Of a stretch of DNA of 64,000 nt, positions 1 to 64,000 are shown piece by piece (the first letter of the stretch is position 1; each line of letters starts with the position of its first letter). The stretch lies in contig OZ024743.1 of assembly GCA_964016885.1 (NCBI GenBank), forward strand, positions 300,328,001-300,392,000, given 5' to 3'. Source of the DNA: Eledone cirrhosa. Its lineage: Eukaryota. The notes beneath the pieces were generated by a model. That model searched no databases. It was not told the DNA's origin and was given only the letters and a program-made list of their open reading frames with translations. Made by a program: the position numbers and the translations under genes.

Positions 1-990
1 AATTAGAGATAATGGTGCATTTTTACGCTAGACATACATTACAAGTTCTAGTTATGGAAGCGTTGGAATAAGGAGACGCATTACACATTTTACCCCAAGA
101 AACTTTTTGTAATTAATGTTTGTGTTCTGATATGTAATGATGAGTTCTGAGAGTGCAGTGTTTGTTCGTTTAAGTGGGTATTTAAAAGATGAAGAATGAT
201 TATATAAGCTTGCCTTAAATGAAGTAGAAGTAGAGCCAAATAGGTATAAGAATTGTAACTAGTTGTCACCTTACATTCGTATACTAAATTTTTAGCAAGA
301 CAGTAATTATTAAGAGGACAGTTAGTTCTATTAGGGCAATTGCATTTACGATTAATGTTATTAACAGAGTTACTTGCAAGTGGCCCAGAATTATTTATAG
401 AAGAAATTGTAGTGGAGAAATTAACTAAAGGAGGTGCTAATGTTTTCTGATTTAGATTACTATTAGTAGCATTCATCGAAAAAAACGTTTGACGTCGTAT
501 TTATATTTAAGATATCTTGTCTAGGAACATTCATCGAAATTACGCTTGACGTCGTATTTATATTTAAGTTATCTTGTCTAGAGTTTACATTGACGTCGGG
601 CCTTATAGTGTTATTACTATGACGCTCAGGGTTAGATGGATATGAGTTATTCTATAATATTTTAGTATTATGTTTTGAGATAATGTTAGAAATGTTGGAA
701 GTGGCGGAATAAGAGAATTTAATTGTGTGTTATTAACAATCTTACTATAAATATGTGAATGAGGGAACCATTTGTCTAACGCCCTAAAAAATAATTCAGG
801 AATATTACTAATAATAGAAAGAGAAAAAAGGAGCGTTGTAGTAAATAATATTTGTTGTATCTGGGTCTCCTCTTTATGTTATTAGAATGCTTATAGCTAG
901 CTATATTACTATAAGTTCTGCCATGATTGGTTTCATTAGTGTATTTAATTCTTTAATATTTTAGTATTATGTTATTAACAGAGTTACCTC
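1..990 (-). pseudogene. Naiad-like PLE fragment (RT-EN linker and GIY-YIG)
   Basis: CNCPNRTNCPLNNYCLAKNLVYECKV, with YTTTLLFSLS and FTYYSK linker remnants upstream. Frameshifted, and contains a ~58-bp internal tandem duplication at ~470-600. Confidence 0.8.
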
Positions 991-994
991 TTAC

Positions 995-1088
<94 letters not shown>

Positions 1089-1099
1089 TGTATATATAT

Positions 1100-1323
1100 G
1101 TATAAAAAAGAAAATGTTCGCTCTACATGGCTGAATACATTAAACGTAATCTGAGTTTTTTCGAATATTAATTCGATTCGTTTGCAATTATGCACACAAG
1201 TCTCAATTTTATAGCTATGTCAGTAGAATGAACCTTTCATGGGTATAACATTGAGGCTTATTTGCATAATTGCAAACGAATCGAATGTTATTATTAATAT
1301 TCGAAAAACTCAGATAACATTTA
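1100..1323. mobile_element. Foldback mini-element between (TA)n tracts
   Basis: Imperfect arms at ~1142-1207 and 1250-1323. Confidence 0.6.
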
Positions 1324-1355
1324 TATATATATATATATATATACATACATATATT

Positions 1356-1520
1356 TGTTTCTACTTTTGGCACAAAGCCACCAATTACCCCAGTGTATCA
1401 CTGGTGCTTTATGTTATCGACCCCGTAAGGATGAAAGGGAAAGTTAACCTCAGCGAGATTTGAACTCAGACCATAAAGTGCCCTAACTCTTTGCTGCAAA
1501 GCATGGCGTCCAACCCTTTA
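1356..1520 (-). mobile_element. tRNA-derived SINE with Nin/Deu-type domain
   Basis: B-box GAGTTCAAATC followed by CCTTTCATCCTTACGGGGTCGATAA. Confidence 0.85.
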
Positions 1521-1521
1521 C

Positions 1522-2958
1522 CTGTAGGGCCTACATAGGGTTAACCGCCAATAGATTCAAGCAGCGTCTTTACATTCATACCCATTATTTTCGTTACCCT
1601 CTAAGAAGGAATATGACATCTCTTTTAGCTTATATCTGGAGTCTAAAAGACAACCACACCCAATATAAGTTACACTGGGAGATCCTAGCTAGGGCTAGAT
1701 CGTATAACGGAAATAAAAGACCATGTGACCTCTGCGCCGCTGAGGCCCTGGAAATACTCTACGCCACAGACCACATCTTAAACAAAAAATCTGAGGCAAT
1801 TTCGGCTTGTAAACATAAATTGCACAAAACTTTCCTGTATTACAGCCCCACGTTATACCCTAACGGATAGTACGATCTATACGTGGATATTTTACGTCTC
1901 GATGTGGGAGCTAAGTATATGTTTTGTTTATACCTTTACTTATTTGCATAGGTAAGTATATATTATCCGTATGTTTTGTGATGGTACGTATACCTTCTCG
2001 TACGTATATTTGATTGTTATGGCGTATAATTTGTTTATATATTCTGGTACATATGGTTCGACTATGTGTATACGGGAGTTTTGCGTCTGTGTGAGTATGC
2101 AGGTTCGTACGTATGTGGGGCGTGTGTATATGTATACTTCATATTTTGGTTGACTTACGTCTCCGAACATTCGTGTATTTATATGTAGGTATGTGTGTGC
2201 GCTTGTTATATACGTATTTATTCATTTATATACGTTTATATAATTATTTATTTATTTGTATACACGCTTACACACACACACCTATTTATATGTGCGTGGT
2301 TTTGTTTACCTATGGTAAGTTTTTGCGTATGCTTGTATATGTACGTTTCTGTTTGCGTGTATGTATTTATTTATTTCTATTACTTCTGTATTGTATTTAT
2401 TTACTTTGTTCTTAACTCTGTAGCGGAGATTCATTCGGTCTCCTAGTTAGAATTTAGTCTACGACTTCTGCTATACCATTTACGTGGTTTTGTCTTTGCG
2501 TGCTATTGTTCTCCACGCTCCACATATGACGTATTATCTTCGTTTTTTTCGTTCATCGCCAGAGAACGTCTCTATGCACCACCTAAGAGAACATTAGTCT
2601 ACAACCTCTATTATACTATAAACGTGGTTCTATCTTTGCGCGTATTGTTTTTCACCGCTCCTATTAATGACGAATTGTATTCGTTTTTTCCCGTTCTTTG
2701 CCAGCGAACGTTCCACGAACCAAAGTATCGTCTTCCAGTCTTCCTCCGGTTGCAGCGTTTTTTGAAATATCCAGTTCTGCGTTTACATATTGACTTTGTT
2801 AGTTTCAGAAGATCCCGTTAAGGGTGAAAGCAGTGATTCTTTGCTTAAACTTTAATCTGTTATTTTAATAAACATTTGCTCTACGGTTCTTATATATTTG
2901 ATATATATTTATCCTTATCGAGCCCTCTTTGGATTTTAGTCTTCAAATTTATTATTAT

Positions 2959-2962
<4 letters not shown>
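1522..2962 (+). mobile_element. 3' fragment of a Naiad-like PLE (end of GIY-YIG, long 3' UTR, degenerate hammerhead, terminus at (TA)n)
   Basis: AYIGLTANRFKQR..H, YIWSLK..WEILARA..CDLCAAE..LNKKSE..CKH. The core CAGAAGA-tccc..ggg-t-GAAA is at ~2806-2830. The terminal ~155 bp recurs at 51651-51806. Confidence 0.8.
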
Positions 2963-3020
<58 letters not shown>

Positions 3021-3026
<6 letters not shown>

Positions 3027-5495
3027 AAAAGATAACAAGGACGATTGGTTACTCCTGTATTACATTTATTGGTATGTGATGCGCGTTATGCCACTGATCA
3101 CCTCAAGGTTCGATCTGTATCGATCTTACCCGATTCAATAATCAGAAGCTCGACGGACCCCTTAAAATGCTAGTAGAAAATGAATACATGCTATATGATA
3201 AAGTCAGAAGTTCATATGTTGGTCAATAAGGCTAGTTTTGATTGTTTGAATAGATCATAGGCGTGTTTTCGCTTGTAGGGTATGTCAGGGGTGGATGTGA
3301 TGATAAGATGGTGGTGACAGTCGCAGGCTGAGGTGGGCTGTGGTGTGAGGTTGATGGATTGTCGGTAGACAGATTCACGTGTATTTGTGGCTGATTATTG
3401 TGTGTGGTGTGGGTGTGGTGTTTAAAGGTGGTGTGGTGGATGTGTTGGTGGTGTCAAATACAATGAGGAGATACATACCTAGACGTTGTATACATAGACC
3501 TGCGTATATACAGACTGACATATATACACATGCACACACACACAAACATACACACATATATACACATACACACATATATACATATACACATGTGTGTGTG
3601 TGTATATAGAGAGAGGGAGATGCGTAGAGCATAGATAGCGGGAGGGGAAGTGCCAATGGTGTTTGCGTTGTACATATAAATATACATATATACACATGTA
3701 TATATACATACCTACACACAGACACACACACTTGTGTTGTTTAGGGAGGGAAAGTATGTGTTGGCGATGTTAATGATGTTAATGATTGTTGGAGTATGGA
3801 GATGTGCCGAGTGGTGGCGGTGGTGGTGTGCACAGTATATTTACAGGATCGAATTTAACGAATGATTGTAGATTAAAACAGACAGAGAGAACATGGGGGA
3901 ACAAGGTTGTGGGTGTGGGATGGTAGACATATAGCAATGTGTGCAGTGTTGGTGGGGGAGGTGGTGGTGCCGATGGGGTGATATGATCAACATTATATTT
4001 ACAGGATCGGATGCTACAATGGATTGCAAGTGATCTGGGACCTCAAGGTAAATATAATGTCGATCATATCGCCCGATAGCCACCACCACCACCGCCACCA
4101 CCAACACCGCAAACATCGCTATATGTCTACCATCCGCCACCCACAACCTTGTTCCCCCATGTTCCCTCTGTATGTTTTAATCTACAATCATTCGTTAAAT
4201 TCGATCCTGTAAATATACTGTGCACACACCACCACCGCCACCACTACATACAATTCATTAACATCATTAACATCGCCAACACATACTTTCCCTCCCTAAA
4301 CAACGCAAGTGTGTGTGTCTGTGTGTAGGTATGAATATATATATATATATATTAGAATGATCGAGTATCGAAAAATCGGCGCACGAGTTCACGATAAACA
4401 AAATTCGAAATGAGCGGCAGAGGGCTCAATAATTCAGATGAATCAGAGCTATAACTATCGTTAAAATACCGTCACACATAGAACAAGTCTAAAATCAACC
4501 ATACGATAAAAATCGATAATAGAAGATTCGGGACAATCAGATAAAAAATATTAATAAAACAATACATCAATAATTTAAATGAATGTAAAATCATACCCGG
4601 ACCCACTAGAAAGGTGTTAAATCTAGCTTCTTGGGTTTCTGTAAATCCTTAGACTGTACTCTATCAGCTCACATATAAATATATAAGACTTCTAGAGCAA
4701 GCGGACTGGAAGTTTACTTCTTCAACGAGCTTCGTCCTAGCGGATAAGAGGCTAACTACAAGCAAAATACGCACATGGAATCCGGCAAGGGAGATAACCT
4801 CTACATCCGCGAAAACTATTCGAGGAAATGTGGAAATACACATATCGAATAAAAGTGCTCAATAGACATGTTGAAATAAAACAGGAGCTATTCATCACTC
4901 AATAGAATCGACAAAAAATGAGCAATAAAATTAACTGGTGGGTAGCTATGTCCAGAGCTAAAAATATTAGAATGATCGAGTATCGAAAAATTGGCGCACG
5001 AGTTCATGATAAACAAAATTCGAAATGAGCGGCAGAGGGCTCAATAATTCAGATGAATCAGAGCTATAACTATCGTTAAAATACCGTCACACATAGAACA
5101 AGTCTAAAATCAACCATACGATAAAAAATCGATATATACAATGAGGAGATACATACCTAGTCACACTTGGTATGCCAAAGACGTTGTATACATACACATG
5201 CGTATATAAAACACTAACATATATACACATACACACACATACGCACACACACATACATTCACATATATACATATACACACATATATATACACATGTGTGA
5301 GTGTGTCTATATATAGAGAGAGGGGGAGACGTAGATCATAGATAGAAGGAGGGGGAGAGCCAATGGAGATGGTGTTGTACATATAAAGATACATATATAC
5401 ACATGTATATTTATATATATGCTCTACGACTCCCCCTCTCTCTATATATAGCCACACACACACATGTGTATATATATGTGCGTATATGTATATAT

Positions 5496-5539
<44 letters not shown>

Positions 5540-6133
5540 TAGTGTTTATATACGCATGTATATGTATACAACGTATTTGGCAGACTAAGTGTGTCTAGGT
5601 ATGTATCTCCCCACTGTATTTGACACCACCCACACAATCACCAAACTTTCATTACCACAAACAACAACGCCACACCCACACACACACAATACACGCGAAT
5701 CTGTCTACCGACAATCCATCAACCTCACACCACAGCCCACCTTAGCCTACGACCGTCACCACCATCTTATCATCACATCCACCTCCCATACCCTACAGGC
5801 GAAAACACGCCTATGATCTATTCCACCAATGAAAACAAGCCTTATTGACCAACATATGAACTTCTGACTTTATCATATAGCCTGTATTCATTTTCTACTA
5901 GCATTTAAAGGGGTCCGTCGAGCTGCGGATTATTGAATCGGGTAAGATCGATACAGATCGTACCTTGAGGTGATCAGTGGCATAACGCGTGTCACCTACC
6001 AATAAATGTAATAAAGGAGTAACCAATCGTCCTTGTTATCTTTTCAATATAATACACTCTACACCTCGACACAGAAGTGATCCTAAACATCGAGTGCTCA
6101 CCCGGGTGAACCTAGGGTAACTCCAAGTTTCAC

Positions 6134-6138
<5 letters not shown>
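3021..6138. mobile_element. Large foldback element (arms ~3021-4001 and ~4048-6050, tail 6051-6138), PLE-derived, interrupted by the 615-bp element
   Basis: 3021-3400 is the reverse complement of ~5690-6050, and 3705-4001 of 4048-4335. Related sequence occurs at 38830-39280. Confidence 0.8.
4351..5133. repeat. 1.27 tandem copies of a 615-bp structured non-coding unit
   Basis: 4351-4517 recurs at 4966-5133. The left end abuts (TA)n. Homologous to the 602-bp array. Confidence 0.9.
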
Positions 6139-6194
<56 letters not shown>

Positions 6195-6239
6195 GATATT
6201 AAATAAATGGAAACTATATTTATAAAACCATATTTATTT

Positions 6240-6298
6240 CATTATATATATTTCAGGGATATCATATTAACAATATGCTATGCCTTCCTCAGACAAAA
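6240..6298 (-). ncRNA. Hammerhead-like ribozyme (type I) in 3' pseudo-LTR
   Basis: Minus strand reads CTGAGGA-agg...catatt gtt aatatg...cct-GAAA-tata-TA, with a palindromic minimal stem III. Stem I register is imperfect. Confidence 0.7.
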
Positions 6299-7642
6299 TA
6301 CAATATAGACAGTTTTATAGATAAATAGATTTGACATACCGTTCAACATCGACTTGTATTTGAAAAGTTGATTTGGCAGTGAAAAAATTGTAAACAGAAA
6401 GAAAGAGAGAAAAAAGGAAAGAAAGAAAAGAAAGAAAGAAAACGAAGAAAAAGAAGAAATGCATGGAACAAAATAGAGAGATGGAAAGATAGATAAAGAG
6501 AAGAACTTCATGTAAAGAAACAGAGAGAGATATATATAGAGAGAGGAAATAGATAGAGATAGATATATATAGAGAAAAGTAGGTAGTTGGACATCCGTTG
6601 AATAAACGTATCAATGATACATTTATTTATTTATTTATTTATTTAGCTCTAGTATTAATGTAAGGGAGATATATGTGGTTAGGAGAGAAACCAGCTGTTA
6701 TATAGAGAGAAAAATGAAAAGTAACCAGACATAGGCGAGGCATAAAAACCCTATGTTTTAATGTAGAAGTATTAGTATGTATAAAAACCAGGCACTATAA
6801 TGTAAATATCAGTATTCCTGAATGAGACACGTATCCATAATGTGTGAAAAGTAATGATCTTATGTTTAGTTTTAAAAATTCATATGTTTATATGATAACT
6901 ACAAACATCGATGTGAATTTACGTGATCAACTCTGCAAACCCCAATCTCACACGGAGAACATTCTCATTGTGCTATAAAAATTTAAGTATACATATATGT
7001 GTATATATATACACATATATATAGACTCTATATTACTACCATTCTTGTCTTTACTCTACATGATTATCTATCAAGCAGAAATAGAGAACAGATTTCAATA
7101 TATTAATAAAAAAACAGATTTCAATATATTAATAAAAAATATCAGAAACAAAAACAAAAAAAATAATAATAATAATAATAATAAATAATAATAAAATAGA
7201 AAACTAAAAAATATTACGAAAAAATATTACGTATTAAAAATATTACATATTAAAAATAAAAATATTAGAAAATACTACAATAATAAAAATAAACCACAAA
7301 GATCAACCCTTCAAAATTAATTGACAATATATTGCCAAGTTCATTATAAGCATCAGAGTCGAAAACAGATAAAGCTAAAAATGATTTATCAAATCGCGTC
7401 TAGCAAAAATCATTTCAAAAAGTTTAGGATGCCCATTTGGTCTACATGTGTTCTTATATTTAATATAGAAGTTTATCTAGTGTAACGTTTATTCGAAATA
7501 TTTGGAGCATCAACTTTTAGGGTAGTTTAATTTTTCATGAAGAATGTTTAAATAAAAATAAAAATAAAAAGAAGAATAAAAAGAAGAAATCGAAAGATTT
7601 ATCGGCTAGTTTCCCAAATAATTATAAATCAAACTAAATATA

Positions 7643-9863
7643 CTACATTTTAAATTTAATTTTATATTTAAAAGTTGAGTTTAATCTATGTTTGCAGCAA
7701 CTGAATAAATTTGTCCGTAGATTAAGGGAATCTTTAGATTTTAGTATAAAGAATATCTCCTCTGCGCAGAGGTCACATGTCTCAGAGGATGAATTAAAAG
7801 GAATCCCTCTTGAGACTATATTCCAAGCCGTCGAATATCTAACGTTATCTAGCTTAAGTTGCCAGAGTACGCCTGATAGTGCTGTTGAAGATTTTTTGCT
7901 TGGATCTGTGAAAGAAATCTTGTGGTTATTATAGCGAAGTTTAAATTCCGTCGATGTGGAACCGACGTAGTTAAAAGAATTAGAGTCAGTTTTAACATTA
8001 CAATTGTATATTATATTTTTAACTAAGTAGTTGTTATTTAACGGACATTTAGATCTATCTCTACAGTTACATTTGTTAACTTGTATATTATTTATGCTAT
8101 TATCACTAGGTTTTAAGTTCCTATTATTTATTCTATTAATATTTTGTGCTAAATTTTTGGTGGATGAGTAGGTTAATTTTATAGTATGTCTATTGAAAAT
8201 TGAGTGATACCTATGTGTTCTAGGGAAGCGATTATCAAGAGCTTTAAAAAATAGTTTAGCGATGTGGGTTTTAATGTTTAGTGAGAAAGGGGGGGGGGGG
8301 GGCAAACCAAATTATGTTCCTAGTTCTATTTCTTTTTTGGCTTTTGGAATTATTGTAATGCTTTCTATTATAGTTGTTAAGGTTGTTGCCGTAATTAAAA
8401 TAGTTGTTATTTTGTTTAGTTTGTCTATCATTATCTATGTACATAATCTTATCACTATATCCTGCTCTAGCTAACGCTTCATTGTAGTACTGGGCTTTTT
8501 CGTCGAAAATCTTTCTATTAGACGAGATTCTAGAGATACGTTTTTGAACAGAGTTTACTATAGTGTTTTTGACAGATCTGGGGTGGTTAGAGTTAAAGCT
8601 GACATAGTTTAAGTTTTCATTCAACTTGTGAAAAGGATAGTGAAGACATGTGTTGAGATTTAATGTTATATCTAGGAAATTGACTATTCTATGGTTGTTC
8701 TCAATTTCTATTTTAAGATTAAAGTAATTAAAAAATTGTGTAATTTGTTTACATTTTCTATTTAGTTCAGAGTTATTATTATCAATAAGTAAAAGCATGT
8801 CATCTCTATATAAACCTCCGGTAGTACCAGGTATTTTCCTATGTAGCGAATTGATTAAAAGTAAGCCCACAAGGTCAGTTACCTGAGCTGAGTCGGATGA
8901 TCCCATAGTAATGTCAAAATTGCTATCTCTATCTGCTCTGGTCCATAGTTGGTCTTTAAATTCTATCAATGTTTTCCTAGCCGATAATATAATATGCATT
9001 TCATTGCTAGTTAGGTCTGTATGTTTGAATGCGTAATTTAGTGCCTTATTTAGTAGATTAGGGGTAATAGAAGAATAATAGTTAGCAATATCAAGTTGAA
9101 TAAACTTATTATTATTGTTATATTTAATTTGCTTAAACCACTCAACAACCTCTCCAGTTCCCTTCCACAAGCTCAGGTTAGGTAAACAATCCAAGTTCTT
9201 AATTTGCTGTATCACCCTGTCAAGAATGTTTTTGCTTAATTTGCCCAGGTCCGATTTTGATGGTGCGATCAATCTGACTGGCAAGTCATTTTCAAAATTC
9301 CTCTTGTGATCTTTCATATTGATCTTCGGTTTCCTGGGCACGAAAGGTTGTGTTCTGTTCTCAATTTCCAACTCGTGCATTATACAAGATGCTTCGACAT
9401 TCATTTTCTCAAGCTCGGCCTTATCTGCTACCTTGTACTTTTTCCTCAGGTCCTTCAGTATGAGGCCATTATACATGTCTTTCTGCACTCCATAGAGGTT
9501 GTTGGTCTTGTCAGATTTCACCAAGATCTTCTCAGTTTTCTCTAAGCTCTCAATATTATCCTTAATGCCTTTCAGATATTCCTGGCCTTTGAAGTTTCTC
9601 TTGAATTTGACCCCTTGTATGATAGAAATTATATCGTTTTCAAAGTCAGATAAAAGTTTGTTAGGGGGTGGATTTCTTTTAGATTTGAAAACTTTGTTTA
9701 AGTCCGAGACATTTTCATTTATATTAGATTTATCAAAGTGGAATGCTCGCCACCTGATTCTCCTTATAAAAGAGTCAGATTTATCTATTAATTGTTTTAT
9801 AAAGTCTTTGTTTCTAGGTAGAGGTATGTCTTTTAAAGAGGAAGTAATCTTAAAGAATTCCAT
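7643..9863 (-). CDS. PLE polyprotein (reverse transcriptase + C-terminal GIY-YIG endonuclease), ~739 aa if one base is removed from the C14 run at 8289-8302
   Basis: The 530-aa ORF has RT motifs QLDIANYYSSI, FDITMGSSDSAQVTDLVG, GLYRDD, VNFLDITL and SNHP. The overlapping 220-aa ORF has CNCR..CPL, NIIY..YVGST..FKLRYNNH, CDLCAEE and SCCKH. The frames switch at WFAPP|PFSL inside the homopolymer. Confidence 0.9.
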
Positions 9864-10046
9864 TTTTTCAGTTATAATATAAAGCGCTCAACAGTATTGG
9901 AGCAAGATACATGGAAAGTTATATTTAAATTGTTGGGTTACAACTAGTAAATATTTATAACTGATATAAAAGCACACGACAAGTATTTGGAGTATATTTA
10001 CGATATTAAATAAATGGAAACTATATTTATAAAACCATATTTATTT

Positions 10047-10105
10047 CATTATATATATTTCAGGGATATCATATTAACAATATGCTATGCCTTCCTCAGA
10101 CAAAA
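10047..10105 (-). ncRNA. Hammerhead-like ribozyme in 5' pseudo-LTR copy
   Basis: Same sequence as 6240-6298. Confidence 0.7.
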
Positions 10106-10482
10106 TACAATATAGACAGTTTTATAGATAAATAGATTTGACATACCGTTCAACATCGACTTGTATTTGAAAAGTTGATTTGGCAGTGAAAAAATTGTAA
10201 ACAGAAAGAAAGAAAGAGAGAAAAAAGGAAAGAAAGAAAAGAAAGAAAGAAAACGAAGAAAAAGAAGAAAAAGAAGAAATGCATGGAACAAAATAGAGAG
10301 ATGGAAAGATAGATAAAGAGAAGAACTTCATGTAAAGAAACAGAGAGAGATATATATAGAGAGAGGAAATAGATAGAGATAGATATTTATAGAGAAAAGT
10401 AGGTAGTTGGACATCCGTTGAATAAACGTATCAATGATACATTTATTTATTTATTTATTTATTTAGCTCTAGTATTAATGTA

Positions 10483-10530
<48 letters not shown>

Positions 10531-10539
10531 TAGATAAAT

Positions 10540-13500
10540 ATACACGATTGTGTATAGTAGATTATATTAATAAAAGGAATTCCAACTTTGTCTGATTTAC
10601 TTGTTTTATTTACAATCATTTAAAATTTATAATGGTATTAGAATGAAATAGTATGGTAGAATATTAAATGTTAAGTGTTAATTGAACAAGTACTTTCATG
10701 CTTTCGCAATCTTCAGGTTCTTAATGTGTGGTGACAGTCAAGTTTGCAATTTTCAACTGCAATGAGATTGTGTGCCTTATATACAGTGAAAAATGGCTCC
10801 AGAATGCTAATTCTTGCAAACTGTATTTCGACCAATCGGTGTGTAGTTTCACTGTATTACTAAAGCTGATTGGTTTAGGCGTCACGGTTGGTTGAACATG
10901 TCTAACGACTACTATTTGACCCTATCCAAAGCATCAATTGTTTTGCTATTTTTTAGAAATGATGAAAAGAGCATTTTCTAGTAATGATCACCATCAACAT
11001 CAATTTTATTATTATTATTATTGTTGTTGTTGTTGTTAGTGGTCGTAGTCGACATGGTCTTAGTCATAGTCATAGTAGGAGTAACCTTCCATTATTATTG
11101 TTCATTTAGCTTGGGTTTGAATTTATCAATAAAATTATTTTCTTTGATTTTTCTCTTGATTTCACTTGGGCTGTGTAATTTGTAGAATGGGAATATTATA
11201 AATATTCACTGACCACATGTGGCTAGATGGTTACTTAGGGGTATCTGACGGACATTTGGGTCTCTGAATTGCTGTCGGTGTACCCTTGCACGTTCCGATA
11301 GTGCATTTCCAGTTCGACCGACATATAATTCTTCACAACTCGGGCATTTAATGCAGTAAATTAGATTTCTGCTTTTGCAGTTCATATTTGCATTTGGTAA
11401 TATTTTTCCAGTTTTTGTTTTCATATATTGACCGGCGTGTATGGATTGACATGTACCACATCGACTATCTCTGCATTTAGATACAGTGAATGATTGGTCT
11501 CTTGTTATTAAGGTCAAACTTTGCTTTTGTTAGTAATTGCTTCAACTTTTTCGGCTGTCTTTTACTAAGAGTCAAAGATCGATCTGTGATTAAGCCTTTT
11601 AATTAACTACTTTGAGCATGATCGGTATGTTTGCTTTGGCAGTGTTGAAGGTATTCAGGTGACATGGGTTGTGTGTCATTATAAATGGTATGACCGATTC
11701 TTGGTTTCTTCTTCCTTGGGTTGTCTTAAGTTGTTGTATAGGTATTTTTATAGCCCGCTGTATGCCATTTTCTATAAGTAGAGATGGGTATTTTTGTTTG
11801 AGCAAAAATTCTCATAGTTCTGTTAGGCGTTTGTACCTGGTATTCGTATCTTCTAAAATGGTACAAATTCTTCTGGCTAGGCAGTATGGGATGTTGCGTT
11901 TTGTATGAGATGGATGGCACGACTTAAAATTAAGATATTGATGGGTGTCTGTGTGTTTATAATATATATCCGTGGTAATGGTGGTGTCGTTTTTGATTAT
12001 CATTATATCTAGGAATGGTAATTTGGTACTACTCATCTCTTTTGTGAATTGGAGAGATGGGTGTAGGTTATTCAGGAGGATATTGAACTCATCCAGAGTA
12101 TCTAGAGATTCTGTCCAGATGATGAAACAGTCGTCAAGGTATCTCTTCCAAGATTTTTCAATGTACTTTCTAAAGTCAGTACTATATTTTTCCTCTATTT
12201 CTTGGTAGAGTTGTTGTTCTAAGTATCAAATTACAGAGATTGCGTAAACGGGAGCAAACTTCGTTCTCATCGCTATGCCTCTAATTTGGATGTAATTCTT
12301 TCCATTGAAGAAGAAAGTGTTGTTTGCTAGAATAAGTTTAACTGCGTCTAATATAAATGGCGCTGTGAATCTAATGGGAATCACTTCTCTATGTTTTTCC
12401 ACCCAGTATTTAACCGCCTTTATTCCTAAATCATGTGTAATGTTGGTGTAAAGGCTTACCACATCAAAACTAAGTAGAAATGAATTCGTTTCCGTGGTTT
12501 GGGGAAGATGGGACAGGAAGCCAATATCATCCCGGAAGAAACTGGGTATGTGAATACAAAGTGGTTTCAAAATAATGTCAACACAATTGCTTAGACGGTG
12601 AGTGGGGCATGTTGGACCAGCTATAATAGGTCTAAGTTTTAAGTCTTTTGGGTGTAGTAATTTAATGTACTCAGTCTTTTCTTCTCTTACTGCCAGTTCT
12701 ATTTCCTTTGACTTATGAACTTTCGGTAGGCCATACAGTTTGCTGGGGTTTGGCTCAAAATTGGTGATGTAGTCTCTTTCCTTATCAGTAAGTGAGTTGT
12801 GGTATTTTGAAGCCACGTTGTTGATCTTCTTCATGATGTTGTGGTCTATATTTGACGGTATTTCATGATAGAATATTGTGTCTTTCAGTTGTTCCTCAAC
12901 CAAATCCTTGTAGTATTCAGCATCCATTATAACAACTGCACCCTCTTTATCTGCTTGTTTAATTATTATTGTTTTATCAACTTGTATACGTTTAAGTGCA
13001 GATATTTCTGATTTGTTAATGTTTGTCGTGACATTAGTATTACGTCTAAGAGGAAATTTAGACAGGATGTCAATGTATTGGTCGAGATAGATATTTCTTC
13101 CTTTTGGCGGAGTCAAATTTGATTTATTCTTTACTAGTGATTCATCACTCTCATTAATTTTATCAGCGAAGAATTCTACAGGACGTAATTTTCGACAGAA
13201 TTCTTGGGTATCCTCCTTCAGTTCTTGGTGGTTAACTGTTGGAGTCGGTGTGAATTTCAGTCGTTTTGACAGAATTTGCATTTCATTATTGTCAAGATCT
13301 CTTTTGGATAAATTAATTATTTTAGGATCTACGTGTTTTGGGTATGTTTCTTCCTGCAGTTTTTCTTTTTCCGGTTTTTGTTTTCCTGACGTTAAAAAAT
13401 GGAATTTTCTCTGTTCAGTATTTATATTCCTGTTGGTGTTTGCTTGATGAACTTTTGGTCGTGGTATTATATTTGGTTTCGTTATGTATTTTGTCCTATT

Positions 13501-14700
13501 TTTGGTATTATGTATATTATATTTCCATTTCTTGTTAGCATTATTTTTAACAATCTGAGGGAAATGACCAAGGTTTGCTTTCAGGTTTGGATCGTTTTTT
13601 CGTCCAGTTTCTTGTGGGTAATCTCTGTTGAGATATTGAGAGTGATCTGGTTTATCTACGTTTTGTTTCCCCGTCCCTTGTGGGTAGTTTCTGTTGAGAT
13701 CTTGAAAATGATCTCCTGGTTTTACTACTTCTCATGGTCTGGTCAAAGGAATATCTATCGTGTTTGTGTTTTTTGTTCATGTTGTGTGCGTTAGGGTGTT
13801 TTTGTAGAAAATACGAAGAGTTATTACCGTAGTTCTTCTTTGATTCAAGGTAAGGTGAGTGTTTGTGTTGGCACGTGTTCTGGCGGATGTTGTGTTGGTG
13901 AGATTGTCCACTTTTAATGCTTTTTCTCAAGGTTCCAGAGTCTTTACCGTAATTTGCAGCATATTCGTCGAGAAAGAAATAATTGTTTCTGCGGCCATTC
14001 CTTTCTTGATTTGATTTCTTCTTTTGAGATATCTATGATCCATAGTTCTCGTAGTTTTTCAGCTAGAATACCAGTCGTCAGCTTTGAAATTTCAACTTCA
14101 ATTTGGTCATCGATAGCTTCATATTTGGCTTTGTAGCGGGATTATTTACATTGAGAAATGGAGATGTCGGTCCTTAATTTTGTCAATGTAAGTTCCCATC
14201 GCAGTTTTGTTTCTTCTTCTGGTTCTCCTGCAATTTCTGTAATTAGGTATTTACGAGGGAGTATGGGTGCCTTTAGAGAGAGCCATTTCGAATGTGTTTC
14301 GACATATTTTTCGCATTTGTATGCTTTCCAGAAGTTTTGTTTTCTTACGTTAAGAAATTTTTTCCCTCTCTTCCACATTTCTTTTCTTATTCGATGTGTT
14401 TTGTTTTCCAAATTTCTTTCGTATAGTTCTCACATCCAAGGGGGTTGTGGTAGGCTTTCTCTTGTATATTTGATAACTGTTGGTATAATTTCAGCTAAAT
14501 TCTTAATTTCAGAGTTTATATGTTCAGATATAAGTTTTCCGTCTGTAGATTGTTTTTCTATTTCCTTTAAAGTAGAGGATTGTGTGTCAATCAGCGTGAT
14601 AAATGCTTCAGGTTCAATTAACGTACTTGTTCAATTACCGTGTTCAATTAACGTACTTGTTCAATTAACACTTAACATTTAATATTCTACCATACGATTT
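10540..14700 (-). mobile_element. Decayed Neptune-like Penelope element (frameshifted RT + Cys-linker + GIY-YIG, with N-terminal extension)
   Basis: Colinear ORF pieces: LKFTPTP, YGLPKVHK, LRPIIAG, SFDVVSLYTNI, QIRGIAM, KRYLDDCF, LPFLDI, SCHP, then CRDSRCGTC...NLIYCIKC..C..LYVGRT. Multiple stops and frameshifts. Confidence 0.88.
10681..10725 (-). ncRNA. Minimal type I hammerhead ribozyme at the 3' end of the Neptune-like element
   Basis: Minus strand reads gaac-CTGAAGA-t-tgc gaaa gca-t-GAAA-gtac-TT-gttc. Stem I is gaac/gttc and stem III is the palindrome AGTACT. Confidence 0.8.
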
Positions 14701-14764
14701 CATTATAATCGATTTTAATTTGATTTTATATACATATATATGTATATAATTAAGGTATTGAAGA

Positions 14765-16120
14765 GGTTGGTGAACTCACGAATAATTCACTTTTATGAAA
14801 GCAACAGTTTTCTGAAATCCAAGCAACATAGCTTCTGTAATGGAAAGGACTGCCTATAGCAGCTCTTGCATCACTTTGATGGCTTTTTAAAGCTTTAGAA
14901 GACAGTTCCAACACTGATTTCATCTACCTTGATTTTAGCATGGCCTTTGAGAGGGTTGGTCACAACATTCTACTGAAAAGAAGCTATCGAAGATTGGTGT
15001 GAATGGAAAATTACTGCAATGGATCAGTTGTTTCCTGACAAACAGAGTCCAACATTTTGCCCAACCAAAGTCAGTAATGGAATTCCACAAATCACAGTGG
15101 TGAGCCACATCTTTTCATTATCTATAAAAATGACGATAGTCACGTCATCAAGCGCAGTTACAGAATAAACGTTGAAGATGATTCCAAGCTACAGAAAGCC
15201 ATCAATTGAGTTGGTGATTGGACATATCTTCAATGAAATCTACTTGCTGTTATCCAACGGGTGGAAAAGAACAAAACAAAAATAAAACAATATGCTGCTG
15301 AACAAGGATAAGTTTGAATTAATCCACTTTGAAAAAGTGGATGCACTGAAACTCTCTTATTCCCTTCCTCTTGGTAAACAATCGTGGCATCCAACAACAT
15401 CAGAAGTGTCTTGGAAGTACTTGTTGATAACAACATAAGCTGGGCCACTCGAATATATAACACAGTTGACATCACTCGCAGAATGTGCTCTGGATTATTT
15501 ACAGTCGAGTGATATCCACATCATTATCCTTCTCTTCTCTACTTTTACCCGATCCCACCTTGAATAGTGTTGTCCACTGTGCTCTCCCAACACGAAACAA
15601 ATGATTATGAACATTTAAGCACCTCGAATGTCAATCACGAAAATGATAGACAGCATAAGACGCCTTGACTATTGGGTCGACTAGAAAATCTCAAACTGTA
15701 TTCTCTCTAACGTCGAAGTGAGCGCTACATTATGTGCATGATGTGGAAAATATTCCATCAGCATTGCCCAAATGATGTTGGCATCATCTTTAAAATACGC
15801 CAAAGGGTTGGGCTCTGTTTTATCTGCCAATAACAAAAATCAGAATCGAATCTCAAAACATCATTACGATACAATTACTTCCCCTCAAATCCACACACCC
15901 TCATTAACAATACACCAAAACACATTAAAACATAAACGGCCCCCATAACATTTAAAAGACCAGGGGCACATTTTTCTAAGAAATCCCGGATAAACATCAT
16001 ACGTCCGGATATATCTTCGTATAAAATTACTCTCAGCTTGAATGTGGCATGTTGTTCAAATCGTGATTTAAAAGACTTCGGCAGGTAGTGCTGTTAAGTT
16101 AGAGATGGCTTGGGCCAATA
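14765..16120 (+). mobile_element. Decayed CR1/L2-group LINE 3' fragment
   Basis: IYLDFS.AF, GKLLQWI..FL.NR.Q, EDDSKL, SHLE.CCPL and LYSL.RR.ERY remnants. The 3' end matches 18920-18970. Confidence 0.85.
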
Positions 16121-16133
16121 CAGAATGTTATGC

Positions 16134-16221
<88 letters not shown>

Positions 16222-16240
16222 TACATATATATATATATAT

Positions 16241-16442
16241 ACAATATATTAACAAATGGGAAGTATATTTATAGAACCATATTTATTACATTATACATGT
16301 TTCAAGGGCCATCAAGGCAAGCTATGGTGCGCTTTCATCAGATAAAATATAATATAGGTTAGTTTTATGAATAGATATTGACATACCCTGAAAAAATGCA
16401 ACCATTCTGGGTGGAATCACAACAAATTAAATATAACCTCAA
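16241..16442 (-). mobile_element. Solo pseudo-LTR 3' end related to 6192-6400, with hammerhead core at ~16289-16346
   Basis: Flanks are alignable. Minus strand reads CTGATGA-aag...ccat..atgg..ctt-GAAA-catg-TA. Confidence 0.75.
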
Positions 16443-16458
16443 CATATATATATATACG

Positions 16459-16490
<32 letters not shown>

Positions 16491-16495
16491 CATTT

Positions 16496-16526
<31 letters not shown>

Positions 16527-16576
16527 CATTCATACAGACATATATATATATACATTCATACATACATATATATATG

Positions 16577-16635
<59 letters not shown>

Positions 16636-16684
16636 TCATACATACATATATATATATATATACATTCATACATACATATATATA

Positions 16685-17613
16685 TCTATATATATAAAAC
16701 TGAGGTTGTCTGTCTGTCTATCGATTTTTGGCACACATCTCCTCTTAGAATCTCTCACGGAATTGCACCGAAATTGCTATACTTGTACATTGAGCCGTAG
16801 CGAAGACATCGGGAAAAAAAAATTTCAAATTGACCCGCCCTATCTGACGAAATCGAATATAATGTATCGATTTTTGAGCGTAAGTGATCAGTTATTTCCC
16901 TTTGTTCTGTTTACATTCAGCGTCTGCGTGAAAAAATTAAAAAAATTACGCTGGCTTTCTCAGCGTTTAAAATGACTGCAACATTCATCAGTTCGAACAC
17001 TAAGCTTCCGTTTTGCTTCATTTCCATTTAAAAGCCTTTTAAGACAATATTTTTACTTGAAAACAAGTCTATTTAAAGACTACGTAAAACAAGCAAATAT
17101 TTCGTAAAAAAAAAGCAAAAATTATATAAGTTTATTTAAAATATATGTATCTGTAAATTTCGTTAGGCGTGCAGACAGACAGTCGTGCAGACAGATAGTC
17201 GTGCAGAGAGGTGATATACGCGTGCAGACAGATAGTCGTGCAGAGAGGTGATATAGGCGTGCAGACAGACAGTCGTGCAGAGAGGTGATATAGGCGTGCA
17301 GACAGACATAACTGATAATTTGGTTACGCTAATGTTTTTCTCTGCGTTGCAGTGTTTACATTTTCGATCTTTGTTAATAAATAACCAGTGCAGTTTTTAT
17401 CCCCAGCATCCTCTTTTGTTATAACATTCGGGTTATCGTTATGTTTTCTTAACTTCATAAGGCATATTGTTGGTTGAGGGAATATTAATCAAAAACACGA
17501 CATGCAAGTCTGCACAGTAGACATTACAGTTTTTAAGCCAAAAAAGAAACTTAACATTGTAACTTTAACACAGCTACTGAGCGACCCCGAGCAACGCCGG
17601 GCTTTACTGCTAG
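16685..17613 (+). mobile_element. Non-autonomous Helitron
   Basis: 5' end TCTATATATATAAAA..TGTCTGTCTG. 3' GC hairpin cccg-agcaacgc-cggg followed by CTAG. A|T target site. Internal ~37-bp tandem repeat at 17165-17310. Confidence 0.85.
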
Positions 17614-17638
17614 TATATATATATATACATTCATGCAT

Positions 17639-17696
<58 letters not shown>

Positions 17697-17724
17697 TCAT
17701 ACATACATATATATATATATATGA

Positions 17725-18992
17725 TATGGCCGATCTGGGCTGTATCGGCGATGTTACTCCCAATTACACCTTATCGGACATAACGTTTGGCGCCCCTGAT
17801 GTCTTAGCGGCAATAAAGGAAATCAAGCATAATTCAGCAGTAGGTCCCGATAGGTTCCCTGCTTGTGTCTTGAAGGCGTGTCAACACCAACTTGCATCTC
17901 CTCTTGCCAATCTGTGGCGGAACTCACTGGATGCTGGATATGTGCCAGAAAACCTTCTATCCCAGTCTGTTGTCCCAGTTTTCAAAAAAGGAAACAAATC
18001 CCTTGCCGTGAATTACCGTCCAATATCTCACTCACCATCATTAAGGTATTTGAGAGAGTGGTGAGATCGCGAATGACTCACTTCCTCGAGAGTAACAATA
18101 TGCTGAACTCCAACCAGCATGGATTCCGTAATGGAAGGGATTGCCTGACGCAGCGACTGCATCACTTTGATGACATTTTGAGAGCCTTGGGAGAGGGTTC
18201 CAACACTGATGTTATCTACCTTGATTTCAGCAAGGCCTTTGACAGGGTTCATCACAACATTCTACTGAGAAAGCTGTCCAATATTTGTGTCACTGGAAAG
18301 CTGCTGCAGTGGATCAAGAGCTTCCTGTCAAACAGAACCCAACATGTTGTAGTCGAAGGAGTCAAATCCAGCCCAGCCAAAGTCAGTAGTGGGGTCCCAC
18401 AAGGCACTGTGTTGGGCCCACTTCTCTTCATCATCTATATTAATGACATCACTGACGTCATCAAACACAGCAACATTAGAATTTTCAATCATGAAAAAGA
18501 TAGATGGCATGTCAGACCTTGACTACAGGGGTCGATTAGAAAAGCTGAAACTTTAATCACTCCAACGTCGCCGTGAGCGTTATATTATCTGCATGATGTG
18601 GAAAATGTTTCATCATCACTGCCCAAATGATTTTGGCATCACCTTCAAATTACACCCAAGGCTTGGGCCCCGTGCTATCAAACAAAAATCTAAATTGCAT
18701 CTCATAACAACAATACGGCACAATTATTTCACCTCAATTGGCCCTGCTCTCTTCACCATCACACCAGGACACGTCAAAACAGAAACTGACCACACAAAAT
18801 TCAAGAAGTCTTTGGACAAATTCCTCCAAGTAATCCCGGACAAACCACCCAAACCCGGATATGTCTCCGCAAACAGTAATTATCTTCTCGAATGGGCCAT
18901 GGTGCCCAAATCCTGAATTGAAAGACTTCGCCAGGTGGTGCTATTAAGTTAGACATGGCCTGGGCCAATACTGGCCAAAACATTTCAAAGTT
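17725..18992 (+). mobile_element. CR1/L2-group LINE fragment with an internal deletion removing the ADD catalytic motif
   Basis: GPDRFP, VVPVFKKG, NYRPIS, QHGFRNGR, DVIYLDFSKAFDRV, SGVPQGTVLGPLLFIIYIND. At ~18487 the sequence jumps to the C-terminal region. Confidence 0.9.
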
Positions 18993-19010
18993 ATATAGAT
19001 ATATACATTC

Positions 19011-19072
<62 letters not shown>

Positions 19073-19086
19073 TCATACATACATAC

Positions 19087-19140
<54 letters not shown>

Positions 19141-19142
19141 TC

Positions 19143-19212
<70 letters not shown>

Positions 19213-19214
19213 TC

Positions 19215-19275
<61 letters not shown>

Positions 19276-19280
19276 CATTC

Positions 19281-19315
<35 letters not shown>

Positions 19316-19521
19316 CATTCATACATACATATATATATATACATTCATACATACATATATATATATATACATTCATACATACATATATATATATACATTC
19401 ATACATACATATATATATATATATACATTCATACATACATATATATATATATATATACATTCATACATACATATATATATATATATACATTCATACATAC
19501 ACATATATATATATATACATT

Positions 19522-19588
<67 letters not shown>

Positions 19589-19601
19589 TCATACACACAT
19601 A

Positions 19602-19680
<79 letters not shown>

Positions 19681-19813
19681 TCATACATACATATATATAT
19701 ATATATATATACATTCATAAATATATATATATATACCTTCATACATATATATATATATATACATTCATACATATATATATATATACCTTCATACATATAT
19801 ATATATATACCTT

Positions 19814-19878
<65 letters not shown>

Positions 19879-19997
19879 GCATACATATATATATATATAT
19901 ATACCTTCATACATATATATATATATATACCTTCTTACATATATATATATATATACCTTCTTACATATATATATATATATATATATAAATATATACA

Positions 19998-20046
<49 letters not shown>

Positions 20047-20200
20047 TCATACATATATATATATACATTCATACATATATATATATATATATACATTCAT
20101 ACATACATATATATATATATATACATTCATACATATATATATATACATTCATACATATATATATATATATATATACATTCATACATACATATATATATAT
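18993..20200. repeat. Compound microsatellite of (TA)n punctuated by CATTCATACATA; continues at 16445-16684, 17614-17722 and 23284-23556
   Basis: Direct reading. Confidence 0.95.
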
Positions 20201-23200
20201 GAATATAGACATAGAATATTCGAAAATATTCTGTATGTTTATAATAAACATTTTGAAGACCTAATCGCTATAGAATAGAATACGTCACGTATTACAATTA
20301 GATTCTCGATAAAAGCAAGGGAAGTAATCTACGCGTTTCATTCTTGTTAGAAATCTTCAGGACTACATATCCAGTGCTTTTATCGAGAATGACACAGCTA
20401 GAGACTTATAGAATACTTAGCTGTGTACAGGAACTGGTTTGAAAGAGCGGTTGCCGGTCCGGCAGAAATTAGAAATTGGAATAAATGCTCTGAAATAGCG
20501 ATATATATGTGAATATAGACATAGAATATTCGAAAATATTCTGTATGTTTATAATAAACATTTTGAAGACCTAATCGCTATAGAATAGAATACGTCACGT
20601 ATTACAATTAGATTCTCGATAAAAGCAAGGGAAGTAATCTACGCGTTTCATTCTTGTTAGAAATCTTCAGGACTACATATCCAGTGCTTTTATCGAGAAT
20701 GACACAGCTAGAGACTTATAGAATACTTAGCTGTGTACAGGAACTGGTTTGAAAGAGCGGTTGCCGGTCCGGCAGAAATTAGAAATTGGAATAAATGCTC
20801 TGAAATAGCGATATATATGTGAATATAGACATAGAATATTCGAAAATATTCTGTATGTTTATAATAAACATTTTGAAGACCTAATCGCTATAGAATAGAA
20901 TACGTCACGTATTACAATTAGATTCTCGATAAAAGCAAGGGAAGTAATCTACGCGTTTCATTCTTGTTAGAAATCTTCAGGACTACATATCCAGTGCTTT
21001 TATCGAGAATGACACAGCTAGAGACTTATAGAATACTTAGCTGTGTACAGGAACTGGTTTGAAAGAGCGGTTGCCGGTCCGGCAGAAATTAGAAATTGGA
21101 ATAAATGCTCTGAAATAGCGATATATATGTGAATATAGACATAGAATATTCGAAAATATTCTGTATGTTTATAATAAACATTTTGAAGACCTAATCGCTA
21201 TAGAATAGAATACGTCACGTATTACAATTAGATTCTCGGTAAAAGCAAGGGAAGTAATCTACGCGTTTCATTCTTGTTAGAAATCTTCAGGACTACATAT
21301 CCAGTGCTTTTATCGAGAATGACACAGCTAGAGACTTATAGAATACTTAGCTGTGTACAGGAACTGGTTTGAAAGAGCGGTTGCCGGTCCGGCAGAAATT
21401 AGAAATTGGAATAAATGCTCTGAAATAGCGATATATATGTGAATATAGACATAGAATATTCGAAAATATTCTGTATGTTTATAATAAACATTTTGAAGAC
21501 CTAATCGCTATAGAATAGAAGCACTGGATATGTAGTCCTGAAGATTTCTAACAAGAATGAAACGCGTAGATTACTTCCCTTGCTTTTATCGAGAATCTAA
21601 TTGTAATACGTGACGTATTCTATTCTATAGCGATTAGGTCTTCAAAATGTTTATTATAAACATACAGAATATTTTCGAATATTCTATGTCTATATTCACA
21701 TATATATCGCTATTTCAGAGCATTTATTCCAATTTCTAATTTCTGCCGGACCGGCAACCGCTCTTTCAAACCAGTTCCTGTACACAGCTAAGTATTCTAT
21801 AAGTCTCTAGCTGTGTCATTCTCGATAAAAGCACTGGATATGTAGTCCTGAAGATTTCTAACAAGAATGAAACGCGTAGATTACTTCCCTTGCTTTTATC
21901 GAGAATCTAATTGTAATACGTGACGTATTCTATTCTATAGCGATTAGGTCTTCAACATGTTTATTATAAACATACAGAATATTTTCGAATATTCTATGTC
22001 TATATTCACATATATATCGCTATTTCAGAGCATTTATTCCAATTTCTAATTTCTGCCGGACCGGCAACCGCTCTTTCAAACCAGTTCCTGTACACAGCTA
22101 AGTATTCTATAAGTCTCTAGCTGTGTCATTCTCGATAAAAGCACTGGATATGTAGTCCTGAAGATTTCTAACAAGAATGAAACGCGTAGATTACTTCCCT
22201 TGCTTTTATCGAGAATCTAATTGTAATACGTGACGTATTCTATTCTATAGCGATTAGGTCTTCAAAATGTTTATTATAAACATACAGAATATTTTCGAAT
22301 ATTCTATGTCTATATTCACATATATATCGCTATTTCAGAGCATTTATTCCAATTTCTAATTTCTGCCGGACCGGCAACCGCTCTTTCAAACCAGTTCCTG
22401 TACACAGCTAAGTATTCTATAAGTCTCTAGCTGTGTCATTCTCGATAAAAGCACTGGATATGTAGTCCTGAAGATTTCTAACAAGAATGAAACGCGTAGA
22501 TTACTTCCCTTGCTTTTATCGAGAATCTAATTGTAATACGTGACGTATTCTATTCTATAGCGATTAGGTCTTCAAAATGTTTATTATAAACATACAGAAT
22601 ATTTTCGAATATTCTATGTCTATATTCACATATATATCGCTATTTCAGAGCATTTATTCCAATTTCTAATTTCTGCCGGACCGGCAACCGCTCTTTCAAA
22701 CCAGTTCCTGTACACAGCTAAGTATTCTATAAGTCTCTAGCTGTGTCATTCTCGATAAAAGCACTGGATATGTAGTCCTGAAGATTTCTAACAAGAATGA
22801 AACGCGTAGATTACTTCCCTTGCTTTTATCGAGAATCTAATTGTAATACGTGACGTATTCTATTCTATAGCGATTAGGTCTTCAAAATGTTTATTATAAA
22901 CATACAGAATATTTTCGAATATTCTATGTCTATATTCACATATATATCGCTATTTCAGAGCATTTATTCCAATTTCTAATTTCTGCCGGACCGGCAACCG
23001 CTCTTTCAAACCAGTTCCTGTACACAGCTAAGTATTCTATAAGTCTCTAGCTGTGTCATTCTCGATAAAAGCACTGGATATGTAGTCCTGAAGATTTCTA
23101 ACAAGAATGAAACGCGTAGATTACTTCCCTTGCTTTTATCGAGAATCTAATTGTAATACGTGACGTATTCTATTCTATAGCGATTAGGTCTTCAAAATGT

Positions 23201-23283
23201 TTATTATAAACATACAGAATATTTTCGAATATTCTATGTCTATATTCACATATATATCGCTATTTCAGAGCATTTATTCCAAT
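20200..23283. repeat. Head-to-head array of a 310-bp hammerhead-containing non-coding unit (retrozyme-like non-autonomous PLE)
   Basis: Unit starts at 20201, 20511, 20821, 21131 and 21441, then an inversion at ~21520, then starts at 21521, 21831, 22141, 22451, 22761 and 23071. Only two substitutions were noticed. Confidence 0.95.
21532..21574 (+). ncRNA. Type I hammerhead ribozyme (first of 6 plus-strand copies at 310-bp spacing; 4 minus-strand copies from 20324-20366)
   Basis: gtagtc-CTGAAGA-t-ttct aaca agaa-t-GAAA-cgcg-TA-gattac. In full units stem I is extended by the 16-bp helix attctcgataaaagca/tgcttttatcgagaat. Predicted cleavage is after A21568. Confidence 0.9.
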
Positions 23284-23393
23284 ATATATATATATATACA
23301 TTCATACATACATACATATATATACATTCATACATACATATACATATATATATATATACATTCATATATATATATATACATATATATGCATTC

Positions 23394-23424
<31 letters not shown>

Positions 23425-23426
23425 CA

Positions 23427-23468
<42 letters not shown>

Positions 23469-23500
23469 CATTCATACATACACACACACACACACACATA

Positions 23501-23560
<60 letters not shown>

Positions 23561-24352
23561 CTGTCAGACACGCAGTGACTAACAATAGAATGTTTTAAGT
23601 CTGCGTGTCTGACATATATACGTAGCTTGAGAATAAACAAATTCAAGGGGTGTCGCTGTCATGGTGATCGCTGCCAAACATGTTTTTAATGTATCGTCTT
23701 ATTGGCTAATCAACCAACGCAATTAATTGTTGCTCAAAAGAACTCCGCCATTTTGTTTGCACGTTTATTTATTTTGTTTGCACGATTATTTATTTCGCTT
23801 TCGAATCTTCCTCCTATTTCGTCGTTTATCATCAAAATATTTTTCTCGTTTTGGTAAGTTTTATTGTTAATTCATATATGATTTTTTAAGTTTATATTAA
23901 CTATTTTTTTTTTCAGTTCGTTATAACATGCTTATAATATTGGTTGTATCATATTTACTTGTATATTTGTCCATATTATTGTTCGTCTTATGTTAGATTA
24001 TTTAATTATTATTATGTTAGATTATTTTTTTATTATTATGTTTACTATTTATATGTAATATTTAATTTTTATTAATTCAACTATAACAATTATTATGTAA
24101 AATATATTTATTTAATATTGATTGATTTTTGTAGTTGTTTATATTAAAAGTCTGAAAATATGTTTATACATCTTACAATAATATTTATAAGATCATTTAT
24201 AAAATAATTTGTATACATCTTACAATAATATTTATAAGATCATTTATAAAATAACTATTATATAATCTAATTACATTACAACGATAAGTTATTATTAATA
24301 TATAAAATGTTTAACTAGAGTTATTACAAGCGGTGCCTTAAAAAAATATTAA

Positions 24353-24798
24353 ACTAGACCTGAAAAATGCGCAAGCTCAAAAGAGTTACATAATGTTATA
24401 ATAAACCTTCAAAAGTATGGGACTAGAGTTGTTGCTCAGAAATATTGTAATCATTATCTATCGTCCACTCTGTCGCATCCGTTTACAAAAATGAGACTCG
24501 TAACGAACTCAAGACGGCACGATAATTATTTAAGTGAATTTATAATATAGAATTCGGTTTAAGTGCATTTCGTATTAATCATTACTAAACATCTAATATG
24601 AGATATTGAACATTAGCTTAAATAATTATCGTGTCGTCTTGAGTTCGTTATGAGTCTCTTTTTATAAAAGGATGCCACATAGTGTACGATAGATAATGAT
24701 TACAATATTTTTGAGCAACAACCCTAGTCCCACACTTTTGAAGGTTTATTATAACATTCTGTGGCTCTTTTGAACTTGCGCATTTTTCAGGTCTAGTA
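24353..24798. mobile_element. MITE with ~180-bp terminal inverted repeats
   Basis: ACTAGACCTGAAAAATGCGCAAG... / ...CTTGCGCATTTTTCAGGTCTAGT. Arms are 24353-24534 and ~24616-24798. Confidence 0.8.
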
Positions 24799-25507
24799 TA
24801 TATATGTATACACATATATAAATATGCGCGCGCGAGCGTGTCTGTGTGCGTGTGTGACTGTGGATGTGTGGGTATTTATATATAATTTTAGTTATATACC
24901 ACCCACTGTTATATTCAGTGATGAGTTTATATACAGGTGCTCCTTCAGAATCACATTATTGTCTTTAACAACTTGAACGTTTTCAGCTTTGAAAGTTGGA
25001 GCAATTTACTTTTACTATGAAATGTGTAGCATCGATATCATAGGTTACTTGTTGCAGAATTGTATACGAACATAATCATTTTAAAATAGATGTACATATA
25101 TATATATATATCAGAAAAATCCATACTATATTGTATAAAATACGACAAAGAAAAACGTGAATGATGAAGGTTTAGACTTAGCAACTTTAATCTCATCTAA
25201 TAAATATCTAAGCTGTCTAAACATAATTTTACCCTTGTTTTTTTCTTTGTAATATCATACGTATATGTCAATAACTAGTTAAACAACGAGATGACCTTCT
25301 TCACCAAATATGATTCAGTCGGATTCTTATGGAGATATATTAACTGACAAAAACACGACTGACACTAGCTAGGATTTGACGTTGAGGAGGTTGAAGTCGA
25401 TTGGGATGAAATATCGTGTAAAACATAAATCGACATACAAAAATGAAGAAAGATGTATTTTTGTTGTATCATTATGTATGCGTAACCATATGCTTCTAGA
25501 TATGAAA

Positions 25508-25582
<75 letters not shown>

Positions 25583-25585
<3 letters not shown>

Positions 25586-25933
25586 GTATGTATAGTATAT
25601 TTGGTAATATACCGTATGTTTAATTAAAAACATTTTAAAGTAGTGACTATGTCACTTACTTCTTTTTTCGGCAAAGGAAGGGCGAGAGCACACTTTTCGG
25701 CAAAGGTCGGGGAGTACGTTGCTCTGAGGAACACCAACGGTGCGTAACAGAATCTGTCAGCTTCTCTCTCTTCCTTTACCAAAAAAAGAAGTAAGTGACA
25801 TAGTCACTACTTTAAAATGATAGCGCAAGTTCTTCCAAATGTTTTTAAATTAAACATACGGTATATTACCAAATATACTATACATACATTCATGTATACA
25901 TCGCTATTTCAGAGCACCAATCCTTGTTTATTT

Positions 25934-25938
<5 letters not shown>
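25583..25938. mobile_element. Foldback mini-element with a hammerhead carrying a core mutation (25721-25761) and a tail
   Basis: Arms are ~25583-25690 and 25765-25890. The core reads gct-CTGAGGA-a-cacc aac ggtg-c-GTAA-caga a tctg-TC-agc (GAAA changed to GTAA). Confidence 0.8.
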
Positions 25939-25981
<43 letters not shown>

Positions 25982-26320
25982 CTTAACACTTCACACAGAG
26001 TAAAACATTTCGTTTTAATCATTTTCTAACAAGAGAAAAAAGAGAGAGGGAAACAAAAAGGAAAAACATATATTTTTCTTCCTCATAATCGTCTCTTTCT
26101 CCCTGTTTTCACATATATATATATATATATATATATATCAAGGAAGAATATTTTCGAAACAGCGTGTGCGTTTGAAATTATTAGAAATGTATCGCCGTAT
26201 TTTGACTAAAGAAATTAAAGAAATTACTTAGCCTGATAGTGGGGTTAAGAACCCTCAGAGAAATGGAAAAATATGAGTATTGACGTCATATATATATATA
26301 ATATATATATATAGAGAGAG

Positions 26321-26697
26321 ATTTTGAGTTTATGTTGGTTGTATACCAACACCTCAATATGCAGGCTGGAGCACTCGACGAAGTGCGCAGGTTGGTTTGG
26401 TTACTCCGGAGTAGTGTAAAATAAAGTTAAATAAAAGTCAAATGATTAAAATTTAGCTTCGTTTATTACTGCTATATATATTTCAGACTCCAGTTCCCCA
26501 GTGAATTAACAACCCAGCAAGGAACTCGGCGTATCAGAGTATTGACAATATCATACACCTAAACAACATATGTACTTGTCTATACTATACTAATTCAAAC
26601 TGCCTGAAGAGGTCACAGCCAAAGATGGCTGTCACTGAAATATATATAGCAGTAATAAACGAAGCTAAATTTTAATCATTTGACTTTTATTTAACTT

Positions 26698-26705
<8 letters not shown>
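26321..26705. mobile_element. Foldback mini-element with intact hammerhead and ~95-nt tail
   Basis: A ~70-bp inverted repeat at 26417-26486 and 26636-26705. Confidence 0.8.
26599..26653 (+). ncRNA. Type I hammerhead ribozyme
   Basis: actgc-CTGAAGA-ggtcacagcc aaagat ggctgtcact-GAAA-tatata-TA-gcagt. Stem I is perfect. Confidence 0.88.
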
Positions 26706-26770
<65 letters not shown>

Positions 26771-29700
26771 TATATATAGATAGAGAGAGAGATATCTATG
26801 TGTGTGTGTTTAGTTATTTATATTCAAATATATATGTAAATGTGCACGTTAATATGCACGTAAATGTGCACATTAATATATACAATGATTCTGCATGACT
26901 ACATTAGCGTGTTGCACTAAACAAACATACACGCGCGCGCGCGTACGCGCACCCACGCACTTCAATGCAACCTAAGAGTTTGTGTCATGAAGTTTAAAAC
27001 TTGTGTTCTCTCCTTGACATTTTTTGTATCATCCTTGTTATTTGCATTTCTTTCTTTAGCGAACAAATTTATATTCTGTTAACGCGGAGTTATTCGTCCG
27101 ATGTATTTTAACTAAAATATGTATATACCTTTGATGTCATTCGCGTTCTCTTTTATGATATTTTAATTTTGGATCAATCTTTTCTATAATATGCTCCCTT
27201 TCTCCTAAAGTATAAAATATATGTGGATTATGTCATTTTACTGGATGTAATGTGAAGACTCTATTGAATTTTTCTACAAATGCGTCTACGAAAGTGATCG
27301 TGTATTCCTTATAAATACGTTTTTTATTTAGTCTTGTTATTTCCTCCTTTAATATTTGTTTTGTGGATGAAAATCTTAAGTCCTCACATCTGAAACCATT
27401 TGGTTAGAAATTGTCTTTACCTGTGGTGAAAACCAAGATCGCTAAGACTATAAATCATTTTGAGTTACATCATATATGAGTTACATCTTATTTCTACATG
27501 ACTATCCAAAATGCTTTGGTTTACATATATGGCATAACTCAGATGAACAGCGAATATGATCATATAGATAAGTATTGGCATCTCCTGTACGATTGTTCCC
27601 CACGCAATCAAAACCAATCAAGATTATAAAAGCAAGTTTGTACACTATGTATCGAATCCCGTGTAGCAATGTTTTATACCATTAAAGAAACGATTAACAA
27701 TGATGTTAAACCATGTGGCGCTTACGTTTGTTAACTCCTTAATAGAATATAATAGAAAGTAAATATATTGCTGAAGCCTTGTTAAGAGACATGTGCTATC
27801 AACAATTAAGTAAAAGTATATATGTAAATAGTTAATGTACGCATGGTTAATATCTCCTGATGGGTTTTTAGGGGCACCGTTACAAACTTATGTGCCATGG
27901 ACACTTTAATCTTACCGGATGCCCTCCCCTCTCCCGGTTAGAGCACGGCCTATTTCTACCTGAGAAGAAATGAACGTTTGAAAGAAAAGAGTATTCGATA
28001 TTTTTTCGTTATCCTACACGTCTACCGTACAGAAGACGAATGTGACCTCAAGGGGATTTGAATTTTGAGAGCACACAGCGCTTGTAAAACATCTATCCGA
28101 CGTTCTACAGCCTATGCCATTTTGCTATATATGGATAATATACTTGTTAATAAATAATAATAACAAAGCTTGCCATATTCAAATGCAAGAAATACTTAAA
28201 TTATTTTGTCTACCAATTGCCAATTGTTCGGACGTATATTAGAGTTGTCTGAATGGCTGAAGGTTGAAGTAGTATCGTTTGTAGACGTTGGTATTGATGC
28301 ATGCCCAAAAGAAGAAATCAGAAACGTAATTTACGAAATGTAATGCAGCGTACCATCCAGCAGTCAGCTGAATATTATTTTATATTTGCACTCTAGATCC
28401 TTGCCAAACGAGACCGTGTGTTATCGTGCTGAAAAACGTTCATGCCAAACGATATAAGAAGTACAGAATAGAAGAGATATTTTAACATCTGGTTTTATCG
28501 ATTAGAATTTGATGTATCTAATATCAGGAGAACTGTGAATGACAGCGCAAACACACACACCAGGATTAGACACACACTGTGTTACAGTCTCAAAAGGTTT
28601 ATCTCAAACATAAATCTAATTTTGTGTTGCATATTCACTCCATCGATTTAACGAAAACCATTATAAGAAATAGCAACTTCTCACCACAAGATCAGGGTCC
28701 ATAAACAAAAGCTTATTTATTTAATCTTATCAGATTAAATGTAATTAACATGAATTTAAATCATTTTCAATTTATTGCGATGACATTGGACTCATCCAAT
28801 TCAGATGAATCGGACCTAAGAAAGAAATTGTTCCCAAGTTTGAGGTACATGCTAAATATTTTCTCCGCTACTAGCTCGTACCCGGTGATCTCAATACAAA
28901 TTATTTCTACTGTGATATGATAAATAAATTTACATTCCACGTATTGTCATTGATTTCATGAACATCCTGCGTTGTGTATCTTCAAAATGTATATTTGCAT
29001 AATCTGTCAGAGACATACTGTTTTTTATTCAAATAATCAGAGGTCGCTACATATTTAGGAGAAGAAAATAAATAGTTGTCTATATGCATTTTATATGGAC
29101 ATTAGTGGCGAAAGTGAAATCAATTGTCACCAAAGTAGGATTAAAACATCATTGCAGTCACATTGGCGTGACAGGCTATAAATATAACATAACATATTAA
29201 TGTATTTGATCATAAAATCGCAGTTAATTTATACGTGTTATTGAATTAATCCCAATATATAGACGGTATTCGTTTTTACAAACCTCTGTTTGAAGAAAAA
29301 TGAAGTTGACCATAGCGTTGCATTTCCTCTCGAGGACAATATAAACTATGTATCATAATATCTAGGCCGATATTTCAGTAATTCTATCACACCCATGCCG
29401 TAAGAAATTATCTATATTATCCATGGATACTTAAGAACAGCTACCTAAATTTGTAGAATGTAAACAATAGATTATAGCAAAGCAATACAAGGCTATATTT
29501 TAGCAGCAGCAGAAGGTTAAAAGGCAAAGTTTAATACGGTGGTATTTGACTTCAGAATGTAATCGGAGTTTTCTAAATTTTATTAAGTTTGTTAAAGTTA
29601 TAACATTAATATCATTACACCTGATGCTAAGCTTTTCAGGCGTGGTGCATGGACTATTTTAATGACAGAATTTTGTGGCAAATAGAATGATAGACGATTT

Positions 29701-31258
29701 CATCTACAACTTCCAGAATGCCTTTCACATATTTTTTACTATATCGGTAAAAATAGATTAATGTATTTTTAATCGTTCACATCCCAAACTGCACCTACCG
29801 TATTGATACTATCCTGGCACGTTAGACATTGAACTATGTTTTCAAATAATTGAAAATTCGTTTTACGCCAACTCACTTGGTAACCCACTTTTGTATTTAA
29901 CAATGTAAACTGAAACAAAATAGAAAATATTCTTACGTGTAGACATAAAACAATATTCACAACACATTATTTGAAACCAAATATAGATAAACTAATCAAT
30001 TGCTGAAATGATTACTTGTTATCGTTCAGTATAAATTCAAATACCTAGAAACAATTTTCGTCGGAGAATCATACTTCCGGAAAAATTCGTCTGACGGAAG
30101 CTGTCTGAACTCGCGGAAATAATATTGGTGAAGGAAACTTGGCAGCCGGAAATACAACTACCGGAAAGAGGCTGATTAACTGAAATAAATGTGACAATAT
30201 ATCACTGTCACCGAATATCAGACTCTTTGGCATCGACATATATCTGTTGGTAGAGTTAGAGTTAACAGAACTTCTAGAACTGGCATGTGATTAAACCTGC
30301 CTGGCTATCGCAAATAAGGTTATTGAATAAAAGTTGAGTTCAGGAAATAACATTTTCGCGAGATCGGTATGATTATATTAGTGAAAGTCACTTGGTTTAC
30401 AGAAAAATGAAATATTAGAATAATGAACGAATTATGGAGAGGTAGGAACAATCTAATATTTTCTTCAGGAAATGTACGTATAAACCTATCTCGTTTGTGA
30501 ATATTATTAAAAAGAATATTAAACAAATGGTAAATAGCTATTTCTTGTACAATATATTTTCATGCGATATTTCCCCTGAATATACATTTCACTTCACACG
30601 ATTAATCATAATATTTTACTCCCAGGTACGATAGCCTTGTACAAAAAACACGTATTTTTTTAGTGTTAATTTTGACAAATTAAATAACGAGAACTCGAAT
30701 ACTAATGTATAAATAGGAAACAGTTGAATTGGTTCTTGTGAAGATAATACTGGAGCATGACAAATAGTACACTCTCAGTATACATCAGGTACGCTATTAT
30801 ATAATTACTTGATAATAATAATATAATACAGCTCACTAAAAATACATATTATACACTCACTTCCCAATGAAAATAACAAAAAGCACTGCCCTAGATAGAC
30901 GTAGATTCTACATACTTTCAACATAGTAGTGTAATGTAAACCATATATCACATTTCCTAAACAATCATGCCGAGGTACTAACATATATAACACCACTCAA
31001 GCATCATAATATTACACAACTCACAATGCACATATTCTACGAAACAAGATAAAAACACAGAATATCCGTAGAAATAATAATCCAAATCCTTCAATAAATC
31101 AAAACAAAAGCAGTCTTTTTCAGGCGAAAAAAAAACAAACTCTGAACTAAGAAACACTGCAGTATTCCTGGAGATATACACTCGAAATAAGAATTATAAT
31201 TGGTCCGTGTAACTAATTTCGGAAATCCTTAGCCAATCTACTCTCGATACATAATATT

Positions 31259-31359
31259 AATTATTTCTACTTTTGGCACAAGGCCGGCAATTATCCCAGT
31301 GCATTACTGGTATTTTATTTTATCGACCTCGTAAGGATGAAAGGCCAAGTTAACCTCAA
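31259..31359 (-). mobile_element. Same SINE, 3' half only
   Basis: tttctactttttggcacaaggcc...tatcgacctcgtaaggatgaaagg. Confidence 0.8.
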
Positions 31360-32663
31360 TACATAATAATAATAAAACAGATTCATTGCTAGCAATTTAA
31401 CTGTTTTTTATTTCTTAATAAATTGATGCAAAAAATTAGGCGGACATGGTGAAAATGTCCTTGATATTTCTGCATCCACTATAAATTGCTATCAGGCATA
31501 TGCATATTCTTCTACGTTTACGGAAAATGATTACACTATTAAGAAAGTCATACGCCAACCAAGTCACATTTTATAATACAGGTATGACATTTTGGTTTTA
31601 TTTTAACAAATGGCTTCCTGCAAGTATCGTTACACATTACTTTGCATGGAAACCAAATCGGGGATCTGTTAAAGAAATGTTACATTGTTTTAAAATGTAC
31701 CGCAAAGAATATAATAGAAATATGGTATTTTCATTCTTGTAACATAAAAAAAAAATAATAATAGATTTGTTCAGGTCTAATGTGTAATTGAAATATTAAA
31801 CTTGACAATGCATGGAATTTCAGAGAATTTCTGAATTTGCGCAAATACTGAAGGCAAAGGAATTCCAATTTAATTGATGCTTGTACGTCATTCACCCTCT
31901 ATATGAAAACTTTTGCTTTTCTTGCATGGTTATTTAATATTATTTTTTCTTCTGAAATGCCGTTTCCTTTAACATAATCCCAAATTTTGATAGAGCATCT
32001 CATCAGCCTGATGAATATTGAGTCAGTATAACATTAACTAGTTATATGAAACTGATTAACAATTTATATCAATGCTGAGTTCGGTTCTATGTTATCAAAA
32101 TCTGTTTCAATTTTTCGAAATAAAATTGATGACAATTTTTGTAGGAGCTAACACTTGTAAAAAATCAACTTTAAGGTTTTCAATTACTTGTATCAATTTA
32201 TAGTTAAATATTTGCAGAGGAACTGGAAATCGTTCGACATTCGTCCGACGTGTAATCATCTGTAACCTTACATTTTAATAACATATCTTATAATATTCTT
32301 CCTACTTGTTGCTTGTAGAATACGTTTCATCTGATATAATTTCAAAGTACAGTGCTTGCATCGTTGTAAATGATTTTCAGAACATGTTATGATTACTTTA
32401 TTAGCGTTAATACTTTCCTCATACTTTCAAAGAGCCTTGGTCGAATATCGAAATGGACAGTACGATATTTCTAAAGAAATTATTCTATCCCAGTATATAT
32501 AGGCGGGAAACTTAAAATGATACTCATATGTTGTGATGAAGATGGTTCAAGGTTGTGGAGAGGGTTTTCCATATATTTATGACGTGGTTAATGAAATGGT
32601 CAGATCATTAATTATGCCAAGTTTACCTATTCATTCTCTGACATGGAGGTAGTCATTATGTAG

Positions 32664-33330
32664 CAACGTTACCCAACAACCAGGCCAAGGACCAGTACCG
32701 GGCCTGCCTTGGACGATTTCGTACAAGGCCGCCCAGAAATAATGCATTATTTTCCTATTTTATTTATTATCGTGGTCGCTGCATGTTTTATTTTGACCAA
32801 AGAGCACTTCCATTCGTGCGTCCTTTTCAGAGTTTTCCAGTCTCAATAAAACTTCCAGGAGACCTTTGAAAAATGAAAAAGATCCAATGAGGAGAAGGCA
32901 GAAGAATCCTTGACAGCTAAAAAGAAAAGAAAGCTGTCTTTAAAATAAAATACCAAAGGACCTACTTAAATTACGTGTTCATCGCAAAAGGTGATTCACA
33001 TGTTGCAAGCCCGCTGTGTTTAAGGTGTCACGACAGGCTATCCAAATAAGTCAGGGAGCCTTGGAAACAGCTTTGTCCCACATAGACCAATCAACGTGCT
33101 TTAAAATACGAGCTTTTGGAGTTTTTTCTGGAAGATTTCGGGGTGAAAGGACAGTCACGTCTACAGTACAAATTCCACAATTAAATTAATAATAAAATTA
33201 TATATTATACAATTTATTGTTTATTGTGTTTTGTTATGCACGTTAGCGAAACTGACCCCTCACTCTCGGTCCGTGGAGAATCTGTCTTGCATGACACCGG
33301 TCCATGGCGCATAAATGTGGCAGATTGCTG
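32664..33330 (+). mobile_element. hAT (Charlie/MER1-type) internally deleted DNA transposon
   Basis: A decayed N-terminal transposase segment, KKRKA..Y..YLNYVFIAKGDSH..SPLC..C.DRLS...EFF. MER1-like ends (ggtccgtggagaatctgtcttgcatgacaccggtcc...ctg). Confidence 0.75.
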
Positions 33331-34199
33331 ATAAAAATAATGAGCTTAAGTCAGGATCCTTCTGTGATTCAGTTGTTCTATAAAAGGAATATTCTTCACT
33401 GGTAATTAACGAGTAAAATTAGATGAGAATAATAATAAAAATCTTGGCTAAATATTTCGCAGAAACGTGTACATATAACGAAATTCTAAAATGGATTTAT
33501 TTGTGACATAGTGCATGACAAGATTGGCTATGTAAATAACAGAAAGAACCAAACTGAAGGACTTCCAAATATGATTTCCCATATCCAATTTTACTTATGT
33601 TTGGATCAACACTGGGTAAATTATAATTGCCGAACAAAACTCTTAACCACTCTATCATACTTATAAATTTCGGGGTGAATATAATGCGACTCATGAAATA
33701 TTTTCTAGTATACAATAAATAACACCATTATCGTGTATATCCGAGGATGAAACTCTCAGTGTACATCGGGTGCTAAATGTTTGCTAAGGGAAATTAACAA
33801 GTACACCTTCATTCTCGCGTGCATGTTACACACACATACACGCACACACACACGCAGATGCATTCACGCACACGCATTCACATACACATTGCACATAAAC
33901 ACACAAACTCCTGAACATTCTCAAATCGCATTAGTACTCAATGCTCAAAGTGATGCGGAATAACTCTATCTATGAATCTCAGAGTTGTCTTGTGTGCGGA
34001 TTTCGCTGAGGTGGATGCACAAACAATAAGAAAATATGGTTATGAACAATATGAGTGCAGGAGAATATATCAGATCATTTTACTGCATAATAATATGGAG
34101 TAGTGTCTCACATATGGGAAACAGCGAGTTGAAATACTTCAAACGACCAAGGTAATTTAAGTAAGTAGTCCTCAGCCCTACTGGAATATTTGAAATATA

Positions 34200-34394
34200 C
34201 GAGGTAGGCTGAAAAGTGTATAGGCTGACTATGAAGGAGTGATACTAGAGCTGTGAAATCTCGCATGCATTAATTTCAACTCTTCTTATTAATAACTGCA
34301 TTGCTATTTCCATGGACTATTTTGAAAAATAAAACCCTACTGGTCATTCCATGAGAATATCTTGCTCACCCTATGACATTTTCTGAAATATTCG
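34200..34394. mobile_element. Mariner-type MITE (~200 bp); further copies at ~55010-55178 and ~56890-57090
   Basis: TA|CGAGG..GGCTGAAAAGT-type TIR with TA flanks. The three copies align by eye. Confidence 0.7.
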
Positions 34395-35336
34395 TAAAAA
34401 AATGAGAAATAAGGGGAAGTACTACAGTAACATGTTAATCAGATGTTTGGACAATATTAAGGAAATCATTTGGTATATCGATGTCAAAAACGAAGTAGTA
34501 AATGGATCAAATATGTTATTAGAGTTTGCGAGAAACAACTATTGTACTCAGTTTGTAAGTATAACCAAGGATCCCTAACAGATGATCTCAATAGAATTAC
34601 CTCTTTCTTTCTGGATTAGTACAACAAAATACAAGAAATATTTTTTGTATATGTGCTTCGATAATCTCAATTGATTGACGAGTATTAGCTCAGTTTATAA
34701 GATAACCTGATGTGATTGTATTTAGTGTTCAGAAAGTTTTCCTGAATTATGTTCCCCTGATATTCATAATCTGTTTCACTATATTTCCATACTTCTATAT
34801 ATACATATCCCTCTTATCCTTGCCAATTATATACAACATGATACACCGAAGATGTGTTATTAAACCGAAACAGGTCCAATCAATTTCTGATGCACCACAG
34901 ACTGCATGGCATCGGAAAAAAAGTGTTGGATTAATTCTACTTTCTTTTATTTTATAGATTTTAAAAAACAATACCGGAAGAATTTGTGTATTGCTTAAAT
35001 TATCTTTGTAGATCAACATGTCCAACTCATGTTTCGCTTGACACTACATTTTTTGTATTACGTCACTACAGAGATGTTCGATTAAGTATGATGATCATTT
35101 ATAAGAGGGGTTATACGTACATTTTGTGTGACAAATGATAGGCATAAACACATCATCCAACTGAAGAAAATTGTGGACACAACTGTTTTTTATATTATAC
35201 TTGACCACCCGTAACCCACTTGGTCACGTTCGCTTAAAAATATTTTTTAAATAATTAAAATATACACAGACGTGCATATAAGGTTAAATGAAATTGGAAG
35301 GCCCATATATATGTATATACATACACACACACAAGC

Positions 35337-36185
<849 letters not shown>

Positions 36186-36439
36186 GGCATATACACACGC
36201 ATATACATACACATACATATGTACATGTGTATATACATATTTACACAGTTTTGGATGGCCGTTGACTCTTATGAGTTCTTCCGCCCTTTGTCACGTTTTG
36301 GTTTTTGTACTGCAGGGTGTCCTAAATCACCCTCCTCACCAAGTAAACTTGGTGGGGTTGCCAGTTTAGTCACCGACGACCCGACCACGTTACAGGTTGT
36401 ACTGGTGTACATGTAACCAGTAGCACTCAAGAGTGACCT

Positions 36440-36623
<184 letters not shown>

Positions 36624-36711
36624 TATGTGCGTGTGTGTGAGTATATATTTATATAAATATATGTGGGTGTCTATAAATTATATGCACTGGTCAGACACAC
36701 ACACACATGTC

Positions 36712-36763
<52 letters not shown>

Positions 36764-36929
36764 TATATGCATATACACACACATATATACATACGCACAC
36801 TTAGAATCCCTTCCAATTTAGCAGAAAGTATTAGCTACACACACTGTACTAACACAAATTATATGATATATATGACTTAATATTCAGTCACCAAATTCGA
36901 GCTAAATGCAGTAATGTGCTGTATTCGAC

Positions 36930-36962
<33 letters not shown>

Positions 36963-38563
36963 ATTGATTTTCCTTCACTGCCTCCTTCTCTCTCACCCGC
37001 TCTCTCTCTATGTCTTTCCTTCAATTTACTCTCTCACCACCACTATCTCTTTCTCTCTACCCTTCTCTCTATTTAAGAAGTACCCGGAACAAAAACCCTA
37101 TCTCGGGAAGCAGTGCTCCGATTTACGCGAACTTTTTTTCATTCCATTTGTCGTCCAATTTCAGGGGCAACTTCCTTTCAAAGAATATTCCGATTATGCG
37201 CTGTTTTAACTGTATTAAATCACAGACACGCTCACAATCTCAAAGTTTTAGTCGTATATAGATACATATATTCATGTTTTTCAAGCATTATGTAAATATT
37301 GAGTGTAATCAAGTTGTCCGAAATATTGTCATAAGAGGAATCACATTGAGCTGCTCGCACTTGAGCAAAAGGTATGAAAACCTAAACATCCCAGTGGGGA
37401 ATTTTGTGAAGTTAAATGTTGTGCACTGTGTGTATATAGACGATCGGCCTAAATTACCTAGCTGCATATATGAGCAACAGAGCAAAATACAGGATCAACT
37501 ATAAACTGGTTGATGCTCTTTTTATTTGAGGTCATTTATCGAAATAGATTCGTTAATATTTTTCAGAGATGTTCTTATTTTGCCAATCAGATTTGTCTCA
37601 TATATTTCAATGCTTTAGAGAAATCAGCTGAAAAAGAAACCAATATTTCTACTTTTATGTAATTTCCAATTTAAGATAAAATATTCTTCAGCTATTTAAT
37701 ATAATTGCAAATCTAACATATACAATACTTATTGTAACATGTGCTTTTCTATTATTTATGTTCATAGGATATTCATTTCGTCTCTTTTCATTTATTTTAG
37801 TTCATAGAGTGATAATATCTATAACCATATTTTAGAACAAAAATTGATATATAGTTATTCCACCTTTGAATTTCAGTGATAATAAGCTATAACCAGAATA
37901 CAATACTCTGTGTTTCCCCTCTACATGGCATAGCAGGTTATATATTCCTCCATTAATCTTTTAGAGTCCTGTCGAAGCACTTCTAAAGAAATGTACAAAA
38001 TAAAACGTAAAACACTGGAAAAATCAAAAAGAGAAAACAAACAAATAATATAGTTTCATTCAATTATTGATTCGAAATATATATTTAAGCATCGGTGAAG
38101 CTTCTGATAAAATCAATATTTAATTCATAATCAAATGTGGGGCCCATTTTAATGGTGAAGATATTTATGCATATAAATATATTTATAAATATATATATGT
38201 ATATCTAGATTGCTTCTTTCTCTCAGTTAGAGGCGAACGAATATATTCGTTTGATAACTTCAATGGACCTATTTGAATATACAGAATATATACGTGATGG
38301 TAGAGAGAAAGTTGCTTGAAAATGATTTCCTTATTGGAAAACATATAATTTATCATTTCATCAATCAATCATTTCGCTCTCTATGTGTGCTTATGGGTGT
38401 GTATGTGATATTTGTTTAAATGTGTAGCTCAGCGTATACTATTTAAAGTGTTATACATAGAAACACACATGTGCATATAACACAAACACAAGCACACAAA
38501 AAGTACAGACACAAACACACACATATATATATATAATATGCATCTGTGTATATGTAAATGCAT

Positions 38564-38611
<48 letters not shown>

Positions 38612-38780
38612 TATGTATGTTTATATATATGTATATATATATATATATATATGTATATATAGATATATATACGTATTTACATACATATCATATGCATACA
38701 TATGTATATGTATATATATGCATTTATGTGTATATATATATGTATATGTATTTATACACACACACACAGAGAAACACACG

Positions 38781-38821
<41 letters not shown>

Positions 38822-38829
38822 ACATATAT

Positions 38830-39277
38830 AATAAAATAATAATACAAGGACGAATGGTTAAGCCTTCATTACTTTTATTGGATTCTGTCATTATTACAAC
38901 AGAGTTGCGATGAGCCTTTGATGCCAGTGTCGAGCCTGATCGATACAGATCGAACTGTGAGCTGATCAATAGCGAAACGCGCAATACCAACCAATAAACG
39001 TAATGAAGGATTAGAGGGTCGGACGCCATGCCTTGCCGCATAGAGTTACGGCACTTTCCATTCTGAGTTCAAATACCGCCGAAGTTAACTTTGCCTTTCA
39101 TCCTTACGGGGTCGATAAAATGAAGTACCAGTAATACACTGGCTAACTGCTGGCCTTGTGACAAAGGTAGAAACAATTATTATATTACACTCTCTAACTT
39201 TACACCTCGATAATGACGTGAACCTAAACACCGAATGCTAACCTGCATGAACCTACAGTAACTTCGCGTTACATTCC

Positions 39278-39280
<3 letters not shown>
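38830..39280. mobile_element. Mini-element related to the 3021-6138 terminus, split by a SINE
   Basis: Shares acaaggacga..ggtta, gatcgatacagatcg, accaataaa.gtaat and the tail tacacctcga...cctaaaca.cga.tgct with 5945-6125. Confidence 0.7.
39011..39180 (+). mobile_element. Same SINE
   Basis: gagttcaaataccgccgaagttaactttgcctttcatccttacggggtcgataaaatgaagtacc. Confidence 0.88.
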
Positions 39281-39335
<55 letters not shown>

Positions 39336-39427
39336 TTATATATATATAACGAAGGAAGTGTGGTAAGGAACCAGATGGACCATAACGCAGGGAGTCCAGA
39401 AATAGCCGTCGAAACGGCTTGAGCTCT

Positions 39428-39470
<43 letters not shown>

Positions 39471-39474
<4 letters not shown>

Positions 39475-41381
39475 AATATAAATTAGCTAGAATCGTATTT
39501 CGGCTATTGGAAATTAGCGAAAAACAACTTCCGAGATGTGTCGCAAGCGCTCAAAAGATTCTAACAAACCAGAGCTACAACATACGTTAAAAGGCCAAAA
39601 CAGACTAAGACGATGGTTAAACCATTATCCGCACAGCCATAGAAACGACCAAGTAATTCGGGTCAAACAAATAAAACAATGATTGAAAAATTTACCCGGA
39701 CCCCTGGATGGTTGGTGAAAGTACAGCATTTGGGCTTCTGCGACTCCTAAATTAAGTACTGTCCGCTTAGACAAATAATGTTAAGCCTTTGGTAAGATGA
39801 TTGAACAAGGAAGTCACTTTCTCAACAGGTTTTAGTTCAAGTGCCAGGTCAAGGATTGACCGTTACCAATACCCACATGGGGCTGGGCAAGGGAGGCAAC
39901 CCTTATTTTTGGCGGATGAATTCAGTATGTGTGCAAAATTGCAAAATATCACAAAACGAATTAAGTTCTCAACAGAATGGTTTTAAAGTTAACAAAAGCT
40001 ATTCATCAGTCAATAGAATCAAGTAAAAAAATCAAGAAAATTAACTGGTCAATAGCTAGACTCTGGACATTAATACAAATATAATTTGCGAGAATCGTAT
40101 TTTGGCTATTGGAAATTAGCGAAAAACAACTTGCGGGATGTATGACAAGCGCTCAAAAGATTCTAACAAACCAGAGCTACAGCATACGTTAAAATGCCAA
40201 AACACACTGAGACGATGGTTAAACCATTATCCGCACAGCCATAGAAACGATCAAGTAATTCGTGTCAAACAAATAAAACAATGATTGAAAAATTTACCCG
40301 GACCCCTGGATGGTTGGTGAAAGTACAGCATTTGGGCTTCTGCGACTCCTAAATTAAGTACTGTCCGCTTAGACAAATAATGTTAAGCCTTTGGTAAGAT
40401 GATTGAACAAGGAAGTCACTTTCTCAACAGGTTTTAGTTCAAGTGCCAGGTCAAGGATTGACCGTTACCAATACCCACATGGGGCTCGGCAAGGGAGGCA
40501 ACCCTTATTTTTGGCGGATGAATTCAGTATGTGTGCAAAATTGCAAAATATCACAAAACGAATTAAGTTCTCAACAGAATGGTTTTAAAGTTAACAAAAG
40601 CTATTCATCAGTCAATAGAATCAAGTAAAAAAATCAAGAAAATTAACTGGTCAATAGCTAGACTCTGGACATTAATACAAATATAATTTGCGAGAATCGT
40701 ATTTTGGCTATTGGAAATTAGCGAAAAACAACTTGCGGGATGTATGACAAGCGCTCAAAAGATTCTAACAAACCAGAGCTACAGCATACGTTAAAATGCC
40801 AAAACACACGGAGACGATGGTTAAACCATTATCCGCACAGCCATAGAAACGATCAAGTAATTCGGGTCAAACAAATAAAACAATGATTGAAAAATTTACC
40901 CGGACCCCTGGATGGTTGGTGAAAGTCCAGCATTTGGGCTTCTGCGACTCCTAAATTAAGTACTGTCCGCTTAGACAAATAATGTTAAGCCTTTGGTAAG
41001 ATGATTGAACAAGGAAGTCACTTTCTTAACAGGTTTTAGTTCAAGTGCCAGGTCAAGGATTGACCGTTACCAATACCCACATGGGGCTCGGCAAGGGAGG
41101 CAACCCTTATTTTTGGCGGATGAATTCAGTATGTGTGCAAAATTGCAAAATATCACAAAACGAATTAAGTTCTCAACAGAATGGTTTTAAAGTTAACAAA
41201 AGCTATTCATCAGTCAATAGAATCAACTAAAAAAATCAAGAAAATTAACTGGTCAATAGCTAGACTCTGGAGATTAATACAAATAGATGATAAAACAAAG
41301 AAGGCACTTTCTCAACAGGTTTTAGTTCAAGTGCCAGGCCAAGGATTGACCGTTACCAATACCCACGTGGGGCTCGGCAAG
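39471..41381. repeat. Three tandem copies plus a ~95-bp internal fragment of a 602-bp structured non-coding unit
   Basis: TACCCGGACCC occurs at 39693, 40295 and 40897. (TA)n lies on both sides. Confidence 0.95.
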
Positions 41382-41409
<28 letters not shown>

Positions 41410-41412
<3 letters not shown>

Positions 41413-42170
41413 GTATATATATAAAATTTAGTATGTGTGTGTATGTGTGTCTGTGTATTATATATAGGGGCCTACATCTTACGACTAATGTTCATGAAAC
41501 TTTACAGGCTCATAGATTAGTCATCGGGGAATGTCTTCTATATACAAGCGTATCTTTTTTTTTTATTCCGGGGTCCTTCTGCCGATAAACATCGATAGGG
41601 GCGGTCACCTTTTTTAGGTATCGAAAAATAAGATGTTTGGCTCTAGCTCCCAAGTTTTGTTGCCGATTTCGTTCAAATTTTAAAGCAAGATAGAATTTAT
41701 CATTTGCCATCTTGGAATGCCTTTATATTTTGGATTTGTTGCTGAGGGACGGCGAGGCAGCCGCTTAAATATTCAAAAATAACACTTTTAGACTCAAATT
41801 TCCACTTTTTCGGATATAGCTCCCACATTAATCAACCTACTTTGTTCAAAATTTACACTACTCTAGCTATGATTATTTCACGTCTTACCGTCTCTTTACA
41901 TTTTGGATTTTTTGTTCACAAAATTTGTTGCTGAGGGACGGCGAGGCAGCCGCTTAAATATTCGAAAATACCATCTTTACGCTCAAATTTCCGCCTTTTC
42001 GGCTCTAGCTCCCATATTTTCCAACCAATTTCGTTCAATTTCGAAACTTCGGCTCCACCTCACACAAATCAATTTATTTGGTTCAACTTTTATACTACAA
42101 TAGAACGTATGATTGCACATCTTATAGTAGCCTTACACTTTACATTTTTTGTACCGGGACGGCGACCTAT
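41410..42170 (+). mobile_element. Possible Helitron-type fragment with ~190-bp internal repeats
   Basis: TCTGTATATATATAAAA start. tttgttgctgagggacggcgaggcagccgcttaaatattc is duplicated at ~41735 and ~41923. No 3' terminus was seen. Confidence 0.45.
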
Positions 42171-42415
42171 CATTAACGTTTCTCAGTGGTAGAGGTCATC
42201 ACCGCCCTCCCCCGCATGGCCTGTGTGTGGCCATAGATGTCTCTTCGAGAAGCAACCGCTAAGATCAACACATTCTCATCAAAGCAGATATTATTTTACC
42301 TACCCAGGCAACGCTGAGTACTGCTGCTGGCATATCATAATATAAAAGAAGGCTGGACTGGTGTAATTCCTTGAAAGGTTTATCATACTATGAACCAACA
42401 AATCAAAATAAATAA

Positions 42416-42518
<103 letters not shown>

Positions 42519-42524
42519 CATATT

Positions 42525-45036
42525 GACAGTTTGTCAAACTACATCCAGGCAATGCAACTCCACATCACTAACACAAGAGAAGTAGTAACACCACAAGAGC
42601 ATGAGGATAGGGAGAAAACCCTCAACGCCCATATGATGATGTGGACAAACATAATGCAGCCCAATAAACGGACTGTCAACAACTTCCAAACCTGCAACAA
42701 TGATGTGCCAGCATCGTATGGGCTCGAAAAGACCATAAGACGAACAGTGACCCAGTCACAGGACCACTACTCTGTGGCGCTAACATTGCTAGTAACTACA
42801 GACTTTACTACTTCCTATCCCTGATCGCACACCCCATCATTGAAATGTCCATTGATACTATGACAGCACGGAGGACCTCCTCAGCAGAATCAGCGAAGAT
42901 AACCGATCTAAGGACCTAACAGACTGTATACTATGTAGTATGGATGTAGTGTCCCTATACCCATCCATTGACGTGGGTATTGCTGCGGAGAAATGCGTAG
43001 AAATGATCATAGAGAGCAATGTTGAATTCCGTGGGATTGATACCAGTGAGCTGGGACTCGTACTTAAACTTACTTATAGTAATGATTATCTAGATACGTA
43101 TGAGCCTAGCAACATCTGCTCCACAAGGCCAGCAAGAGCCAGACAACCTACCATTACCTCAATGGCCAAGAAAACCTACACAGAAAGATGGAACGGGTGG
43201 ACCAGAGCCATACAGACACCCGAAAACCATGATGAACTAAAGAAAATGATTGCACATGCGGTGGGGGACAGTATAAAACTAACCCATAAGTAACATATGT
43301 TCACATTTAATGGAAAAACATATGCTCAAGAGGAGGGTATAGCCATTGGTGTTAGCATTGCAGGTGACATAGTTAACCTATTCATTGTATGGTGGGACAA
43401 TAAACCTATGAACAATTAGAAGACAGCAATCTCTTAACCCTGATAATGTACTCTCGCTACGTTGATGATATAGACATCGGAGTAAAAACACCCCCACTAG
43501 AGAACAGTCAGGAATTAGAGAAAAACACAATGGAAAGCATCAAGCAAATAGCTTACTCCATCCACCAGAGTATTATAGTTACTATAGACTACCCAAAGAA
43601 ACACCCCAACCATCGATTACCTTTACTAGACACAGAGCTCTGGTTTGAAACCATTAATAACAAAAAAACAAATCCTCCATTATGCCAAATCCATGACTTC
43701 CGAATATCTGATTCACCGAAACTCAGTGTTTTGGATCACACCAAAATCAACATACTGGTTTCGGATTTAGTACGGCTGATGAGAAACGTGTCCCGTATCT
43801 GCAACGCAAAAGAACTAGAGACACATTGAACACTTCATAAACCGCATGCAGTTCTCTGGTTACAATCAGAGACATACTATCTGAGTATATAGAGGAGTCA
43901 AAACCAAATGGGAAAAATGGTAAATAATGATACAAATGGGACCTGCCCCTTGAATAGGAGCAAAATTGGAATAGAATAGAAAGAACTAGGAATAAGGTTA
44001 ATAGAATATACTTATTTTATGATAGCAATAAATACCAGAGAGCAATGTTCATCAATACAACCCCTAGAGGTGAACAAGCTTACACATTTAGAAGGGCCCT
44101 AGATAAACTTAAACTAAATATTAAGATAGTACAAAGACCAGCTACCTCAATAAAAACACTTATTAGTAATAAATACCCTTTTCAAAGACTTCCCTGTATA
44201 GATAGGAAATGCATAATCTGTAAACTAAGCCCCCATATTAACTGCAAAACTAGAAACATAGTATATAGAATAAGATGTACTGAAAGACAATGTAAATATG
44301 GTGTACATAGGTGAGACAGCTCGTAGTATAGGGGAACGATTAAATGAACACTGGCGAAAGCTTCAAGATAGAAAGGAATCATCAGTACTCCACCAACATA
44401 CTAAAATAGAACATAAGGGCAAATTAGAGAACATAGAAATACAAATAAAATCTACACACAGAAAAGACGCAATGTTTAGACAAATCACAGAGGCAATAAA
44501 CATAAATGAACTCCAACCAAAATTAAACAGAAAACATGAATGGAATAGTAACATCACAACTTACAATTAAGGACAAAATGAAAACACACACACACATAGA
44601 ACAAACAACCAACTAGTAACATGTAAATAAACAAATTAATACAACAAATAAAAACACACACAGGCACCCGGATGTAACACATGCGCAAACTAAGCACACG
44701 ACACACACCAAAAACAAGATGGCGTAGGACAGAACAAAGGATTGGCACAAAACAAAACAACAAATCCCCAGTCACTGAAGAGGTCACATAATGTGTGACG
44801 AAAGAACTTTGACAATATATGAACAACCGTCCGGTTGTCGAACCAACCAACCAGAAATTTATATTTTTTTTGTTTTTTAAATTTACAATGTTATTTATAA
44901 TTTAATTTATAATGATTTGGAGTGAAAGCGATTGGTGCGTGTGTTCCTTATTGGCAACATGACCCTCCAAAAGTATAATAATATCGGTTTCAACACACGT
45001 ATTCAGATAAAGAATCTTACTAAACAAATTCAGAAA

Positions 45037-45040
<4 letters not shown>
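42525..45040 (+). mobile_element. Decayed 5'-truncated Penelope-like element of a third lineage
   Basis: Colinear fragments: MDVVSLYPSI, QEEGIAIG, YSRYVDDI, DYP..H...LPLLD, C..CIIC...CKTRNIVYRIRC, YIGETARS...RLNEH, LNRKHEW. Followed by a hammerhead, a tail and (TA)n. Confidence 0.88.
44771..44813 (+). ncRNA. Minimal type I hammerhead ribozyme
   Basis: gtca-CTGAAGA-g-gtcaca taatg tgtgac-GAAA-gaac-TT-tgac. Stem I is gtca/tgac. Confidence 0.8.
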
Positions 45041-45107
<67 letters not shown>

Positions 45108-46287
45108 TGTGTGTGTATCTATATATATATATGTACAGATATATATGTATAAGAAAGTGAGGTTTTTTTAATAAAAACCGAGGTATCCTATACGAGTGAA
45201 AGTATAAGGAAAAAAAATGAAATAGAAAATGCAACTGGCGTCTCTTTATAAAAACATATTTATTTGGTTCCTTTACCGGTTTCGCACTTCTTGTGCTTTT
45301 CAAAAGTAGAATTGAGATGGAGCGTTTGTGATTTTTCTCACATCTGGTTGGTAGTTGAATGTTACTTCTGTTTTATATGGAAAAAAGTGTTTCGAAATGC
45401 TAGGTTTTTAGAGAAATAATTTGTTTGCTTGGTGAATTAGTATAATAAATTTCGCGCCAATTCACGTTACAAAGTCCTTATAATATTTGCCTTCAAAAAA
45501 AGGGGGACTCAGGTTGTTTTTTTCATATGTGAGTGAAGTTTAGTTGGTTGATGCAGTAACGTGAATAAGCATATCAGCTTTCGCTGTACATGTGTCTGTG
45601 TATGTATGTATGTATGTATGTATGTATATATATATATATATATATATATACATGTGTGTGCGTAGGGGGTGTCAGTTTGTATATACATTTTATTATGTGT
45701 ATGTGAAAACGATATAGAAAAAAGGTACATAGCTATTAATACGATAGTTTCAGATACGCCCACTGGAATGCTCGCGTATTTGATTATGTGACGATTAATC
45801 CCTGTCAACACCGTCCAAGAGTATATCCGAACTAATGCATTCGGTTTGAGAAAAAAACATGATACGCTTTCTTTTATTAATAAGATAAGGATGTAGATAT
45901 TACGGACAAAAAAATATATATATTTCTAGAATGATATTAAAAAAAAGATGAGTGAATGGATATTTATTTATGGGCGAAGTACATCTCCAGGTACATTTAC
46001 GTTGATCTGAATTAAAGAAGATATGTGACATATCATTAGTAATATTGAGCTACATTTACATCTCGAAATACAAGAGGATAATACTCAGTTTAAACAAAAT
46101 GATCGCAGACCAACGGATATTAAGCTAACATACTTCCACTTTTTTTTTATTGCGAAACGATATCTACTGATGCTTTAATTAACTAATGTATATCAGGTTG
46201 TAATTGTAACACAGCCTCGGAATGCAAGAATTATTTCTTGGAAATTCACGTGAGGATGCTTAAGAGTCTTTTCCTTATTAGGCAGCA

Positions 46288-46360
<73 letters not shown>

Positions 46361-46379
46361 ACAAGCACACAAACACACA

Positions 46380-46449
<70 letters not shown>

Positions 46450-46454
<5 letters not shown>

Positions 46455-46732
46455 GTGAGGTTTTTTTTACAAAATGATAAATAACCGAGGTGTCCTACAC
46501 GAGTGAAAGTATAAAGAAAAAAATATGAAATCGAAAATACAACTGGATTCTTATTTTTTTTTTAAATATATATATTTATTTAGTTCCTTTACCGGTTTCG
46601 CAGTTCTTCTGCAGTTCTTCTGCTTTTCAACTCTACTTTTGAAAAGCAGAAGAACTGCGAAACCGGTAAAGGAACCAATTAAATATATATATTTTTAAAA
46701 AAAATAAGACTCCAGTTGCATTTGCGATTTCA

Positions 46733-46733
<1 letters not shown>
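46450..46733. mobile_element. Foldback mini-element with U3-A8 hammerhead variant (46636-46672, +); relative at 45152-45310 (-)
   Basis: Inverted arms around ~46632. The core reads ctt-TTGAAAA-gcag aagaa ctgc-GAAA-ccgg-TA-aag. Confidence 0.75.
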
Positions 46734-46829
<96 letters not shown>

Positions 46830-47403
46830 AATGAAACAAAAGTTACGGGCGAAAGAGTGTAATTTCCATCGTCAGTTGTTTGCTAGGAATCATAGGTATT
46901 TCTTCTCCGTTAAAGGCAAGATACCTCAGTCTAGGGTGACCAATAACTGAAATAAGTTATTGGGATAAAAAAGGGGGGAGAGAGAGAAAAAATGTAAACA
47001 GACACGAAGGTTGAAGCAACGAAAAGAGAGAAAAAATGGAACTCCTTTCGAACGTAGGTTTGCGGGTTTGGCGAGAGAAAAGACACGTCTTCACTGTAGC
47101 AGTGTGAGCAAGAGAAGAGACTACTTACAGTGGCGTACGAGGGAGGAAGTGAGCTAGCTGAGAGATGGTGACTACCCGAGAGAGAGTGACTGAAAGTAAG
47201 GAAGCGAGAAAGAGATAGTTATAGTGGCAAGTCAGCTGAGAGAATGTGACTAGCAGAAGAGCGAGAATGAGAAAGAGAAGGAGGAAAGAGCGAATAACAA
47301 CAGGGGGTGAGTAAAGAGACGGGTCACAGCGGAGAAGGAAAGAATATGAATAAAATGGCGAGCTGTGAAGCAACGAAATGAGAGGAAAAATATCAAGTCA
47401 ACA

Positions 47404-47484
<81 letters not shown>

Positions 47485-47489
47485 TATAG

Positions 47490-49090
47490 TATAAAAGAGA
47501 AAACACAGGTAAGCTTTAAGAGAAGGATTTTATCCAGGTATTTACGACCGTTTCATTGGTAAGTGCAACCTTATATTGCTATACGGCAAATTGCAGCCAC
47601 TCAATTATAATTGTTGTTCACAGTCCAAATTTTCAAAATAGTGAGTAAGTTACTCTTGAAATAATTGTTAATATATAGAGAAAAACATTTATTTGGAATT
47701 GTATTTACTAGTATAGAGAGAGAGGAATCAGAAGGTGATGGGACACACGGTATAGTATAAAGAGAGAGGAAGGGGGAGAAGAGTTAGGAAGTAGAGTGAC
47801 AAACTGCGAAGGAGGGAGTGGTAGAAGTGGAAGGATTCCTTGATCAGTTTTGATATTCAGACTTCATGTCGTGGAATGTAGTTAGTGAAAGAGAATTAAA
47901 TTGACCATTGTGGCGGGGGGGCGGGGGATAAATAGAGAGAGAAAGGGGGGAGATATAAAGTGATAAATATATATAAAAAAAAACAATAATAATGATAAAG
48001 ATAATAATGACAAAAAAAAGCAAAGAAGGGGGCAGAAAGAAGAAAAGAAAAGATAGCCAAGAAGGGGATGGAAGGAAGGAAGAAAACGAAGAATTAGAAG
48101 AGGAATGAAGGAGAAGGGGGGATATAGCTATTGTTTTTTTTGGGTAATTAAGAGGGTTTAGATACAACAAGAGGGTATACAGTCTAAGTATATGCAGTTT
48201 GTCAGTTGGTAGTAAGAGGTTAAGGTTTCGATTTGCACTTGTAGTGCGAAAACTTCTCTTTGAGTCTATGGTTACAATAAATTGATCTTTCGATTTTATT
48301 GTTGAGTAACTTATTCTTCGAACTCAAAATGTGGAACAGTTCAAGGTCGCATAATCGACAGCTTCTCATACCACTCCGATATGGGGGTGCGTTCGATAAT
48401 TTTTTCCACTTCAGGTTTACTTTCCTTCAGTTGCCAGGTCTTGTTTGCAAGAGTAGTTACATAACGATGCTGGGAATGTTTCATTGCGTAACGGTGTGTA
48501 TACCAACGGGCTTTAAATGTATTCCCAGTCGCTCCGATGTAATAACATTTCTGGTTGTCTGATTCCACTGTGCATTGGTAAACCAGGTTAGACTGCATAC
48601 ATTCATTATGTAATGGACAGGTTTCAGTTAGGTGGCAGTTACAATTCTTGTCATGGGCAACTTTGGCATTATTGGTGGGCTGCGATGCCTGTACAAGTGT
48701 GTTACGTTTTGTTTCCCAATTAGCGGGTGGTTGTGTATTAGATATTCTGTTGTGTTCAATGGTGATTGTATTGTTATTGTTGTAAATTTGTGTTTTGGTG
48801 TTGTTATGTATCTTTTTAGCGTTAAACATCTTAATGTGTGCCTGGTGCCGTGGAGTAAGATAGTCTAATAGATTTAGTGTTAAGGATTTTGCTGTATCTA
48901 TGTGAATCTGGAAAGTGCTTATTTATTATTCTAAAGAAGGTAGAGGGTAGGTTAGTACTAATAGAGGTGTTAAATATGGGGTTATACCAAATATATTTTC
49001 TTCTACGGGACTTATTTGATTTCGATGTTGTATTTCTATTTACCGTCAACTTTGTAGTTCTATGCGTAAGTGCATTTTGGTACGACTCAT
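47490..49090 (-). mobile_element. 3' fragment of a Naiad-like PLE
   Basis: KYIWYNPIFN..KHFP..HRYSKILN, CNC..CPL..C..SNLVYQC..YYIGATGNTFKARW..H. A purine/pyrimidine-skewed 3' UTR runs to (TA)n. Confidence 0.8.
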
Positions 49091-49204
49091 CTGATGAAAT
49101 ACAAAAGTTGATTTACAGATAGCGACATATTCAAAAGTAGAACTCAACGTTTTGAGGTCTGTTTGAATATATAGTCCCATGGACTGAGTGCTCTACCACT
49201 ACGG

Positions 49205-51064
<1,860 letters not shown>

Positions 51065-51261
51065 AATCGCCAAAATTACTGCTGTGTGTAGTATAGTCTT
51101 TATGAATTCCCATGCCAATCCCTTGCTTCCTTGCCTCCCCATACATATACACCTACACGCACATGTGCTCACACCTATATACAAGCATTCAAAGCCATTA
51201 ATCGTACACTTATCTGTGTGGACCTACACACCCACACACACCCCAAACACACACACACATA

Positions 51262-51306
<45 letters not shown>

Positions 51307-51413
51307 GTGTACATACATACACACAGGCGCTTACATATGCATTGATTGAAGCCTACTCTTACACACGCACACACACATACATACTCACATACACACACAC
51401 ACACATATATGTT

Positions 51414-51481
<68 letters not shown>

Positions 51482-51489
51482 TATATATA

Positions 51490-51880
51490 TATTTATTAAA
51501 ATAACAGATTAAAGTTTAAGCAAATAATCGCTGCTTTCACCCTTAACGAGATCTTCATATATGTGCGTACGTGTGTGTATGTCTGTCTGTCTGGGTCTGC
51601 GTGCATATATGGGAGTGTGTGTGTGTATGAATAAGTACTCACACGTGTATGAAGATCCCGTTAACTATGAAAGCAGCGATTCTTTGCTTAAACTTTAATC
51701 TGTTATTTTAATAAATATTTGATTTACGGTTCCTATATATTTGATATATATTTATCCTTATCGAGCCCTCTTTGAATTTTAGTCTTCAAATTTATTATTA
51801 TTACTATATATATATATATATATATATATATTAATAATAATAAATTTGAAGACTAAAATTCAAAGAGGGCTCGATAAGTA
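51490..51880. mobile_element. Rearranged copies of the 2808-2962 PLE terminus in both orientations
   Basis: 51651-51806 (+), 51490-51558 (-) and 51833-51878 (-). Confidence 0.75.
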
Positions 51881-52841
51881 TAATTATATATATATATATA
51901 TATATTTATGCGTACATGCTCACGCACACACACACACATAAACGTGTGTGTACTTATACATACACACACACACTCCCATATATGCACGCAGACCCAGACA
52001 AACATACATACACACACGTACCACATATATGAAAATAAACTGGATAAACATATTTGGAAAGTGTATAAAAGTATATACATGATGCTGTACATCATTTACT
52101 GCACAACGAAATATTACGTAAGGAAATACATAACGGTGTGCAGACACATTTTGATGCACATGTTGACTGATTTGGCCTTATGGTGCTGACGTGAACTAAT
52201 CCACATATAGAAATCTTAAACAAAATTACATACGGGAAGCTCATAGGAATAATGTAAAGGATATACCGAAAACATATATAAAAAATATATAAAGAATATA
52301 TACAAATATATAATAATATATAAGAAATATATACATTTGCTTCTTGTCGTTTAGAATGCTTTAAATAGCTATCTGAAAATCCCTAGTGAAATGTTTGAGG
52401 AAATTTAGGGTTTCAGTAGAAGTAGATTCAATATGGACAGGTAGCAGTCCGTGATGTTCGACTGGTGAAGCTTTTGGCTACTTTATTGTTGTCTTGTTTG
52501 ATATACGTCATTTAATTCTTTAATGCATTTAAGAATTTGGTCGGTTCTAGAATCTTAATTTTCATTTGTGTCTCGATGCTTCATCAGAAATCCTGCTTTA
52601 TGGATTAGAATCGTGTAAGATAGATTTTTATACTTGGTATAGGTTCTTACTCTAGTGAATACTTATGCATACACACATACATCCCCTTCACAGACACATA
52701 CTAACACACACACACGCGCGCGCGCGCAAATATATATATTGTGGAAATAGATGGAATAATCCGACCTCATAACCTACATATTTTGAAGAGATCCCGGTTT
52801 ACTTTGTCTGCCCCAAATATTACCCATAATGTAAAATTGCA

Positions 52842-52895
<54 letters not shown>

Positions 52896-52935
52896 TATAA
52901 TTATATGTGTGTGTGTGTGTGTGTGTACACACACG

Positions 52936-53010
<75 letters not shown>

Positions 53011-53016
<6 letters not shown>

Positions 53017-53223
53017 TTATACTTGGGGAGGGTCATGTTTGTGTAATAATATTACCAGAATTAATAACAGAACACACTGACTGTTTGGTTGGTTTTCGCT
53101 TCTGTATCTGTAATTAATTGTGGCAATATTATTACACAAATATGACCCTCCCCAAGTATAACACTATTAGTTTCGACACACGATTTCATATCAAAAACCT
53201 CGCAAAACTAATTCATCGCCGTT
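53011..53223. mobile_element. Foldback mini-element sharing its terminus motif with the 42.5-45 kb PLE
   Basis: Arms are 53011-53070 and ~53105-53167. ATGACCCTCC..AAGTA...TTC.ACACACG is shared with 44959-45000 and 61009-61050. Confidence 0.75.
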
Positions 53224-53256
53224 ATATATATATATATATAGAGAGAGGGAGAGAGA

Positions 53257-53747
53257 GAGAAAATTGAGGTTGGTAATGGCACATGGAATATATAAGAGAC
53301 AGAATACTTTTTTGTGAAAAAACATAATTTTATAAGCTAAGGAAATAATAAAGGGTATAAAAAATGATTGCTAAATCTGACCTTTATAAAATAACCCACA
53401 CTCCAAATAACTTCTCATTCACTACCAGAAAGGGACACAGCAGTCAACCTGTTGTTGCTACCTAGATGAAAACTGCTATGAAATCCCACAATGATTTTTA
53501 TACTTGAATTTTCAAATTTCAAATTTTAACTCTTCGTATTATTAATTTTTCTTAATATTAATCAACATTTGAAAAGATGGCTTTTGCAGACCCATCGAAA
53601 CCGGTCATTTTTTATACCCTTTATTATTTCCTTACCTTATAAAATTATGTTTTTTCACAAAAAAGTATTCTGTCTCTTATATATTCCATGTGCCATTACC
53701 AACCTCAATTTTCTCTATAACCTTCGTTTTGTGTAGAAAATTACACT

Positions 53748-53753
<6 letters not shown>
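53257..53753. mobile_element. Foldback mini-element with U3-A8 hammerhead variant (53564-53611, +) and tail
   Basis: Arms of ~110 bp at 53257-53367 and 53605-53716. The core reads TTGAAAA-gatgg...ccatc-GAAA-ccgg-TC. Confidence 0.75.
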
Positions 53754-53794
<41 letters not shown>

Positions 53795-54610
53795 TATAAA
53801 CTGCAATTTACATTCTTCATAGTTTGGTTTGCATGTGGTGATCTTCTAAATTATTTCACGATATGCGCTCTTGTGTATATTGCTATAAATATCTCATATT
53901 AAATTCTATCTACAACGTATTGCTATGATGTAAAATTTGGTGTCCACAAAGTAAACCGGGATCTCTTCAAAATATGTAGATTATGAGGTCTGATATATTA
54001 TATATACAATATATTTCCACAATATGTCAATATGTTTTATTTAGAGTAATGTGTTTATAACACTTAAGTATTTTCACACTGTATTAACGGTCAATTTCCT
54101 TTCTCCATCTCTTTCGCCAACCCTCTCTCTCCTTCTCAACGCCCCCCTCTCTCTCTCCTGAATATACATGAGTATTTCATATCTCTGTTGATTCTCTGAT
54201 TGATAAATCTTAATTCATTCACTTGAAATTCACTGTAGCAGTTTCAGCGTATAATATAATTACAATTGTCTTCATACTCGTTTATAAAACATGCAATTTG
54301 TCTGTTTATGGGATTACATAATAGCATCGTTTTTAGAGTTGTACACAATGTCATAATCTATTATTTATATGGAATTGTGTTTCGAGGTATTTTTCCATAC
54401 TTTTGTAACTTTTATACACACACAAACATATACATACCAGTTAATATATACCCAATACCATGCTTAACATAATAGCTATTCTATTATAATTACAACGACA
54501 ACAATGATAGTATGCATATAACCGCTCATACCATAGCTACACATACATACACATTAAAATTGCATTGCATCTACAAAATAATAAATTATTGAATACATAT
54601 CAATGAATAT

Positions 54611-54797
54611 AATTGTTTCTACTTTTTGGCACAAGGCCAGCAATTACCCTGTGCATTACTGGTACTTTATTTTATCGACCCCATAATGATGAAAGGCAAA
54701 GTTAACCTCGGCGGGATTTGAACTCAGAATGGCAAAGGTCGTAACTCCATGCGTCAAACATGGCGTCCGACCCTCTACAGATACTGCCAATCCACCG
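54611..54797 (-). mobile_element. Same SINE, full length
   Basis: A-box-like TGGCAGTATCTGTAG, B-box GAGTTCAAATCCC and the conserved central domain. Confidence 0.88.
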
Positions 54798-57700
54798 GGA
54801 ATACCTACATTCCCAACGCTGGCAAGGGAATTAACGTATAGTAAGAAATATATACGTTACTTAACCAAAACACAATCGAATTAATACATATACTACCAAA
54901 TACAGAGACATTTAAAGTTACATAGCTTTGATACAACACTCACACTCATAAACACCCCACAAAAATATACATCTATACATAAACCCATCATTTGGAAAAA
55001 TCAGGAACACTAAGTTGTTAGAAAAGTTCATAGTTTGATATGAAAGAGGGATGCTAGTGATGTCTTATTAATAACTGGATTGTTTCCTTGCATGGAGTAT
55101 GTTGAAAAATAAACCTCATTTGATCATTTCATGAGAGTTTCATGGTCAGCCAATGAACTTTTCAGCCGACTCTCGTAATCAAAGTATGACACCAGACGTA
55201 GATATACAACCAAGAAAAAGCACCAAAATACTAACACAAGTAATAGTTAACTGCGGTAGAGAGAAAAAAATACGTTAATATACAAGACATTTGGACCACA
55301 AAGAGACAAAACAAATAATCATGATTAAAAATGAATCAAATGAACAATTACCCTGTGCCTATAAAAATATATTTTAATCACACCACAGTATTTATGATAA
55401 ACACCAGTCGTTATTGAATAGTTCATGTTTCTAGTTAAGTGCAGTAAAGTAGATATTCAACTTATAACTGTACACATAAGGAAATCAGAGTGTAGATAAT
55501 AGTATACGGATTATTTCCATGAGGGTTAAACTTATATGATTTTCATTTTCATTCACTGCTGAACAGTTTTCTACTTAGCCATATGGCAAATAATTCATAC
55601 AAAAACACAGATAACAACATAGATAACAAAAACAAGGAACGTATCATGAAGCACAACACACTGGGGTTTTAAACACTTTGAAAACAATTGAAAACGTGCA
55701 AACAAATAAAGCAGATAAAAGTAAATAATATACTAATACCAATAAAAGTCCCGTGTATGAAAGGAGCACCATCCATTAATAACTTAGGAAAGCCACAGAT
55801 TCTAACCCACCCTAATCTCCAAGAGCACCATGCTAAGATTAATCCCATTGCTTTGGACCATCCTCATTATATTTAACCACCTTTTACCAAATGGTTTGGG
55901 TGGCAGCAGTGCCCTCTGCCGCCTCACTTTCCTCTCAAAGCGGAACTTTAAAAAATCGACGAGGGCTTGGCCATAGAGGAAAATGTCTGTCTTAAAACGC
56001 GTCCATCAGACAACCTCTTTTGCTATAGCAACCAGACAGAGGAAAATTACCTGCCCTATCCAGCCACAAGGAGGCGGCAATGTGACCTTCTATATGTAGT
56101 CCGTCCTACACGAGACAATAGCTTCTTGTCAAAATTCTACTGGTCAGCAATACCCTGGGACTCCGAGTGGTGTTGGAGATCAAGTAGTTCAATCTCCATA
56201 TCTTATTGGAGTTCTTTTGGAAAACCTTTAGTATTCGACGGCTGCTCTATGTTTCTGGGTCCCACGTAACCTAGGGCAAGCCCTCTCTTTTATTTATATA
56301 TTTTTCCAGGGATATGTGTATCATTATTAGTGCTAGTTTCATAGATCTTTCATCATCTCTTATTCTCTGCTATTCATATTATGAGGGATTTCAGCTCTTG
56401 GTTTGCCTTGGTAAGTAACACAAATTTTGACGTTTGTGTGATTGTTTGCTGTTTTCTATCTGTATACTTGTGTTTGTTGTTAATCGTGGTTGTGGTGTGG
56501 TTGGTGTATACAGAGAGAAAGAGAGCGTGAGAAGAATAACCTGAATATTGAGGATGAAAACAGAAATAATTCCTATAATAATAGGTGCTCAGCTGTTTTT
56601 AAGCTCTAATTCGGAACAATTTCAAGGCCACATGGGAATTCTATAAATCGCTCAATTTAACCCTCAACATATTTTATTATTCTATTAATCTCATAACCAG
56701 TCTTCTAAATGATCATTCAAGATAACTATTTTCATATGAATTAATTTTACTATGAAAATAAATCAACTTTCAAATAATTCGAAAGTTTCAATAATTGCAA
56801 AATATTTACATATTTTCTTTCTAAATTAAACAACATATATATAGTATTAATTACATCAACGCTTGCATCATATTTGAAAATCTTTCTCTGTGAGAGTCGG
56901 CTGGAAAAATCTTAGGCTGACTAGAAAGTATTGATTCTAGAGCAGCGAAATCTTTCATGCATTAATTTCAACTCTTTTCAATAATAACCCGATTGTTTCT
57001 TTCCAGGCACTATGTTAAAAAATAAACATCATTTGATCACTGTATGAGGTTACCTTGGCCAGCGTATGAACAGTACGGCCTAACCTCGTACTTTCTATAT
57101 TAATATGTACGAACTAGAAGGTTTGAGAAAATCACTGTGTATGTTGCAAATGAATATTGGGTATAGATAGAGATCAAGTGAATGTGTTGAATCATGTCTT
57201 GTTGTCAGAATATAATGTATTATGATTTATTGTTTGCTTAACTAAAATTTGTGACGCACGTGCACGATGTTTGGCTAATATTTTCCGTATTTCTTTTAAG
57301 AGAGCTGTGTTTTGTGATTTCAAAAACAAATGCTTAAAAGAGCTGTCGTGTACCCATGCGTACATATACACACACCTAACTTTACTTAACTCATGTACAG
57401 TCACAATCTCTCACACACTCACACACACACGCGCACGCGCGCGCATAGATATGTATGGCTTCCATACCAGTAATGTACTGGGTGAGTGCTGGCCTTGTGC
57501 TAAAAGTAGAAACAATTATAAAAGTAGAAACAATTATTTACTAGATTTTTTAATATTCCGTGTATATTGTGATATTAGTAGTATCCCAACTGTCGTTGCC
57601 CTTGTTTTGTGTGTATTTCTACGTAGAATGTCTTGCGATATCGAATAATTATTTCTGTATAGAGATGTGTTGCGGTGGTTCCTTGTTATCTGGGTATGGT

Positions 57701-58849
57701 TAGCCGACGGAGAAGTGTAGAATATTTATGACTGGTGTAAAATGTGATGTCATGGTGTTTTTTGATATGTGCGATGACATTTTAAATAGTTTTGCCAGTC
57801 TATTGTTGCTGATTACTAAGGATTCTGATTTAATTTTGTTATTAATTTTGCAGTATATTCTAACTATGTGTATATGTGGTTCGGATTTACGTATATTCCG
57901 ATTTGCTTTATGTGTGTGTTAAGAAAGTGTCTATCCGTTCTATGCCACAATTCCTCCTGTAAAATATCGTGTTAGATTAAACAAATGTCTTTTACTAGTA
58001 ATTAAAAATATCTTCATCTTAGGTAGACTTGATCATTTCAAATTACAAACGATGCTGCAAAGTATACAGCTTCAAAATATTCGATTAGAGAATTTGAAAT
58101 CAATAAAATATATTCTATAAAAATTAGCCAAACGCAATATGCCAAGATGTACATGATGAAAAAGACCAAACGAACAGACTCTCTAAAAACATTCAACATT
58201 AATATTTCAATGATGATGTTATTTGCAATCGAATCAGTGTTTGCTCTATTTCGTAATAAGGCAAATATGTTCTGAAAATATGGGTTCCTGAAAACAGATC
58301 ATGGGAATCATTTATAGCTTATGCTGGCAATTTATTCAGTAAAATATAATGATTTGAGAACTATATATTTTTTCTTTTGCAAAACGGTATTGATTCTACA
58401 TGTGTGCAGAATACAACGTAGAAAAAAACACATGTATTAAAAGAACTGTTTCCATGGAGAATACATGCTAGAGAATCGAGGAAAATAACTTGTGGTTACA
58501 TGTCTATATGAAGTAAATTGTCCTACCACATATCTACTTACCAGTTGGAACGCACCACATAATGGTATGTTGTAAGATATTCGCAGTAAGAAATGTTAGT
58601 GTTGGCCGCAATAGTTTCTACATAGTAAAGTGGAGGAAAACAAGTTAACAGGAGCAATACTGGGTTTCATGAGTTTTGGCTGAACACATAGCTATCTCAG
58701 AATTGTACTTTATTGGGTTTGTGTTTATGAAAGATATTGGCAGGACAGAAAACCCATAATTATACGTATGGATACTATACGTACTTATGTGATCATTTTC
58801 TAGTGCCGCCGTACGCGATTTGATAGGGATAATTACCATTGACACACTA

Positions 58850-59145
58850 CGTAAAACAATATCCCAGACTGTCATACGATCCCATACGGTGACGATGATC
58901 TGGTCGTACCGAGCCATAAAAGTGACCATCATCTTGAAGTATTCAGTCTAAAACTTAATATCTATCTTTAACAGCTTAGGTCTAGACATTACTAGAAGCC
59001 TCAATTAGTGTTAATTTTTTTGGAATAATCTTAGGTATACGTACAACGTATAAACCATACCACAAGCCTAGCGGAAGACACATATATATACAACAAAACT
59101 CATGGCACCTATCTATGGTTTTCAAAAACCTTATTAAGAACAACA
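58850..59145 (+). pseudogene. Highly decayed Naiad-like RT fragment
   Basis: YGDDDL..SHKS, LGLDIT and YKPYHKP..SWH...FKNLIKN align by eye to 49230-49500. Confidence 0.6.
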
Positions 59146-59299
59146 GAGTAGCCCCCATACTGTGATAAATAACTGCGAAATCTGTGAAGAAGTGTTTACT
59201 GCACAAATAAGCATCCACGATGTAGCAGGAACATATCTACACTTCAACTCATTACATATTTCTTACCCCTTTTATTCCTCTATGTCTACACTTTCAGTG

Positions 59300-59420
59300 A
59301 AGGCGCGTCACTAAGTCGTTAGAGAATTGGATTCGCAATCGTGAGATTGCGATTTCGATTTTCAGACCGGGCGATGCGTTATGTCCCCAAGCAAGACACT
59401 TTACGTAACGTTGCTCCTTT
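59300..59420 (+). mobile_element. Decayed second tRNA-derived SINE (CORE-like domain)
   Basis: A tRNA-like head followed by tgtccccaagcaagacacttt. Confidence 0.5.
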
Positions 59421-59810
59421 TGCCTAGAGTTGCAACCGACAGATTGTATTAGCAATTAGAAATACCAATGAAAACATTGCTTCCTCCGCACCATTTGACG
59501 AGCTCTACCCCACTCTTTAAGCGAAAGACATCTGGGATCTTGTCGATAGACTATCGATGTCCAAACTAATGTAAGGGAAATATTCATAAAACTCATATTA
59601 ACATTACAAATAGGTAACAACTACCGTCAGATTTTGAACTGTCACGCACTGAAAATCTGTTACTCGTGAGCCAAAGATATAAAGTCCTACAAAATAAACA
59701 CGATGCAGAAAGCCAGAAGTATGCCTGCTTGCCCAACAGGATGTTGGTGTTACCTACCACGCAAACGAAACACGCATATTTACATTATGCGGATTTAATA
59801 TTATTTTACA

Positions 59811-60000
59811 GTGGTGGATTCAAAGTATCGGTAGAGGGTCGGACGCTATGCTTTGACGCATAGAGTTGCGGCCCTTGCCATTCTGATTTCAAATCCCGCC
59901 GAGGTTAACTTTGCCTTTCATCCTTACGGGGTCGATAAAATAAAGTACTAGTAATACACTGATATAATTGCTGGCCTTGTGCCAAACGTAGAAACAATTA
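59811..60000 (+). mobile_element. Same SINE, full length
   Basis: Aligns to 39011-39180. Confidence 0.88.
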
Positions 60001-61101
60001 TTATACAGCATACCTCGTCCTACGGACTGAGAGATCTGCGCTTTGCATTATTGTTTACCAATCATTTACTACTATATATTGCATGAATATTATACTAGAC
60101 GTTAAAACATAAACCGTTTAGTTAACACATGCGAATTAAATCTCATATGCGATCAAAACGGTTTCAGTTTAACTGCCGTGCCAATACAATCTACTTTCCT
60201 TAAGTGTAGAGATGAAACACATGCACGTATACCGAGCACACCAGTGCACGTTTGTGTAGGATTGGCGTCCATATTACGCTTTCACTTGCCATTTCTTTCA
60301 TTAAAAAAAAAACGAAAAACATTCTTAATCTGTGTTTAACTCACGTCTATTAAGTTTTCTTTCCTGGTGAAGGAACAATGTTGAATACGCTACTTAAGAG
60401 AGAAGTCACGTGGTTATCGCCTGCAAGGCGGATCGAATAGAACATCAGGCTACTAGAAAAAATAGCAGCCAGAACCATACGATATATTAAAACCTCAACA
60501 ACAGCATAGGAGCTCAATTTATCACAAACATACATGGAGGTAAAATTTGCTCAAGGAAAAGAAATATCTGGGCCTCATAACACAGTAAGGAGAGACAAAC
60601 ACAGATATATAAATATATGCGTTCAATTCATAAAGGACAGGAACCGCCAGCATAGAGAAAATACTGACTAAAAATAGTACGGTTCACAGAACTCAATTAA
60701 AATAAACATCGAGATAGATACATCTACTATGATAAGTATCAAGCATCCATACAGGTTTCGGGTAGAACTGTTTTGCATTTAAGTGAAGATAATTACTGGG
60801 CTGATGCTTTTCAATGGATGCTTCACGACCAATAGCTCCTCATTACTAAATTTCTCAGAAGACTAAATATCCATGTGCTTTCTCTCTTAACACATGTGGG
60901 TTATTTAGTCTTCTAAGAAATATAGTAGTGATATATAAACAACCTTCAACCGGAAATATATAATAAATTGAAATGAAAACCAAGGGTGCGTGTGTATTTA
61001 TTGGCAACATGACCCTCCCAAAGTAAAACAATATCTGTTCAACACACGTTTTCAGATAAGAAATCTTGCAACACAAATCGAAATATATATATATATATAT
61101 A

Positions 61102-61568
61102 CTAGCTGAATTGCCCACTCCTCACTGCGTTTCACACATTTTTTTTTTGTAAGAAAATGATGATTGATTTTAAATCAGTGATATAATTTATGGAGAAAAA
61201 CTCTGCAATTCAATATTACTCAATGTAAAATGTAATGCATGAAAAATTGGAAAACATTTATTGTAATATATCAAATTTACATTATTAAATATTATTTTTA
61301 CTTTGTTCCTTGTAAATCATTTTTTTTTTAAATATCAATTCAAAACCTTTGTGAATAGGCATCATATCTTGTCCCTTACCTATGGTTTAAATTTCATATA
61401 AGTCGAAGGGACAACATTTTCAGCGGGGGTTTGCGCCCTGGGGAACCCTTTGATTAAATATACTTATCCCAGTACCCGGGGCAATCTAGTTTCTGAAACA
61501 TACGAGTAGTTCGTGAACAAACAAGCAAACAAACAGACAGGAATACAACTTTATATATATATATATAA
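61102..61568 (-). mobile_element. Non-autonomous Helitron (degenerate)
   Basis: The minus strand starts tatatataaagttg..ctgtctgtttgtttg and ends with a degenerate hairpin + CTAG|T. Confidence 0.65.
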
Positions 61569-62049
61569 ATGAAAGGGATAGAAAATATTGTAGCAAAAAG
61601 CCAACAGTATTCCATAATATATAAGTGACTATAGCCTCAAAGTGGCAAAAATAATTCAAACTCAACTCAAAAAGAACCAGGATATACATTCATCCAACAG
61701 AATTTAGTGAAATTCAGGGAAGGATCAATAGAGCCTTAACTTATGATAAAATAAAGTTTAAAATACTCATCCTCCAATTTGGGACAACTACAAATGCTAT
61801 GTATAGTCTTGAAGACTATTTCACGAAAAACTTTCAGTGGAGATGGTCACGGGTGGAATCCGATCTTCAGCAGAGTTCAAGTCGATAACCAAAATTTCTC
61901 ACTGGTTAATATGCCAAAAAGGGATTTAAAAACAGGGTAGTTCACCATCATGCGTGATTATGATAAATAAAACGCACATGTGGAAAGACAGGGCTGGTGA
62001 CGTCAGAATGAGACGAATGTTTGTTTACAAGAAACAACAGTCAAAAAAC

Positions 62050-62088
<39 letters not shown>

Positions 62089-62092
<4 letters not shown>

Positions 62093-62816
62093 TATGTATA
62101 CGTACATACATATATGTATACAGACGTACAGTAGTATCTCTATATATATATATATATATATATACATACATGCACACATATATATATATATATGTACGTA
62201 TGGATTCACCGAACATTTATTATAATGCTCGGTGTGTTTGTAAACAAACATCGCGAATTAAACCGTACAGTGTCTAGCAACTATTGTTGCTCATTTGTTC
62301 AACACTGACAATGGAACGCTGTAATATTTTCAAGCTTATTAGCTATCGTCAGCAACGTATACCTTCCTGCCAGATGGTTGAACGTCTGAAAGTATATGCT
62401 TTCCTTATGCATATTAACGGCTGAGCAGCCTAATTTGCATATCGAGTCAGTTAATCGGCCGGGGTACTGAAAACGATAAACGGAAAAAAATGAAACGAAA
62501 TTTCATTTCTAACTCTTAGTACGGCTGTTACTTAAATATAAGTATGTATACATACATAAATATATGTATACAGACATATTTTTTCTTATATTTATGTGTG
62601 TGTGTGAATATGTAGGTGTGTGTATATATTTCTATATTTGTGCATGCGTATGTATGCGTGCATATATGTGTGTATGTATGTGTATGTACGTACGTGTGTA
62701 TATACGTATTATTGTGTGTATGTATGTATGTATGTATGTATGTATGTATGTATGTATGTATGTATGTATGTATGTGTATGTATATATGTATGTATATGTA
62801 TGTGTATGTCTATATG

Positions 62817-62848
<32 letters not shown>

Positions 62849-63324
62849 TATGTGTGTGTATGTATGTATATATATGTGTATGTATATATATATATGCATG
62901 CATATGTGTGAGTATGTGTATGTGTATGCACGTTTGTGTATTTGTATGGATGTGTATGTATGGATATGTTGATATTTATGTGTGTATGTATGTATGTGTA
63001 TATGTATGTGTATGTATATATATACACATATATATATGTGTGTGTGTATATATGTGTGTGTGTATGTATGTGTGTATGTATATATATGTTTATGTGTATG
63101 TATATAAGTGTGTGTTGTGTGTGTGTGTTTGCATGTGTGTTTTTATTTTTCCTTTCCTTCTTCCTTTTCCAGCCTCACTTTCATATAGATTATATATTTG
63201 TTTTTTAAAATCCAACGCCAATAAATATACCAGGATTCTTTCATTCTGATGATTGAAAGCAACATGTTGTTGCTTTTAAGAAACCACTGGTAAATGAAAT
63301 AATTGCCTTATGTTGTTTATTACA

Positions 63325-63376
<52 letters not shown>

Positions 63377-64000
63377 CATGCACACATATATATACGTACG
63401 TATGGATTCACCGAATATTTATTATATTGCTCGGTGTGTTTGTAAACAAACATCCCGAATTAAACCGTACAGTGTCTAGCAACCATCGTTGGTCATTTGT
63501 TCAACACTGACAGAAGTACGCTGTAATAGGTTCAAGTTTATTAGCTATCGTCAGCAACGTATACCTTCCTGCCAGATGGTTGAAGTCTGAAAGTATATAC
63601 TTTCCTTAAGCATATTAACGGCTGAGCAGCCTAATTTGCATATCGAGTGTGTTAATCGGCCGGGGTACCGAAAACGATAAACGGAAGAAATGAAACGAAA
63701 TTTCATTTCTCACTCTTAGTACGGCTGTTACTTAAATATAAGTATGTATACGTACATACATATATGTATACAGACGTACAGTAGTATGTATATATACATA
63801 GACATATATACATACATGCACACATATATATATATATGTACGTATGGATTCACCGAACATTTATTATAATGCTCGGTGTGTTTGTAAACAAACAACGCGA
63901 ATTAAACCGTACAGTGTCTAGCAACCATCGTTGTCATTTGTTCAGCACTGACAAAGGAACGCTGTACTATTTTCAAGCTTATTAGCTATCGTCAGCAACA
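62089..64000. repeat. Interrupted tandem array of a ~440-bp hairpin-rich unit
   Basis: gtatggattcaccgaa occurs at 62198, 63400 and 63842 (period 442). A partial unit end lies at 62089-62137. Confidence 0.9.
62560..63140. repeat. Compound (TATG)n/(TG)n microsatellite
   Basis: Direct reading. Confidence 0.95.

Follow-up and report, generated by a model that had tools for sequence, protein, structure and literature searches.

The 13-letter motif that a Penelope-like element (PLE) shares with two sets of ~600-bp non-coding units in 64,000 nucleotides of Eledone cirrhosa DNA (this whole stretch is called the window) is, as predicted from its letters, the 3' arm of a bulged hairpin of the form GCUC-Y...R-UN-GAGC-ACU on the sense (minus) strand of the elements. 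It is likely that this hairpin guides the start of reverse transcription by the reverse transcriptase/endonuclease (RT/EN) of Hydra-type PLEs and that the ~600-nt passengers recruit the protein in trans through it.

A motif shared by a PLE and ~600-bp units

A sequence-only reading of this DNA had placed three 13-mers on the plus strand, at 9882 in the PLE, at 4853 in a 615-bp unit (E1) and at 39963 in a 602-bp unit (E2), and all three are present; the third was found again at 40565 and 41167 in tandem 602-bp copies. Junctions were placed where the TA-joined end is most nearly identical to the internal copy (9999 for the PLE, 4964 for E1 and 40073 for E2), and the distances between motif and junction that had been given are correct within the TA microhomology (117, 111-113 and 110-111 nt, respectively). 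The motif does occur in all three, but E1 and E2 are homologous over their full length and so are not independent witnesses; since they align end to end, they were counted as one family (blastn around the motif gave 77% over 118 nt). An earlier consensus at no more than one mismatch had 10 matches in the window against 0.41 expected and 0 of 100 shuffles reached 10, a count made on the very sites from which the consensus had been derived; two of the ten (9544 and 13691) look like chance.

Of the proposed cis-element, a shared motif downstream of the priming site was retained, but not as a linear 13-mer at a fixed 111-117 nt. The hairpin whose 3' arm is the motif has its 5' arm 0-5 nt from a terminus. 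The matching spacings are largely coincidental, since in the PLE the motif belongs to a compact second hairpin and in the passengers to an expanded one, of which it is the far arm. In the PLE, the 5' arm of hairpin 1 (9968-9993, minus) begins 5 nt past the fixed terminus; this hairpin is degenerate, A-U-closed and has one mismatch, and is weak alone (E 5.2 with the covariance model described below). Hairpin 2 (9882-9903, minus) is compact, with the motif (9882-9894) as its 3' arm and tail, and the ATG is next at 9863.

A twin hairpin upstream of Hydra-type open reading frames

An alignment of 40 RT proteins led to 78 loci in metagenomes and 16 in a genome collection, and the 63 of these 94 whose match starts near the N-terminus were used; they form 53 clusters at 80%, 45 of them with at least 130 nt upstream. 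A descriptor composed after the loci had been viewed found the hairpin upstream of the ORF in 37 of the 45 clusters, doubled in 25, and not at all in 8. The same descriptor matched 0.21 of 45 in shuffles, 0 of 269 ORF windows and 0 of 45 reverse strands. Among the loci listed the layout is hammerhead, ~45 nt, hairpin 1, spacer, hairpin 2 and ATG. Hydra-like RT matches were also seen in bacterial MAG contigs (L087:3001-3833; L082-L095), one of them 491 kb long, and are most likely host DNA in the bins; among the viral contigs searched no Hydra relative was found. Hairpin matches on the opposite strand in flanks (L085:5077-5110 and 5765-5800; L047:2523-2557, all minus) are perhaps inverted copies or further passengers.

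In an alignment of 62 hairpins a 4-bp GCUC/GAGC stem is followed by a bulge of 2 nt and by a pair that is either C-G or U-A; a variable stem-loop lies inside, and ACU comes last. The outer stem is near-invariant (2/62 are closed by U-A), and three of its four pairs are invariant and hence uninformative on pairing. Pair 13-36, which follows the bulge and was left free in the search, is without exception either C-G (45 of the 62 hairpins) or U-A (17); its covariation amounted to 0.29, compared to 0.11 for shuffles and no more than 0.09 for slid controls. In the part of PMC8557442 covered here, the twin hairpin is unmentioned in the text, yet it can be made out by eye in five of the six Hydra consensus sequences published there, those of coral, sea cucumber (two), copepod and, imperfectly, octopus; the sixth ends short of the hairpin region.

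Ends were mapped by comparing UTRs with hammerhead-bearing 3' ends, giving 14 rows with 13 distinct ends. Eleven rows, or 10 of the distinct ends from ~7 families, lie 0-4 nt upstream of a hairpin (6 before hairpin 1, 4 before hairpin 2), and most run into TA repeats; the ends of L004, L017 and L035 (3/13) do not fit. In the window the gap between terminus and hairpin is 5 nt in the PLE, 5 nt in E1 and 3 nt in E2. A small hammerhead element with an inverted copy (26316-26704) has its TA-joined end 4 nt before an A-U-closed hairpin that resembles PLE hairpin 1. Another small element with a degenerate hammerhead and a hairpin (2808-2961, plus) ends ~33 nt past the hairpin, and its sister copy (51489-51556) ends 5 nt before it, a pair which would support two start sites within the window itself. 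From the conserved hairpin and from ends 0-5 nt upstream of either copy we infer that the hairpin positions the RT.

The hairpin could be real and read otherwise, by the EN or a host factor on DNA, or as a signal for transcription or translation ahead of the ATG, with the nearby termini secondary. Such a reading would agree with outer stem letters that are invariant and not covarying, with a second copy whose end is 12-48 nt short of where the ORF match begins and with the AT-rich runs preceding the hairpins in Hydra loci, which give TA microhomology and could attract junctions. It accounts poorly, however, for the perfect C-G/U-A covariation past the bulge, for G-U pairs on the sense strand, for the retention of the hairpin in non-coding elements without an ATG and for the long-range compensation in E1 and E2, and we consider it unlikely compared to a hairpin that positions the RT.

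The ~600-bp units carry an expanded hairpin

E1 (4349-4963, minus) joins (TA)n at ~4335-4352 with its 3' end and is preceded by a 5'-truncated upstream copy (4964-5134, minus, 98% identical) of the same polarity as the pseudo-LTR of the PLE. E2 forms an array of three 602-bp units, E2a-c (39470-41285, minus, 97-98% alike), with the left end on (TA)n at 39431-39480. No ATG ORF longer than 59 aa was found in E1 and none longer than 49 aa within 39473-40680 of E2. One array of each unit was fully readable. A 97-bp internal piece of a diverged E2 copy (41285-41381, minus, 93%) abuts the array and ends in (TA)n; it is joined exactly at the unit boundary of the array, which suggests a template jump to another RNA.

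The order in the units is compact hairpin A, ~75 nt, terminus, expanded hairpin and core. Hairpin A contains a second motif copy per unit, which the sequence-only reading lacked. It lies on the minus strand at 4419-4449 and again at 5034-5064 in E1 (~75 nt upstream of the expanded hairpin in tandem RNA) and at 39545-39575, 40147-40177 and 40749-40779 in E2, where it is imperfect here and canonical in most reads (among 40 of 211 variants listed). The motif itself pairs not locally but with ten letters just past the fixed terminus, ~90 nt upstream on the minus strand. In E1 the 5' arm (4949-4958, minus) starts 5 nt past the terminus and the motif is the 3' arm (4853-4868, minus); in E2 the 3' arms lie at 39963-39978, 40565-40580 and 41167-41182 (minus), and the arm of E2c pairs with an intact 5' arm (41264-41273, minus). 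All ten pairs form in E1 and E2c, with probabilities of 0.75-1.0, and in either unit the arm at the terminus is the sole 10/10 partner of the motif (shuffle P 0.0001 and 0.0017). E1 and E2c differ in both letters of four of the ten pairs and in a single letter of a fifth; from E1 to E2c the closing pair goes from G-C to U-A and the post-bulge pair from U-A to C-G, alternatives which the Hydra hairpins show too, and both GAGC/R letters that differ between the motifs are compensated. The inner stem of each expanded hairpin has G-U on the minus strand only. A weaker local alternative for the 5' arm of E1 is found at 4888 (E 0.04). What looked at the junction like a local inversion of E1 relative to E2 turned out to be the compensated arm and was discarded, as was a third, separate junction hairpin, for which the restoring change at 40048 made up 4% of the depth of read sample X1 and 0 of X4 among the variants listed (X1 may come from the same sample as the window; X4 carries a second organism label and comprises 23 contigs).

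The 5' arms of E2a (40060-40069) and E2b (40662-40671) contain one G-G mismatch that is missing from nearly all reads and contigs, and these units fold the expanded stem poorly (0.1-0.4), though they were inserted. At 40068 the pairing letter is restored in ~99-100% of the read depth in four of four runs (among 40 of 211 variants listed). Since the stem-breaking letter (40068 and 40670) is common to two of the three units and almost absent from the reads, either the template of the array was already weakened or the mutation preceded its duplication. The summed read depth of the E units, thousands to tens of thousands compared to 4-13 per contig, indicates a high-copy repeat and is no copy number. 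RAD read start and end peaks fall by eye at AATT sites (24 of 341 loose ends listed) and are uninformative on termini. The autonomous loci scanned had no hairpin insert longer than 22 nt, and the ~90-nt expansion therefore rests on two families.

With a descriptor that matched 17 times elsewhere in the window, no type I hammerhead was found on either strand of E1 or E2. Rfam gave no ribozyme for the E units at E ≤10, with just 3 and 1 matches (E 3-8), and for the whole window the best 150 of 187 matches contained microsatellite-driven miRNA noise. Searched with DNA patterns of the E family, metagenome and genome contigs gave no match and viral contigs gave 3, which were taken as chance (one, in L001, was inspected). 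E1 and E2 have no alignable stretch in common with the PLE, the hairpin alone being shared. Polarity, TA targets and hairpins agree in making the ~600-nt units minus-strand non-coding passengers of a PLE, as had been proposed. Since several Hydra-like fragments are present in the window, the driver family of the E units cannot be named.

Strand of the passenger RNA and its ~390-nt core

The sequence-only reading had noted a bias of G-U pairs in the helices towards the plus strand, in conflict with minus-strand passengers. Overall no such bias was found: the 20 hand-picked helices have 21 wobble pairs, of which 13 favour minus and 8 plus, and those favouring plus belong to two helices of the core and to one within the expanded loop. 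The conflict mostly dissolves, and the strand-specific predicted hairpins together with 13 of 21 wobbles appear to favour minus. The core (4455-4852 in E1, ~390 nt) has conserved blocks and compensated helices. Its best-compensated helix (4747-4802 in E1, 41054-41109 in E2) has G-U on minus in both units. Folding z-scores were -3.2 on minus and -1.8 on plus for the E1 core, which favours minus, and -0.6 and -0.5 for that of E2, which favours neither strand; RNAalifold on the two sequences was uninformative on strand. We take minus to be the template RNA.

The passengers could also be ambisense, with minus-strand hairpins for mobilisation and a structured plus-strand RNA (the core and a helix at 4880-4950) with a function of its own. 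In this direction point plus-only G-U pairs in helix H (three in E1, one in E2) and in two further helices in both units, as well as the read variants 40337 and 40386, which are best tolerated on plus (among 40 of 211 variants listed); against them stand the minus-favouring majority of wobbles, the G-U pairs of the best-compensated core helix and the better folding of the E1 core on minus, the E2 core folding better on neither. A second, plus-strand function is therefore improbable to us, and minus-strand passengers are the preferred reading.

The core had no match to an Rfam family or to outside sequences. HDV-like ribozymes are nested double pseudoknots with a 3-bp P3, a 7-8-nt L3 and a catalytic C in J4/2. 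A relaxed descriptor, made post hoc, fits homologous minus-strand sites in E1 and E2, just upstream of hairpin A, where Hydra elements place the hammerhead; the candidate L3 is 15-17 nt long, P1 of E2 has a mismatch and 4-13 of 40 shuffles (10-33%) match too. This putative fit is a lead only. It is a rather doubtful idea, if an attractive one, that the hairpin would be a portable RT-docking module which tolerates a 90-nt insert and whose 5' arm sets the start, and that the E family would be a new class of PLE satellite RNA, its hammerhead replaced by a self-cleaving or circularising core, possibly with an HDV-like pseudoknot at ~4520-4650 (minus). Other candidates for the core were rejected. 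Group I introns have a P3/P7 pseudoknot with a G-binding site; on the plus strand there was no Rfam match to such a core, and the candidate P7 partner is a local hairpin in both units. A hammerhead around the conserved UGAUGA block has a broken core in E1 and no stem I. SECIS and C/D box readings were dismissed too.

The PLE at 6192-9999 probably belongs to the Hydra clade

One full 3.8-kb unit of the PLE (6192-9999, minus) meets (TA)n at 6138-6193 with its 3' end. Its pseudo-LTR is a 5'-truncated upstream copy (10000-10482, minus; right end by eye), next to which, on plus, lies (TA)n at 10486-10514. The RT frame (8274-9863, minus, 530 aa) contains RWR at 37, DKT at 118 and YRDD at 352 and has 138 relatives, the best named ones from Argonauta and Octopus. 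The linker with CxCX5C and, C-terminally, an EN of GIY-YIG type with CxxC and CxH are encoded at 7643-8311 (minus) in another frame; the break is a 14-G run at 8289-8302. Pfam had no match for either frame. A type I hammerhead lies in the pseudo-LTR (10050-10107, minus) and is repeated at 6243-6300, with the predicted cut 51 nt upstream of the junction.

The element had been called Naiad-like. Naiads have an N-terminal EN, DKA and no canonical hammerhead, whereas Hydra PLEs encode the RT followed by GIY-YIG, have RWK, DKT, CxCX5C and a hammerhead and are generally shorter than 3 kb, one family being 3045 bp long, as far as the covered part of Craig et al. (2021, PMC8557442) describes them. The label does not fit: the EN frame is 3' of the RT frame on minus, the column of the DKG motif reads D118 K119 T120 (a DKA at residue 147 sits outside conserved columns) and canonical type I hammerheads were found on minus at 10099 and 6292. 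Going by the same part of that paper, the element shares with the Hydra clade the order RT-GIY-YIG, RWx, DKT, CxCX5C, CxxC and CxH (a CX2-5CxxC is absent), the canonical type I hammerhead, the (TA)n target and the pseudo-LTR, of which the last two are common to Naiads as well. It differs by RWR at 37, where relatives show RWK, by the broken frame instead of a single ORF and by 3.8 kb, owing to a long 3' UTR. On these motifs the element is probably a member of the Hydra clade.

That a Naiad RT/EN reads a linear 13-nt element lying downstream of the priming site by ~115 nt is a very unlikely explanation. The three distances do agree, but in other Hydra loci the spacing is variable, the motif lying ~20-35 or ~80-100 nt past the first terminus, and the PLE fails the Naiad domain order, DKA and lack of a hammerhead. 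Moreover, the five GAGCACT matches in the covered part of the Naiad consensus file, in a search blind to line-wrapped matches, are all outside a Hydra hairpin context, one having the outer stem only. A hairpin read by a Hydra-type protein remains the preferred explanation.

An independent covariance model finds the motif

A covariance model was built solely from the 62 hairpins of other Hydra loci, without sequence from the window. It gave 11 matches in the window at E ≤10, the first of which is the PLE motif (9879-9911, 27.6 bits, E 4e-5), followed by hairpin A of E1 twice (E 0.005), 2870-2930 (E 0.01) and the E1 motif (4850-4896, E 0.04); none of the E2 copies was matched. In a matrix scan the PLE and E1 sites scored 25-29, above the null maxima of 11-24 from 15 shuffles, and the compact sites of E2 scored 10-11, within the range of the shuffles. 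Of 30 further loci, some of them from families represented in the training set, 24 were found by the model to have hairpins, and 46 of 49 matches were on the sense strand. That the PLE and a single passenger family match by chance, for which the homology of E1 and E2 and the post hoc choice of the 13-mer could be cited, is barely credible given scores of an independent model and matrix above the nulls, clade-wide conservation and the compensated arm, and it is refuted for the PLE and E1, the case of E2 standing on the compensated long-range arm.

Other elements in the window

The window is AT-rich and laden with microsatellites. A typical retrozyme lies between TA-rich runs at 20191-23283: its 310-bp unit contains a type I hammerhead and is repeated 4.3 and 5.7 times in two arrays set head to head. 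One end of these arrays stops just before a small GCU..GAGCA stem, shared by a related piece at 25.8-25.9 kb; it is perhaps another clade's version of the signal. A second, broken PLE (11206-14032, minus), with a hammerhead at 10716, has a cysteine linker which we take to be Neptune-like and gave no match with the Hydra hairpin model. Further EN or RT-EN fragments are found at 90-500, 1487-1870, 48341-48922 and 49300-50560; three contain CxCX5C and the window therefore holds several Hydra-like families. The 49-50 kb fragment ends in a hammerhead-like core and a microsatellite. Short hammerhead-bearing inserts in TA runs lie at 16250-16443, 62194-62535 / 63396-63999 and 63141-63329, and the tail of the 16.3-kb insert resembles that of the Hydra PLE. 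Besides, there is a dispersed 170-nt SINE-like family with 83-90% identity (1355-1520, 31254-31357, 39012-39184, 54609-54796 and 59830-60005), and long fold-back stretches (self-inverted, 81-84%) occur at 3732-4308, 24350-24800 and 46525-46733.

Discussion

The RTs of PLEs are the closest relatives of telomerase RT. In the mechanism that we propose, the Hydra RT/EN protein would bind the hairpin between hammerhead and ATG, nick the (TA)n target and begin cDNA synthesis on the RNA a few nt 5' of the hairpin; two hairpin copies would account for the pair of start sites and for the optional 'tail' of PLEs. The minus-strand RNA of the E units would recruit the Hydra protein in trans through its expanded hairpin, and tandem copies might arise from multimeric or circular RNA or by template jumps. 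The core of the sequence-only reading, minus-strand passengers that would be recognised via a downstream cis-element, is supported; binding of the protein is what we infer from the conserved element.

For a Poseidon PLE from Anolis, two internal start sites have been found in vitro, the tail being the stretch between them (Frangieh et al. 2024, PMC11167929). These sites are downstream of the hammerhead, and RNA lying 3' of them is needed. As far as the covered part of PMC11167929 goes, the sites lie in an AC-rich stem-loop within the ORF with no discrete repeated recognition motif, whereas in the Hydra-type elements each site precedes one copy of a hairpin that is conserved in the 5' UTR. In the literature searched, chiefly the main text of openly accessible papers, no account of such a hairpin was found.

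Among passengers, non-LTR retrozymes, tandem units without coding capacity, are believed to owe their mobility to PLEs, according to the covered parts of PMC7229834 and bioRxiv 10.64898/2026.07.22.740005. Expression as circular RNA is a further mark of retrozymes. E1 and E2 are non-coding tandem units too, but they are 602-615 nt long and no hammerhead was found in them, whereas retrozymes have ~170-400 nt and a type I hammerhead per unit; and their link to a PLE is a covarying cis-hairpin, where in those two sources that of retrozymes is co-occurrence or pLTR homology. Closer in this respect are the non-autonomous elements of Chlamys such as MRC1, which in the covered part of PMC8557442 are hammerhead-less and head-to-tail with 3' similarity to autonomous families. 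Both are hammerhead-less PLE partners in head-to-tail arrangement; unlike the Chlamys elements, E1 and E2 have nothing alignable with the PLE beyond the hairpin, and host and partner are an animal and a Hydra-type PLE.

On how PLEs choose their RNA and why a 'tail' is optional, the in vitro study offers, in its covered part, two start sites and no defined signal. A hairpin of 25-30 nt, duplicated clade-wide a few nt behind each start site, would provide a recognition element open to direct testing and would explain the tail in a simple way. It is also a sequence-level link from PLEs to non-autonomous passengers and may serve as a marker for hammerhead-less passengers that retrozyme searches overlook, and possibly as a minimal tag for RNA-templated insertion into (TA)n.

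Follow-up and report, generated by a model that had tools for sequence, protein, structure and literature searches.

The non-LTR retrozymes of metazoans derive from the pseudo-LTRs (pLTRs) of PLEs (10.64898/2026.07.22.740005), and a 2020 review described these repeats as showing no conserved motif that indicates their mobiliser (PMC7761336). PLEs in general have a 30-40-bp tail and inverted copies (PMC8557442; PMC3846280), and their pLTRs carry TATA- and Inr-like motifs (PMC3846280). In vitro, a PLE of Anolis copies from two internal start positions, one on either side of the tail, and extends both strands; a start lies in an AC-rich stem loop, ribozyme cleavage is dispensable, and no homology to the cut DNA is needed (PMC11167929). 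The Penelope endonuclease of D. virilis needed the tail for recognition of plasmid DNA (as cited in PMC11167929). Published work already covers non-LTR retrozymes and how they relate to pLTRs, as well as the tail, inverted copies, targeting of (TA)n and initiation at two sites. Our literature search, which covered subscription journals thinly and is weak evidence for novelty, returned neither a conserved initiation-site fold in retrozymes nor a retrozyme array with the full tail signature, and the words 'tail' and 'junction' are absent from the main text of Li, Clavereau and Pollet 2026 (10.64898/2026.07.22.740005).

Here we compare with these systems two hammerhead elements, a 310-bp tandem array (20200-23283) and a foldback element (25583-25937), located in a 64-kb stretch of DNA (the window). 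The array and its flanks comprise the following features.

18992..20199, no strand: left target flank, compound (TA)n microsatellite (repeat/flank comparison)
20200..21520, minus strand: left arm of the array, ~4.3 units, ends at junction 1, no tail
21515..21520, no strand: head-to-head inversion junction of the arms; overlap 2 nt exact, 5/6 nt
21515..23283, plus strand: right arm of the array, ~5.7 units, ends at junction 2, with tail
23082..23124, plus strand: minimal type I hammerhead of the last unit, with 6-bp stem I, 4-bp stem II and palindromic 2-bp stem III; predicted cut after 23118 (own descriptor)
23176..23272, plus strand: ~97-nt four-helix RNA domain, array copy
23177..23182, plus strand: 5' strand of the closing helix, pairing with 23258-23263 inside the 17-mer
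23236..23253, plus strand: hairpin 3; junction 1 after 23248, at the border of loop and 3' strand; the 3' strand is the TA-like patch
23249..23283, plus strand: 35-nt PLE-type tail between junction 1 and junction 2
23256..23272, plus strand: 17-mer, array copy (exact search)
23284..23560, no strand: right target flank, compound microsatellite identical in kind and orientation to the left flank

Tandem-repeat analysis gave a period of 310 with 4.3 + 5.7 copies and 99% matches, and the eight full units contain two substitutions among them in total. The hammerhead is present in ten identical copies with zero core errors in a descriptor scan. In Rfam searches, hammerheads were absent among the 150 of 187 matches listed for the whole window, which were hairpin and microsatellite noise, and each element alone (270-280-nt stretches, E up to 10) returned hairpin and microsatellite noise and no hammerhead. 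The GC content is ~0.30-0.31, and there are no open reading frames of at least 100 aa in the array, except for frames running through the flanking microsatellite. Tandem units within ~170-400 nt, the occurrence of a type I hammerhead in two or more consecutive units, lack of coding capacity and GC below 50% are the marks of retrozymes, and all are found here. Judged by its sequence, we classify the 310-bp array as a non-LTR retrozyme with predicted self-cleavage and predicted circular RNA. Like the described metazoan elements, it is a low-GC, non-coding tandem repeat, here of 310 nt, with a type I hammerhead per unit, and it has a solo monomeric relative and PLEs in the same window. Unlike them, it consists of two head-to-head arms, bears a PLE tail and lacks a recognisable target duplication (PMC7229834; 10.64898/2026.07.22.740005).

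The features of the foldback element are as follows.

25509..25582, no strand: left (TA)n flank
25583..25668, minus strand: inverted arm, ends at junction 1
25665..25937, plus strand: sense arm, a single pLTR-like unit
25721..25761, plus strand: degenerate type I hammerhead with one core substitution and 3-bp stem I; nominal cut after 25758 (read from sequence)
25819..25916, plus strand: four-helix RNA domain, foldback copy; MFE z -3.4
25880..25897, plus strand: hairpin 3 with A/C-rich loop; junction 1 after 25890, inside the loop
25891..25937, plus strand: ~47-nt tail
25900..25916, plus strand: 17-mer, foldback copy (exact search)
25938..25978, no strand: right (TA)n flank

Its inverted and sense arms show zero substitutions and differ by a 22-23-nt deletion between 5-nt direct repeats and by a homopolymer slip. 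Both elements had been described in an earlier note as hammerhead elements. This holds for the array, with its intact core in ten copies, but for the foldback the core is degenerate (GTAA for GAAA, 3-bp stem I), and its hammerhead was missing from the descriptor-scan list at the score cut-off used. As a single unit with a mutated core, the foldback falls outside the definition of retrozymes by tandem units and intact hammerheads, and it differs in both respects, non-tandem layout and mutated ribozyme core, from the metazoan non-LTR retrozymes (PMC7229834). It is best filed as a solo, degenerate retrozyme relative. The deletion in the inverted arm (25620-25630 versus 25816-25842) removes the 5' strand of the closing helix, and the left arm of the array (21515-21520) ends ~9 nt past the same strand; RT may stall or jump at the closing helix. 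At 25665-25707, a 13-nt direct repeat provides the long stem-I extension with two possible 5' strands. Of these, the first differs from a true inverted copy at ~5/26 positions and thus predates the foldback insertion.

The anatomy of the insertions agrees with the earlier description. One arm of each element breaks off at ATT(CA) and gives way to (TA)n (arm ends 20200 and 25583), the opposite arm runs on through the TA-like patch and the motif to 23283 and ~25937, and a PLE-type layout with a tail on one inverted arm is seen at both loci. In each case an inverted, 5'-truncated copy is joined head-to-head, and (TA)n lies on all four sides. The tail is found on one end only and measures 35 nt in the array and ~47 nt in the foldback, the latter slightly over the 30-40-bp range of PLEs. 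The orientation of the compound microsatellite is unchanged across the array. Telomerase-like synthesis of this flanking microsatellite from element RNA was considered and rejected: its orientation is the same on both sides of the inverted insert, and its variants are common to neighbouring units. The 12-mer unit of the compound microsatellite occurs in 28 copies, all on the plus strand and all within 16553-23469; nested insertions (LINE fragment, PLE fragment, 310 array) have probably interrupted what was a single ancestral tract. Most likely, the 12-mer resembles the junction-1 sequence of the elements through low complexity. A 5'-truncated LINE-type RT fragment (Pfam RVT_1) lies within the same tract at 17725-18985 (plus strand).

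The 17-mer, reported previously at 23256-23272 and 25900-25916, is exact at both positions. A search of the 64-kb window allowing up to three mismatches yielded 11 matches, all of them exact, versus 0.16 expected; ten of these are copies within the 310-bp array, which leaves two independent occurrences. No third independent carrier was found at other hammerhead elements or PLE ends of the window, even at five mismatches. The two carriers had been regarded as otherwise unrelated, and their alignability had been set beforehand as the outcome that would count against this. Indeed, their 3' ~100 nt align clearly and the remainder weakly, and blastn gives 78.7% identity over an 89-nt match whose last bases are the motif (E 1.5e-15). 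After removal of patch and motif, the local alignment score was 105, compared to a mean of 50 and a maximum of 75 in shuffles (0/1000 as good). Segment by segment, shuffles scored as well in 0/1000 cases for the 3' domain without the motif (strong), 3/1000 for the middle (moderate) and 40/1000 for the ribozyme segment (weak). Per 20 columns, identity is ~30-60% across the ribozyme half and climbs to 65-85% in the 3' domain, in which 76/96 ungapped columns are identical. The segments are colinear, and the ribozyme cut lies 130 and 132 nt from junction 1 in the two elements. A two-sequence profile and a covariance model run on the window found the array and the foldback and nothing else. Scans for stray copies in bacterial and archaeal genomes gave none, as did blastn of the unit against phage records, both uninformative for an animal repeat. 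Our verdict is that the array and the foldback appear to be two related non-autonomous PLE derivatives, diverged subfamilies of one lineage. Common descent, head-to-head arms, the tail on one arm, the (TA)n target, the near-identity of units and the youth of the insertions can all be read from the DNA itself.

How much the 17-mer stands out depends on the background. The longest perfect runs in the alignment are 17 (the 17-mer), 9 and 8 columns. Within the 89-column block, a 17-nt perfect run has a P of 0.20 by permutation and 0.10 under independent sites at 73.6%; measured against the whole 237-column alignment P is 0.002, a low value that arises because identity is uneven. The probability that exactly those 17 columns all match at local identity is 0.0055, a post hoc figure. 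Six of the 17 bases form the invariant 3' strand of the closing helix, and for the last 8-9 bases a conserved pairing partner is absent; these may be a protein contact or a chance survivor. A role of the 17-mer as an anti-ribozyme strand was set aside, as its pairing partner is the ribozyme core in the foldback fold and a different one in the array unit. On balance, the data are best read as constraint on a ~100-nt region, of which the 17-mer is the best-preserved end. Of the proposed RT recognition signal, one part is likely, namely a conserved cis-signal beside the priming site. The other part, a stand-alone 17-nt signal common to unrelated elements, is not supported: the carriers are homologous, the run is unremarkable within the conserved block, and 6/17 bases are a helix strand. 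We conclude that the shared 17-mer reflects descent together with constraint on a larger RNA domain at the start of reverse transcription.

This domain is defined by the minimum free energy (MFE) fold of foldback positions 25819-25916, in which a closing helix surrounds three hairpins (z -3.4, 0/200 shuffles). When the fold was laid on the alignment, the array unit retained 25/27 pairs; two pairs are changed on both sides and two on one side, all still pairing. RNAalifold recovered the same four helices. Randomly re-dealing the 20 observed substitutions kept at least 25 pairs in 0.3-0.8% of 20000 trials, and re-dealing only the nine stem substitutions did so in 0.09%. Structures slid along the alignment pair 26-59% of cells versus 96% for the actual placement. 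These values refer to two independent sequences; the structure under test was derived from one of them, the foldback, and the shuffle control built into the structure tool was not significant with these two rows (149/500 for covariation, 74/500 for percent paired). The MFE fold of the array unit on its own arranges the inner helices differently from the foldback fold, the closing helix is lost when the unit is folded from the cut site to the tail end, and the array antisense strand folds as well as the sense strand (z -3.5 versus -3.1). The TA-like patch is the 3' strand of hairpin 3 and contains one compensatory pair, and junction 1 falls inside or at the end of the hairpin 3 loop in both elements. 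Computation supports a ~97-nt four-helix domain under selection for its fold, ~60-155 nt 3' of the ribozyme cut. With two sequences behind it, such a structured initiation domain adds modestly, and in a testable way, to what is known.

The same patch had been proposed to anneal to the nicked microsatellite. The 9-nt patches of the two elements are offset by 2 nt in the homology alignment, and junction and motif are 7 nt apart in the array, 9 nt apart in the foldback. The junction therefore shifts with the patch and does not keep a fixed distance to the motif, which supports annealing at site 1. For all seven junctions with known continuation, the 10 nt from the earliest possible junction were scored post hoc against (TA)n. 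Array site 1 reached 9/10, the best of 310 positions. Foldback site 1 scored 7.5, equalled by 7/237 positions, and is homologous to the array site and hence not independent. Array site 2 scored 6 (67/310 positions as good), the Hydra-type end 7 (116/567), the foldback at 26.3-26.7 kb 4 (125/165), and the two ends of a tandem element at 62-64 kb 8.5 and 7.5 (45/472 and 82/472, with 7 and 5 nt of microhomology). When scored, likewise post hoc, from the latest possible junction, array sites 1 and 2 gave 8/310 and 266/310, versus 1/310 and 67/310 from the earliest. Annealing of the patch is accordingly plausible at site 1 but not at array site 2 or at most neighbouring elements; TA pairing seems to help and not to be required. 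Because the TA-like tract is self-complementary, fold and annealing are not fully separable from sequence.

With the Poseidon PLE of Anolis (PAc), both elements share two termini 30-40 nt apart that bracket a tail 3' of the hammerhead, and an AT-rich target (PMC11167929). Also common to both systems is a first start in an A/C-rich stem loop, and ribozyme activity is dispensable in PAc (PMC11167929). PAc differs in being autonomous and in starting ~85-92 nt past the ribozyme cut (+26 and +111-118) versus 130-132 nt here; moreover, it starts without target homology, whereas array site 1 is the most TA-like window of its unit (PMC11167929). Non-autonomous Chlamys elements such as MRC1 resemble the present ones in head-to-tail multicopy insertions, 3'-end similarity to a partner and microsatellite targets, but are green-algal and mostly without hammerheads (PMC8557442). 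The Hydra and Neptune clades of PLEs share (TA)n targeting and a hammerhead in the pLTR (PMC8557442), and both have members in the window.

A Hydra-type PLE with RWR, DKT and CxCX5C motifs is encoded at 7643-9887 and a Neptune-type PLE at 11206-13731; these clade calls rest on motif comparison with PMC8557442. Pfam recognised 0/7 PLE-like proteins, the LINE fragment being the sole match (1/8). The Hydra-clade element is near-complete (6194-10460, minus strand), inserted in (TA)n, with two 97%-identical pLTRs, a hammerhead in each, and a frameshift at a G run between RT and endonuclease. Hydra-related fragments lie at 16243-16440 and 26290-26703, and further Hydra-type pieces at 90-830, 1487-1870, 48341-48980 and 49234-50293. 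The Neptune-type element (10520-14720, minus strand) is broken; its 3' pLTR has a hammerhead at 10716 with the same layout as the array hammerhead, and a small hairpin resembling hairpin 3 at a similar distance 3' of it. Both PLEs are without the 17-mer and without the domain. The Hydra-type element ends ~50 nt from the ribozyme cut, and the Neptune-type pLTR runs ~158 nt to its end, similar to the array spacing. The Neptune-type pLTR aligns weakly, with 1/500 shuffles as good against the array unit and 39/500 against the foldback.

Several other repeats carry hammerheads or inverted arms. At 26313-26703, a third hammerhead element has the same inverted-arm anatomy without the 17-mer, and its continuation past the junction is A/C-rich, not TA-like. 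A tandem hammerhead element with a period of ~442 nt (62050-62560 and 63330-64000, minus strand) ends at internal TA patches and has two hairpins similar to hairpins 1 and 2; at 63246 (plus strand) there is a separate hammerhead. This tandem element has a covariance score of 21-30 bits, equal to the microsatellite background, and shuffles aligned as well in 1-2/300 cases against the array unit and 10-31/300 against the foldback, so that it was not counted as a relative. Two more foldbacks, at 24350-24800 and 46540-46720, have long terminal inverted repeats and are MITE-like, with no hammerhead in the descriptor scan.

The explanation we favour, and consider fairly probable, is that the array and the foldback belong to diverged subfamilies of a single non-autonomous lineage derived from pLTRs, the former being a non-LTR retrozyme and the latter a solo relative; they would be copied in trans by the protein of a (TA)n-targeting PLE and carry an RNA domain selected for its fold. 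The PLE protein would bind the ~97-nt domain in trans and nick both strands of the (TA)n tract. A first cDNA would be primed at site 1 in the loop of hairpin 3, its register probably set by pairing of the target TA end with the TA-like 3' strand of the hairpin. Priming of a second cDNA would take place at site 2, which lies 35-47 nt 3' of site 1, and would rely on no more than 1-2 nt of pairing. Both cDNAs would then be joined head-to-head via microhomology, as suggested by the overlap at 21515-21520 in the array, and the 310-bp multimers would most likely arise from copying round a circular or multimeric RNA. PAc ribozyme mutants retain the ability to insert (PMC11167929), in keeping with a foldback that is young yet has a degenerate ribozyme. 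Against the annealing step stands the one in vitro PLE system that primes without homology (PMC11167929). Neither element contains an autonomous PLE ORF (telomerase-like RT plus GIY-YIG), and tblastn of the neighbouring PLE proteins gave no match in 20200-25937. An autonomous PLE carrying the 17-mer or the domain was sought within the 64-kb window and none was found; pLTR homology to an autonomous family, within the same window, gave no clear match and a weak one to the Neptune-type pLTR. A more specific version is put forward tentatively, as possible and not as probable: the covarying four-helix domain and a sequence-specific 3' flap in the tail would be the PLE binding and start signal of animal retrozymes, with the nicked (TA)n strand invading hairpin 3 at the first start, as in telomerase-like primer-template pairing, and the second start being almost free of pairing.

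The shared 17 nt could alternatively be a free-standing linear motif, captured or converged on by unrelated elements as the RT recognition signal. As the longest perfect run, rare against 237 columns and at its exact columns post hoc, with 8-9 terminal bases that have no conserved partner, the motif lends itself to this reading, and it lies wholly inside the tail that the Penelope endonuclease needed (cited in PMC11167929). We nevertheless regard it as very unlikely, given the homology of the carriers, the ordinary run length within the 89-column block and the lack of a third independent carrier in the window. The tail motif might also act as DNA, either as an endonuclease recognition site for homing into the element's own copies or as part of an internal promoter. 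The need of Penelope endonuclease for the tail in plasmid DNA (cited in PMC11167929) and the TATA- and Inr-like motifs of pLTRs (PMC3846280) would be in line with such a role. Compensatory changes point to single-strand folding instead, and both insertions here went into (TA)n and not into a copy of the motif. The spacing from patch to motif is also shorter than the usual distance from TATA to initiator, and a function as DNA appears very improbable.

Two further explanations accept homology of the 3' block. The 3' initiation domain might have been recombined recently onto different ribozyme modules, the 5' halves being unrelated, much as SINEs share the 3' ends of their LINE. Consistent with this, the ribozyme segment alone aligns weakly and the hammerheads differ in stem III and stem I design, yet the segment from ribozyme to domain aligns above chance, order and spacing are colinear, and both elements have the same long stem-I extension, so that we consider a swap unlikely. 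Neutral ancestry, in which old subfamilies drifted and the 3' block merely diverged more slowly with neither fold nor motif selected, could account for the non-significant run-length test and shuffle control of the structure tool in a comparison of two sequences, and AT-rich alternating sequence folds readily. It is harder to reconcile with two compensatory pairs (null P 0.003-0.008), the poor pairing of slid structures and an identity gradient that is highest at the region defining the termini, and we rate it as quite unlikely.

A motif common to unrelated elements would have been the surprise, and that claim does not hold. The domain bears on the way in which PLE proteins select their internal start sites and on the machinery that mobilises animal retrozymes, the link between retrozymes and PLEs having rested to date on co-occurrence and pLTR similarity. 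Being non-coding, ~100 nt long and marked by compensatory changes, it escapes the coding constraint to which the corresponding region of autonomous PLEs is subject, and it is a compact substrate for structure probing and TPRT. If the more specific version is true, the domain would serve as a barcode for locating the autonomous partner, and the occurrence of the complete two-site PLE signature in a retrozyme array would provide direct evidence from the genome that multimers stem from PLE target-primed copying of circular or multimeric RNA.
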